Shown here one piece after another: positions 1-32,000 of a stretch of 32,000 bases of DNA. Within the stretch, counting starts at the first letter, position 1. Each line of letters begins with the position of its first letter. Location of the stretch: positions 77,756 through 109,755 of the forward strand of contig NZ_JAKZGS010000004.1 in the NCBI RefSeq assembly GCF_022549695.1, read 5' to 3'. Source of the DNA: Belliella calami. Lineage in GTDB: Bacteria > Bacteroidota > Bacteroidia > Cytophagales > Cyclobacteriaceae. A model generated the notes under the pieces. The model had not been told where the DNA came from. It did not search any database and was given only the letters and a program-made list of their open reading frames with translations. The position numbers were made by a program, and so were the translations under genes.

Positions 1-480
1 ATTGAAGGCTATGTGAAATCCAACTCCCAAAGAAAACTCGTCATCGTAGGAGATGTTCCGTACAAAGACAACTACGCGGATAAGTTAAAAAACATAGCAG
101 ATGATCGGCTTTTATTCACTGGATATGTAACCGACCCAGAAGAGTTGAAGGCACTTTATCATAATTGCTACGGCTATTTTCATGGACATGAATATGGAGG
201 CACCAACCCAGCCATGCTGAAAGCAATGGCTTATGGTTGCGCGATTTTGGCCTTGGACACAGCTTTCAACCAAGAGATGCTACAGAATGGTAAGCATGGA
301 TGGTATTTCGAGAAAAATGAAAAATCAGTTGCAGAGATTGTGGCAAAGGCAGAGGATTCTCCCGAGGCAATGAAAACCTTCCGCGATACTGCACGCTCTG
401 GCCTTACCCAAAAGTACAACTGGGATCATGTGACGGATCAATACTTGGAAGTATTAAAACAGCTCGCAAAGAAAAAGTGA
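1..480 (+). CDS. glycosyltransferase (GT-B, Glycos_transf_1-type), C-terminal part; the 5' end lies outside the window
   Basis: The frame is open from nt 1 (IEGYVKSN...), so the ORF-track start at 13 is an internal GTG. KLVIVGD, FTGYV..EELKALY and FHGHEYGGTNPAMLKAMAYGCAILALD are typical of the C-terminal Rossmann half of family 1/4 glycosyltransferases. Confidence 0.75.
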   Translation: MEGYVKSNSQRKLVIVGDVPYKDNYADKLKNIADDRLLFTGYVTDPEELKALYHNCYGYFHGHEYGGTNPAMLKAMAYGCAILALDTAFNQEMLQNGKHGWYFEKNEKSVAEIVAKAEDSPEAMKTFRDTARSGLTQKYNWDHVTDQYLEVLKQLAKKK

Positions 481-521
481 AGGGATAATCCAGAACAACT
501 TTTGGATTGTTAATCCAGTCC

Positions 522-986
522 CTACTGAAAATGGTAAAGGAAAACCAACACTCCAGTAAAGGCTGGTTTTTTCTGGTCTTTGATTTCCAGCTTTACATTT
601 ACTTCGGCTTTGATGGTTCCACGAAGATTTACTACACTTTTGAGGTTGGCATTTAGTCTTACTTCATTGTTTACCAATACTGGATGCGCAAATCTCAAGC
701 TCTCGATTCCATAATTGACCATCATTTTCAAGTTTTCTACTTTCACAATCTGTCCCCAAAGATAGGGTACGATCGAAAGTGTCAAATAGCCATGAGCAAT
801 CGTATCTCCGAATGCCCCTTCGGCCTTTGCACGCTCTGGATCAGTGTGAATCCATTGGTGATCCAGTGTAGCTGTTGCAAATTGATTGATTTGTTCTTGG
901 GTGATTTTGTGATAATCAGATAGACCAAGTTCCAATCCTATATATTTTTCGAAATCTTCAAAACTTCCGATTCTGAGTTGACTCAT
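522..986 (-). CDS. MaoC-like hotdog-fold dehydratase / (R)-specific enoyl-CoA hydratase
   Basis: 154 aa. ...ITQEQINQFATATLDHQWIHTDPERAK...FGDTIAHGYLTLS... matches the MaoC dehydratase hydratase-2 motif region. Confidence 0.8.
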   Translation of the reverse strand: MSQLRIGSFEDFEKYIGLELGLSDYHKITQEQINQFATATLDHQWIHTDPERAKAEGAFGDTIAHGYLTLSIVPYLWGQIVKVENLKMMVNYGIESLRFAHPVLVNNEVRLNANLKSVVNLRGTIKAEVNVKLEIKDQKKPAFTGVLVFLYHFQ

Positions 987-1077
987 AGTTTTTATGTGTT
1001 TTAAAAAAATTAAAGGTATTAAAAATCCCGTAAATTTCAGCTTAATTTGTCTAAGAATAGTATTAGAGCAGGCAAAA

Positions 1078-1887
1078 ATGACCCAACAAAAATACCTTCA
1101 CGGTTATCAAGATATTGAGCAAGAAAGGCTTCGACACCAAGCTGCTGTGATAGAAAAACCGATTTATGATTTTGTGGATTTCTCAAATCACAAAGAGCTT
1201 TTGGAAATAGGTTCCGGAGTAGGAGCCCAAACTGAAATCTTGCTCAGGAGGTTTCCCCACCTTTTGATCACTGGAGTAGAATATGAATCCAAACAAATCG
1301 CAAAAGCTGAAGCAAACTTGAATCAATTAGGCTACTCACCTCCTCAAGTCCGATTTATCCAACAGGATGCAAGATTTTTGGAGCTTGAGAAAAAATTTGA
1401 TGCTGCATTTATCTGCTGGGTTTTGGAGCATATTTCTGATCCTATCCAAGTACTCAAAAGTATGAAGCCCCATCTTTTGCCTAATGCAAAAGTTGTGATC
1501 ACCGAAGTTTTCAACGCTACGTTTTATACATTTCCTTTGATTCCCGCTATCATGGATTACTGGAAAATATACAATAACTTTCAGGTTCAGATAGGGGGAG
1601 ACCCACAAGTAGGAGCCAGACTTGGAGATCTTTTGGAAGCTTCCGGGTATTCGAATATCTCACTTAGGTCGGGAGGTTTTCACCTTGATAGTCGCAATCC
1701 TGAGGATAAGAAAACAGTCTTCGCTTATTGGAAAGGACTAATGAGCAGTGGTGCACCAGCACTTCTCGAAGAAGGTTTGATCACGTCAGAGCAAATACAG
1801 GCCATGCAAAATGCCATGGATGAATTGGCCAAAAAAGAAGACTCGGTATTTTATTATAGATTTATTCAAGCCACAGCAACAGCATAA
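1078..1887 (+). CDS. class I SAM-dependent methyltransferase
   Basis: Motif I is LLEIGSGVGAQT, with a downstream acidic loop and FICWVLEHI. The ATG at 1078 (MTQQKYLHGY...) is preferred to the ORF-track start at 994, which would abut the divergent gene. Confidence 0.75.
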   Translation: MTQQKYLHGYQDIEQERLRHQAAVIEKPIYDFVDFSNHKELLEIGSGVGAQTEILLRRFPHLLITGVEYESKQIAKAEANLNQLGYSPPQVRFIQQDARFLELEKKFDAAFICWVLEHISDPIQVLKSMKPHLLPNAKVVITEVFNATFYTFPLIPAIMDYWKIYNNFQVQIGGDPQVGARLGDLLEASGYSNISLRSGGFHLDSRNPEDKKTVFAYWKGLMSSGAPALLEEGLITSEQIQAMQNAMDELAKKEDSVFYYRFIQATATA

Positions 1888-1897
1888 ACAACCCGAT

Positions 1898-2593
1898 ATG
1901 AAAGTACTAAAGAAGGTTTTTAGAATTTTGGCCAAAACAGTGATGTGGTTTTTTATCATTACTATTGGGCTTACGGTCGTTTACAAATTTGTACCTGTAC
2001 CAGTGACTCCTTTGATGCTGATAAGGGTATGGGAACAAAGCTTCGATGAAAAAAAAGAAGTCAGATTATCAAAAAATTGGGTATCTATCAAAGAAATATC
2101 CAAAAATCTACCCCAGGCTGTAGTAGCAGCAGAAGATCAAAAGTTCCCTGCACACAATGGATTTGATGTGGAAGCCATGAAAAAAGCTTGGGAAGGTAAC
2201 AAGCAGGGAAAAAGGATCAAAGGTGCGAGTACCATTTCCCAGCAAACAGCAAAAAATGTATTTCTCTGGCCAGGAAGAAACATGATCAGAAAGGGGCTTG
2301 AAGCTTATTTTACAGGATTGATTGAGTTTATCTGGGGCAAAGAACGCATCATGGAAGTCTATCTAAATGTCATAGAAATGGGAGATGGAATCTATGGGGC
2401 AGAAGCTGCATCAAAGGAATTTTTCAAAAAATCAGCTTCTTCACTGTCAAGAAATGAAGCGGCACTTATTGCAGCAACACTTCCGAACCCGAGACGTTGG
2501 TCACCAGCAAGACCTACAGCATATATCTATGGCAGGCAAGTATGGATTCTTAGAAACATGAATAATTTGGAGCCAGTTGGATTTGGAAAGTAA
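1898..2593 (+). CDS. mtgA: monofunctional biosynthetic peptidoglycan transglycosylase
   Basis: An N-terminal TM helix is followed by GT51 motifs AEDQKFPAHNGFD, GASTISQQTAKN and RKGLEAYFTGLIE. The ATG at 1898 (MKVLKKVF...) is preferred to the ORF-track start at 1811, which overlaps the upstream gene. Confidence 0.9.
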   Translation: MKVLKKVFRILAKTVMWFFIITIGLTVVYKFVPVPVTPLMLIRVWEQSFDEKKEVRLSKNWVSIKEISKNLPQAVVAAEDQKFPAHNGFDVEAMKKAWEGNKQGKRIKGASTISQQTAKNVFLWPGRNMIRKGLEAYFTGLIEFIWGKERIMEVYLNVIEMGDGIYGAEAASKEFFKKSASSLSRNEAALIAATLPNPRRWSPARPTAYIYGRQVWILRNMNNLEPVGFGK

Positions 2594-2688
2594 GACTGAC
2601 CGGGATTCTTAATACCATAAAAAATAAAAAAGCCGCGAAACAGAGTCTCACAGCTTTAGTCAATTAACAATAAACCCAAAATAACCAG

Positions 2689-2812
2689 CTGTAGGAGAAG
2701 GATTCGAACCTCCACGGGACAGTTAGGCAAAACACGAGCTCGATATTTGCTTTATCCTGGGACCCCACCCCCGAGACAGGAGGGCATGTCTGCCAATTTC
2801 ATCATCCTACAG
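2689..2812 (-). ncRNA. tRNA-like RNA gene, copy 1 (cloverleaf elements plus an oversized extra arm; isotype not assignable)
   Basis: Read on the minus strand: acceptor stem TGTAGGA/TCCTACA, U8, D-arm ATG-AAATTGGCAGA-CAT, hairpin CCCTC-CTGTCTC-GGGGG, and canonical T-arm GGAGG-TTCGAAT-CCTTC. About 51 nt lie between the anticodon-like arm and the T-arm, giving 124 nt in total. No CCA is encoded. Confidence 0.6.
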
Positions 2813-2859
2813 TATAATATTTTCAATTCAACTAGAAATCTTACATTTCTACAATTTGG

Positions 2860-2985
2860 CTGTAGGAGAAGGATTCGAACCTCCACGGAGCAGTTAGGCA
2901 AAAATACGAGCTCGATATTCGCTTTATTCTGGGATCTCCACCCCCGAGACAGGAGGGCTTGTCTGCCAATTTCAACATCCTACAA
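2860..2985 (-). ncRNA. tRNA-like RNA gene, copy 2 (tandem paralogue of 2689-2812)
   Basis: Same architecture, 171 nt downstream on the plus strand. The differences from copy 1 fall in predicted helices and are compensatory (D-stem A-T to T-A; GGGG/TCCC to GGAG/CTCC). Confidence 0.6.
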
Positions 2986-3356
2986 TTTGTTTTTTCAAAT
3001 TTTCGACCTTTTGTCTTTGTTTGATATTTCAAAGTTAAGAAAACATTCCTTCTATTAAAATTAATTCAACAAATAAGCTAAAAATTTACATAATAAATAC
3101 TTTATAGTGTCAAATGTTATCGATTCGTTAATTTTAATATTTTAATCCCAGTTAATTTTAGAAATATGGAAATGCTATTTTAGCTATTGTTCATTTGTCG
3201 AAAACATGATTTAGAGAAAGTGGAAGATCTTTTACCAAAAACTTCTACTCTTTTTGAGAATCTTCACAGAATAAAAACATTTTTATGGGTATCTGCAATG
3301 CTAGACATTCTTTTGGTCTAAGAAATCAAAAGTTGGATCCAAGACATGCTGAAAAA

Positions 3357-3879
3357 TTAAATCCTAAAGCAATGGGTGGGAGATGTCATGCCCAAATCAA
3401 AGCAAAATGTCTTGATTAGATATTTCTGCATTTTCTTTGATGCTGCGGCGGCCGAATGAAGTAAATTTGATCTGTGTCTACAATAAGTTCTAAGCTCTTC
3501 TGTCTGGCCATCTGGCAAAAAACTTCCAGTTAGTAACCCCAATGTGTGCAGTTTTTGAATCCCTGCCTGACGGCAGGCAGGCACTGACAGTCCAAGACAT
3601 CAGTCTTTTTACCTTTGATGTTTTTGGTGAACTTACCATTACATAATATAAGATGGAACCCTTTTGAAAGCAAGACTGCATAGAGATTTTGCCAGTATGT
3701 CCCTGTACTTTCCATCGCTATAGTTTTTACATTCTTTTCCTTCAACCAATCTGCCATAGCAAACAAATCTTGATTGAATACCCCAAATTCCCGAACATCA
3801 TGCTCGGTTTGACCTACTGCTACCCAGTGGGAGCGACTGCCGACATCACATGCGAAGCATTCATCGACACCAAATAAAA
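3357..3879 (-). pseudogene. IS110-family transposase (DEDD/RuvC-like N-terminal domain), decayed
   Basis: Joining the minus-strand frames gives LFGVDECFACDVGSRSHWVAVGQ...KTIAMESTGTYWQNLY...GKKTDVLDCQ // WIQKLHTLGLLTGSFLPDGQTEELRTYCRHRSNLL, the IS110-family signature. There is no start codon. The frame is broken at 3562-3581 by a GC palindrome (CCTGCCTG-ACGG-CAGGCAGG). There are stops further downstream, and the C-terminal domain is not recognisable. Confidence 0.75.
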
Positions 3880-4067
3880 ACTTTAATAGGAGATAATTCC
3901 CCTAGCCTGCGGATTGACGACTTCCATGGAGATAGATTCCTGTTCCATAAGATTAAGAATAGATAGGTCTCACAGGGGATGTGCTTTTGGCTAGAAAATA
4001 TTCTGAACAGCCTGTCCCGATAGCGAAGCGTATCGGGAGGGTATCTGGCTTTTTAAAGACAAATCCG

Positions 4068-4102
4068 CCACTGAAATCATCGCAAGTATCCCAACCAGAA
4101 TG
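4068..4102 (-). repeat. truncated attC-like half-site (one arm only)
   Basis: The plus strand reads CCGCCA-CTGA-AATCATCGCA-A-GTATCCC. This parallels the right arm of the full repeats (for example CCGCCA-TTGA-GCCAAACTCC-T-GTTATGG at 6285-6320). No partner arm is recognisable to the left. Confidence 0.4.
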
Positions 4103-4243
4103 GCGCCCATGCTCTTCGATTACTCGAGGGCAACATTTCTAAAATCGGCCTTGCTAAAAGGGTAGTAAATTACAAAAAATCTTGCCACGATGCTCTCAAA
4201 CGTTAGCTTACGAAATCAAGTTTTTTAATGTAGGGGGAATTGC

Positions 4244-4377
4244 TGGTAACAGCGGGATTCAGCTTGGAGACGGCGGGCTTTCGGAGCCGTTCGCTTCCAG
4301 CCTACTCTTAGCTTCTTAAAGATACTGAATTTTCAATTTACTCTGAACTGCCCGCTGGATCCAAGGTGATGTTGGCG
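4244..4377 (-). repeat. attC-like cassette recombination site (copy g, most divergent)
   Basis: TGGTAAC-[8 nt]-TCAGCTTGGA-GACG-GCGGGC ... CCCGC-TGGA-TCCAAGGTGA-T-GTTGGCG; 134 nt; the arms pair as in the other copies. Confidence 0.7.
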
Positions 4378-4388
4378 AAAGTTGTTTT

Positions 4389-4787
4389 TTATCTAGTAAC
4401 CCAGTTTTCTAACCTAATACCGGAGATTCTATGAAACTCTTTCAAGTTTTCTGTCACCATTATGAGGTCTTTTTCTATTGCTGTGCAACCAATCAAGAGG
4501 TCAAAATCACTAATCTGCAAGCCTATAGATCTTAATCTGGCTTTCTCTTTTCCATATAGGTAAATTGCGCTAAAAATTGGAAGGATAACAACTTGATTAG
4601 CAAACACTTCAATTAAATCAAGATTCTTTTGAGGGTTTTTACTGTTTTCAGCTCCAAAAACTAATTCTGCCAAAGTAATTTCTGAAATAGCAAAACTCTC
4701 AGTACCTAGCTGTTCAAACTTTTCTATCAATCCATATTTCCCCCTTAAAAAATGGGTACAAATATTAGTGTCTAAAAGATACTTCAT
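4389..4787 (-). CDS. vapC: PIN-domain ribonuclease toxin (VapC-like)
   Basis: 132 aa. The acidic PIN residues are in context (LLDTNI..., ITLAELVFGAE, SDFDLLIGCTA). A 4-nt overlap links it to the small upstream ORF. Confidence 0.85.
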   Translation of the reverse strand: MKYLLDTNICTHFLRGKYGLIEKFEQLGTESFAISEITLAELVFGAENSKNPQKNLDLIEVFANQVVILPIFSAIYLYGKEKARLRSIGLQISDFDLLIGCTAIEKDLIMVTENLKEFHRISGIRLENWVTR

Positions 4788-5041
4788 TCGAAACCAAGGT
4801 TTTCTGTTTTTTCTATTCTGGATTCTCTAATTTCTTTAATGATCTCGTCCGAATCTTTATCATCTTCCCATGCTCCAAAAAGTGTTCGTAAATCCACCTT
4901 CTCTTCTTTTATATCCAGTGACTCGGTCAATTTAATGATTAGTTTTTTCTTGGAAAGATTATCCAAACCTTTCAATAGACCAAAATACTTTTCTATTGCC
5001 TTGTTATTTAATGTGAGGTTTGCCATGCTTTTTTTCTTCAA
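4784..5041 (-). CDS. putative antitoxin partner of the PIN toxin
   Basis: 85 aa, translationally coupled (4-nt overlap) to the PIN gene and rich in charged residues. The start may instead be the ATG at 5026 (MANLTL...). Confidence 0.6.
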   Translation of the reverse strand: MKKKSMANLTLNNKAIEKYFGLLKGLDNLSKKKLIIKLTESLDIKEEKVDLRTLFGAWEDDKDSDEIIKEIRESRIEKTENLGFE

Positions 5042-5082
5042 TTTACGGAATTAATGGATTGATGGTCAAATGATTTAGAAAA

Positions 5083-5553
5083 TTAAATTCCCAACTCTCT
5101 TTTCTTTTTCTGAATCAAGTCTCCCATGTCACTAAAATCTTTTACAAAACCAGATGCTTTGATAAATTCATTGTCGGTATTAAACCAATAAACTTTATTA
5201 TCCCCTTTAATTTTCAATTTATACAAAGGAGGGTAAACAAACTGTATGAGAGAAAGGGATTCCACTTCCATCCAATTTATTTTCCTTTCATACTCTCCAT
5301 TCTTTATAATCACATTTTGGCCTCCTAATTTTACTATCACAAATTTATCCTTAATAGCAATAAATATTGGGAAGCAGACTATTCCTATCACTCCAAAAAC
5401 TAACGTGATAACGATGTTTTGTGCCATTTTCTCACCATTTACCCAGAATAACTCAGGAAAGAACCAAGACAGAAGGGACGTAAATAACATTATTATTCCT
5501 AAGCCTAGAAACAGATATTTCAGTATGTGGTGATATAGATTATTGCTTTCCAT
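5083..5553 (-). CDS. hypothetical membrane protein (two N-terminal TM helices plus a small soluble domain; topology resembles bacterial PH/DUF304-type proteins)
   Basis: 156 aa with two clear hydrophobic helices (LFLGLGIIMLFTSLLSWFF; IVITLVFGVIGIVCFPIFIAI). It is cassette-borne and has no family signature I can name with certainty. Confidence 0.55.
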   Translation of the reverse strand: MESNNLYHHILKYLFLGLGIIMLFTSLLSWFFPELFWVNGEKMAQNIVITLVFGVIGIVCFPIFIAIKDKFVIVKLGGQNVIIKNGEYERKINWMEVESLSLIQFVYPPLYKLKIKGDNKVYWFNTDNEFIKASGFVKDFSDMGDLIQKKKRELGI

Positions 5554-5570
5554 GGCTTTTCTTCAATTTT

Positions 5571-5702
5571 CGATAACGGTTTGCAGCTACCCGAAGGTGG
5601 CGATTTCGAAGCGATTCACTGTCCGTCAAGCAGAAACTTTGATAGAAGCACAAAGCTTGATTTAACCACTGAACCGCCACTTTTGGGTAGGTGCTGTTAT
5701 AG
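5571..5702 (-). repeat. attC-like cassette recombination site (copy a)
   Basis: CGATAAC-GGTTT-GCAGCTACCC-GAAG-GTGGCG ... CGCCAC-TTTT-GGGTAGGTGC-T-GTTATAG; 132 nt. Confidence 0.8.
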
Positions 5703-5711
5703 GGCGTTTTC

Positions 5712-6176
5712 TTATTTTCGAATAAATATGTTTCCAAAATTTCTGCTGCTCGCCATTACTTTGTCTTTGTCCGTTTTGCGTCTGTATCTCGTTCTATCAT
5801 CATTTAACAACTGCAATATTTCGTTTCTTGATTTCGCTACAATTGTATCTGTTTTCGTTTCGATTCTTAAATAGTCAGTCCGCAAGTCACTTTCCTTTAT
5901 TTTTACGTTAAACATCATTCCTGTAAAAATCGATAATATTGTCATTGAGCTGTCAGGCTTTAAAACAACAGTTGTACTGTCCGAAGTTTGATTGTTCGGA
6001 TAATTGTGGATTTGCTTTTTGTCAGAATAATCAAGTCCTGGTCGTACTGTCACCTTCGCTTCATTTGCTGAAGTGTTGTGAATTGTCAATACTTTAAAAC
6101 CTTCGCAACTTGTCAGAAGTATTACGGTTGACAGAAATGTCAGTAATTTCTTTATTCGTTTCATTTCACATTTCAT
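5712..6176 (-). CDS. hypothetical lipoprotein
   Basis: 154 aa. It has a signal peptide with a lipobox (LLTFLSTVILLTSC). It is the only ORF in its cassette. Confidence 0.6.
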   Translation of the reverse strand: MKCEMKRIKKLLTFLSTVILLTSCEGFKVLTIHNTSANEAKVTVRPGLDYSDKKQIHNYPNNQTSDSTTVVLKPDSSMTILSIFTGMMFNVKIKESDLRTDYLRIETKTDTIVAKSRNEILQLLNDDRTRYRRKTDKDKVMASSRNFGNIFIRK

Positions 6177-6188
6177 TTCTTAAATGCA

Positions 6189-6320
6189 CCATAACGTTTT
6201 GGCGCTTGGCGCAGTGGCGGATTTCGGAGCACAAAACTTTCATTTAACCACAAAAGTTGATGCGAGGTAGAATGTTCAATTAACCACGTTATCCGCCATT
6301 GAGCCAAACTCCTGTTATGG
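6189..6320 (-). repeat. attC-like cassette recombination site (copy b)
   Basis: CCATAAC-GTTTT-GGCGCTTGGC-GCAG-TGGCGG ... CCGCCA-TTGA-GCCAAACTCC-T-GTTATGG; 132 nt. Confidence 0.8.
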
Positions 6321-6339
6321 GCTGGGCTTTCTGCTTTTG

Positions 6340-7278
6340 TCATAAATCTGTTTCTCTTTTTACAACTACCATTTCATCAAATCCGTGTTTTATCAATAAC
6401 TTTTTCAATGTTGTAATAAATCGTCTTAATTCTCTTTCTAGGATTGAGTCGTAATCAGGACTGAGTTTATTAAAGTCATTTGGTAGTAAGTTTGAAATAG
6501 CATAATTTATTCCCGTGATTATTGTCGGGAAGTCTATGAATACTAGGGTTTCATCTTTTATTTGAGTATCAATACTGATATTTCTCGGTCTGCCTGCATA
6601 TTTGAAAGAAACATTTTTAGTGTCAATAGAAGATTTCAATCTCTCGAATTGAAGATTTACGTCATCATTGATTTTGTCAGGAACGATAATATTTAGTTTG
6701 CATTTTTTGTATTTAATTCCATCAAGTTCGTACCCATTATTTTCAATTAAATAGCGACAAGTTGGAACAATAAGATTTTCTAAATAAACGGAAGCTAATG
6801 TAGCAGAAGGAAAGAAGTTGATTTCATCATCTGAACTGGAAATGAAGAGGTCCTGTATTTGCTTAACTGCATTTTCAAAACTGCTGTCATTACCATTTTC
6901 AAAAACTGCCAATGACAATCCGCCAAAATCAGAGAGAAGCTTAATCTCCTTGTCTACTAGAAATGCACATTTAGAAGTTCCTAAACGACCTGTAAACAAA
7001 CCTAATTCAAATAGGACGTTATCTCTTGGTTGCAACATTACTTGACCCCTAAATTCGACTTTATCATCATTTGTGCCTAATAAAATTCCAAAGTCAAATT
7101 GTAAAGTCGCTTTAAGCAAATCAGATAGAAAATTCTGATTAATCTTAAAAACCGAAGTGTCCCAAACCTTTTCGTTCCAAATAGTTACATCAAAGTCTTT
7201 TGATAAAATTGCTTTGGCTTTCTCTGCTAATTTTAGTTCTTCGGACGAAGAACCTATGAAAAGTCTCTTTTTTATCAT
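6340..7278 (-). CDS. CBASS effector, TIR-like domain fused to a bacterial STING-like cyclic-dinucleotide sensor domain
   Basis: The N-terminus (RLFIGSSSE...[19 protein letters not shown]) has the TIR-like signature seen in CD-NTase-associated effectors. The C-terminus ([15 protein letters not shown]...GRPRNISID...[16 protein letters not shown]...ELRRF) resembles bacterial STING domains. It overlaps the upstream nucleotidyltransferase by ATGA. Confidence 0.7.
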
Positions 7279-8333
7279 AATCCAAGCGTATTTCTTAGGT
7301 CAACAAATATTCCTTCAACTTCACCAAGTAATAATTTCAAATTCTCCAGTTTTTCTGGGTTATATCTAAAAATATACTCTCTTCCATCTACAGAGATAAT
7401 GCTATCGGATTTAGTTTGATTTGTGCAGATTTCTTTAATTTGATAATAGATTACGGGAACGAGTTCATAAAATGAAAGTGTTTGATATTTATCTACTTCA
7501 ATGTCATAGCATATAGCATTTATATCAAAGCTGCTTAAATCTATTTCTTGATTGGAATTTGCTTTGGTATTCTTCAAAAAACGAATCATTCTTTTTAGTC
7601 TTCCATTAGTATCTGAACTTCTTTCATTAATTCGTTTAATACTAAGAAATGGGAAATCTTTCTTGCCTTTTGAATGGGTTTCTTTATTATAAACTTGAAT
7701 CCCACGATATTCTCCTTTGTCATTTATAACAGAAGATACATCATCATACCAATTGGCAATTACAACATCAACTTCTCGGTTTAGACTTTGATTTTTTATC
7801 TTGATTGATTTTGGTTTTGTGGTGTCGCATATATCATATACATCTTCTAAAATTGTTTCACTATCAAGTCTTAATTGTCTCAAATCCTGAAGTGCGTTTC
7901 CTTGATACGAGCTTGTATTAACTTCCTTAACCATTTTATCAATGGAAACCTGTCTGTATCTATTTTTCTGCTCTACTGATTCAAGTATCTGCTTTATTTT
8001 AGGGGCATCATAAGTATAAAATTTGTCACAAATTGTAAGCAAGTCAATATCACTATAACCTCTAATATGTGTGTCGGTCATTACAGAGCCTTGATATTTA
8101 AAAACAACGTCAGTAAGTTTTTTTGATAAATGTTCTTTAACCCTTTCTCCTGCGTCTTTACTTTTTTGGGTGTATTCAGGTTCGACACCTTTCATTGCAA
8201 GTCTAATGTATGTCAATACTTCACTGTATGAAACAGTCGCAAGTTCATCAGAAAATGATTTTCTCAGTGCGAAGTTCTCTGGGTTGATTCGTCCCTTGAT
8301 ACTTTCTGTAAGTAGTTTATAATTTTTTGCCAT
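7275..8333 (-). CDS. cGAS/DncV-like nucleotidyltransferase (CD-NTase, SMODS-type)
   Basis: 352 aa with the Pol-beta-type catalytic set: YQGS-x11-DIDLL and a downstream REVDVVIAN. Translationally coupled to the TIR-STING-like gene. Confidence 0.7.
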
Positions 8334-8368
8334 TGTTCTATTTTATTGTGGTGTCGTTTTAGCCTTGC

Positions 8369-8500
8369 CCATAACGTTTTGGCGCTTGGCGAAGAAGCGG
8401 ATTTCGAAGCACCAAACTGTCTGCCAGCACTGAACTTGATACGAAGCACAAAGCTTCATTTAAGTACTGAACCCGCTTTTTTGCCAAACGCCTGTTATGC
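8369..8500 (-). repeat. attC-like cassette recombination site (copy c)
   Basis: CCATAAC-GTTTT-GGCGCTTGGC-GAAG-AAGCGG ... CCGCTT-TTTT-GCCAAACGCC-T-GTTATGC; 132 nt. Four AGCAC-type direct repeats start at 8408, 8426, 8445 and 8463. Confidence 0.85.
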
Positions 8501-8534
8501 GGTCGGCTTTCTTTTCTGTAGTCTGTGCTTTCCT

Positions 8535-9329
8535 TCATTTTGTCAAACTTAAGTATTTTTCAAAAAGTCTCGTGAACCCATATTCAAATTTCGGTTGTGT
8601 TTCGTCAACTATAACCCTTAAAGTTTCAATATCCTTTACAAGTCCTGTAATTCTTTCTCCTTTGTCTGAAAGGTCAGAAGAACTGTTTGTGAAGTCCTTT
8701 CTATATTTTCCAAAGTCGGGATAACCAACTTTGAAAGTGAAATCTTGATTTCCAACTGTGTCTGTAAACGTAAACGAACCTTCTTTAAGGTCTAAGTCGT
8801 AATGAAAGTCTGAATTGTTGGTCACAACCATTTTGTCATATATGAAATAATTGAACTCTTTATGAATTGTATCGCAACTGCCGTTTGTGTCAATGAAGCA
8901 ATACCTTACGCTATATGTTTCTGTTGGTAAATTGAATTTGTGGTAAAGTGCTGTAATCATCAAAAAATTTCTTTCTTCAGTCGCTTTGAAAATATCAACT
9001 GGTTGTAAATTGTAATAGTTGCTTGAAACTTGTCTTGCAATCCTAATTTGATTTGTTGGAAAATACTCGCCTTTTGGATAGAAGTATGTCAATAATGCAA
9101 AGTCAAGCAAGAGTATTATTAATAAAAATGTGGTCTTGCTGAATTTAATCTTGTCGCTGAACTTGTAATAAGTCCAAGCACCTATTCCGCCAATTAAAAA
9201 TATGATTGGGTAATAGACCAATAAACAAAGTCCGTAGCCACAAGGTGTCGGAAACAAACTCAATGTCAAAATTGGGATTGTCACACAGACCAAAAAAATG
9301 ATTATTGCAGGTACTTTCTTTTTATTCAT
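8535..9329 (-). CDS. hypothetical membrane protein (three N-terminal TM helices plus a soluble domain of about 170 aa)
   Basis: 264 aa. The hydrophobic N-terminus includes IIIFLVCVTIPILTLSLF, LLVYYPIIFLIGGIGAW and FLLIILLLDFALLTYF. No recognisable family. Single-ORF cassette. Confidence 0.55.
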   Translation of the reverse strand: MNKKKVPAIIIFLVCVTIPILTLSLFPTPCGYGLCLLVYYPIIFLIGGIGAWTYYKFSDKIKFSKTTFLLIILLLDFALLTYFYPKGEYFPTNQIRIARQVSSNYYNLQPVDIFKATEERNFLMITALYHKFNLPTETYSVRYCFIDTNGSCDTIHKEFNYFIYDKMVVTNNSDFHYDLDLKEGSFTFTDTVGNQDFTFKVGYPDFGKYRKDFTNSSSDLSDKGERITGLVKDIETLRVIVDETQPKFEYGFTRLFEKYLSLTK

Positions 9330-9362
9330 TGTCTGTCGTTGTGTGTCGTCTTTTAAGCTGCC

Positions 9363-9494
9363 GCATAACGTTTTGCAGCTACACGCAGGTGGGGATTTTT
9401 AGCACTGAACTTTATTAAAAGTACAGAATTTTGATTTAGCACTTCACTTTCATAGAAGCACTGAACCCCCACTTGCGTGTAGGTGCTGTTATGC
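9363..9494 (-). repeat. attC-like cassette recombination site (copy d)
   Basis: GCATAAC-GTTTT-GCAGCTACAC-GCAG-GTGGGG ... CCCCAC-TTGC-GTGTAGGTGC-T-GTTATGC; 132 nt. AGCAC-type direct repeats start at 9401, 9420, 9438 and 9457. Confidence 0.85.
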
Positions 9495-9502
9495 AACGTT
9501 TT

Positions 9503-11212
9503 TTATAATTCTTTTATTCTTTTCAGTAGTCGTTTATATGAATTAGGTAAATTTTTATGTGGCAAATTGTTAATTACGTGTAATAGAGTTTCGAGTTTTT
9601 TAAGTGACTTTTCTCTAATGTTTAAAATTTCATTCGTGTTTCTATTTGCAATTGGTACATTCAAAAAATTATAAATTAAATTTTGTGCTATTGTGGAAGC
9701 AACTAAATCCATTTCTAAATTGTATTTCATACAAATCACATCATATCTTTCTGAAATATCTAATGCACGACTATGATTTGATGTCAACAGTAATTCCAAT
9801 TGTTGTCGAGAGTTTTGATGGTGAAAAATCTCGTTAATCAAAGTTTCATTTTTGAATATGGTTTGATAATTAAAAAAGCCCGAACCATATCTGCTATTTG
9901 ACTTTTCTCCATTTTGATAGTTAAAGAAAAAGTCTTTATCAATAATTATCGTTTTCGGTATTTCCAAATCCCTTAAAAGGTAATATGCATATTTTAGTGA
10001 TGTAACGCCATCTAACTGTAAGATAGAAATCCCTTTTCTTTCGATTTTAACTCCTTTATTTTCTAAAAGTGTACTAAAAACTCCTGAATCAATTGTACTT
10101 TCCGTTACTAAAACGTGATTCGCAAAGAAAAACTCAGAGTTTCTAAATTTATGAAACTTGTCATACTGCAATCTTTGCAAATTGTAATGAATCCAAAAAT
10201 CGTCCCTTAACTGTAATAATTTACTCTTAAAGGCTCTTTGATTGTCTTTGACTTTTCTTATCAGTAAAATTTTTGTGTGGTCAAGTTGGTCAACAAGAAT
10301 AGTTGAGTGGGTTGTGAAAAGCACTTGAATATTACTGTTTTGAACTTGGTCAAAGAGCGTATAAATTAGTTCTTTTTGACCTTGTGGGTGTAAATTCGTT
10401 TCAGGTTCTTCAAGACCTATAATAAAATTTGTGTGTTTTAATTCGGCTAAATATCTGTAGATAGCGATAGCGACTAAACTTTGTATTCCACTACCACAAT
10501 CTTTTATATTAAATTCTTTGCCATCTTCATTAATTAATATCTCTAAATCATTTAAAAAAAGTTCAAAAGATATTGGAATGTTTGTTCCAATTTTGAATTC
10601 GAACCCTTTATTGGTTAAATACCGACCTTCTATTCCTTGAGCTACTTTTTTTAACGCATTTTTATTCAAATAATCAAATGCATCTTTAACTTTAGGTGTT
10701 AGTGTATCTCTCTTAGCTGTATGATTTGCAAAAAAGACTTTTAATAGTTCTCTCAAAACAGATTCACCATTTCTTTGATAAAATTCCGCAGTCCTATCTG
10801 TTGGTATCAGAACAAATTGCACATCTAAATTTAATTCATTCACTAAGTTATCTTGTGCTATTTCAAAAGTACCATTATTAAATACAAAATACTCCAATTT
10901 ACCACGTGTTTTATTGAACTCTTGTTTAATTTTAATAATGTCATTTACAATGTAAGGAGTGTAAATGACCTTGTTTGGTACATTGGCAAATGAAATTATT
11001 ATCTTCGGAATAGCTCTATTTGTAGAGTATAAATTTACACCTGAAAAGTAATATTGAAGTTCAATTTGAGGATTAAAAAAAGAGTTTAATGCTCTAAGTA
11101 TTGCTGTTTTGCCTGAATTGTTCTGTCCAACAATTCCAAGAATATCTTCAACATCGAAACTGCCTGATTCGATTGACCTAAATTTCGATATTTCTACTTT
11201 GCGTATTTTCAT
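9503..11212 (-). CDS. OLD-family nuclease (ABC-type ATPase + Toprim), single-gene (class 1-like)
   Basis: 569 aa. Walker A is GQNNSGKT, and the Walker B / D-loop region is IIGLEEPETNLHP. The C-terminal Toprim-type acidic motifs are HVLVTESTIDSG and TIIIDKDFF. It starts 10 nt after the preceding repeat. Confidence 0.75.
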   Translation of the reverse strand: MKIRKVEISKFRSIESGSFDVEDILGIVGQNNSGKTAILRALNSFFNPQIELQYYFSGVNLYSTNRAIPKIIISFANVPNKVIYTPYIVNDIIKIKQEFNKTRGKLEYFVFNNGTFEIAQDNLVNELNLDVQFVLIPTDRTAEFYQRNGESVLRELLKVFFANHTAKRDTLTPKVKDAFDYLNKNALKKVAQGIEGRYLTNKGFEFKIGTNIPISFELFLNDLEILINEDGKEFNIKDCGSGIQSLVAIAIYRYLAELKHTNFIIGLEEPETNLHPQGQKELIYTLFDQVQNSNIQVLFTTHSTILVDQLDHTKILLIRKVKDNQRAFKSKLLQLRDDFWIHYNLQRLQYDKFHKFRNSEFFFANHVLVTESTIDSGVFSTLLENKGVKIERKGISILQLDGVTSLKYAYYLLRDLEIPKTIIIDKDFFFNYQNGEKSNSRYGSGFFNYQTIFKNETLINEIFHHQNSRQQLELLLTSNHSRALDISERYDVICMKYNLEMDLVASTIAQNLIYNFLNVPIANRNTNEILNIREKSLKKLETLLHVINNLPHKNLPNSYKRLLKRIKEL

Positions 11213-11222
11213 TTAAAATGTT

Positions 11223-11354
11223 GCATAACGTTTTGCAGCTTGGCGAAGTGGCGGATTTTGAAGCACTTACTTTCAATTTTGCACAAATGTTTATTAGAAA
11301 TCCAAATGTTCAATTTAGCACCGAACCCGCCATTTTGCCAAACTGCTGTTACCA
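11223..11354 (-). repeat. attC-like cassette recombination site (copy e)
   Basis: GCATAAC-GTTTT-GCAGCTTGGC-GAAG-TGGCGG ... CCGCCA-TTTT-GCCAAACTGC-T-GTTACCA; 132 nt. Confidence 0.85.
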
Positions 11355-11370
11355 GCTGGCGTTTTTTCGG

Positions 11371-12003
11371 TTAGTTAAAGTTATAAAGATAACCAATTTC
11401 GTTTAGGTCAGCTTCAAGTTGTTCCCAATTTTCAAGTTCCTCAACGATTGTCAAAACCATATCTTTTGTCAGCGTTTTTCCGTTATAAATTTCTGTCACG
11501 GTTTCCAATGGAATTCCACTTTCTATAAAACTTTCGTCAAAATATTCTGTTGCCCAATCAACATAAGTTTGTGGATTTCCGTCAAAGATGCTCAACATTT
11601 CGTTAGAATTATCTTCGTAATTTTCGATTTGTCCAGTTTTCCAAGCTTTATTTTCGGTTGTCCAAACGCAAAATGTTGTTCCGATTTTTTTTACAGGTTC
11701 TCCAAAAATAAATTCGTCAAAAATAGAAGGTAAATCTTTTGTTAGTTTCTCTTTTTCTTGCTGTTGATATTCGTGAGCAAAACCATTTATTACACAGCCG
11801 TCTGCTCTAAATAAAATTAGCATTTGGTCGCCCGAACCATTTCGCATTTCGCAAAATTCTTCATTGTCTGCCCATTTATTGTTGTATGAATAATATCGAT
11901 ATTCCCATTCTTGTGAAAGAATTGCGTCTAAAACAGAAATTGCTTTGCAAATTGTCTGTAATTTTTGTCTGTCAGGTAAGTTTAGTTCTTTGGTTGAAAT
12001 CAT
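11371..12003 (-). CDS. hypothetical cytoplasmic protein (first cassette of the array)
   Basis: 210 aa, acidic, with no TM helix or signal peptide and no catalytic motif that I recognise. Confidence 0.55.
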   Translation of the reverse strand: MISTKELNLPDRQKLQTICKAISVLDAILSQEWEYRYYSYNNKWADNEEFCEMRNGSGDQMLILFRADGCVINGFAHEYQQQEKEKLTKDLPSIFDEFIFGEPVKKIGTTFCVWTTENKAWKTGQIENYEDNSNEMLSIFDGNPQTYVDWATEYFDESFIESGIPLETVTEIYNGKTLTKDMVLTIVEELENWEQLEADLNEIGYLYNFN

Positions 12004-12126
12004 TTGTTGTCTTATGTTTTTTCGTTTCGGTGTGTGTCGTTATACGCTTGCTGGTAACTTATATATCTGTCTGGAAAAACCAGACTTTAAATACCAATAA
12101 TAAGAAATATGTCTGGTTTTTCAGCT
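12004..12126 (-). other. candidate attI / array-proximal junction
   Basis: GCTGGTAAC at 12050-12058 is the exact reverse complement of GTTACCAGC at the far end of cassette 1's own repeat (11348-11356). The flanking inverted repeat is GAAAAACCAGAC (12074-12085) / GTCTGGTTTTTC (12111-12122), with an extra GTCTGG at 12069-12074. Confidence 0.55.
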
Positions 12127-13245
12127 CTATAAATCTAAATCTTCTAGCGGACTTGTAATCTGCTGAATAGACTTTTGGCTTACATGGGTATAGATCTCCG
12201 TTGTCTTGCTACTTTTATGTCCCAAAAGCTCCTGAATATACCTCAAATCTGTGCCTCTCTCCAGTAAATGCGTAGCGTAAGAATGTCTAAGCCAATGTGG
12301 TGTTACGGTTTTTTTTATACCTGCCTTTTTAACAGCATTTTTTAAAACCTCTGCCAAACTTTTTTCACTATAAGAGCCTCCTTTTTGCCCTTCAAAAATG
12401 TATTCTTTGGGCTTATAGGCTTTATAATATTTTTCGAGTTCAAGAATAAGAGGGGCGGGTAATGTTACCACTCTGTCTTTTTTTCCTTTTGCTTGTTTTA
12501 CCAATAACAAGCCTCTTTCTCTTTGAATGTGCTGAAATTTCAAAGCAAGTAATTCACCTCTTCTGAGACCACAAGCGTAAAGAAACATTAGCATTAATCG
12601 ATGCTTCAAATTCGTTGGGGCATTTAAAATCTTAGAAACCTCCTCTTTACTCAACACGTTTGGTAATAACTTCTCTCTTTTTGGCCTATAGACTATTTCT
12701 GGATTGAATTTGATACCTCTTCTATTCTGGAAAAATAATTTGATGCCATTTACCACCTGGTTTTGATACGAACTTGAATAACCTTTGGCTAAAATATACT
12801 CCTTATTGAATTTTTCAAGGTCTTCATTTTCAATTTCTTCGATAGCTTTATTACTCAAAAATCTTAAAAATATTCTTACAGCATCCTTATAGGTCTTTAC
12901 AGTACTTTTACTATACCGCTTATTCCGCATCCAATCTTCAAATTTACCAATCTCAATTCCCTGAGATGCGGTCAAATGAGGTAAACCTGGAGGGATCTTT
13001 GGAATCTCTACCTTTTTTAATGCTCTATAATCCAAACTTACCTTTCCTTCGAAAAATCCAATCATCTCGGTAATCCTTTCATCAGCGTAACTCACCCACC
13101 ATACCTTCTTTTTGGTATCCCAATTACAGCCTGGAAACTGCTTTACCATCTCCTTTAACTCAAAATCATAAGGAAACTCAATCCTAATAATTGGATTTTT
13201 TCCCATATAGTCATTTTTCAAAACCAGCTGTTTCATAAAAATCAT
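12127..13245 (-). CDS. tyrosine recombinase, Xer-like catalytic domain with an extra N-terminal domain; putative cassette-array integrase
   Basis: 372 aa. The catalytic residues are in context: ACGLRRGELL (R), KGKKDRVV (K), HWLRHSYATHLL (H-x-x-R), LLGHKSSKTTEIYTHV (H, Y), and a C-terminal SPLEDL. Only 87 aa separate the R-box from HWLRH. An alternative start is the ATG at 13236. Confidence 0.85.
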   Translation of the reverse strand: MIFMKQLVLKNDYMGKNPIIRIEFPYDFELKEMVKQFPGCNWDTKKKVWWVSYADERITEMIGFFEGKVSLDYRALKKVEIPKIPPGLPHLTASQGIEIGKFEDWMRNKRYSKSTVKTYKDAVRIFLRFLSNKAIEEIENEDLEKFNKEYILAKGYSSSYQNQVVNGIKLFFQNRRGIKFNPEIVYRPKREKLLPNVLSKEEVSKILNAPTNLKHRLMLMFLYACGLRRGELLALKFQHIQRERGLLLVKQAKGKKDRVVTLPAPLILELEKYYKAYKPKEYIFEGQKGGSYSEKSLAEVLKNAVKKAGIKKTVTPHWLRHSYATHLLERGTDLRYIQELLGHKSSKTTEIYTHVSQKSIQQITSPLEDLDL

Positions 13246-13303
13246 CTTTAAAAATAAACTAACTCAATTTAAGAAATTTGGCTCAAAATGTGTGTCATTT
13301 ATC

Positions 13304-13341
13304 AAAAAAGCCTCGGGTTGACCCGAGGCTTTTCATTTTTT
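13304..13341. terminator. bidirectional rho-independent terminator
   Basis: AAAAAA-GCCTCGGG-TTGA-CCCGAGGC-TTTTCATTTTTT, an 8-bp GC stem with A/T runs on both sides. It lies between the acyl-CoA dehydrogenase stop and the recombinase start. Confidence 0.8.
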
Positions 13342-13367
13342 ACAAATAATCGATTGTCTTATGGGTA

Positions 13368-13403
13368 AAGACCTTCGGGGTTTTTGGAAACCCCAAAGGT
13401 CTT
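13368..13403. repeat. 16-bp-stem palindromic element (AAGACCTT...AAGGTCTT type)
   Basis: AAGACCTTCGGGGTTT-TTGG-AAACCCCAAAGGTCTT, with one mismatch. The same outer motif recurs at 20424-20467. Confidence 0.6.
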
Positions 13404-13505
13404 ACATCCCTAGTGACCTTTGCGAAAAAATAGCCCCTGATCTCTCATAGGCTATTTTAGTATACAATCTTTGTGGCTTAGCGTCTTTGTGGCAAAACCA
13501 CTTAT

Positions 13506-15305
13506 TTAAGAAAAAGGATATTTGCCCTTCTCGATCATGTAATCTGCTATCTGTCTTCTCAAGGTCTTGGTATCGACCAAATCCATCTTGGTGAAGCGCT
13601 TCAAACCCATCAGCATGACTTTCTGCTCATCACCTTTTGTAAATGATCCGATGGCTTCCTTGGCTGCGGCATTGATTCTATCCACAGCTTCTGAAAGATA
13701 TACCTGTGCCATCGCAATCTGATGCTTGCTGGATTCCTCTCCTTGGATACTTACAAGTTTTTCGGTACGAAGAATGGCTGATTCTGAAGCATAGATTTCG
13801 ATCATCACATCTGCCAAGTTCATCATGATCTCTTGCTCATCTTCTATCTTGTCTTGGAGTGCCATGGCTGCTTTGCCACCTACCATCAAGAATACTTTTT
13901 TGAGTTTTTTGAGAACTTCCTTCTCTGCTGCAAATAGCTCTGATGTATCTACTGTATCAAAACTAGGCACAGAAGTCAACTCTTTGGAAACTGCCATCGC
14001 TGGCTCGAAGAGATTGATTTCACCTTTCATGGCTCGCTTTAGAAGCATTCCTACCATAAGCATACGGTTGATTTCATTGGTTCCTTCATAGATCCTGGCG
14101 ATTCTAGCATCTCTGTATGCACGCTCCATTGGTGCATCGGCAGAGTAGCCCATACCACCATATACCTGAACACCCTGATCTACTACATAATCCAAGACTT
14201 CTGATCCATGGATTTTGGAAATGGCACATTCGATCGCAAATTCCTCGACTCCTTTGAGTTTGGCTTGTGTTTCGTCCATTCCCTCAGCGATCAGATGATT
14301 GATCCGGTCTTCGATATCCTGTCCAGCTCTGTAGGTCAATGATTCTGAGACGTACGTTCGGATGGCCATTTCGGCCAATTTTGATTTAATAGCTCCAAAT
14401 GTATTGATGCTTACTCCAAACTGCTTTCTTTCTGTGGAATACTTGATGGCGTGACTAGTTACCGTTCTTACACCACCCAATACACCTGATCCTAGTTTTA
14501 CCCTACCAATATTCAGAATATTCACGGCTATTTTAAATCCGTTACCTCTGTCAGATAGCATATTTTCTACAGGTACTTTGCAGTCATTGAAGAAAACCTG
14601 TCTGGTAGAAGAGCCCTTGATTCCCATCTTTTTCTCTTCTTCATTCATAGAGATTCCGCCAAAATCTTTTTCTACTATAAATGCTGTCAGGTTTTTGTCA
14701 TCATCGATTTTTGCAAAAACGATGAATACATCTGCAAAGCCGGCATTTGAAATCCACATTTTCTGACCATTGATGATGTAGTGTTTTCCATCGTCAGACA
14801 GTTTTGCCTTGGTTTTTCCGCTGTTGGCATCAGAACCAGCATCAGGTTCGGTCAGGCAGTAGCATGCTGCCCATTGCCCAGTGGCAAGCTTGGGAAGATA
14901 TTTTGCTTTTTGGTCTTCTGTACCATAATAGAGGATTGGCAAAGTTCCGATCCCCGTGTGGGCTCCATAGGTGGTAGAAAAAGAACCTGCAGCACCGATA
15001 ATATCGGCAATGAGCATGGAAGTATTGAAACTCATGCCCATTCCATTGTATTTTTCAGGAACAGAAATCCCCAATAAACCCAATTCACCAGCTTTTCTAA
15101 AAATAGAAGGAACTAAATCTGGGTTTTTCATGCTGTCAATCTCTTCGATATTTGGTGTGATCTCCGTATCTATAAAATCTTGACAAGCCTGCGCCATCAT
15201 TTTTTGTTCTTCAGAAAACTCCTCAAAAATGAAGATTTCTTGGGCTTCCGTTTCCTTGATCAGAAACTCACCTCCGTTGATTGATTTTTTGGTTATTGTG
15301 TTCAT
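13506..15305 (-). CDS. acyl-CoA dehydrogenase (long, FadE-like, with a C-terminal extension)
   Basis: ACAD motifs are present (CLTEPDAGSDA, GQKMWISNAG, YEGTNEINR). The ATG at 15305 (MNTITKKS...) is preferred, because the ORF-track N-terminal 11 aa are translated from a GTCTTA-type repeat. Confidence 0.9.
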   Translation of the reverse strand: MNTITKKSINGGEFLIKETEAQEIFIFEEFSEEQKMMAQACQDFIDTEITPNIEEIDSMKNPDLVPSIFRKAGELGLLGISVPEKYNGMGMSFNTSMLIADIIGAAGSFSTTYGAHTGIGTLPILYYGTEDQKAKYLPKLATGQWAACYCLTEPDAGSDANSGKTKAKLSDDGKHYIINGQKMWISNAGFADVFIVFAKIDDDKNLTAFIVEKDFGGISMNEEEKKMGIKGSSTRQVFFNDCKVPVENMLSDRGNGFKIAVNILNIGRVKLGSGVLGGVRTVTSHAIKYSTERKQFGVSINTFGAIKSKLAEMAIRTYVSESLTYRAGQDIEDRINHLIAEGMDETQAKLKGVEEFAIECAISKIHGSEVLDYVVDQGVQVYGGMGYSADAPMERAYRDARIARIYEGTNEINRMLMVGMLLKRAMKGEINLFEPAMAVSKELTSVPSFDTVDTSELFAAEKEVLKKLKKVFLMVGGKAAMALQDKIEDEQEIMMNLADVMIEIYASESAILRTEKLVSIQGEESSKHQIAMAQVYLSEAVDRINAAAKEAIGSFTKGDEQKVMLMGLKRFTKMDLVDTKTLRRQIADYMIEKGKYPFS

Positions 15306-15310
15306 AATTA

Positions 15311-15852
15311 AAGACATTAGACTCAAGACGTAAGACATAAGACAGGCTCATCCACACGTCGAAGTCATTATTATTTTTCAAATTTTAAGATTAATGAATA
15401 GAGCATTTTTTGTATTTCAGTAAGTTCTATTGTCACTACTTGAAATTTTTCACTTTCAATATAGCCTAGCTCAAATGCTACATATAACTGTGTCTCCAAT
15501 TCACAAATAGATCCATGGGCTATCCCAAGAAAATTTGCGAATTCACCATTAGTTCTTCTACCTGCTCCCTCAGCAACATTTGAAGGAACAGACACTGCAC
15601 TTCTTCTAATTTGAGATATAAGCCCAAACCTTTCATCAGATGGAAAAGATTGAGAAATTTTATAAACCTGAACGGTAAGTTTAATTCCTCTTTTCCAAAC
15701 ATTCAATTCTTTGTAGTTATGCATAATTGAAAATTTAAGTTGAACAAAGAGTCAATTATAAAATAGAATTTGTTTCACTTTTGAAATTTGAAACAAGTAG
15801 TGAAATTTTGACGGATACTGTCTTTTGTCTCATATCTTGCGTCTTACATCTC
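15311..15852. repeat. insertion flanked by inverted repeats, carrying the four-helix-bundle gene
   Basis: The left end AAGACATTAGACTCAAGACGTAAGACATAAGACAGG (15311-15346) and the right end CTGTCTTTTGTCTCATATCTTGCGTCTTACATCTCA (15818-15852) form an imperfect inverted repeat. Both are built from GTCTTAY-like heptads. Confidence 0.55.
15371..15724 (-). CDS. four-helix-bundle protein (23S rRNA intervening-sequence protein / Avd-like family)
   Basis: 117 aa. YKELNVWKRGIKLTVQVYKISQSFPSDERFGLISQIRRSAVSVPSNVAEGAGR...GSICELETQL is the characteristic signature of this family. Confidence 0.9.
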   Translation of the reverse strand: MHNYKELNVWKRGIKLTVQVYKISQSFPSDERFGLISQIRRSAVSVPSNVAEGAGRRTNGEFANFLGIAHGSICELETQLYVAFELGYIESEKFQVVTIELTEIQKMLYSLILKFEK

Positions 15853-17026
15853 ATTTCAAAAGCTCAAACACTCCAGCTACTCCTTGTCCACCTCCGACAC
15901 AGGCAGTGACTAGGCCGTGTTTTTTGTTTTGACGGCGGAGTTCGCTGAAGAGTTGGACAGAAAGCTTAGCACCTGTGCAGCCAAGTGGGTGACCAAGGGC
16001 TACTGCACCACCGTTGACATTGACGATGTCTGGATTCATATCCAATGACTTCATTACTGCCAATCCCTGCGCTGCAAATGCTTCGTTCAATTCTATAAGA
16101 TCAATATCATTCAAAGTCAATCCTGCTTGCTTCAGTGCTTTTGGAACAGCCTCTTTTGGTCCGATTCCCATGATTCTTGGTTCTACACCTGCCACCGAAT
16201 AGGACATCAGGCGGGCGATTGGCTCCAAGTTAAGTTCTTTTACCATTCGCTCTGACATCACCACCACAAAGGCGGCTCCATCGGATGTTTGGGAGGAATT
16301 CCCTGCAGTCACTTGTCCACCTTGCTTGAATGCTGGTCTTAGATTGGACAAACCTTCCAAAGAGGTTCCTTTTCTTGGACCTTCATCTGTATCTACAGTG
16401 AACTTCCTTGTTTTCCTTTTTCCATTTTCGTCCAAATAGGTCTCTTCGACTTCTATCGGAACGATTTCATCTTTGAACTTTCCAGCTGCAATTGCCGCCA
16501 AAGCTTTGTCATGGGACTTTACCGAAAATTCATCAGCCTGCTCTCTAGTAATGTCATATTCTTTTGCCAATTCTTCTGCTGTAAGACCCATGCTTAGGTA
16601 ATAATCAGGGGTTTCTGAGGCAATTTTCCAGTTGAGCGCTGTCTTGTATCCCATCATTGGTAGGAGCGACATAGACTCAGTTCCTCCAGCGATGATACAG
16701 TCAGCCATTCCCGCTTTGATCTTGCCAACTGCCAGGGCGATCGCTTCCAATCCGGAACCGCAATATCTGTTGATGATAAAACCTGGGTTTTCTACTCCCA
16801 AAGCCAAAAGGGAAATCATCCTTCCCATTTGCATACCTTGTTCCCCTTCAGGGATTGCGTTTCCGACAATGAGGTCATCGACCATTTTATTTTCCAATCC
16901 TGGTGTATTGGCTACCAAATGCTTAATCACATCTGACGCCAGATCATCTGGTCGATAAAATCTAAAGCCACCTTTTTTGGCCTTTCCTACTGCTGATCTA
17001 TATCCATTTACTATATAAGCTTCCAT
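15851..17026 (-). CDS. acetyl-CoA C-acyltransferase (3-ketoacyl-CoA thiolase)
   Basis: 391 aa. It has the active-site Cys context INRYCGSGLEA and the C-terminal motifs NGGAVALGHPLGCTG and CVGGGQG. Confidence 0.92.
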   Translation of the reverse strand: MEAYIVNGYRSAVGKAKKGGFRFYRPDDLASDVIKHLVANTPGLENKMVDDLIVGNAIPEGEQGMQMGRMISLLALGVENPGFIINRYCGSGLEAIALAVGKIKAGMADCIIAGGTESMSLLPMMGYKTALNWKIASETPDYYLSMGLTAEELAKEYDITREQADEFSVKSHDKALAAIAAGKFKDEIVPIEVEETYLDENGKRKTRKFTVDTDEGPRKGTSLEGLSNLRPAFKQGGQVTAGNSSQTSDGAAFVVVMSERMVKELNLEPIARLMSYSVAGVEPRIMGIGPKEAVPKALKQAGLTLNDIDLIELNEAFAAQGLAVMKSLDMNPDIVNVNGGAVALGHPLGCTGAKLSVQLFSELRRQNKKHGLVTACVGGGQGVAGVFELLK

Positions 17027-17077
17027 TTTGTGTATCTATTGAGGTTAATTTATTATTTCAGGTTTTGTTATTAACTG

Positions 17078-17279
17078 AACTGAGATTCAAGAGAATCGAG
17101 ATAATTATACTTGATTGAGAGTTTTAGAAATTCAACCCCTTTGGGGTTGCTGCTTCCTTTATCTACTTTTCCCCCGGGTTACGACCCGGGGCTATTCAAA
17201 GTTTAACCCTTTTAGGGTTTGTTTTCCTACAATCTTGTGTCTTACGTCTCATATCTCATAGCTCCCGTCTGACATCTCT
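17078..17279. repeat. gene-less relative of the IR-flanked insertion, containing three short GC hairpins
   Basis: The right end is TGTGTCTTACGTCTCATATCTCATAGCTCCCGTCTGACATCTC (17237-17279). The left end is GAGATTCAAGAGAATCGAGATAA (17082-17104), which has about 15/22 identity to the 15311 end. Hairpins: CAACCCC-TTT-GGGGTTG (17133-17149), CCCCGGG-TTACGA-CCCGGGG (17171-17190) and AACCCT-TTT-AGGGTT. Confidence 0.4.
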
Positions 17280-19683
17280 AATTTCTCAGCGGTTTTCCTT
17301 TGAACAGAATACTATGAATTCTCTCTAGGGTCTTTTTCTCTCCTGTCAAACTCAAGAACGCTTCTCTTTCAAGATCCAATAGAAACTGCTCGCTTACCAA
17401 TGTTGGTGCAGAAAGGTCTCCTCCTGACATTACCCAAGCTAATTTTCTGGCGATTTTGGCATCGTGATCGGAGATGTATTTACCATACTGCATCCCTGTG
17501 ATTCCAGCTTCGAATAAGGCTAGTGAAGTTTTCCCCAAGACTTTGATATCTGTCTGCTGAATCGGTTGTGTATATCCAGCGTCATACAATGCCAAGACTT
17601 TAGCTTTCGCTTCTGCAAGCTGTCTTTTTCTGTTCAGCGTGATTGAATCTTTTACTTGCAAATAGCCCAGTCCTCTTGCCTCTTCGGCTGATGTGGAAAC
17701 TTTTGCGGTAGCGATATTCATAAAATATTCCTGAAGCCTGTTCAATTCTACATCACCATCTTTGATATCATTGGAAAATCTCAAGGTCATCTCCTTGGTT
17801 CCTCCTCCAGCTGGGATCAAACCAACACCAAATTCTACCAATCCCATGTACAATTCGGCATGTGCCTGTACAGCATCGGCATGAAGTGACAATTCACATC
17901 CACCGCCCAATGCCATATTGTGTGGAGCTACTACCACAGGGACAGATGAATATCTTGTCCGCATCATGGTATTTTGGAATCCTGCTATCATCAGGTTGAT
18001 TTCATCATACTCCTGATCTCCAGCAAACATAAAGAGCATTGCCAAGTTGGCACCTGCGGAGAAATTTGGTCCTTCGTTGCCTATTACCAATCCTTTGTAG
18101 GACTTTTCTGCCATTGTAATGGCTGTATTGATGCCTTCGATAACTTCCTGACCCATGGAATTCATTTTGGTATGGAATTCCAATCCTATCACATCATCAC
18201 CAAGGTCATAAATAGTCGCTCCTGCATTGCCCCAAACTTTCTTGTTCGCAGCTTTGAGTGTATCAAGAATGATGAATTCTTCTTGTCCAGGAATCGGAAG
18301 GTAAGTTTTGGACTTGACATCATAAAACCTCTTCTGTCCGCCTTCCACTTTATAGAATGAATCATTTCCTGCTTCAAGCATTTCGTGAACCCAGTCCGCA
18401 GCTTTTTCTCCTGCTGCTTCCATTTTTTCTACTGTCTCTTTAACTCCAAGCACGTCCCAAGTCTCAAAAGGTCCAAGTTCCCAACCAAATCCTGCACAAA
18501 CTGCCTGATCGATTCTGTAGGTTTCATCTGAAATTTCAGGGATTCTATGTGAGCAGTATTTGAACAAGTCATAAAATGATGCTCTATAAAATTCACCTGC
18601 TTTATCATCAAAGTTGACCAAGAATTTGATCCTCTTTTTCAAATCTTCAATTTCTTTGGATGCTTCCAAAGCTTTGAATTTTGGTTTTTCAGCATCTTTA
18701 TATTCGAAGGTTTTCAGATCGAGTTCCTTCAGTTCTTTTCTGCCATCATCATGACGGATCATTTTGAAATATCCCTGACCCGTTTTGTCACCCCACCATT
18801 TATTGTCATAGAGCACTTTCACTATATTGGGCAGCTGGAATTTGTCCTTAGATTCATCGTGCTCCAGTGCTTTGTAAAGGTTATTGGCTACATTTACGGT
18901 AGTGTCCAATCCTACTACATCCATTGTGCGGAAGGTAGCAGACTTGGCTCGACCGATGATAGTTCCGGTCAACTTATCTACCTCCGATACTCCCAAGCCC
19001 ATTTTTTCAATGGCATGCATGCCTGAAATAATCGCATAAACTCCGATTCTATTGGCAATAAAAGCAGGAGTATCTTTACAAAGTACAGTTTCTTTACCTA
19101 GGTGTCTATCTCCATAATCCATTAGGAAATCGATGATTTTAGGGTTGGTTTTCGGTCCAGGAATAATTTCCAACAACCTTAGGTATCTTGGAGGATTGAA
19201 AAAGTGTGTTCCAGCGAAATTAACCTGAAAATCCTCAGATCTTCCTTCACACATCAAATGCATAGGAATTCCAGAAGTATTTGAAGTGATCAAAGTTCCT
19301 GGTTTTCTATATTTTTCCACCTTTTCAAAGAGTGACTGCTTGATATCCAACCTTTCCACTACGACTTCCATCACCCAATCATAATCTTTGATTTTGGGTA
19401 GATCATCGTCAAAATTTCCTGTGGTAATTCTATCAACATTCTTAGCATCGTAAAGTGATGCTGGTTTGTTTTTTAATGTGGATTGCAAAGCCGAATTGAC
19501 AATTCTGTTTCTCACAGTTTTGTCCTCAAGGGTCAATCCTCTTTTTTGTTCATCCTCGTTGAGTTCACGTGGTATGATATCAAGGAGCAACACCTGCACG
19601 CCAATATTGGCAAAATGGCATGCGATCCTTGAACCCATCACACCTGAACCTAAAATGGCAACTTTCTGAATTGTTCTTTTCAT
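17278..19683 (-). CDS. bifunctional 3-hydroxyacyl-CoA dehydrogenase / enoyl-CoA hydratase (FadB-like)
   Basis: 801 aa. The N-terminus has an NAD-binding ILGSGVMGSRIA 3HCDH domain. The C-terminus has a crotonase fold (GPNFSAGANL...ALGGGCEL). Confidence 0.9.
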   Translation of the reverse strand: MKRTIQKVAILGSGVMGSRIACHFANIGVQVLLLDIIPRELNEDEQKRGLTLEDKTVRNRIVNSALQSTLKNKPASLYDAKNVDRITTGNFDDDLPKIKDYDWVMEVVVERLDIKQSLFEKVEKYRKPGTLITSNTSGIPMHLMCEGRSEDFQVNFAGTHFFNPPRYLRLLEIIPGPKTNPKIIDFLMDYGDRHLGKETVLCKDTPAFIANRIGVYAIISGMHAIEKMGLGVSEVDKLTGTIIGRAKSATFRTMDVVGLDTTVNVANNLYKALEHDESKDKFQLPNIVKVLYDNKWWGDKTGQGYFKMIRHDDGRKELKELDLKTFEYKDAEKPKFKALEASKEIEDLKKRIKFLVNFDDKAGEFYRASFYDLFKYCSHRIPEISDETYRIDQAVCAGFGWELGPFETWDVLGVKETVEKMEAAGEKAADWVHEMLEAGNDSFYKVEGGQKRFYDVKSKTYLPIPGQEEFIILDTLKAANKKVWGNAGATIYDLGDDVIGLEFHTKMNSMGQEVIEGINTAITMAEKSYKGLVIGNEGPNFSAGANLAMLFMFAGDQEYDEINLMIAGFQNTMMRTRYSSVPVVVAPHNMALGGGCELSLHADAVQAHAELYMGLVEFGVGLIPAGGGTKEMTLRFSNDIKDGDVELNRLQEYFMNIATAKVSTSAEEARGLGYLQVKDSITLNRKRQLAEAKAKVLALYDAGYTQPIQQTDIKVLGKTSLALFEAGITGMQYGKYISDHDAKIARKLAWVMSGGDLSAPTLVSEQFLLDLEREAFLSLTGEKKTLERIHSILFKGKPLRN

Positions 19684-19697
19684 AAGATTATATTGGT

Positions 19698-20180
19698 TTA
19701 GAGTTCGTACACTTTACGCTTGTACTGATTTGGGTTTACGGTTTCTAGTTGAATTTTTTCTATTGTTTGATTGATTTTTTGGAATACTTGAAAGAAAATT
19801 TCCAATTCTTCATCACTTACTACCTCTCTTACGGAAAGATTGAAATCTTTAATGGTTTCGACAGAAATTTCTTTTTTCCTCTTCCCTTCTTCGGTAAGAT
19901 ATATGCGTACTGATCTTTTGTCTACAGAATCCTGTTTTCTATAAATCAGGCCTTTTTCTTCCATTGTCTTTAGCATTCTTGTCAAACTACGTGCTTCCAA
20001 TCCCATCAGAGGAGCAATTTTGGTTGCCGGAGTGCCTTCTTTAGAATTTATATTGATCAAAACATAGCCAATAGAAGCTGTAAAATCTTCCAAAGCGGCT
20101 TTTTGATTGTACATTCTTGATATAGCGTGCCAAGAACTTTTGATGTGGTAGTCTACCGTTTCTTCACGTTTCATGGGCAT
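19698..20180 (-). CDS. MarR-family transcriptional regulator
   Basis: 160 aa. The winged-HTH region is GTPATKIAPLMGLEARSLTRMLKTMEEKGLIYRKQDSVDKRSVRIYLTEEGK. Confidence 0.85.
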   Translation of the reverse strand: MPMKREETVDYHIKSSWHAISRMYNQKAALEDFTASIGYVLININSKEGTPATKIAPLMGLEARSLTRMLKTMEEKGLIYRKQDSVDKRSVRIYLTEEGKRKKEISVETIKDFNLSVREVVSDEELEIFFQVFQKINQTIEKIQLETVNPNQYKRKVYEL

Positions 20181-20214
20181 AATAAAATTTACATCCCTAA
20201 TTTAAGAAAAATTT

Positions 20215-20252
20215 GTTATGCATACATACTATTATTAAAAAAAGTTATGCAT
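20215..20252. promoter_or_regulatory. candidate MarR operator (two GTTATGCAT repeats)
   Basis: GTTATGCAT occurs at 20215-20223 and 20244-20252 (29-nt spacing). Each contains the palindrome ATGCAT. The sites lie 35-70 nt upstream of the marR start. Confidence 0.35.
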
Positions 20253-20423
20253 GCAGAGGAAATTTAAAAATGTTTTAATTTACAAAATCAAAATTTTAGT
20301 CTGTTAGAAAGCTTTATCATACCCTTAAAAGTACAATACACGGTAGAAAGCTTTTAATTTCAAAACAAGTTTTTAAAATGGACAAAGTGTTAAAAAGTTG
20401 GAAAGTTCAAAGTTGGAAAGTTG

Positions 20424-20467
20424 ATGAAGACCTTTGAATGCGCCGTGACGTATTCGAAGGTCTTCAT
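20424..20467. repeat. 16-bp-stem palindromic element downstream of the acyl-CoA synthetase gene
   Basis: ATGAAGACCTTTGAAT-[12 nt]-ATTCGAAGGTCTTCAT with one mismatch. It is preceded by a tandem AAGTTGGAAAGTT x2 (20395-20422). Confidence 0.6.
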
Positions 20468-20553
20468 GATTGCGTGGAATAGATAAATCTAAACTTCTAA
20501 AACTATAGCATTTTCTAAACCAAATCAACTAACATTATTCAACGAATAACTAA

Positions 20554-22308
20554 TCAACTATAAAGTTCCTCTATTTCTTTAGCAAATTTGGTATGTATGA
20601 CTTTTCTTTTCAGTTTCATTGTGGGTGTCAATTCACCAGTTTCGATACCCCAAGGTTGAGGTAAAAGTGTAAATTTTTTGACTTGTTCCCATTTTCCAAA
20701 ATATTTGTTCAGTTGTTCGATTTCTCGTTCGAATTTTTCAAGAATATCTGGTTTTTGAATCATTTCTGCATCATTGGTATAAGGGATATCCTTGTGTCGG
20801 CAATAATCTTTCAAGCCATCAAAACTAGGAACTATCAAGGCTGCTGGATAATTTTTATTTTCTCCAACTACTATCAGCTGTTCTATCAAAGATGATTCTT
20901 TGAATTTATTTTCCATAGGTTGTGGAGCTATATATTTTCCTCCTGATGTTTTGAACATCTCTTTTTTCCTATCTGTAATTTTCAAGTAGCCACCATCGTG
21001 GATCTCTCCAATATCTCCAGTATGAAACCATCCATTTTGAATGGCATCAGCAGTCATTTCAGGTTGTTTATAATACCCTTGCATCACATTAGGCCCTTTA
21101 ACCAAAATTTCGCCGTCTTCAGCGATTTGAACTTGGACTTCTTTTACAAGTTTACCAACATATCCTATCCTCATATCTTTAAGATTGCAGATCGATACTG
21201 CTACTACAGGGGAAGTTTCTGTCAATCCATACCCTTCACATACTGGTATACCTGCGCTCCAAAAAACCCTTGCCAATCTTGGTTGCAAAGCTGAGGCACC
21301 AGAATTGATTTGGAGGATGTTGCCACCAAGGGCTTCTCTCCATTTGCTGAAAATGATCTTATTTGCAATATTCAATTGTAGATCATACCAAAAGCCTTGT
21401 GACTTATTCGGTTCGAACTTTAAACCCAGATTAAGCGCCCAAAAAAACAAAGACTTTTTCAAACCAGTCAATTCATAACCTTTTGACACAATTTTGTCAT
21501 ATACCTTTTCAAGTAATCTAGGTACTGTATTGAAAACATGTGGCTGGATTTCCTTCAGATTGTCCCCAATCTTTTCCATGCTCTCCGCATAGTAGATCGA
21601 AATACCCATATACATAAAACAAAAAGAACCTGTTCTCTCATAAATGTGGCACAATGGCAAAAAACTCAAAGCTTTTGAAGTGCCTTTGGGAACAATTAAT
21701 CTATCTTCTACAGCCAGTAGATTATGAATAATATTTCTATGGCTAAGCATAACACCTTTAGGGCGACCTGTAGTACCAGAGGTATATATTATTGTAAATA
21801 GATCATCTGATTTTACCTGCTCTTTGAGTGAATCCAAATCTGCCAAATTGCCCGACTCTCCAGTATTCATAAACTCTTCCCAATGTGTACATTGAGGTAG
21901 TTTATCAAATGACATGATCTGGATTTTGTTTTGTTCGGTTGCAATCTTTGCTTTTCCAAAAATTTCTTCACTTCCTACAAAAGCCATTTTGACATCAGCA
22001 TGTTCAAAAATGTACTTGTAATCTTCAGCTGATATTGTAGGATACATCGGAACTGAAATTGCCCCAATCTGTTGTAATGCCAAATCTATGAAATTCCACT
22101 CAGGCCTATTTTCTGAAATTATGGCTACTTTTTCCCCGGTTTTTATCCCAGCAGACAAAAAGGCCAAACCAAGATTATCAACTATAAATTTTACGTCCTT
22201 GGAAGAATATCCTTTCCATTCACCCATTACTTTTTGGGCTAGTGCTACGTCTTTGTCATAGGTAGCAATTTGGTAATTGATAATGTCAAACAATCTATTG
22301 ATTCGCAT
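20554..22308 (-). CDS. long-chain fatty acid-CoA ligase (AMP-dependent synthetase)
   Basis: AMP-binding motifs are present: IIYTSGTTGRPKGVMLSHRN, GYGLTETS, GWFHTGDIG and KLKRK. The ATG at 22308 (MRINRLFD...) is preferred to the TTG at 22371 used by the ORF track. Confidence 0.9.
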   Translation of the reverse strand: MRINRLFDIINYQIATYDKDVALAQKVMGEWKGYSSKDVKFIVDNLGLAFLSAGIKTGEKVAIISENRPEWNFIDLALQQIGAISVPMYPTISAEDYKYIFEHADVKMAFVGSEEIFGKAKIATEQNKIQIMSFDKLPQCTHWEEFMNTGESGNLADLDSLKEQVKSDDLFTIIYTSGTTGRPKGVMLSHRNIIHNLLAVEDRLIVPKGTSKALSFLPLCHIYERTGSFCFMYMGISIYYAESMEKIGDNLKEIQPHVFNTVPRLLEKVYDKIVSKGYELTGLKKSLFFWALNLGLKFEPNKSQGFWYDLQLNIANKIIFSKWREALGGNILQINSGASALQPRLARVFWSAGIPVCEGYGLTETSPVVAVSICNLKDMRIGYVGKLVKEVQVQIAEDGEILVKGPNVMQGYYKQPEMTADAIQNGWFHTGDIGEIHDGGYLKITDRKKEMFKTSGGKYIAPQPMENKFKESSLIEQLIVVGENKNYPAALIVPSFDGLKDYCRHKDIPYTNDAEMIQKPDILEKFEREIEQLNKYFGKWEQVKKFTLLPQPWGIETGELTPTMKLKRKVIHTKFAKEIEELYS

Positions 22309-22388
22309 GGTCGTGAAATTTTTTGGGTAAATTGATTCTATCAAATTATGAAAATCAAGTGAGGAATGCAAAAATGCTCTTTAGAGAG

Positions 22389-22787
22389 TTATCCACTTCT
22401 CTTTATATACAATTGGTTATTTATCTAAAAAATCAAGTTAAAGGTATTAAGGTGTGGATTTGTTGATAAATAAAGTGATTTTATTTTCCCACAATGTATT
22501 TCGTATCTTTCCTATTGCTTATCCACGAGTTACCAACATCTATAATTGTCATAAAATATTGAGCTGATGTAGGTTTGTCAATTTAGATTCTTTTGGTTGT
22601 TGATAATGTATTTTTATTAAATGTCTGTAACATTTTGTGTTTCTAATTGTGGATTAGTGTTTATTATTTCACACTTATACCCAATTTTTCTTGTCTGTGG
22701 TTTTTGTGATTTACTTGATGGGGATAATACATGTTTTATCATCAAGTTGTTGACAGTTATTAACAATTTCTTAATGTCTTATCCACA
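22389..22787. other. DnaA-box cluster, candidate chromosomal replication origin (oriC)
   Basis: Boxes: TTATCCACT (22389-22397), TGTGGATTT (22453-22461, reverse), TTATCCACG (22519-22527), TGTGGATTA (22648-22656, reverse) and a perfect TTATCCACA (22779-22787). Weaker boxes lie at about 22485 and 22696. All sit inside a very AT-rich intergenic region of about 510 bp, two genes away from mnmG. Confidence 0.55.
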
Positions 22788-22817
22788 AAATATGTAATTT
22801 ATAATTGGATTTCACAT

Positions 22818-24539
22818 TCAATTTAATTCGTTTTCTTCACCATCAGGTATGATTTGTTCTGTTTCATCTGGTTTTATTATTTCTTCTGTAATCTTATCTT
22901 CAGTAATGACAATTATATCATTGACCCAACCAGCTTTAATAGTGATATCCATTGATGTTGTATCTGCAGGGTTCTTATAATAGAACACTTTTTCTGCCTG
23001 TCTATTTTGGCGCATGTTTGATGGATCCCATCGTTTGTTTTTGTTTTCGTCAAATATCACTCTGAGGTTATACGTTCCAGCTTCAAAATCAACAAATGAA
23101 TGTTTGTTTGTATTTTCTTTTAGAACTTCCTTGATCACCTTTCCGCTTTTGTCTAATAACTGGATTAATAATGGTCTGAATTCTGTTTCCACTGTGACAT
23201 CTAATGATGTGACGAGTGTCTCTGGATTTAATTTTTTATATGTTGCCTCAATTTTTTTATCATTGTATAAACCTTCTACATCCTTGAAAGTAGAATCCGA
23301 TGCATATATTGTAAAGGTTGTGTTTGTAAGTGTATCTATCAATGGGATATCGATTGAAATTTTAGTGTGGTTAGTGCTATCTTTCAAATAGATCCATTCT
23401 CTTTGAATCTGTATGGTAGATGCTGAATCATACTTCACATAAAGAGAATCTAGATTAATATCTACAATTGGTTTATTGAAGCTAAATTCTGCTTCAATAT
23501 TTTTGAGAAAGTTTGTTCCAGAATTAGCAGTTGTTTCCAGTTTTTCTTTATTTCTATCACTTTCTTCAAATGTTAAATATATTAAAGTGTCTAATTTGAA
23601 TCCAACAGAGTCTTTCAGTGATAATATTGCTTGAATACTATCATTTTTTATATCAGTATGGTAGAATCTTATGTTTTTTTCATTTTGTCTGAAATAGAGC
23701 TTCTTTCCTAGATCTTCCTGGTCTATTTTTATATCTGTCGGATATTTGCTTAAAACTATATCGAAATTTTGACCCACAGTAGATGATCTGTTTATTTTTA
23801 AATCAGAAATATCAGCTTTTGATAACATGAAATTTATGCCGCTTACATCTTGATTGATAGCTAATGTGTCACCATAAAATGCGTATGGTTCCGATTTTTC
23901 TTCAGCTTTTAAGGAATTGTTTGAATCAAACCATGCATAAGCTCGGTATTCCCCTACTTTGATGTTTGTAATCTCAAAATTACCTGCACTGTCAGCTGCA
24001 GCTATATAATACGGCGATGCTGTCAATACATCAGTTGTGTCATTTTTTTCGTACAATCCAATTAGTACATCTTTTATGAATTTTTCCTTTGGTGGGAATG
24101 TGTAAGATACTTTGCCGCTAAATTTTAAACTATCAATTTCATCTCCAGTTGAGAATACCAGTTTGAGGTTTTCAGCTGGATTGCTTTCTGTAATGTCTTG
24201 AATACTTTTTTGGAAGTTGAATACATAAGTTGTTTTTTCTTCCAATTCTTGATTTAGTTTGATGACAACTTTATTTTTTATGGCAGTTACTACCATTTCA
24301 TCTTTATTTATTCTTGGAGTTACTATGATCTGTTTGTTTGGGTTATCGATTTTTATATATTCATCGAATTCCAATTCAATTGTAGAAGGTTCAATATTTG
24401 TGCTTTCGTTGATAGGCTTAATTGACAGAAGTTTTGGTGGTGTTTCATCTTTATCACCACCCATAGGTGTACTTTGTTTAGCACAAGAGTATAATAATAT
24501 TATTATAAAAATCGATAATATTTGTATGATTAGTTTCAT
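22818..24539 (-). CDS. lipoprotein with Ig-like (SbsA/Big_5-type) N-terminal domain
   Basis: 573 aa. It has a lipobox (IIILLYSC) followed by DETPPKLLSIKPINESTNIEPSTIELEFDEYI, which is typical of Ig-like domain lipoproteins in Bacteroidota. Confidence 0.6.
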   Translation of the reverse strand: MKLIIQILSIFIIILLYSCAKQSTPMGGDKDETPPKLLSIKPINESTNIEPSTIELEFDEYIKIDNPNKQIIVTPRINKDEMVVTAIKNKVVIKLNQELEEKTTYVFNFQKSIQDITESNPAENLKLVFSTGDEIDSLKFSGKVSYTFPPKEKFIKDVLIGLYEKNDTTDVLTASPYYIAAADSAGNFEITNIKVGEYRAYAWFDSNNSLKAEEKSEPYAFYGDTLAINQDVSGINFMLSKADISDLKINRSSTVGQNFDIVLSKYPTDIKIDQEDLGKKLYFRQNEKNIRFYHTDIKNDSIQAILSLKDSVGFKLDTLIYLTFEESDRNKEKLETTANSGTNFLKNIEAEFSFNKPIVDINLDSLYVKYDSASTIQIQREWIYLKDSTNHTKISIDIPLIDTLTNTTFTIYASDSTFKDVEGLYNDKKIEATYKKLNPETLVTSLDVTVETEFRPLLIQLLDKSGKVIKEVLKENTNKHSFVDFEAGTYNLRVIFDENKNKRWDPSNMRQNRQAEKVFYYKNPADTTSMDITIKAGWVNDIIVITEDKITEEIIKPDETEQIIPDGEENELN

Positions 24540-25432
24540 ATTTTCTTCAAAATATATAATATACTTGAATAATTGTTATTATTTGATCTAGCCCATCTGT
24601 TAGATTTATATCCATTTATTAACGCATTCCACAGCGTTTTGATGTTGCTTTGATTTGGATTTTTGTTTTTCTCAGATAGTATCGAAACGTAATAACTATC
24701 AAAAACCATAGGTTTGATTTCAACTATCTTCAATCCCATTTCTTTAGCTAATTTTTGAAATGTGTCTTGATCAAAGTGATACAAATGTCTTGGAACGTCT
24801 AGTGCAGCCCAGTATTGTTTATAGTAATTTGAATCCCAGGAATCAATGTTTGGTACTGCTATAAATAATGTTCCTGAGTTTTTTAATTTCTTTACAATTT
24901 TCTTTGTTGTCATTCGTAAAGAATGGATATGTTCCAATACATGAAACAATGTGATAGCGTCATACTTATTTCCATCCTTCAATTCTTCAATAGTAGAATG
25001 TACATCGGTTTCAAATGATTTGGCTATAGTTTGTGCTCCATCATTCGGTTCTATACCAGTTGTGGACCAACCATTATTTTTTGCTGTTTTTAAGAAATAT
25101 CCAGTTCCACATCCAATATCTAAAAGTTTTCCTTTGTATGGATGAAAAGTGTTAATCCATTTGATTTTATTCTTTAATGTTATATTTCTGACTATTTTGT
25201 AAAGTCTATTGGTAATATTGTTTGATTTGTCTTGATGGGAAATATATTCTTCAAATTCATAGTACTTACCAATAGAATGTAGATCTGGTCTTGGATTGGT
25301 AAAAAGAAATGTACAATGGCTACATTTGCACAAGATAAATTTTTCTTTGCTTATAGAGTAATCAATTACCTCTAAATGATTAAGAAAAAGCCCACTCTTG
25401 CAAAGTGGGCATTTGGTTAATCTTTTTTTCAT
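24536..25432 (-). CDS. class I SAM-dependent methyltransferase with N-terminal Cys4 zinc ribbon
   Basis: CPLCKS...CKCSHC, then motif I LLDIGCGTGYFL and FHVLEHI. A 4-nt overlap links it to the downstream lipoprotein gene. Confidence 0.75.
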   Translation of the reverse strand: MKKRLTKCPLCKSGLFLNHLEVIDYSISKEKFILCKCSHCTFLFTNPRPDLHSIGKYYEFEEYISHQDKSNNITNRLYKIVRNITLKNKIKWINTFHPYKGKLLDIGCGTGYFLKTAKNNGWSTTGIEPNDGAQTIAKSFETDVHSTIEELKDGNKYDAITLFHVLEHIHSLRMTTKKIVKKLKNSGTLFIAVPNIDSWDSNYYKQYWAALDVPRHLYHFDQDTFQKLAKEMGLKIVEIKPMVFDSYYVSILSEKNKNPNQSNIKTLWNALINGYKSNRWARSNNNNYSSILYILKKI

Positions 25433-25433
25433 A

Positions 25434-27299
25434 TTATCTTCCTAAGTAAACTGTCAAGATTGATAAATCTGCAGGTGATACACCACTTATTCTTGAAGCC
25501 TGTCCCAATGTTTCCGGTTTTACTTTATTTAGCTTTTGTTTGCCTTCTGCTGATAGTGCGGTGATTGATAGGTAGTCAAATGATAGTGGGATTTTATAGT
25601 TTTCCATATTCGCCAATTTCTCTACCATTTGGGATTCTTTTTCTATATAGCTTTCGTATTTGATCTGTATTTCTGCTTGTTCCAATACATCTTTTTTATA
25701 CTTAGACAAATACTGTTTCAATTCTGGATCAAGTTGTTCGATATCCTTGAGTCCCAATTGTGGTCTTTTTAAAAGCTTATCTATCGTTACTTTTTCTTTG
25801 ATAGTTGCAGTATCTAGATTTTCTAGTCCATCATTGATTATATCTGGAGAGAGCTTTTTTTGCTTTAGGTCATTTATCAGTTTTTGGGTATCTGATTTTT
25901 TATCCATCATTTTTTCAAGTCTAACATCATCAGCAAGGCCTATTTGATGACCTAGTTGCGTCAATCTCAAATCTGCATTATCCTGCCTAAGAAGCAATCT
26001 GAATTCTGCACGTGATGTGAACATTCTATAGGGTTCTTCTGTACCTTTATTAATCAGATCATCTATTAATACACCAATATAAGCGTCTGATCTTTTGAGT
26101 AGGAAAGGGTCTTTTTCATCTACTTTTAGAGATGCATTGATCCCTGCGATTAATCCCTGTGATGCGGCTTCTTCATATCCTGTAGTACCATTTATTTGTC
26201 CTGCAAAATAAAGATTTTCCAATAACTGCGTTTCCAGTGTTAATTTCAGTTGAGTTGGTGGAAAGAAATCATATTCTATAGCATATCCTGGCCGGAACAT
26301 TTTTGCATTTTCAAATCCAGGTATTTTTCTCATTGCATCATATTGTACGTCCTCCGGTAGAGAAGTTGAGAATCCATTGATATACATTTCTACTGTATTC
26401 CAACCTTCTGGTTCTACAAATATTTGATGTCTTTCTCTTTCTGCAAACCTATTTATTTTGTCTTCTATAGAAGGGCAATACCTTGGTCCTAATCCTTGGA
26501 TTCTTCCATTGAACATTGGAGATCTATTGAATCCAGTTTCAAGTGTATTGTGGACTTCCTTATTGGTATATGTTATCCAACATGTATGTTGTTTGGAAAG
26601 GGGTTTTGTTTCGTCAGAATAAGAAAATTTTTCAGGATTTTCGTCTCCAAATTGTACTTCCATTTTGGTATAATCCAAAGATCTTCCATCTACTCTCGGT
26701 GGTGTTCCAGTTTTCATTCTTCCAGCTTCGAATCCTAACTGAACCAGCTGTTCTGTAATTCCTTTTGCAGCACCCTCCCCTGTTCTCCCTCCACCAAATT
26801 GTTTTTCTCCTATATGGATCAATCCATTTAGAAAAGTTCCGTTTGTTAATACGACTGATTTTCCAGGTATTTCTAACCCTATGCTTGTTCTTACCCCTAT
26901 TACTCTTTTATCTTTGACAACTAACCCTGTGATCATTTCTTGCCAGAAATCAACATTTGGTGTTTGTTCCAACGCTAATCTCCATTCTTCAGCAAATCTC
27001 ATTCTGTCATTTTGCGTTCTTGGAGACCACATGGCAGGACCTTTTGATCTATTTAACATTCTAAATTGGATCATAGATTTGTCTGAAATTATTCCTGACA
27101 TTCCTCCAAGCGCATCTATTTCACGAACGATCTGTCCTTTTGCTACCCCACCCATGGCTGGATTACAGGACATTTGGGCAATAGTATTCATGTTCATTGT
27201 ACAAAGAAGTACCTTCGAACCCATTTTTGCAGCAGCATGTGCTGCTTCGCAACCTGCGTGTCCCGCCCCTACTACTATTACATCATATTGTGGAAACAT
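25434..27299 (-). CDS. mnmG: tRNA uridine 5-carboxymethylaminomethyl modification enzyme MnmG (GidA)
   Basis: 621 aa. It has the FAD motif YDVIVVGAGHAGCEAA, then MSCNPAMGG, GPRYCPSIE and YAIEYD, all hallmark MnmG motifs. Confidence 0.97.
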   Translation of the reverse strand: MFPQYDVIVVGAGHAGCEAAHAAAKMGSKVLLCTMNMNTIAQMSCNPAMGGVAKGQIVREIDALGGMSGIISDKSMIQFRMLNRSKGPAMWSPRTQNDRMRFAEEWRLALEQTPNVDFWQEMITGLVVKDKRVIGVRTSIGLEIPGKSVVLTNGTFLNGLIHIGEKQFGGGRTGEGAAKGITEQLVQLGFEAGRMKTGTPPRVDGRSLDYTKMEVQFGDENPEKFSYSDETKPLSKQHTCWITYTNKEVHNTLETGFNRSPMFNGRIQGLGPRYCPSIEDKINRFAERERHQIFVEPEGWNTVEMYINGFSTSLPEDVQYDAMRKIPGFENAKMFRPGYAIEYDFFPPTQLKLTLETQLLENLYFAGQINGTTGYEEAASQGLIAGINASLKVDEKDPFLLKRSDAYIGVLIDDLINKGTEEPYRMFTSRAEFRLLLRQDNADLRLTQLGHQIGLADDVRLEKMMDKKSDTQKLINDLKQKKLSPDIINDGLENLDTATIKEKVTIDKLLKRPQLGLKDIEQLDPELKQYLSKYKKDVLEQAEIQIKYESYIEKESQMVEKLANMENYKIPLSFDYLSITALSAEGKQKLNKVKPETLGQASRISGVSPADLSILTVYLGR

Positions 27300-27317
27300 A
27301 TTGATATTATTATTAAT

Positions 27318-27386
27318 GTTTCACGTGGAACACTTCTATTGATAGTAGAATATATCTGTAAAATCAATAGTGTTCCACGTGGAACG
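27318..27386. promoter_or_regulatory. long inverted repeat with two CACGTG-centred palindromes between ybeY and mnmG
   Basis: GTTTCACGTGGAACAC-TT-CTATTGAT (27318-27342) pairs with ATCAATAG-TGTTCCACGTGGAACG (27363-27386). GTTCCACGTGGAAC (27372-27385) is a perfect 14-bp palindrome. Confidence 0.4.
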
Positions 27387-27387
27387 T

Positions 27388-27813
27388 TTATGTTTTTTTG
27401 AAGAGGGAAATTGATTTGTTTTCCATTTCTCTCATTAATTTAATTTCTTTTTCTGTCTTGTCTTTATATCCTAACAGGTGAAGAATGCCATGACTCATTA
27501 CTCTTAGTAATTCTTTGTCGAACTCAGTATTTTCTTTGAGTGCATTATCTTTGACTCTTTCTATACTTATAAAAATGTCTCCTTCTATAATTCTTTCTTC
27601 TTCAGAATTATCAAATGTTATTATATCTGTATATGTGTTGTGATTTAGATATTCTAAATTTATGTTATACAAATACTCATCTGAACAAAAGATGTAAGTG
27701 AGTTCTCCTACTTTGAACCCATCTAGACGTGCAATTTCCTTGAGCCAATTTTTGTGGAGAATTTTGTTTTTTAGATCAAATCCTGAATCTTCGTCGAAAA
27801 ACTGTATTGCCAT
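27388..27813 (-). CDS. ybeY: rRNA maturation RNase YbeY
   Basis: 141 aa with the zinc motif HGILHLLGYKD. Confidence 0.92.
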   Translation of the reverse strand: MAIQFFDEDSGFDLKNKILHKNWLKEIARLDGFKVGELTYIFCSDEYLYNINLEYLNHNTYTDIITFDNSEEERIIEGDIFISIERVKDNALKENTEFDKELLRVMSHGILHLLGYKDKTEKEIKLMREMENKSISLFKKT

Positions 27814-27817
27814 TTTT

Positions 27818-28219
27818 TTAGTACATATAAAATTTCAATGTAGTAGTTCTACCTTCATCATCAAAACTTACATCATCAGATAAATGCTTCATGATGAAAA
27901 TTCCACGTCCCCCTGCTTTCTCCAAGTTTTCCGGTGAAGTTGGATCCTTCAATTCTTCATAATTGAATCCTTCACCTTGATCCTTCACAATAAACTTTAT
28001 TTCCTCTTCATCAAAATGCAATTCCAAATCTACTTTTTTACTAGCATCTCCCTTATTGCCATGTAAGATGGCATTACTCACACATTCTGTCACAGAAATC
28101 ATTATATTTCCATAGATATCATCATCAATATGGAATTTTTCTCTCGCATTATCGATGAAGCTTTCTATTATTTTAATGTTCTCTATCAGAGAAGGGATTG
28201 AAATTTTTATAGATTTCAT
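27818..28219 (-). CDS. ATP-binding protein, anti-sigma regulatory factor type (RsbW/SpoIIAB-like HATPase_c)
   Basis: 133 aa. N-box ECVSNAILHG, G1 VKDQGEGF, G2 GGRGIFIM. Confidence 0.75.
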   Translation of the reverse strand: MKSIKISIPSLIENIKIIESFIDNAREKFHIDDDIYGNIMISVTECVSNAILHGNKGDASKKVDLELHFDEEEIKFIVKDQGEGFNYEELKDPTSPENLEKAGGRGIFIMKHLSDDVSFDDEGRTTTLKFYMY

Positions 28220-28263
28220 GAATCTTTTGTTGATGATATTATAATTAATTTAATTTTATCGTA

Positions 28264-29022
28264 CTATAACTCTATCATTATTGGACAATGATCTGAATGG
28301 TAAGCTTCCGGAAGTATGACAGATCTCTTTATTTTACTAGCTATCTCTGGTGCAGCCATGTGATAATCGATTCTCCATCCCAAATTCTTACCTCTGGCAC
28401 CAGCTCTATAGCTCCACCATGTATAATTATGGGGTTCTTGATTATGTTGCCTAAATGTATCAATGAATCCATTTTCAGTAAATTTATCCATCCATGCCCT
28501 TTCTTCTGGTAAAAAACCTGAAGAATTTTTATTCGATATTGGATTGTGAATATCAATTGCCTTATGACAAATGTTATAATCTCCACTCAAGATCAAATTA
28601 GGGATTTTTTTTATCAAATCTTGTGAATATCCATAAACGTCATCCAAAAATTGATATTTGAATACCTGCCTAATATCACCTGTCGTTCCTGATGGGAAAT
28701 AAGCTGAAATAAAAGAGAAATCATCAAAATCTGCTCTGATCATTCTTCCCTCATCATCATAGGTTTGTATTCCCATTCCATATTCTATGTGGTTTGGTTT
28801 TACTTTTGACAGTATTGCTGTACCACTGTATCCTTTTTTCACTGCTGGGTTCCAAAAGATATGGTAGCCCAAATCTTCAAATATGCTTTTTTCGATTTGG
28901 TTTTCCATTGCTTTTACCTCTTGGATCCCTATGACATCCGGATCTGTCGCTTTCAACCAGTCTGCAAAACCTTTATTCAAAGCAGCCCGGATTCCATTGA
29001 CATTATAGGATACGATTTTCAT
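28264..29022 (-). CDS. xth: exodeoxyribonuclease III
   Basis: 252 aa. MKIVSYNVNGIRA, IGIQEVK, SGDYNICH, WSYR and SDHCPI are EEP-family ExoIII motifs. Confidence 0.93.
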   Translation of the reverse strand: MKIVSYNVNGIRAALNKGFADWLKATDPDVIGIQEVKAMENQIEKSIFEDLGYHIFWNPAVKKGYSGTAILSKVKPNHIEYGMGIQTYDDEGRMIRADFDDFSFISAYFPSGTTGDIRQVFKYQFLDDVYGYSQDLIKKIPNLILSGDYNICHKAIDIHNPISNKNSSGFLPEERAWMDKFTENGFIDTFRQHNQEPHNYTWWSYRAGARGKNLGWRIDYHMAAPEIASKIKRSVILPEAYHSDHCPIMIEL

Positions 29023-29035
29023 GCTATTTAGATTT

Positions 29036-29398
29036 TTATTTAATTTCTATTTCAAATTCTTGTTCAAAGTATTCAATTACGTGGAGTTTGAGTAGCTTTT
29101 CTTGTTCTAATATATCAAAATGGGGAAGCTTTTTTATTAGTTTCCAATGTGGCCAGCCATCTTGGTCTATATAATCCAATTCATAGAAACCAGCTAAGCT
29201 TAGGACTTTACAAACAGCGATATGCATCAGGTCCTGCTTTTGCTCTTTTGTAAATGTCCTATTTCCTTGGCCAAGCTCTTGGACACCTATCAAGAAAAGA
29301 ACCCCATTTAGATCTGAAGGTTTTTTTCCTACCAATTCTTGAATTCCTGATAGCAATTTACTCCATCGTTTTTCAAGATCTAAATCTTTTTTAAACAT
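29036..29398 (-). CDS. hypothetical protein
   Basis: A 120-aa ORF with an 8-nt overlap to the upstream gene. No family is recognisable. Confidence 0.5.
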   Translation of the reverse strand: MFKKDLDLEKRWSKLLSGIQELVGKKPSDLNGVLFLIGVQELGQGNRTFTKEQKQDLMHIAVCKVLSLAGFYELDYIDQDGWPHWKLIKKLPHFDILEQEKLLKLHVIEYFEQEFEIEIK

Positions 29399-29747
29399 CT
29401 TTATTTTTCTCTTCTTCCAATAATTCCCAGTATTCTGCTGCTCTTCTCAAATGTGGGATGACGATAGATCCTCCTATAAGTGTAGCGATAGAAAATACTT
29501 CATATACTTCCTCCTTGCTCAAGCCTGCTTCGTATGATTTACCAAGGTGGTATTTGATACAATCATCACAACGCAATACCATGGAACAAGCCAAACCTAT
29601 CATTTCTTTGGTTTTGACATCTATTGCCCCTTCAGCATAAGCATTTGTATCAAGGTTAAAGAAACGCTTGATAACTTTATTGTCTGCCGACATGATTTTT
29701 TCATTCATTCGGCCTCTGTATTCGTTGAATTCTTCTATTAAATTCAT
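29391..29747 (-). CDS. carboxymuconolactone decarboxylase / AhpD-like family protein
   Basis: 118 aa with the CxxC-type motif LRCDDCIKYHL in an AhpD-core context. Confidence 0.75.
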   Translation of the reverse strand: MNLIEEFNEYRGRMNEKIMSADNKVIKRFFNLDTNAYAEGAIDVKTKEMIGLACSMVLRCDDCIKYHLGKSYEAGLSKEEVYEVFSIATLIGGSIVIPHLRRAAEYWELLEEEKNKDV

Positions 29748-29829
29748 TAACTTATCGGTAAGTATTTAAATAACTAGCAAATATAACAGGTATTTTGCTG
29801 TCATTCTGTTCTAACAAGCCTTTTTGGAT

Positions 29830-30525
29830 ATGCGTTTCACTTTTTTTGAAGATTTTTTGGCGTTGGTTTTTCCCAAAACCTGCTGTGTATGTAAGAGAAG
29901 TCTTTTTGACTTCGAAAATCAGCTTTGTAAAATTTGTATTGGAAGCCTTCCCGTGACAAATTACCATCTGAATCCTCAGAATAATGACCTTGTGATTAAG
30001 GTAATGGGTCTCACAAAGCCAAACCTTGTAATGTCTTATCTTAGATTTACAAAACGTGGTATAAGTCAAAAATTGTTGCACAATTTGAAATATAAGAACA
30101 AACCTGAAATAGGCATGGAATTGGGCGCTTTGTATGGGTATTTGTTAAAAAATCATGGGTTTGAGTCCAATTGGGATATGGTAGTACCTGTTCCTCTCCA
30201 TCCGGAGAAGCAAAGGAGGAGAGGCTACAATCAAAGTGAACAGTTTGCTATCGGCATTGCTTCAGTTCTTGGTATTCCTATGAATTTGGGGCTTGTAAGA
30301 ACCCAATTTACTGAGACCCAAACCAACAAATCCAGAATTGAGAGGATCAACAATGTTTCGGAAGTTTTTTCAATCAACAAAAATGTAATAGTAGAAAACA
30401 GGAAGATCTTATTGGTAGATGATGTGATGACTACTGGTGCTACCCTGACTTCCTGCGCAAATGTACTCTTGGAAGCAAATGCAAAATTGGTGGATTTGGC
30501 GGTCATCGCTGCAGGTAGGTTTTAG
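29830..30525 (+). CDS. comF: ComF-family protein (phosphoribosyltransferase domain)
   Basis: N-terminal Cys pairs (CCVCKRS...CKIC) and a C-terminal PRTase loop (ILLVDDVMTTGATL). The ATG at 29830 is preferred to the TTG at 29824. Confidence 0.85.
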   Translation: MRFTFFEDFLALVFPKTCCVCKRSLFDFENQLCKICIGSLPVTNYHLNPQNNDLVIKVMGLTKPNLVMSYLRFTKRGISQKLLHNLKYKNKPEIGMELGALYGYLLKNHGFESNWDMVVPVPLHPEKQRRRGYNQSEQFAIGIASVLGIPMNLGLVRTQFTETQTNKSRIERINNVSEVFSINKNVIVENRKILLVDDVMTTGATLTSCANVLLEANAKLVDLAVIAAGRF

Positions 30526-30813
30526 TGGCCAGTCTTCGATAAATCACTCGATATCTTCTTTTATGCTATATTTTGATATAAGATTTTCTAGTTATTCATT
30601 AGGCTTTTGTTTGAGACCAAAAGAACTTTCAAAAAATGTCTTTTCGTTAATTAGCTATCATCTTTCTTTTTATTTAGTAAATTTCCAATCATAATGAAAA
30701 ATGTTTAGAATAGTAACATTAAATTTATCCTTAAAACGATCGATTTTTAATTAAAAATTCAGGTTTTAAGTCAGATAATATTGTCATTTTCCAAAGAATC
30801 GTAACTTGTTGAT

Positions 30814-31902
30814 ATGATTACAAGAATTGAAATAGAAGGTTATAAAAGTATCAGGTCTCTAGCAATCGACCTGCAGCCTATAAATATTTTATTGGGTGGG
30901 AATGGAGTAGGGAAAAGTAATTTTATTTCTATTTTTTCTTTGATTCGAAACATATATAATCAAAACTTCCAGAATTACGTTCAGAAAAAAGGTGGGCCTG
31001 ATAGCTTGTTGCATTTTGGAAGAAAGGAAACAGATCAAATTTTATTAAAGATTTATTTTAAAAGTACAGGGGGCAGTGAAAATAACTTTGCAGTAAATCT
31101 GGAGCTCGCTCGGAATTTGTTGTTTATTCAATCTGTAGAAACAGGATTTAAATCTTATAACAGTTGGTATCCTAAAGTGTACGAGAAAAATGTTCTTGAA
31201 TCAAGATTTTCTGAAATCAATAGAGGTCAGGCTTTTTGGGTTAATGATCGATTGAGAGAATTTGATGTATACCATTTTCATGATACTAGTGATACTTCAC
31301 CAATTAAATCTTTGGCTGATTTGAACGATAATCACTATTTAAAACCTGATGGTTCAAATTTGGCTTCCATTTTATATTTTCTTAAGAAAAAGGAGCCAAA
31401 GCATTTCAAAAGAATAGAACTTACGATAAAATCCATAGCTCCTTTTTTTGACCGTTTTGATTTGGAACCTAACCAACTAAATGAAAACAAAATTGAATTA
31501 GAATGGAAGGAAAAAGGATATCCTGATAATTACTTCAACGCTTATCATCTTTCTGATGGTACCTTAAGATTTATTTGTCTCGCAACTTTGCTTATGCAAC
31601 CCAAGCCACCTCAAACTATTATTATTGATGAACCTGAGTTAGGGTTACATCCAGTTGCAATAAATAAACTAGCTGCAATGGTTCGAAAAGCTTCAGAAAA
31701 TGTTCAAGTAATACTATCTACTCAATCTACCAACCTAATTGATAATTTTGACCCTAATGATATCATTGTAACAGATCGAGAAAGTAATGGATCAATCTTC
31801 AAAAGACTGAAGAGCGAAGAACTTTCAATATGGCTTGAAGAATATACTCTTGGAGATTTATGGGGTCAAAATAAGTTAGGCGCTCAACCTTATAATGTCT
31901 GA
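30814..31902 (+). CDS. AAA/ABC-type ATPase (AAA_21/COG4637-like), first gene of a two-gene module
   Basis: 362 aa. Walker A is GGNGVGKSN, the signature-like motif is LSDGTLRF, and Walker B is IIIDEPELGLHP. The stop overlaps the next start (TGATG). Confidence 0.8.
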   Translation: MITRIEIEGYKSIRSLAIDLQPINILLGGNGVGKSNFISIFSLIRNIYNQNFQNYVQKKGGPDSLLHFGRKETDQILLKIYFKSTGGSENNFAVNLELARNLLFIQSVETGFKSYNSWYPKVYEKNVLESRFSEINRGQAFWVNDRLREFDVYHFHDTSDTSPIKSLADLNDNHYLKPDGSNLASILYFLKKKEPKHFKRIELTIKSIAPFFDRFDLEPNQLNENKIELEWKEKGYPDNYFNAYHLSDGTLRFICLATLLMQPKPPQTIIIDEPELGLHPVAINKLAAMVRKASENVQVILSTQSTNLIDNFDPNDIIVTDRESNGSIFKRLKSEELSIWLEEYTLGDLWGQNKLGAQPYNV

Positions 31903-32000
31903 TGAAGAGATTGGTTTTTATTGTTGAAGGAGATACAGAGATTATATTGGTTCAAAACCTGATTGTTCCCTACTTATTTAGTCTAGGGTTTACCAATTCT
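31902..32000 (+). CDS. DUF4276/Toprim-like protein, N-terminal 33 aa only (runs off the window)
   Basis: MKRLVFIVEGDTEIILVQNLIVPYLFSLGFTNS. The hhhVEGxTE start is the Toprim-type glutamate motif typical of DUF4276/OLD-like partners. It shares 1 nt with the ATPase stop codon. Confidence 0.5.
   Translation, partial: MKRLVFIVEGDTEIILVQNLIVPYLFSLGFTNS

Follow-up and report, generated by a model that had tools for sequence, protein, structure and literature searches.

A probable chromosomal gene-cassette platform in Belliella that resembles integrons in its working and differs from them in recombinase and hairpin site

Among known systems, the closest to the locus analyzed here is the integron, above all the sedentary chromosomal integron of the reverse-orientation Treponema type. 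In the integration of CTX phage at dif via XerC/XerD, a Xer enzyme without the IntI insertion recombines a single-strand hairpin and replication resolves the result; there, a phage genome enters the chromosome dimer-resolution site by means of housekeeping enzymes, and to our knowledge the system has no dedicated recombinase gene, attI or cassette array. The pdif modules of Acinetobacter plasmids are small accessory-gene units (resistance and toxin-antitoxin genes included) lying between sites for Xer-type recombinases; these duplex sites of 28 bp alternate in orientation and rely on XerC/XerD of the host.

The window (the whole 32-kb stretch of Belliella calami DNA that was analyzed) contains six hairpin repeats of about 132 nt, all within positions 4238-11360 and none elsewhere, beside a tyrosine recombinase gene. 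We put the probability at roughly 80% that this locus serves as a chromosomal platform for gene cassettes and operates in the manner of an integron; its recombinase and its hairpin site differ from those of integrons, and the element should not be classed within the IntI/attC family despite its integron-like working. An earlier note had called the locus an integron-like cassette array, and the description holds in that a tyrosine recombinase gene adjoins the array, the association is phylum-wide, the circular-cassette footprint is general and the content is variable; equivalence to canonical integrons fails on the recombinase, the direction of its gene and the site geometry. The same system is spread over the phylum Bacteroidota, where integrons had been held to be near-absent, and we found no description of a Belliella-type system in the searchable literature. 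The recombinase gene and the repeats are as follows.

12127-13245, minus strand: tyrosine recombinase gene, 372 aa (Pfam, NCBIfam, alignment to VchIntIA)
11223-11354, plus strand: repeat r1, attC-like hairpin of which the plus strand folds; model match 146 bits
9363-9494, plus strand: repeat r2; model match 138 bits
8369-8500, plus strand: repeat r3; model match 146 bits
6189-6320, plus strand: repeat r4; model match 144.5 bits
5571-5702, plus strand: repeat r5; model match 144 bits
4244-4377, plus strand: repeat r6, divergent subfamily; model match 44.7 bits, E 1e-9

A covariance model trained on r1-r5 and run on the 32-kb window returned exactly r1-r6, all on the plus strand (E 1e-36 to 1e-9), and no further repeat below E 0.5. 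All six coordinates agree with those given previously; measured between the outer 7-mers and including them, r1-r5 have a length of exactly 132 nt and r6 one of 134 nt, and a repeat does follow each minus-strand ORF or operon, 5-32 nt after the stop codon. Two MAGs, one of Sphingobacteriales (L059) and one of Bacteroidales (L032), carry copies that share about 94% identity with r5; the r6 type predominates in the array of Shivajiella indica, four of whose repeats are 80-90% identical to r6. Each repeat closes one of six cassettes.

11229-12057, minus strand: cassette 1, 829 nt; ORF 11371-12003 (210 aa) and r1
9369-11228, minus strand: cassette 2, 1860 nt; ORF 9503-11212 (569 aa) and r2
8375-9368, minus strand: cassette 3, 994 nt; ORF 8535-9329 (264 aa) and r3
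6195-8374, minus strand: cassette 4, 2180 nt; two-gene CBASS operon and r4
5577-6194, minus strand: cassette 5, 618 nt; ORF 5712-6176 (154 aa) and r5
4250-5576, minus strand: cassette 6, 1327 nt; ORF 5083-5553, ORF 4784-5041, VapC and r6

The array would serve as a store of accessory genes, at this locus chiefly anti-phage and toxin-antitoxin genes. Cassette 2 encodes an OLD-family ATPase-TOPRIM nuclease of the anti-phage type (Pfam AAA_15, AAA_21 and OLD-like_TOPRIM; PADLOC Old 4.9e-46, GajA 1.6e-31). The CBASS operon of cassette 4 consists of a CD-NTase (7275-8333, 352 aa; PADLOC cyclase 8.6e-159) and the TIR-STING effector Cap12 (6340-7278, 312 aa; PADLOC TIR effector 3.7e-119, NCBIfam 519 bits with a cut-off of 450, Pfam prok_STING and CAP12-PCTIR_TIR). 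Cassette 6 carries a VapC PIN toxin (4389-4787; NCBIfam VapC 8.3e-37, Pfam PIN), an 85-aa ORF in the antitoxin position beside it (4784-5041) and a 156-aa protein of unknown family (5083-5553). There was no family match for the ORFs of cassette 1 (above threshold; NCBIfam, Pfam), cassette 3 (NCBIfam, Pfam, PADLOC) and cassette 5 (Pfam), the last of which has, as judged by eye, a lipoprotein-like N-terminus. The cassette leaders are 16-54 nt long and contain no Bacteroidetes-type promoter, and no promoter for the whole array was found.

The start of each cassette had been reported to be complementary to the far end of that cassette's own repeat, and this relation proves stronger than claimed: it spans 15 bp and ends abruptly at position 16, and position 11 is a conserved T.G. 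In 31 cassettes, drawn from 12 genomes, the sequence beside a repeat and the far end of the repeat after it form a 15-bp stem; measured against the repeat that it adjoins, or against the wrong neighbor, complementarity stays at background level. Of the first 15 nt of cassette 1, 13 pair with the far end of r1, and the consensus T.G is present in addition. We take this stem to be the footprint of circular cassettes recombined within the invariant GTT/AAC. The proposed crossover between G and TT agrees with all five informative cases, in which the base 5' of AAC moves with the next cassette, placing the crossover inside the invariant AAC/GTT. Cassette 1 begins at a junction resembling attI.

12056-12126, minus strand: attI-like junction, from the recombinase stop codon to cassette 1; motif kept at most related loci

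The junction contains three CCAGAC-type motifs (direct-inverted-direct) and then ATATATAA directly followed by GTTA, where the top-strand GTT of the crossover triplet is the plus-strand AAC at 12056-12058. A motif of approximately TATAnAC(A/G/T)A, with the crossover point and then GTT(A/G)nnnGCAA, is conserved in position and sequence 70-125 nt past the stop codon at most related loci.

Covariation within the repeat was evaluated on 68 copies, taken from 33 related loci as well as the window. The boxes described in the earlier note (10 bp, 4 nt, 6 bp) do pair, and they form a single continuous 20-bp helix, because the intervening 4 nt pair too, partly as G.T. Compensatory changes are abundant: two-sided changes occur at 20 of 20 pairs, 93.8% of cells are paired, and the inner-helix covariation score is 0.61, against 0.17 for shuffled copies and at most 0.10 with partners slid. 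The complete site comprises an outer stem of 15 bp, a bulge of 5 nt against 1 nt, an inner stem of 20 bp and a center of about 72 nt and fixed length (70-73 nt), which consists of four direct units of about 18 nt. The single mismatch noted before is present in all of r1-r5 (G.G at helix position 4 or C.A at position 5) and in just 37 of the 68 copies family-wide. The unequal spacers (5 nt and 1 nt) are conserved: one arm reads G(T/G)TT(T/C), and its counterpart on the other arm is always T; their supposed likeness to the asymmetry of canonical attC sites is a loose one, because the repeat geometry differs from that of attC. The inner helix contains 101 G.T pairs and 20 A.C pairs, favoring the strand antisense to the cassette genes, with one conserved G.T in 63 of 68 copies; the predicted folding energy is lower for the plus strand in all six window copies (for r2, -31.3 kcal/mol with z -6.4, versus -25.7 for the minus strand).

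These strand preferences bear on the reading that the repeats are double-stranded Xer-type sites, in pdif/Xer modules or tandemly accreted integrative islets, with no folded single strand. The recombinase is indeed closest to Xer proteins, and tandem site-specific insertion of double-stranded circles would leave an identical junction footprint, yet we consider this reading improbable. The arm sequence varies freely while pairing is kept, a sign that recognition depends on shape and not on a sequence within duplex DNA, and duplex DNA could not select the 5:1 excess of G.T over A.C on one strand or the two conserved wobbles. Parasites of folded attC strands also insert into the repeat on the same strand: in a plasmid-borne version of the system in Chryseobacterium, an IS110-family element and a group II intron are each inserted at the same point of the repeat, both lying antisense to the cassettes and in the strand that folds, as IS1111-attC elements and group IIC-attC introns do in integrons (PMC3001079). 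Moreover, genomes with the recombinase additionally encode an ordinary 294-aa Xer.

By its predicted domains the enzyme belongs with Xer/IntI-like tyrosine recombinases and has, in addition, a HARP-like domain at the N-terminus (HARP-like, approximately residues 1-75; SAM-like core-binding, 101-174; catalytic, 197-357). The HARP-like scores are individually weak (Pfam E 0.007-0.02; Foldseek E 0.05), and three independent methods agree on this tentative assignment. The catalytic residues are intact and conserved (R228, K253, H317, R320, H343 and Y352), the Pfam matches are Phage_integrase (3e-40) and Phage_int_SAM_4 (9e-15), NCBIfam NF040815 is matched with 230 bits (cut-off 220), and the protein is 100% identical to one of Belliella sp. 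DSM 107340. Transcription of its gene runs towards the array.

It is quite improbable, in our estimate, that the locus is an ordinary IntI/attC integron, Treponema-like in its reverse orientation and merely divergent in sequence. In favor of this reading are the ends in AAC and GTT, the complementarity of each cassette to its own repeat, and the GTT that closes the attI-like site; the IntI model does match the recombinase, and VchIntIA ranks among the top structural matches of this enzyme, whose C-terminal SP(L/F)(E/D)DL tail resembles the SPL tail aligned in VchIntIA, and Treponema intI is also transcribed towards attI (PMC3607928). The score against the IntI model TIGR02249, however, is 203 bits in two stretches, under the curated cut-off of 265, and archaeal XerA is the better match. 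The insertion that defines IntI is absent: residues 183-242 of VchIntIA (2a3v) are skipped in the alignment, with 17 residues in place of 60, and the HARP-like domain is foreign to IntI. The geometry is also unlike attC (spacers of 1 nt and 5 nt, a 15 + 20 bp stem, a fixed center), and IntegronFinder surveys report almost no integrons in Bacteroidota, the host range of the system (PMC9024848), against a recombinase family found in at least several hundred species genomes.

The model of r1-r5 detects the element at 34 of 80 loci with recombinase homologs across Bacteroidota. At most match-free loci the contig ends within about 1 kb of the recombinase stop codon; at several with ample downstream sequence (for example, L011, L019, L045, L071 and L075) the model finds no repeats. 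At one locus (L056), a more remote homolog (41% identity) precedes eight copies of a different repeat of about 155 nt, built on the same plan and likewise showing own-cassette complementarity. Cassette content differs between relatives sharing a chromosomal site: Shivajiella indica has the same site and upstream synteny with other cassettes, except that cassette 6 has 91% nucleotide identity to its distal cassette over 1314 nt, one shared cassette against a backbone of about 76% (flanking core genes, 71-78% identical). Of the 82 strong model matches, 80 are just downstream of the recombinase gene, even though there was 2.5 times more DNA upstream. That the repeats are REP/MITE-like selfish elements or transcription terminators beside an unrelated integrase, as intergenic hairpins past stop codons might suggest, is extremely improbable, being contradicted by their confinement to the array (no copies outside it in the window, and 2 of 82 upstream in 597 kb of flanking DNA), by a strand and position relative to the recombinase that are fixed in 80 of 82 cases phylum-wide, by the absence of a T-run after the window hairpins on the transcribed strand, by the better folding of the antisense strand, and by a cassette-specific outer stem that it does not explain.

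From the anatomy of the array, its conservation and the recombination footprint, we infer the following mechanism for the integron-like platform. The recombinase (12127-13245) would recombine the attI-like site just past its own stop codon with the attC-like sites of mobile cassettes, each a promoterless gene or small operon with a site of about 148 nt. In the free circular cassette, the site would fold on the strand antisense to the genes, into the 15-bp outer stem, a 5-nt bulge on the AAC arm (opposite the single T), the 20-bp inner stem and the 72-nt center. As in integrons, strands would be exchanged within the invariant AAC, which reads GTT on the coding strand; insertion would therefore split the outer stem, and cassettes in the array would begin with the complement of their own site's far end. 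Most likely a single strand is exchanged and replication completes the reaction, as for attC, because one strand alone folds well; the G.T bias and the folding energy are the grounds for this step, and recombination of double-stranded or cruciform DNA is a possible alternative. HARP-like domains are of a type that binds junctions of single- and double-stranded DNA, and we conjecture that this domain may replace the IntI insertion in structure recognition, a conjecture because the IntI domain that reads extrahelical bases is absent.

Compared with known systems, the Belliella platform shares with integrons a tyrosine recombinase gene beside an attI-like site, a one-directional array of promoterless cassettes, each closed by a site that forms an imperfect hairpin between AAC and GTT, crossover within GTT with cassette starts complementary to their own site's far end, a favored folding strand antisense to the genes, content that varies among relatives and includes toxin-antitoxin and anti-phage cassettes, and sites whose bottom strand is a target for insertion of IS110-family elements and group II introns. 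As in Treponema integrons, the recombinase gene points towards attI, whereas in canonical integrons it points away from the array. Unlike integron integrases, the recombinase lacks the IntI insertion and has the HARP-like domain. The outer stem of its site is 15 bp, against 7 in attC; the R/L boxes, symmetric unpaired central spacer and bulged extrahelical bases of attC are all absent, and the site has instead the 5-nt versus 1-nt bulge and, in about half of copies, one mismatch, together with a fixed 70-73-nt center of four direct units where attC has a variable hairpin. CTX integration at dif resembles the platform in pairing a Xer-type enzyme devoid of the IntI insertion with a one-strand hairpin, the single-strand step in Belliella being a predicted one. 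Small accessory-gene modules bounded by sites for Xer-type recombinases are common to pdif modules and the platform, the latter having covarying hairpins of about 132-148 nt in direct orientation with a dedicated recombinase adjoining. REP elements with RAYT transposases are likewise intergenic hairpin repeats tied to a DNA-processing enzyme; REPs, however, are short, genome-wide, in both orientations and served by HUH enzymes, whereas the Belliella repeats occur solely in a polar array beside a tyrosine recombinase.

Downstream of the recombinase gene (12127-13245, minus strand), whose product is 100% identical to a protein of Belliella sp. DSM 107340 (Cyclobacteriaceae, Bacteroidota), ten minus-strand ORFs are separated by six repeats of about 132 nt. 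We consider an integron-like mechanism to be the best explanation for this arrangement, at a probability of about 0.8; the anatomy of the array, its conservation and the footprint of its cassettes are direct observations, and the adjacent enzyme would be the catalyst. A covariance model built from five 132-nt copies and run with filters off gave exactly six matches in the 32-kb window, all on the plus strand (E 1e-36 to 1e-9), with nothing else below E 0.5. These six coincide with the repeat coordinates proposed in the earlier note, and each closes one cassette, numbered from the recombinase outwards:

11223-11354, plus strand: repeat r1, closing cassette 1 (210-aa protein, no family match)
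9363-9494, plus strand: repeat r2, closing cassette 2 (OLD-family ATPase-TOPRIM nuclease)
8369-8500, plus strand: repeat r3, closing cassette 3 (264-aa protein, no family match)
6189-6320, plus strand: repeat r4, closing cassette 4 (CBASS operon of two genes, a CD-NTase and the TIR-STING protein Cap12)
5571-5702, plus strand: repeat r5, closing cassette 5 (154-aa protein, no family match)
4244-4377, plus strand: repeat r6, closing cassette 6 (156-aa protein, an ORF in the VapB position, and VapC)

One repeat follows every gene or operon, as had been noticed from the sequence, with a gap of 5-32 nt between stop codon and site, and the cassette leaders (before the next start codon) are 16-54 nt long. 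The G+C content of the array (0.31-0.36) is lower than that of the neighboring beta-oxidation genes (0.40-0.43); GC skew is confounded by gene orientation, and we therefore did not use it for inferring the replication strand. Rfam gave no match at gathering thresholds across the whole window or at E <=1 across 2500-12200, indicating that no Rfam family corresponds to these repeats. A search of the cassette strand from 13500 to 4200 for the Bacteroidetes-type promoter TTTG-N17-23-TAnnTTTG found none, and the array may possibly be expressed by read-through from the recombinase gene. Cassettes 1, 3 and 4 have a leader motif in common (...GCAAGnnTAAAA(C)GAC(G)ACAC..., at 12005-12045, 9331-9355 and 8336-8362 on the top strand), which lies between GTTA-N6 and ATG, does not fit the Bacteroidetes promoter consensus, and is also present in the first cassettes of Belliella pelovolcani and of an Algoriphagus locus.

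To evaluate the cassette footprint we took consecutive repeats of an array and compared the sequence on the 5' side of one repeat's AAC with that on the 3' side of the GTT in its more distal neighbor. The two pair into a 15-bp stem in 31 cassettes drawn from 12 genomes. Watson-Crick pairing is 71-100% over positions 1-10 (the same-repeat control gives 27-69% over positions 4-10, which are variable), a T.G is conserved at position 11, and positions 12-15 are 81-90% paired before pairing falls to 3% at position 16. In these 31 cassettes neither the same repeat nor the proximal neighbor pairs above background. Where the fourth base differs between neighbors it goes with the next cassette (five of five informative cases), which places the exchange point within the invariant AAC/GTT. 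The signature predicted by the suggestion that the cassettes were once circular, with a crossover in GTT, is thus present; it is what would be expected if each unit had been a circle with a complete site (about 148 nt) before such a crossover inserted it.

The head of the array carries an attI-like junction beside the recombinase gene, which reads ATATATAA|GTTACCAGC in the window. The corresponding motif in most related loci, roughly TATAnAC(A/G/T)A|GTT(A/G)nnnGCAA, lies 70-125 nt past the stop codon, and upstream of it stand three copies (direct, inverted, direct) of a genome-specific motif of 12-15 nt. The 11 nt past the last repeat (4240-4250, top strand GTTACCAGCAA) are the same as the 11 nt with which cassette 1 begins at the attI junction (12048-12058), and resemble the junctions of several other genomes, which have GTTACCnGCAA at attI; this could be a truncated seventh cassette or a half-site derived from attI.

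The structure of the repeat was examined in 68 copies from the window and 33 related loci, aligned by fitting to the model, which inflates pairing somewhat. The pairing between the arms described in the earlier note is real, and its division into a 10-bp box, 4 nt and a 6-bp box gives way to one continuous helix of 20 bp, in which 93.8% of cells are paired and both-sided changes occur at all 20 pairs. The covariation score is 0.61, against 0.17 for shuffled alignments (none of 500 shuffles reaches the observed value) and at most 0.10 when partners are slid by one to three columns, a large margin despite the fitted alignment. Pairing is biased with respect to strand: G.T cells outnumber A.C cells by 101 to 20 in the helix, and one particular G.T is kept in 63 of 68 copies. 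Folded as DNA, the plus strand is at least as stable as the minus strand in all six window copies (-19.6 to -31.3 versus -17.5 to -25.7 kcal/mol). This plus strand, antisense to the cassette genes, is the counterpart of the 'bottom strand' of integron attC sites, and the G.T bias and the folding energies suggest that it folds and is the substrate.

The AAC and GTT triplets are kept in 67-68 of the 68 copies. The spacer asymmetry first noticed in the window is conserved across the family: the 5' arm has G(T/G)TT(T/C) after its invariant AAC, and the 3' arm has one T, also invariant, before its invariant GTT. A helix mismatch (G.G or C.A, at helix position 4 or 5), also described in the earlier note, is present in r1-r5 and family-wide in just 37 of 68 copies. 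The center of the repeat measures 70-73 nt in 61 of 68 copies and comprises four units of about 18 nt with a shared (A/G)nCAC(A/T)AAA...T(T/G), and forms no consistent hairpin.

A Chryseobacterium plasmid (strain SNU WT5, NZ_CP041688.1, 66 kb), designated L085 among the recombinase-homolog loci (L numbers) fetched for comparison, carries a recombinase homolog followed by five repeats. Two near-identical repeats there (16254-17592 and 18677-20661) are interrupted at the same point, right after the ...AATAC(T/C)GT of the right-hand GTT, in one case by an IS110-family element and in the other by a group II intron, which three Rfam intron models recognize. The two insertions lie on the folding strand, antisense to the cassettes, and in integrons IS1111-attC elements and group IIC-attC introns behave likewise (PMC3001079). 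A module of Xer type acting purely on double-stranded sites would leave the free covariation of the helix, the one-strand G.T bias and these strand-specific parasites unexplained; for the integron-like mechanism, we infer that exchange involves a single strand.

The recombinase itself has SAM-like core-binding and catalytic domains with conserved catalytic residues (R228, K253, H317, R320, H343 and Y352). It passes the cut-off of NCBIfam NF040815 (230 bits, cut-off 220), an XerA-based model named 'site-specific tyrosine recombinase/integron integrase'; the NCBI product name records the curators' recognition of a likeness to integron integrases and no more. The defining feature of integron integrases is an IntI-specific additional domain inside the catalytic domain. 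The IntI model TIGR02249 matches in two stretches and below its cut-off (203 bits, cut-off 265); PRK15417 also scores below its cut-off (121, cut-off 435). Alignment to the Vibrio integrase VchIntIA (2a3v) likewise falls into two stretches, skipping IntI residues 183-242, where the query has 17 residues, and a profile of 46 family members has the same break, scoring archaeal XerA (201 and 191 bits) over IntI (171) and Escherichia coli XerD (145). The alignment break, the two-piece TIGR02249 match and the profile break together indicate that the IntI-defining insertion is absent, and the AlphaFold model of the recombinase has no extra helix at that position. An assignment to the canonical integrons fails on the defining feature of the integrase, and the geometry of the site also speaks against it.

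The enzyme also scores far below the bacterial XerC and XerD models (186 versus a cut-off of 335, and 198 versus 330), and, as expected, the full-length model matched nothing in the PDB but recombinases of Xer, IntI and lambda type. No close full-length homolog was found in the phage collection. The core-binding domain is preceded by a conserved extra N-terminal domain of about 75 residues (about 95 in the comparison with Xer enzymes) and then a linker. Three independent, weak-to-moderate signals point to a HARP fold for this domain: Pfam HARP matches under its cut-off in six of 13 family members (E 0.0072-0.023); Foldseek gives as top PDB match the SMARCAL1 HARP domain (4o66; E 0.053, probability 0.80), with the XPB damage-recognition domain next; and a phmmer query of residues 1-96 brings up both HARP-only proteins and true HARP-SNF2 helicases. 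HARP domains bind DNA at forks or junctions, and the HARP-like domain here may read DNA structure. The reading of the enzyme as a housekeeping Xer is rejected on this extra domain, on the array of sites and on the metagenomic genome at L084, in which an ordinary 294-aa Xer (5806-6690, between rpsU and a ribosome hibernation factor gene) lies about 3.3 kb upstream of a 369-aa recombinase of the present family; the separate Xer in the same genome indicates that the present enzyme is an extra paralog and not the dimer resolvase.

Homologs of the recombinase are common both within Cyclobacteriaceae and outside this family; across the 120 best, identity is 52-84%. A scan of relatives with one genome per species confirmed at least 586, and the 80 loci kept span Cytophagales, Flavobacteriales, Sphingobacteriales, Chitinophagales and Bacteroidales, together with one MAG labeled Ignavibacteriota and one labeled Comamonadaceae. 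The custom covariance model, a check proposed in the earlier note, matches 34 of these 80 loci, and finds no repeats at some loci with ample downstream DNA. Expected-strand matches lie downstream of the recombinase gene in 80 of 82 cases, from 597 kb of DNA scanned upstream and just 244 kb downstream. REP or MITE behavior, the outcome weighed earlier against a cassette array, is not what we observed, there being no window copies outside the array; REP or MITE elements and terminators are alike contradicted by the distribution, by the polarity and by the cassette-specific stem. CRISPR-like arrays were considered and rejected.

At 46 loci a contig end lies within about 1.2 kb of the recombinase stop codon, which is the behavior of short-read assemblies at repeat arrays; arrays probably break such assemblies and hence are under-represented in draft genomes. 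At L002, L040, L042, L046, L057 and others (MAGs and isolate drafts), contigs end 0-300 nt past the stop codon. A Bacteroidales MAG (L056, 12036-20713) has a recombinase of 41% identity followed by eight copies of a different repeat, of about 155 nt, with the plan N6-TAAC-A-stem...stem-CGACC-GTTA-N6 and with complementarity within its own cassettes. The architecture is here kept while the site sequence changes with the enzyme, which suggests several site families co-varying with it.

We compared cassette content between relatives, as the earlier note had advised, and found that it differs at one and the same locus between Belliella sp. and Shivajiella indica. The latter has the recombinase at the same chromosomal site as the window, and the shared upstream genes (acyl-CoA dehydrogenase, thiolase, 3-hydroxyacyl-CoA dehydrogenase, MarR and an AMP-binding enzyme) have 71-78% DNA identity. 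Its cassettes are unlike those of the window (a 192-aa ORF, a Gp49/HTH pair, an HTH protein and a Fic protein), except that the most distal one, the sole shared cassette, is 91% identical to window 4276-5588 across 1314 nt. When the window cassettes were compared by nucleotide and protein BLAST with all fetched loci, only this cassette and a distant OLD homolog came up, giving no case of one cassette at different array positions. In Belliella pelovolcani (L082, 11262-19061) the recombinase is at another locus, with seven repeats and seven other cassettes, whose cargo includes an Fe/Mn superoxide dismutase and a LinB-like nucleotidyltransferase (its family is of the lincosamide-resistance type); one gene in that array, for a sulfate transporter, is in the opposite orientation.

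Repeat r5 is about 94% identical to repeats in a Sphingobacteriales MAG (L059, 12748-12891) and a Bacteroidales MAG (L032, 9669-9812), whose recombinases are less than 50% identical to that of the window; the gene before the repeat is unrelated (the 154-aa ORF in the window, a 190-aa HNH ORF in L059). Near-identical sites of the r5 type occur in three orders. Within an 18-repeat Flavobacteriales array (L022), cassettes 5927-6737 and 10349-11159 have identical boundaries on both sides, which suggests that a cassette was duplicated inside the array. The distal end of the window array looks eroded: just past the last repeat, 3317-3766 contains frame-broken pieces of an IS110-family transposase (Pfam DEDD_Tnp_IS110), and a remnant of 91 nt (3317-3407) matches, at 83.5% identity, part of the pirin gene located after the Shivajiella array. 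Further out, 2688-3058 (minus strand) holds two tandem units of about 172 nt, 84-96% identical, that end in a tRNA-like T-arm and acceptor (GGAGGTTCGAATCCTTCTCCTACAGC); ARAGORN found no tRNA in these units, and Rfam gave no match to them even at E 1.

Integrons are the textbook gene-capture machine. Surveys with the standard tool assign 93% of complete integrons to Gammaproteobacteria and hardly any to Bacteroidetes, where the IntegronFinder 2.0 paper lists only In0 elements and one complete integron, in Salinibacter (PMC9024848), and a 2024 preprint counts Bacteroidota among clades 'previously found without any integrons' (bioRxiv 10.1101/2024.07.02.601686). The full-text literature on integrons and integron-like systems in Bacteroidota, on Xer and on HARP, a scope outside which most subscription journals lie, gave no description of this recombinase-repeat system. 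We regard it as an even bet that the arrays represent a second integron lineage, either derived independently from a Xer-like ancestor or a deep sister of IntI, in which a fused HARP-like domain and not the IntI insertion recognizes folded single-stranded sites, and which is widespread among Bacteroidota both chromosomally and on plasmids, is invisible to current integron-finding tools, and carries anti-phage and resistance-type cargo. A phylum-wide system with the same logic and a different recombinase and site would extend cassette capture to a major environmental and host-associated phylum; if so, the IntI insertion would not be the sole route to recombining folded DNA, and a natural comparison would be available for the evolution of single-strand site recognition from Xer-like enzymes. 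The cassette pool is unsurveyed: in the window it holds the TIR-STING CBASS operon, the OLD nuclease and VapBC, and in relatives the LinB-like nucleotidyltransferase, superoxide dismutase and Fic. Cassette-targeted PCR or metagenomic mining in Bacteroidota could make use of the conserved 132-nt site.

The likeness to integrons extends to an attI-like site adjoining the recombinase gene at the head of the array, and to a cassette start complementary to the inverse core of the cassette's own site, with crossover at G|TT. The attI-like site adjoins the gene's 3' end, an arrangement shared with Treponema integrons (PMC3607928), whereas most integrons have attI at the 5' end, and the anti-phage cargo echoes a report on chromosomal integrons of Vibrio (bioRxiv 10.1101/2024.07.02.601686). 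Xer recombinases (XerC, XerD and XerA), in contrast, have simple core-binding and catalytic domains and a single dif site, whereas the present enzyme has an extra domain and an array of sites. A canonical attC site is an imperfect inverted repeat that has RYYYAAC and GTTRRRY as its ends and contains R and L boxes, a central spacer that stays unpaired, and extrahelical bases. The window-type repeat is like it in its AAC and GTT ends and its covarying arms, and differs in having spacers of 5 nt and 1 nt, stems of 15 and 20 bp, and a mismatch (37 of 68 copies) in place of bulged bases.

Follow-up and report, generated by a model that had tools for sequence, protein, structure and literature searches.

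Background

The closest described counterparts of the elements reported here are attC sites of integrons, above all the long ones, such as VCR of Vibrio cholerae (approximately 125 nt). Both kinds of sites are alike in length, consist of an imperfect inverted repeat and carry AAC...GTT R boxes. In integrons as well as in the locus analysed here, one strand of the site folds, an unpaired spacer is located near the R box and crossover is assigned to the R box itself. Both kinds of sites also occur in arrays of promoter-less ORFs, each with its own site, next to a tyrosine recombinase gene, and in both cases defence genes are found among the cargo. Likeness of another kind exists to lambda Int, Tn916 Int and IntDOT. 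These recombinases too have an N-terminal domain on a linker, and repeated accessory motifs are found in one of their two partner sites; lambda attB, for instance, is without arm sites.

Integron integrases are set apart as a subgroup by an IntI-specific insertion in the catalytic domain, which is essential for integron function (PMC8138268). In class 1 integrons, direct repeats DR1 and DR2 are supplementary integrase-binding sites, which are dispensable for some reactions and stimulate attI x attC recombination (PMC8946536). In IntegronFinder surveys, Bacteroidetes were represented by lone integrases only and by one complete integron (PMC9024848).

The present analysis concerns a stretch of 32,000 nt from Belliella calami (contig NZ_JAKZGS010000004.1, positions 77,756 to 109,755), hereafter called the window, with coordinates counted from its first nucleotide. 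A preliminary description of this DNA listed five attC-like repeats (named a to e). It proposed that phased AGCAC-type direct repeats in their centres are arm-type sites for an adjacent recombinase, or else promoters or processing signals for the downstream cassette.

Results

Organization of the locus

The window contains a gene for a XerA-like tyrosine recombinase of 372 aa (12127-13245, minus strand), which is without the IntI-specific insertion. Its product shares 100% identity with an NCBI protein of Belliella sp. DSM 107340. An array of six cassettes extends over positions 4251-12058 of the minus strand, boundaries being placed at the invariant AAC|G of each site, and the recombinase gene and the cassettes share one direction of transcription. 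Read from the recombinase outwards, the cassettes contain an unknown protein (11371-12003), an Old-family nuclease (9503-11212, E 5e-46), a membrane protein (8535-9329), a two-gene CBASS consisting of cyclase (7275-8333, E 9e-159) and TIR-STING effector (6340-7278, E 4e-119), a lipoprotein-like ORF (5712-6176) and, in the last one, an ORF at 5083-5553 together with a PIN toxin/antitoxin pair (4389-5041).

The repeats all lie on the plus strand. Site c (8369-8501, covariance model score 142 bits) is a 133-nt attC-like hairpin recombination site, composed in 5' to 3' direction of 5' R box CATAAC.G, 4-nt TTTT bulge, inner stem of about 19 bp, loop, and 3' R box T.GTTATG. The other four are site a (5571-5703, centre 5603-5674), site b (6189-6320, centre approximately 6221-6291), site d (9363-9495, centre 9395-9466) and site e (11223-11355, centre 11255-11326). 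Besides these five, which were known from the preliminary description, a covariance model made from them recovered a sixth, terminal copy at 4247-4378 (plus strand, 43 bits). This copy, situated at the distal end of the array, is degenerate: its R box reads TAAC-A, its bulge is enlarged and its loop motifs are weak. Rfam and ARAGORN searches of the window produced no match.

A candidate attI crossover region is located at 12046-12068 on the minus strand, its coding strand reading GATATATAAG|TTACCAGC, and it is without AGCAC motifs. In most related loci, a TATAA-N2-3-AGTTR sequence is conserved 80-130 nt past the recombinase stop codon, and the candidate attI of the window fits this pattern.

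Repeats as cassette recombination sites

Sites were collected by a scan that is blind to their centres. It requires AACG...TGTT, with pairing at no fewer than 15-16 of the 18 arm positions, and was applied to 80 genome loci fetched via the recombinase family. Since exact AACG and TGTT are demanded, degenerate sites, such as the sixth copy of the window, are missed. The scan yielded 135 sites on the expected strand versus 20 on the opposite one. When a stricter version was used, 112 sites were found downstream of the recombinase (291 kb searched) and a single one upstream (621 kb searched). Among the 41 loci that offer 1.5 kb or more of downstream sequence, 30 contain a site; 39 of 80 contigs stop less than 1.5 kb from the recombinase gene, as expected if the repeats break assemblies.

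The decisive test was provided by cassette boundaries. The 7 nt located 3' of TGTT in one site are complementary to the 7 nt located 5' of AACG in the following site, with a mean of 6.19 matching positions out of 7. Complementarity of at least 6/7 was detected in 85% of the 79 pairs of neighbouring sites, which come from many Bacteroidota genomes, compared to 4% when a site was paired with its own flank and 3% for random pairs. This signature of circular permutation identifies the repeats as cassette recombination sites. It also indicates, as far as sequence can tell, that cassettes are inserted via R-box crossover and hence are circularly permuted. In the window, boundary complementarity joins sites d and e, c and d, and b and c, and also site e with the candidate attI at 12048-12058.

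The AGCAC motif was not found at attI or upstream of the recombinase. In 6.2 kb located downstream of the recombinase in 24 loci, AGCAC occurs 4 times, versus 7 times on the other strand.

Structure of the hairpin

Both single-sequence and consensus folds display an outer helix of 7 bp, formed by cATAAC.G and T.GTTATg, next to which four nucleotides (TTTT or GTTT) stay unpaired on the 5' side only. An inner helix of approximately 19 bp follows and closes a centre of 72-73 nt without conserved pairing; altogether, the stem of each repeat of about 133 nt comprises 21-26 bp. AACG on the 5' side and TGTT on the 3' side are invariant or nearly so among 35 diverged types, and the sequences place crossover at the stem base, where AAC.G is invariant.

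Consensus folding with RNAalifold of these 35 types, which share less than 80% identity in their centres, predicts the outer stem only, with compensatory changes in 17 out of 21 pairs. In the consensus fold of the five copies, too, only the outer stem is paired, so that the centre is indeed not self-complementary, as had been supposed from the window. Folding energy of the centre is no better than that of shuffled sequences (mean z -0.38), and loop composition is G-poor (A 0.34, T 0.29, C 0.21, G 0.16).

A G.T wobble, present on one strand only, was observed in all 35 types. Because the wobbles sit on the plus strand, the plus strand makes the better hairpin, and this strand is the non-coding ("bottom") strand for every cassette ORF. 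The predicted consensus fold was inspected for extrahelical bases as well; it includes no conserved bulged bases, and a mismatch occurs at stem columns 16/17.

Phased motifs in the loop

In site c, the 72-nt centre coincides exactly with positions 8401-8472 (repeat positions 33-104, plus strand) and, judged by fold and motif positions, represents an unpaired loop of four units. The units follow each other head to tail, each being about 18.5 nt long and containing an AGCAC-NN-AAC core; the cores are located at repeat positions 39/40, 58, 76/77 and 95. Starts of the 10-mers agree with those initially given, both for site c, with AGCACCAAAC (8408), AGCACTGAAC (8426), AGCACAAAGC (8445) and AGTACTGAAC (8463), and for site d, with cores at 9401, 9420, 9438 and 9457. 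Four related motifs are likewise found in site a. Sites b and e had been described as having three motifs and a longer AT-rich spacer. Three clear motifs are indeed present in them, but in place of a longer spacer there is a degenerate fourth unit that keeps the phase (AGGTAGAATG, AATCCAAATG). Site b thus consists of AGCACAAAAC, ACCACAAAAG, the degenerate unit and ACCACGTTAT, while in site e it is the third unit that is degenerate.

The array of motifs in the window is not a product of chance, since AGYACNNRAY was found 11 times, with 5.2 +/- 2.2 expected, and 8 of the 11 matches are on the plus strand within the five repeats, which account for 2% of the window. When the motif was expressed as a matrix (PWM), all 11 best matches in the window fell within the repeats. 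Tandem Repeats Finder called no array in the centres, as the units are too diverged (less than 70% alike); their periodicity becomes visible only through autocorrelation and the PWM.

Further, conservation and phasing of the motif were examined over approximately 220 sites and were upheld. Site length is 125-134 nt in 93 of 135 genome sites and in 61 of 84 metagenome sites (about 70%), and in nearly all sites of this length, even those of very diverged types, the loop measures 70-74 nt. Redundancy was removed at 75-80% identity, and remaining relatedness of sites still inflates some of the statistics that follow. The 18-19 nt phase reported for the window was recovered by autocorrelation on 35 non-redundant centres, where the only peaks are those at lags of 18-19 nt (z 5.9-7.6) and of 37-38 nt (z 10.3 and 4.2), and on 40 types the values are z 7.5-11.3 at lags of 18-19/37 nt. 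It appeared again, at identical lags (z 3.0-5.9), on 35 independent metagenome centres. As the 37-nt lag is stronger than that of 18-19 nt, two kinds of units alternate.

AGCAC is the commonest 5-mer of the loop, with 32 occurrences versus 2.6 expected (12-fold), and GTGCT does not occur at all on the same strand. Its matches cluster at loop positions of approximately 4-11, 24-31, 44-47 and 60-67. The first PWM was fitted and scored on the same data, which is circular, and it was therefore re-tested on unrelated metagenome sites. There, the score is 11.4, compared to 3.4 for the reverse strand and 2.0 for shuffled sequences; AGCAC is found 14 times and GTGCT once.

Alignment of the centres alone by MAFFT slid many sequences by one 19-nt unit, which demonstrates interchangeability of the units. 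Such an alignment is unfit for column conservation, and anchored and PWM-free statistics were used instead. The motif itself is degenerate, no position exceeding 0.8 bit, and loss of the third unit is frequent. Patterns of conservation indicate that the loop is selected for its length, its unpaired state and a phased strand-specific motif.

The recombinase and its N-terminal domain

The recombinase passes the NCBIfam XerA model NF040815 with 230 bits (cut-off 220). Scores of both integron integrase models are below their cut-offs: TIGR02249 reaches 203 versus 265, the match being split into two stretches, and PRK15417 reaches 121 versus 435. Solved structures nearest by sequence are, in this order, XerA (5hxy, E 1e-58), IntI4 (2a3v, split match) and XerD. 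Identity with IntI was rejected, since both integron models failed and the alignments are split where the IntI-specific insertion belongs.

As the preliminary description had noticed, the protein has an extra N-terminal domain, and its flexible linker conforms to a heterobivalent layout. The domain comprises approximately residues 1-78 in the window recombinase (13012-13245, minus strand), and a linker of low confidence extends up to about residue 97. Family-wide, a domain of about 75 residues, followed by a variable linker, is conserved. Its structural model (pLDDT 71) displays a b-b-a-b-b-a fold. The best Foldseek match is the HARP domain of SMARCAL1 (4o66; E 0.036, probability 0.89, TM 0.37-0.51), followed by the damage-recognition domain of XPB. 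The Pfam HARP profile (PF07443) is matched weakly, with 17.2 bits versus a cut-off of 25 (E 0.0037), and in 8 of 42 family members. These weak matches agree with each other, and we take the HARP-like nature of the domain as a lead only. In the work on 4o66, HARP and XPB domains are said to recognise DNA structure at single-strand/duplex junctions, and a junction of this kind exists at the stem top of the sites described here. HARP and XPB domains are not known to read single-stranded DNA sequence-specifically.

The analogy with arm-type systems holds for the domain layout and for absence of the motif from attI. It does not extend to a known arm-binding family, as profiles of Arm-DNA-bind, Phage_integ_N and the Tn916-type Pfam family match none of the 42 members at E <= 0.1. 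No further dedicated gene is located next to that of the recombinase in the window. Recombinases that seem to be without the N-terminal domain (loci L032, L054, L069, L089 and L096) are either products of truncated genes or isolated cases on very small contigs, and all their close relatives carry it.

Exceptions and distribution

Approximately 10-15% of sites are 65-100 nt in length, with short or palindromic loops and no motif module, even though they reside in the same arrays. Examples are found in loci L059, L007 and L017, and five sites of 83-85 nt are located on a Chryseobacterium plasmid. The loop module is thus accessory and optional, and the same recombinase presumably works without it, as short and long sites coexist in arrays.

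In a group of 13 types from Flavobacteriaceae, the length of approximately 130 nt is kept and part of the loop is replaced by a small conserved hairpin, GAAAATCC-GNNA-GGATTTTC, accompanied by two or three AGCA..AAC-like motifs. Periodicity of 18-19/37 nt was looked for in this group and was not found. In two further classes, with sites of about 161 and about 193 nt, hairpin modules are inserted between the units.

Particular types of sites recur in distant hosts. Near-identical copies of site e are present in Arundinibacter (L063:17313) and Flavobacterium (L045:13287), and the type of site a is also found in a Bacteroidales MAG (L020), in Sphingobacteriales (L039) and on a Chryseobacterium plasmid (L081:6951-7080). 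As the same types occur in different classes, sites, and presumably cassettes too, move between hosts. The same site types adjoin recombinases that are merely 43-46% identical; any recognition of the loop must thus be tolerant. The system as a whole is common across Cytophagia, Flavobacteriia, Sphingobacteriia, Chitinophagia and Bacteroidia, on chromosomes as well as on plasmids.

Discussion

Possible functions of the loop

As a tentative reading, which we hold to be plausible though somewhat short of probable, the loop would serve as an accessory binding module for a protein that reads it in single-stranded form, the likeliest reader being the N-terminal domain of the recombinase. The motifs lie in the loop of a site with invariant one-strand G.T wobbles, and for this reason would most likely be read in single-stranded form. 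The N-terminal domain is the best candidate, because it is the only dedicated extra protein part of the locus, is attached by a flexible linker and shows its only similarities, all weak, to junction-recognising domains. The site would fold, after which the AGCAC-NN-AAC units of the loop would be read by the linker-borne HARP-like domain; each protomer of a tetramer might, for instance, take one unit. As the motif belongs to one strand and its orientation with respect to crossover is fixed, its binding could mark the recombinogenic strand and its orientation, the complementary strand showing GTGCT instead. Binding may also help to keep the two arms together and so favour folding and synapsis. 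The loop would then replace the extrahelical bases of classical integrons, together with the IntI-specific insertion that reads them, and the module would be stimulatory or modulatory and non-essential.

The same loop might be occupied by a host factor that binds single-stranded DNA as a homotetramer, for example SSB with one unit per OB fold, acting as folding chaperone or as brake. Such a tetramer would wrap approximately 65-72 nt and could bring entry and exit points, and hence the arms of the stem, together. Loop length kept tightly at 70-74 nt in very diverged types, four-fold organisation at about 18 nt and the unpaired, G-poor state of the loop are all in line with this explanation, and SSB acts on folded attC sites in 65- and 35-nt modes (PMC8946536). 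By our own numerical comparison, 72 nt is close to the 65-nt mode. Nevertheless, SSB has little sequence specificity, which leaves 12-fold, strand-specific enrichment of AGCAC at fixed phase unexplained; the Flavobacteriaceae variant puts a hairpin in the loop with total length kept; and short sites share the same arrays. We consider participation of such a factor unlikely as explanation of the loop. A passive spacer, in the form of an unstructured tether of fixed length, appears improbable as well. According to this alternative, the non-palindromic centre blocks cruciform extrusion and permits folding only when the DNA is single-stranded, that is during replication, conjugation or transformation, and the repeats are relics of an old internal 2 x 37 nt duplication that were passed on by descent. 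A long terminal structure in classical sites does suppress the cruciform route, and recombination in replicative conditions is reduced by it (PMC8946536). The strongest autocorrelation at lag 37 is what a duplication predicts, information content of the motif is low and the module is dispensable in 10-15% of sites. However, phase, motif, orientation and length persist although stems are nearly wholly turned over (17/21 pairs with compensatory changes), and that the phase of the motif outlasts turnover of the stem argues for selection on sequence as well as on length. AGCAC is, besides, the commonest 5-mer and its complement is missing from the same strand, and the signal recurs in unrelated metagenome types.

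Literal duplex arm-type sites, where N-terminal domains would bind four double-stranded repeats and bridge them to core sites, would suit the layout of the recombinase (N-terminal domain, flexible linker, core-binding domain, catalytic domain), the four direct repeats and absence of the motif from attI, as from attB. Arm-binding domains define tyrosine recombinases of mobile elements (PMC8138268). This reading is nevertheless quite doubtful, and more so than one with single-stranded binding: no arm-binding Pfam family is matched and the fold search points to HARP and the XPB damage-recognition domain, the repeats are placed between the arms of a site that works folded on one strand and are therefore single-stranded when active, and spacing of 18.5 bp corresponds to a non-integral number of helical turns. 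Least probable of all, and hardly credible in our opinion, is that the repeats form an outward promoter or a signal for transcript processing or termination of the next cassette. Each site does end 10-30 nt ahead of the start codon that follows on the coding strand, and on this strand a relaxed -7-like TAnnTTT is enriched (30 versus 12.3 expected). The scan was performed with the Bacteroidota -33/-7 consensus, established in promoter studies of Bacteroides and Flavobacterium, and not with a sigma-70 scanner. The full -7 motif TAnnTTTG is present in 8 of 53 sites and the -33/-7 pair in 0-1, so the promoter proposed in the preliminary description did not find support. Moreover, that consensus does not correspond to the AGCAC-NN-AAC core, it is the non-transcribed strand and not mRNA whose folding is favoured by the G.T wobbles, and Rfam contains no matching element.

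Significance

Combining sites, enzyme and distribution, we put forward a widespread, IntI-free, XerA-like cassette system of Bacteroidota, in which strand choice and synapsis would depend on single-stranded arm sites read sequence-specifically by a HARP-like domain. In this complete form the proposal is speculative, and we regard it as possible rather than likely. An integron-like cassette system of Bacteroidota is apparently undescribed, as full-text searches of an incomplete literature collection retrieved no published description of this pair of recombinase and site. Bacteroidota are commonly held to have hardly any integrons. The platform for capture of cassettes described here displays all sequence hallmarks of integron recombination, is common in this phylum and accumulates anti-phage systems, for example CBASS and Old. 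Current tools would miss it, as their models suit neither its enzyme nor its site. The AACG...TGTT frame, together with a length of about 130 nt, offers a simple means of detecting such cassettes in genomic and metagenomic sequences.

Of all parts of the site, the loop module is the most distinctive, and it constitutes a defined element open to mutation. If it proves to be a single-stranded binding array, it would represent a second, independent way for a recombinase to pick the strand of a folded site, and a new mode in which tyrosine recombinases recognise folded DNA.

Comparison with known systems

In integron attC sites, the terminal structure is a variable paired extension. In the sites described here, it is a 72-nt unpaired loop of conserved length with four strand-specific motifs. 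The terminal region is unpaired and 70-74 nt long in approximately 70% of sites, and the minority class of short sites alone looks classical. Asymmetry of attC is brought about by extrahelical bases, whereas none were seen in our folds, the asymmetry coming from conserved G.T wobbles and the 4-nt bulge instead. The partner enzyme of integrons is IntI; here, it is a XerA-like recombinase without the IntI insertion, whose gene is co-oriented with the cassettes. The system works like an integron; since both the IntI insertion and a variable paired terminal structure are missing, we do not count it as a member of the integrons.

The nearest precedent for the loop motifs is provided by DR1 and DR2 of attI1 in class 1 integrons, which are accessory direct repeats too. 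These differ in being two and not four, in belonging to duplex attI and not to attC, and in being bound by core domains of IntI1 with no extra domain. For lambda Int, Tn916 Int and IntDOT, the likeness makes a role of the motifs in directionality or assembly plausible. However, the arm sites known so far are double-stranded and lie on either side of the core, while our motifs are situated inside a hairpin loop and the N-terminal domain falls outside arm-binding families.

In its core-binding and catalytic domains, the recombinase is closest to XerA. Xer enzymes, such as archaeal XerA and bacterial XerC/D, in contrast act on a single 28-bp duplex dif, possess no extra N-terminal domain and have no association with cassette arrays. 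HARP of SMARCAL1 and the XPB damage-recognition domain are the best, though uniformly weak, matches of the N-terminal domain. Domains of this type belong to ATP-driven translocases, whereas here the putative HARP-like domain is part of a recombinase.

Ends of the cassette array and candidate attI

The array of six cassettes (window positions 4251-12058, minus strand) is closed distally by a sixth, terminal copy of the attC-like repeat at 4247-4378, additional to the copies reported in the preliminary description. Its R box is degenerate, with TAAC-A in place of AAC-G, its bulge is longer and its loop motifs are weak. Near relatives are found in other Cyclobacteriaceae, at 11810 in L056 and 5999 in L001, two loci carrying the same recombinase family.

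At the recombinase-proximal end, a candidate attI core with consensus TATAA-N2-3-AGTTR is located at 12046-12068. The core is conserved 80-130 nt past the recombinase stop codon in loci L003-L059 and in the window. The 11-mer TTGCTGGTAAC is present in identical form on the outer margin of the terminal site (4240-4250) and at the candidate attI crossover (12048-12058), which would fit retention of the original attI half-site at the distal end of the array.

Two further elements lie beyond this end, both on the minus strand. An IS110-family transposase is represented by two overlapping ORF fragments at 3357-3766 (Pfam DEDD_Tnp_IS110, E 2e-9 and 3e-3), and this copy looks frameshifted or decayed. 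The fragments separate the cassettes from two tandem tRNA-like sequences of about 125 nt each (2688-2812 and 2859-2985), 171-173 nt apart and situated just outside the distal end. Both possess an acceptor-like stem, a GGTTCGAATCC T-arm and an insertion of about 50 nt; neither was recognised by ARAGORN or Rfam.

Cassette cargo and recombinase

Cargo of the window cassettes includes anti-phage and addiction genes, all on the minus strand. A complete CBASS pair, cyclase and TIR-STING effector, occupies a single cassette (6340-8333), and an Old-family ATPase-nuclease is carried by a separate one (9503-11212). A PIN toxin is accompanied by a small partner upstream (4389-5041). Besides HARP, the N-terminal domain of the recombinase (12946-13245, minus strand) displays weak Pfam matches to DUF5710, both here and in 15 of 42 homologues (best E 0.0027).

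Alternative loop architectures

A second site architecture was detected in Flavobacteriaceae (loci L046, L050, L053, L058, L065 and L078; for example L053:19068-19196). The frame and the length of about 130 nt are unchanged, and the loop contains a conserved 8-10-bp hairpin, GAAAATCC-GNNA-GGATTTTC, with AGCA..AAC-like motifs on its flanks. Either loop half, first or second, can hold this hairpin. The candidate attI core is common to loci of both architectures.

Longer sites form discrete size classes, one of about 161 nt and another of 190-196 nt (L037:13548-20694, L076:13071-15749, L078:13830, L053:12901 and L050:12586), in which extra hairpin modules are inserted mid-loop. At L078:13830, the insertion separates units 2 and 3, resulting in a 2+2 arrangement.

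Relation to known integrons and introns

GC skew of the plus strand is negative nearly throughout the window (1-32000), and the leading-strand template may therefore include the strand on which the sites fold, an assignment confounded by gene orientation, the majority of genes being on the minus strand. Such placement would resemble that reported for sedentary Vibrio integrons.

Another likeness concerns the Chryseobacterium plasmid NZ_CP041688.1 (locus L081), where a group II intron with ltrA is found at 8378-10354 (Rfam RF02001 and RF00029). In an attC-like site there, the 3' arm is followed immediately by the start of the intron, which lies on the folding strand, in opposite orientation to cassette genes. 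Group IIC introns target classical attC sites, and the placement of this intron is reminiscent of them.

Follow-up and report, generated by a model that had tools for sequence, protein, structure and literature searches.

A tyrosine recombinase with a HARP-like domain and without the IntI insertion, and its adjoining cassette array, in Belliella calami: probable platform of a non-canonical integron

In the 'reverse' integrons of Treponema denticola, the integrase gene is reportedly co-directional with the cassettes and attI is said to lie beyond its 3' end. Integrases of the Treponema type are canonical IntI proteins that carry the additional domain, have no HARP domain and occur in different phyla. 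An insertion-less Xer enzyme is said to recombine the folded single-stranded hairpin of CTX phage by one strand exchange. In SMARCAL1-type annealing helicases, the HARP module is what recognizes the substrate, DNA with a fork or an ss/ds junction. In practice, an integron is defined by the IntI insertion together with an attC model whose training set is mainly proteobacterial, and Bacteroidota are nearly integron-free by that measure; the only complete integron that IntegronFinder 2.0 reported for Bacteroidetes belongs to Salinibacter ruber. In IntI, the insertion is held to be necessary for attC recombination, a finding attributed to Messier and Roy (2001).

Here, we analysed a 32,000-nucleotide stretch of B. 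calami DNA (the window), in which a tyrosine recombinase gene is followed by an attI and by six co-oriented cassettes, each closed by an attC-like site of about 132 nt. We consider, with a probability of about 0.8, that this locus represents a non-canonical kind of sedentary chromosomal integron platform, and our verdict is that integrase and array form a new integron variant. The recombinase gene and the parts of its product are the following:

12127..13245, minus strand: tyrosine recombinase (integrase) gene (ORF list; Pfam SAM_4 and Phage_integrase; catalytic residues located)
13021..13236, minus strand: N-terminal HARP-like domain, aa 4-75, beta-beta-alpha-beta-beta-alpha-beta (predicted fold, Pfam, Foldseek, profile search)
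12724..12945, minus strand: SAM-like core-binding domain, aa 101-174 (Pfam Phage_int_SAM_4, E = 9e-15)
12175..12657, minus strand: catalytic domain, aa 197-357 (Pfam Phage_integrase, E = 3e-40)
12370..12420, minus strand: short linker, aa 276-292, where IntI has its ~45-aa additional domain (2a3v and IntI1 alignments, residue spacings)

The ORF at 12127-13245 encodes 372 aa as listed and is 100% identical to a protein of Belliella sp. DSM 107340. Its true start is probably at 13236 (M4, MKQLV...), which is the start in NCBI and in all homologues and gives 369 aa. An earlier sequence-only reading of this DNA had recognized the catalytic R...K...HxxR...H...Y set, and we located it at R228 (GLRRGE), K253 (KGKKDR), H317 and R320 (HWLRH), H343 (LLGH) and Y352 (EIYTH); the set is intact and is kept in 20 homologues of the integrase. 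The same reading had claimed that the IntI insertion is missing, which proper alignment bears out: query residues 103-275 correspond to chain positions 10-182 of VchIntIA (2a3v) and residues 293-368 to positions 243-318, and about 43 aa of the insertion have no counterpart in the integrase in the alignments to VchIntIA and IntI1. The possibility that a bona fide IntI would emerge on careful alignment did not materialize, as the additional domain was still missing. In addition, the TIGR02249 integron integrase model, our stand-in for the IntegronFinder intI_Cterm profile, matched the protein in two pieces and skipped profile positions 180-255. The spacing from R to HxxR is 88 aa (R228-H317), compared to 130 aa in IntI1, 95 aa in E. 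coli XerD and 91 aa in XerC. The Xer-like spacing claimed earlier thus stands, the exact figure of 87 aa does not, and this spacing argues that the additional domain of IntI is missing from the integrase.

The family models gave a mixed answer. TIGR02249 scored 203 bits on the window protein (E = 5e-60), below its 265-bit cut-off; it matched all 20 family members (best E 7.3e-66), the cut-off being compared for the window protein only. The best curated HMM was that of archaeal XerA (XerA_Arch; 230 bits, above the 220-bit cut-off), and the equivalog cut-offs of XerD (198 bits against 330) and XerC (186 against 335) were both missed widely. The closest structures were XerA (4a8e and 5hxy) and VchIntIA (2a3v). 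The protein shares a C-terminal SPL motif with VchIntIA, and NCBI labels its homologues 'site-specific tyrosine recombinase/integron integrase'. In a small neighbour-joining tree of 271 columns, the integrase family together with IntI1 and VchIntIA was split from XerA and XerC/D with 99% bootstrap, so that grouping with Xer was not found in this tree, in which IntI sampling is thin because the IntI1 homologue search returned close IntI1 relatives only (at least 74% identity). The earlier description 'Xer-like' fits the architecture, with XerA at 230 bits, but the small tree points to kinship with IntI. The sequence-only reading had left it open whether the system 'converged on, or diverged early from, integrons'. 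Since the family groups with IntI in the tree, and since the insertion is 'not fully conserved' within the integron-like subgroup (Smyshlyaev et al., 2021, PMC8138268), early divergence from integrons, or loss of the insertion, is favoured over convergence.

An N-terminal extension of about 95 aa ahead of the SAM-like domain had also been proposed, and it is confirmed by the Pfam placement of that domain at 101-174 and by a confident predicted fold of the extension (pLDDT 87-91 in the full-length model). Structure prediction of residues 1-95 gave a HARP-like fold, the HARP-like domain having a pLDDT of 80-91. Pfam matched this domain to HARP (PF07443; E = 0.0035, 17 bits, under the 25-bit cut-off) and to DUF5710 (E = 0.006), and the top PDB match in Foldseek was SMARCAL1 HARP (4o66; probability 0.89, E = 0.04), followed by the XPB damage-recognition domain. 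Furthermore, a family profile of the N-terminal domain matched SNF2 helicases with E of ~1e-10 to 1e-12 where Pfam calls HARP above threshold; in the helicase P0346, for example, the profile covered 7-41 and Pfam HARP 6-40 (45 bits). Judged by this profile search, its sole strong support, the N-terminal domain is probably a homologue of HARP. Some relatives carry three to four tandem HARP-like copies before the recombinase, and this extra domain was not seen in Xer proteins. A role as a sequence-specific 'arm-binding' domain for lineage-specific attI repeats was also considered; it is less likely because the N-terminal domain is highly conserved and the attI repeats are variable.

Downstream of the integrase gene, the platform consists of the following features:

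12048..12126, minus strand: attI (crossover G at 12058; junction matches the attC1 R'' extension; conserved in three genera)
11229..12057, minus strand: cassette 1, 829 nt, ORF 11371-12003 (210 aa, no assigned function) and attC1
11223..11354, minus strand: attC-like site 1, 132 nt (covariance model R1, 146.5 bits; hairpin fold)
9369..11228, minus strand: cassette 2, 1860 nt, OLD-family ATPase/TOPRIM nuclease 9503-11212 (Pfam AAA_15 and OLD-like_TOPRIM; PADLOC Old E = 4.9e-46)
9363..9494, minus strand: attC-like site 2 (R1 136.7 bits; bottom strand -31.3 kcal/mol, z = -5.5)
8375..9368, minus strand: cassette 3, 994 nt, 264-aa membrane protein 8535-9329
8369..8500, minus strand: attC-like site 3 (R1 147.8 bits)
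6195..8374, minus strand: cassette 4, 2180 nt, two-gene CBASS, CD-NTase 7275-8333 and TIR-STING effector 6340-7278 (PADLOC Cyclase E = 8.6e-159, TIR effector E = 3.7e-119; Pfam prok_STING and CAP12-PCTIR_TIR)
6189..6320, minus strand: attC-like site 4 (R1 144 bits)
5577..6194, minus strand: cassette 5, 618 nt, 154-aa putative lipoprotein 5712-6176
5571..5702, minus strand: attC-like site 5 (R1 141 bits)
4250..5576, minus strand: cassette 6, 1327 nt, 156-aa membrane protein 5083-5553, 85-aa putative antitoxin 4784-5041 and PIN toxin 4389-4787 (Pfam PIN, E = 3.5e-11)
4244..4377, minus strand: attC-like site 6, divergent, end of array (R1 42.8 bits, E = 1e-8; R' side GTTACCAGCAA)

The integrase gene and all nine cassette ORFs lie on the minus strand. 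The co-orientation that had been set against the classical divergent layout is therefore real, but it is not unique, being reportedly shared by Treponema-type integrons. The G+C content is 0.30-0.36 in the array and 0.39-0.45 in the flanks. IS110 fragments were observed at the end of the array. Rfam gave no match in the window at gathering scores and none at E up to 1 on 2500-4500, and ARAGORN found no tRNA in the window. When the nine cassette proteins were compared with all loci by tblastn, no common cassette was found, the sole match being a distant homologue of OLD. Within the L009 array, self-BLAST did not reveal any duplication of a cassette, whereas R-box extensions do recur there. Since the same cassette was never seen at two locations, mobility is deduced from junction structure and content turnover.

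The attI lies about 70 nt past the integrase stop codon and contains two direct copies of CCAGACA, one inverted GTCTGG and ATATATAA/GTTACCAGC (slash, junction). At its junction, 9/9 positions agree with the attC1 R'' extension read as reverse complement. In about 23 of 32 loci, an exact 9/9 match to the R'' extension of the first cassette lay no more than ~145 nt past the integrase, and a conserved TATAWRYRA precedes the matching position (attI consensus TATAWRYRA/GTT); TATAWNNNA/GTT was present ~100 nt after the integrase in 47/71 loci. Belliella, Shivajiella and Mongoliitalea are identical through ATAA/GTTA and unrelated beyond, and in Shivajiella the integrase sits in the same fad-operon synteny with entirely different cassettes. 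An attI with cassettes inserted at it thus adjoins the integrase gene. By exact-match counting, direct 7-mer repeats were found in 11/47 attI sites and inverted ones in 10/47, compared to ~5% in shuffles; this enrichment is real, and the repeats are described only qualitatively because the exact-match criterion is overly strict. The sequence-only reading had raised read-through from the integrase gene as a possible driver of cassette 1, and this may or may not occur. No standard terminator was called between the integrase stop and cassette 1, but the conserved attI inverted repeat is present there. The attI junction and the end of the array share 11 identical nucleotides, which were considered as the mark of an insertion duplication. 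This reading was set aside: GCAA at positions 8-11 belongs to the consensus and GTTACC is also seen at other attI junctions, and the identity may be due to chance.

The repeat measures 132 nt from R'' box to R' box, in agreement with the earlier figure, and the distance from AAC to GTT has a mode of 124 nt; site length is strikingly uniform. Folding of the bottom strand gives an R helix of 9-10 bp and an L helix of 19 bp, with a T-rich bulge of 4 nt on one side between them, and a variable loop. Across 63 sites, 89% of cells in the 28 hairpin pairs were paired and 23/28 pairs had compensatory changes; in the 19-bp helix, 93.9% were paired and double changes occurred in 18/19 pairs. The covariation score was 0.604 and fell to at most 0.084 when partners were slid. 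Two G.T wobbles were near-invariant (61/63 and 58/63 sites), and a 4-nt bulge, (K)TTT, on one side of the bottom strand where the R helix gives way to the L helix was present in 60-62 of the 63 sites; a 1x1 mismatch was also seen. In addition, the bottom strand was more stable than the top strand in 45/60 sites (p = 2e-6), and AAC and GTT were nearly invariant across sites. The sites are thus imperfect inverted repeats in which R''/L'' and L'/R' boxes and a conserved AAC and GTT are present, with selection acting on structure and not on sequence; the L-box extrahelical bases that set strand choice and are read by the IntI insertion were not found, and the 4-nt bulge and 1x1 mismatch are there instead. 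Over 36 consecutive pairs of sites, the 7 nt after GTT matched, as reverse complement, the 7 nt ahead of the next site's AAC at 6.19/7; the figure was 3.20/7 when both came from one site and 2.94/7 when sites were paired at random. The R' half of an attC thus comes from the cassette that follows it. As read from these sequences, this next-site pairing is the trace left when circular cassettes are inserted through a crossover at GTT. At the level of sequence comparison, these results collectively demonstrate the crossover position and selection for the hairpin.

A covariance model, R1, was built from the five window repeats and run on 80 Bacteroidota loci. Downstream of integrase homologues it found 65 sites in 246 kb, whereas the 613 kb of upstream sequence contained 2 (~80-fold), all in the same orientation as the homologues. 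Among loci with at least 1.5 kb of downstream sequence, 26/37 had an R1 match, which contradicts the outcome that would have told against the sequence-only reading, namely homologues never next to such repeats. The other 11/37 had none. Loci without a match include L055, L070 and L079, whose repeat families are divergent but built to the same design, and L011, L045 and L080, in which obvious repeats were not seen. Cassettes are co-oriented and mostly single-ORF, the longest ORF being co-oriented with the integrase in 38/41 inter-site segments. A Chryseobacterium plasmid carries one integrase copy with five sites downstream, and at least 587 relatives of the integrase were counted in a one-genome-per-species collection. 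Taken together, these results demonstrate the architecture and cross-genome association of integrase and array. The design recurs in hundreds of Bacteroidota species and is apparently missed by standard integron searches; no published description of a HARP-recombinase array family was found in literature outside subscription journals. In locus L081, a group II intron lies on the bottom strand immediately 3' of an attC-like hairpin; some group II introns habitually target DNA stem-loops.

On this comparative evidence, the integrase very probably services the array. We propose that it would excise cassettes as circles via attC x attC recombination and that the circles would be inserted at attI, with crossover at the conserved C/GTT (AAC on the bottom strand). 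The substrate would be attC as a single-stranded bottom-strand hairpin. Because the integrase has no IntI insertion to read extrahelical bases, HARP is proposed as the shape reader, and by analogy with its helicase counterparts it may recognize branched or bulged DNA in place of the insertion. Points against this scheme are that attC recombination by IntI is regarded as needing the insertion, that the search for shared or duplicated cassettes found none, and that 11/37 loci lacked an R1 match. The sequence-only reading had held that, if the enzyme services the array, the two form a cassette-capture system outside canonical integrons, and the R1 survey, attI, the crossover footprint and the Shivajiella synteny back this.

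The integrase could also service the array by recombining the sites as double-stranded imperfect palindromes, with two-strand exchange as in Xer/dif. The Xer-like architecture without the insertion would suit such a reaction, IntI itself keeps the ancestral double-strand exchange according to Escudero et al. (2016), and attI, with its direct and inverted binding motifs, resembles a double-stranded site. However, stems vary freely within one array while pairing is kept (double changes in 18/19 pairs), the G.T wobbles and the one-sided bulge exist solely in the folded bottom strand, that strand folds better than the top one, and the L081 intron sits at a hairpin on it; we regard double-stranded exchange as unlikely, while still deserving attention. 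Somewhat less probable is an array made earlier by such a system and now static in this genome. The failure to find duplicated or common cassettes, the IS110 fragments and the divergent last attC at 42.8 bits are what a fossil might leave, against which stand an intact integrase ORF with all catalytic residues, five attC sites at 137-148 bits, and an attI kept across genera whose cassette content is completely different.

It is highly improbable that the locus is a canonical integron whose additional domain was overlooked by eye. The NCBI naming includes 'integron integrase', TIGR02249 matches at E = 5e-60, the family joins IntI in the small tree and the SPL motif is as in VchIntIA; yet the insertion is missing in proper alignments to IntI1 and VchIntIA, the 203-bit score stays below 265 with the match in two pieces, and a family common in Bacteroidota would sit oddly with the one complete integron that IntegronFinder 2.0 lists there. 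Equally hard to credit is a fortuitous adjacency of a housekeeping Xer, or of the integrase of another element, with REP-, terminator- or MITE-like repeats. XerA is indeed the best curated HMM and the repeats are hairpins with a terminator-like placement after genes, but the oriented ~80-fold downstream enrichment extends over many Bacteroidota families, a conserved attI keeps a constant distance to the integrase, the swapped R-box extensions record recombination in a way that neither REPs nor terminators would, and Xer proteins have no HARP domain. The protein is thus not a two-domain Xer acting at a single dif without repeat arrays, given its HARP-like domain and its tight linkage to attI and array.

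If the locus is a non-canonical integron, the defining IntI domain would not be needed for cassette capture on folded hairpin sites, and the lineage may show integrases before, or without, the insertion. It would offer a living comparison point for the route from a Xer-like enzyme to an integron integrase, as outlined by Escudero et al. (2016), and the HARP-recombinase fusion would provide a testable idea of how DNA shape could be read without the IntI insertion. Surveys of resistance and defence genes would have missed a gene-capture platform in Bacteroidota of soil and water, fish pathogens and gut relatives, with at least one copy on a plasmid. We would give even odds to the wider proposal that Bacteroidota own an ancient, phylum-wide integron lineage with no IntI additional domain, a HARP recombinase, a 3'-located attI and bulged ~132-nt hairpins, unseen by IntegronFinder. 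If so, the blindness of IntegronFinder to it would leave a large cassette pool uncatalogued, including CBASS/STING and OLD defence genes.

Compared to described systems, the locus resembles canonical integrons (class 1, Vibrio cholerae) in the tyrosine recombinase adjoining attI, the mostly single-gene, co-oriented cassettes, the imperfect-palindrome site with AAC...GTT that ends each cassette in the same polarity to its ORF, the R' half of each site coming from the next cassette, the better folding of the bottom strand, the defence systems and toxin-antitoxin pairs among the cassettes, and a vertically inherited platform with content turnover; its attI junction also resembles attI1 (AAACAAAG/TTA in R100). 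It differs in having no IntI additional domain, with TIGR02249 below cut-off, an N-terminal HARP-like domain, an attI past the integrase 3' end rather than upstream of a divergent gene, a one-sided 4-nt R/L bulge in place of isolated extrahelical bases, a uniform site length (AAC-to-GTT mode 124 nt), and a host in Bacteroidota, a phylum with almost nothing in the IntegronFinder report. Treponema-type 'reverse' integrons share the co-orientation and the attI past the integrase 3' end, but their integrases have the additional domain and no HARP domain, and they occur in other phyla. Xer recombinases (XerA, XerC/D) share the core-binding and catalytic core without the insertion, and XerA gives both the top score among curated HMMs (230 bits, cut-off 220) and the closest PDB structure; however, Xer proteins act at a single dif site, have no N-terminal extra domain and no arrays after the gene, the XerC/XerD cut-offs are missed here, and the small tree puts the integrase family with IntI. 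HARP of SMARCAL1-type helicases (4o66) resembles the N-terminal domain in fold and sequence profile, but it sits on an SNF2 motor, whereas the HARP-like domain here is fused to a tyrosine recombinase. Finally, the account of the 'integron-like' subgroup of simple tyrosine recombinases (Smyshlyaev et al., 2021, PMC8138268) is compatible with such proteins having been binned there, although for members of this kind that paper mentions neither arrays nor an attI, and neither attC-like sites nor an N-terminal domain.

The integrase, a tyrosine recombinase encoded on the minus strand, very probably services the array of cassettes that lies downstream of it, as indicated by four independent lines of genomic evidence: the association of its homologues with arrays, the footprint at cassette junctions, a candidate attI and conserved synteny with cassette turnover. 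The array, also on the minus strand, comprises five repeats of ~132 nt (attC-like sites, whose R''/R' boxes carry AAC/GTT) and a sixth, divergent repeat, which bound six cassettes:

Cassette 1: a 210-aa protein, function not known
Cassette 2 (9503–11212, minus strand): an OLD-family ATPase/TOPRIM nuclease, the sole gene (PADLOC Old, E = 4.9e-46)
Cassette 3: a membrane protein
Cassette 4 (6340–8333, minus strand): a complete two-gene CBASS, CD-NTase and TIR-STING effector (PADLOC)
Cassette 5: a small lipoprotein
Cassette 6: a membrane protein and a PIN toxin pair

The G+C content of the array was 0.30–0.36, compared with 0.39–0.45 in the flanking fatty-acid oxidation genes. Cassette 4 carries an entire defence system as one cassette; its CD-NTase matched PADLOC Cyclase with E = 8.6e-159, and its effector has both a TIR and a prokaryotic STING domain. 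In cassette 6, the PIN toxin overlaps a small upstream ORF (4389–5041, minus strand), the two being likely a VapBC-type pair, and no attC separates them from the unrelated membrane protein. Toxin-antitoxin pairs stabilise chromosomal integron arrays. Just past the array end are broken IS110-family transposase ORFs (DEDD_Tnp_IS110; 3357–3766, minus strand). The window also has two tandem ~172-nt copies, 84–96% identical (2688–3001), whose minus-strand end, GGAGGTTCGAATCCTTCTCCTACAGC, resembles a tRNA T-arm and acceptor stem; neither ARAGORN nor Rfam called an RNA gene at 2688–3001.

Each window repeat can form a long hairpin, and the bottom strand (the window plus strand) was the more stable in 5/5. 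RNAalifold predicted 28 pairs for these five repeats, with compensatory changes in 11. When the set was widened to 63 sites by adding other genomes, 89% of cells were paired; the 19-bp inner helix was 93.9% paired with double changes in 18 pairs, and the covariation score was 0.604, compared with at most 0.084 when partners were slid; 0/500 shuffles reached 0.604. The bottom strand carries two near-invariant G.T wobbles (61/63 and 58/63 sites) and, where the R helix meets the L helix, an unopposed 4-nt (K)TTT bulge (60–62/63 sites); with DNA parameters it was more stable in 45/60 sites (p = 2e-6). The AAC-to-GTT distance was 122–127 nt in 50/64 sites (mode 124) and uniform across distant genera, with minorities of short (49–91 nt) and long (166–178 nt) variants. 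The repeats are structured and are very probably recombination sites.

The junctions also bear a footprint. In 36 pairs of consecutive sites, the heptamer that follows GTT in one site agreed with the reverse-complemented heptamer that precedes AAC in the next at 6.19/7 positions; the value was 3.20/7 within a single site and 2.94/7 between randomly paired sites. This is the pattern expected of arrays built from circular cassettes with crossover at or near C|GTT. At ~23/32 loci, the R'' extension of the first site has an exact (9/9) reverse-complement match within ~145 nt after the integrase, with TATAWRYRA|GTT ahead of it. Of the 71 loci where sufficient sequence was available, 47 have this candidate attI motif, whose median distance from the integrase is 103 nt. 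The crossover G of the window lies at 12058; ahead of it are two CCAGACA motifs in direct orientation and one GTCTGG in inverted orientation. Between Belliella, Shivajiella and Mongoliitalea, attI can be aligned as far as ...ATAA|GTTA, beyond which the three sequences show no relationship. The 11 nt GTTACCAGCAA occur at the attI/cassette-1 junction (12048–12058) and again at the distal end of the array, on the R' side of its final attC (4240–4250); the GCAA part is consensus, and GTTACC is present also at the attI junctions of three other loci (L037, L053 and L054). This recurrence may be due to chance or may be a remnant of the original empty attI. In class 1 integrons, the attI1 junction (plasmid R100) reads CCCTAAAACAAAG|TTA and the family consensus TATAAACAAG|TTR; the two have an A-rich AAACAA run ahead of the crossover in common, with a one-base offset, which may be homology or coincidence.

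A covariance model built from the window repeats was used to search 80 loci that surround homologues of the integrase and represent many Bacteroidota families. The sequence-only reading had put the link between recombinase and array as a condition, and the comparison across genomes backs it: the model found 65 sites in 246 kb downstream but only 2 in 613 kb upstream, every site having one and the same orientation with respect to the integrase. Where the model found nothing, the locus often carried a repeat family of its own, built to the same plan; one (L055) has nine copies of ...TAACAAGCGGTATAGG...CCATACCGCCGACCGTTA.... The contig ends <1.5 kb downstream at 43/80 of these loci (draft and MAG contigs), while upstream flanks are usually complete. 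Contig ends soon after the integrase are expected if repeats follow; arrays probably break assemblies and would therefore be under-represented in metagenome bins. The integrase of Shivajiella indica (81% identity) shares the Belliella neighbourhood of acyl-CoA synthetase, MarR, fadB, thiolase and acyl-CoA dehydrogenase genes, and its four attC sites accompany wholly different cassettes. A further copy with an array is on the Chryseobacterium sp. SNU WT5 plasmid NZ_CP041688.1 (locus L081, whose numbering is used here). That array contains an intact IS110 (16068–17069) and, on the bottom strand, a group II intron (18491–20349; Rfam RF02001 and RF00029, ltrA gene) whose 5' end lies directly against the L'' arm of an attC-like site near 20350. 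Canonical integrons host attC-targeting group IIC introns, which this position recalls.

The enzyme itself differs from IntI. Its probable start is the fourth codon, 13236, used by NCBI and the homologues, giving a 369-aa product 100% identical to a Belliella sp. DSM 107340 protein:

12127–13245, minus strand: integrase ORF (ORF listing)
aa 101–174, minus strand: SAM-like core-binding domain (Pfam)
aa 197–357, minus strand: Phage_integrase catalytic domain (Pfam)

A perfect 12-bp G+C-rich palindrome with flanking T and A runs, shaped like a bidirectional terminator, sits between the upstream acyl-CoA dehydrogenase gene and the integrase gene (13300–13340). The integrase gene probably has its own promoter; no standard terminator was called between it and cassette 1, so read-through into cassette 1 is possible.

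The catalytic set is R228, K253, H317, R320, H343 and Y352. As had been proposed, the R228–H317 interval is Xer-like, with 88 residues compared with 130 in IntI1 (plasmid R100), 95 in E. coli XerD and 91 in XerC. The HMMER alignment skipped VchIntIA (2a3v) chain residues 183–242, and in a MAFFT alignment of the family (the integrase and its Bacteroidota homologues), IntI1, four IntI1 relatives, XerC, XerD and two XerA, the family was as short as the Xer proteins in this region. By these alignments, the IntI insertion is absent. The further proposal that the enzyme is Xer-like and not a canonical IntI held for its architecture. The archaeal XerA model NF040815 scored 230 bits (cut-off 220), while TIGR02249 scored 203 bits (cut-off 265) in a match split in two pieces; XerD and XerC models gave 198 and 186 bits, and the E-value order of the four was identical in 20/20 family members. 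The closest solved structures by sequence and by fold were XerA (4a8e, 5hxy), with VchIntIA close behind. Against a Xer affiliation, a neighbour-joining tree on 271 shared columns grouped the family (100% bootstrap) with IntI1/VchIntIA, apart from XerA and XerC/D (99%); it is an indication only, because of thin sampling and possible long-branch effects. This grouping fits the C-terminal SPL motif common to the integrase and VchIntIA, and a remark in Smyshlyaev et al. 2021 (PMC8138268) that, within their integron-like subgroup, the insertion is "not fully conserved".

The extra N-terminal domain noted earlier (~95 aa), for which Pfam gave nothing significant in the integrase, folds confidently (beta-beta-alpha-beta-beta-alpha-beta, pLDDT 80–91). 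Many family members have sub-threshold Pfam matches to HARP and DUF5710. The best Foldseek match in the PDB was the SMARCAL1 HARP substrate-recognition domain 4o66 (probability 0.89, E = 0.04), and next came XPB N-terminal domains, among them that of the XPB-Bax1-forked DNA complex. A search of 1.84 billion representatives with a profile of the domain gave 1090 matches at E <= 1e-3, some of them SNF2 helicases with above-threshold Pfam HARP on the same residues; in database protein P0346, the profile matched 7–41 and Pfam HARP 6–40 (45 bits). Further matches fell in tyrosine recombinases, such as P0264, P0302 and P0316 (553–789 aa), where three or four copies stand in tandem before the SAM and catalytic domains. 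This search is the strongest evidence for the assignment, and we conclude that the domain is probably a HARP homologue.

We propose that the integrase would bind attC folded as the bottom strand, cleave AA|C of the R' box and, as canonical integrons do, exchange a single strand with a partner site, either attI or a second attC. The bulge on one side and the wobbles may supply strand and orientation choice, and the HARP domain, in place of the IntI insertion, may read the branched or bulged shape. CTX phage integration offers a precedent for an insertion-less Xer enzyme using a folded single strand. The sequence-only reading was correct in its observation and essentially right in its interpretation.

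IntegronFinder 2.0 reported Salinibacter ruber as the only complete integron in Bacteroidetes, and the archaeal-integron paper again defines IntI by its additional domain. The full-text literature searched held no description of the family, its attI, sites or HARP domain; most subscription journals lay outside its scope, and a prior description is possible. PGAP names homologues "site-specific tyrosine recombinase/integron integrase" through its XerA model, a naming side-effect rather than an analysis. The element is widespread in Bacteroidota, with at least one copy on a plasmid. It is best described as an integron variant: it shares its logic and crossover triplet with canonical integrons but differs from them in recombinase architecture and site geometry.
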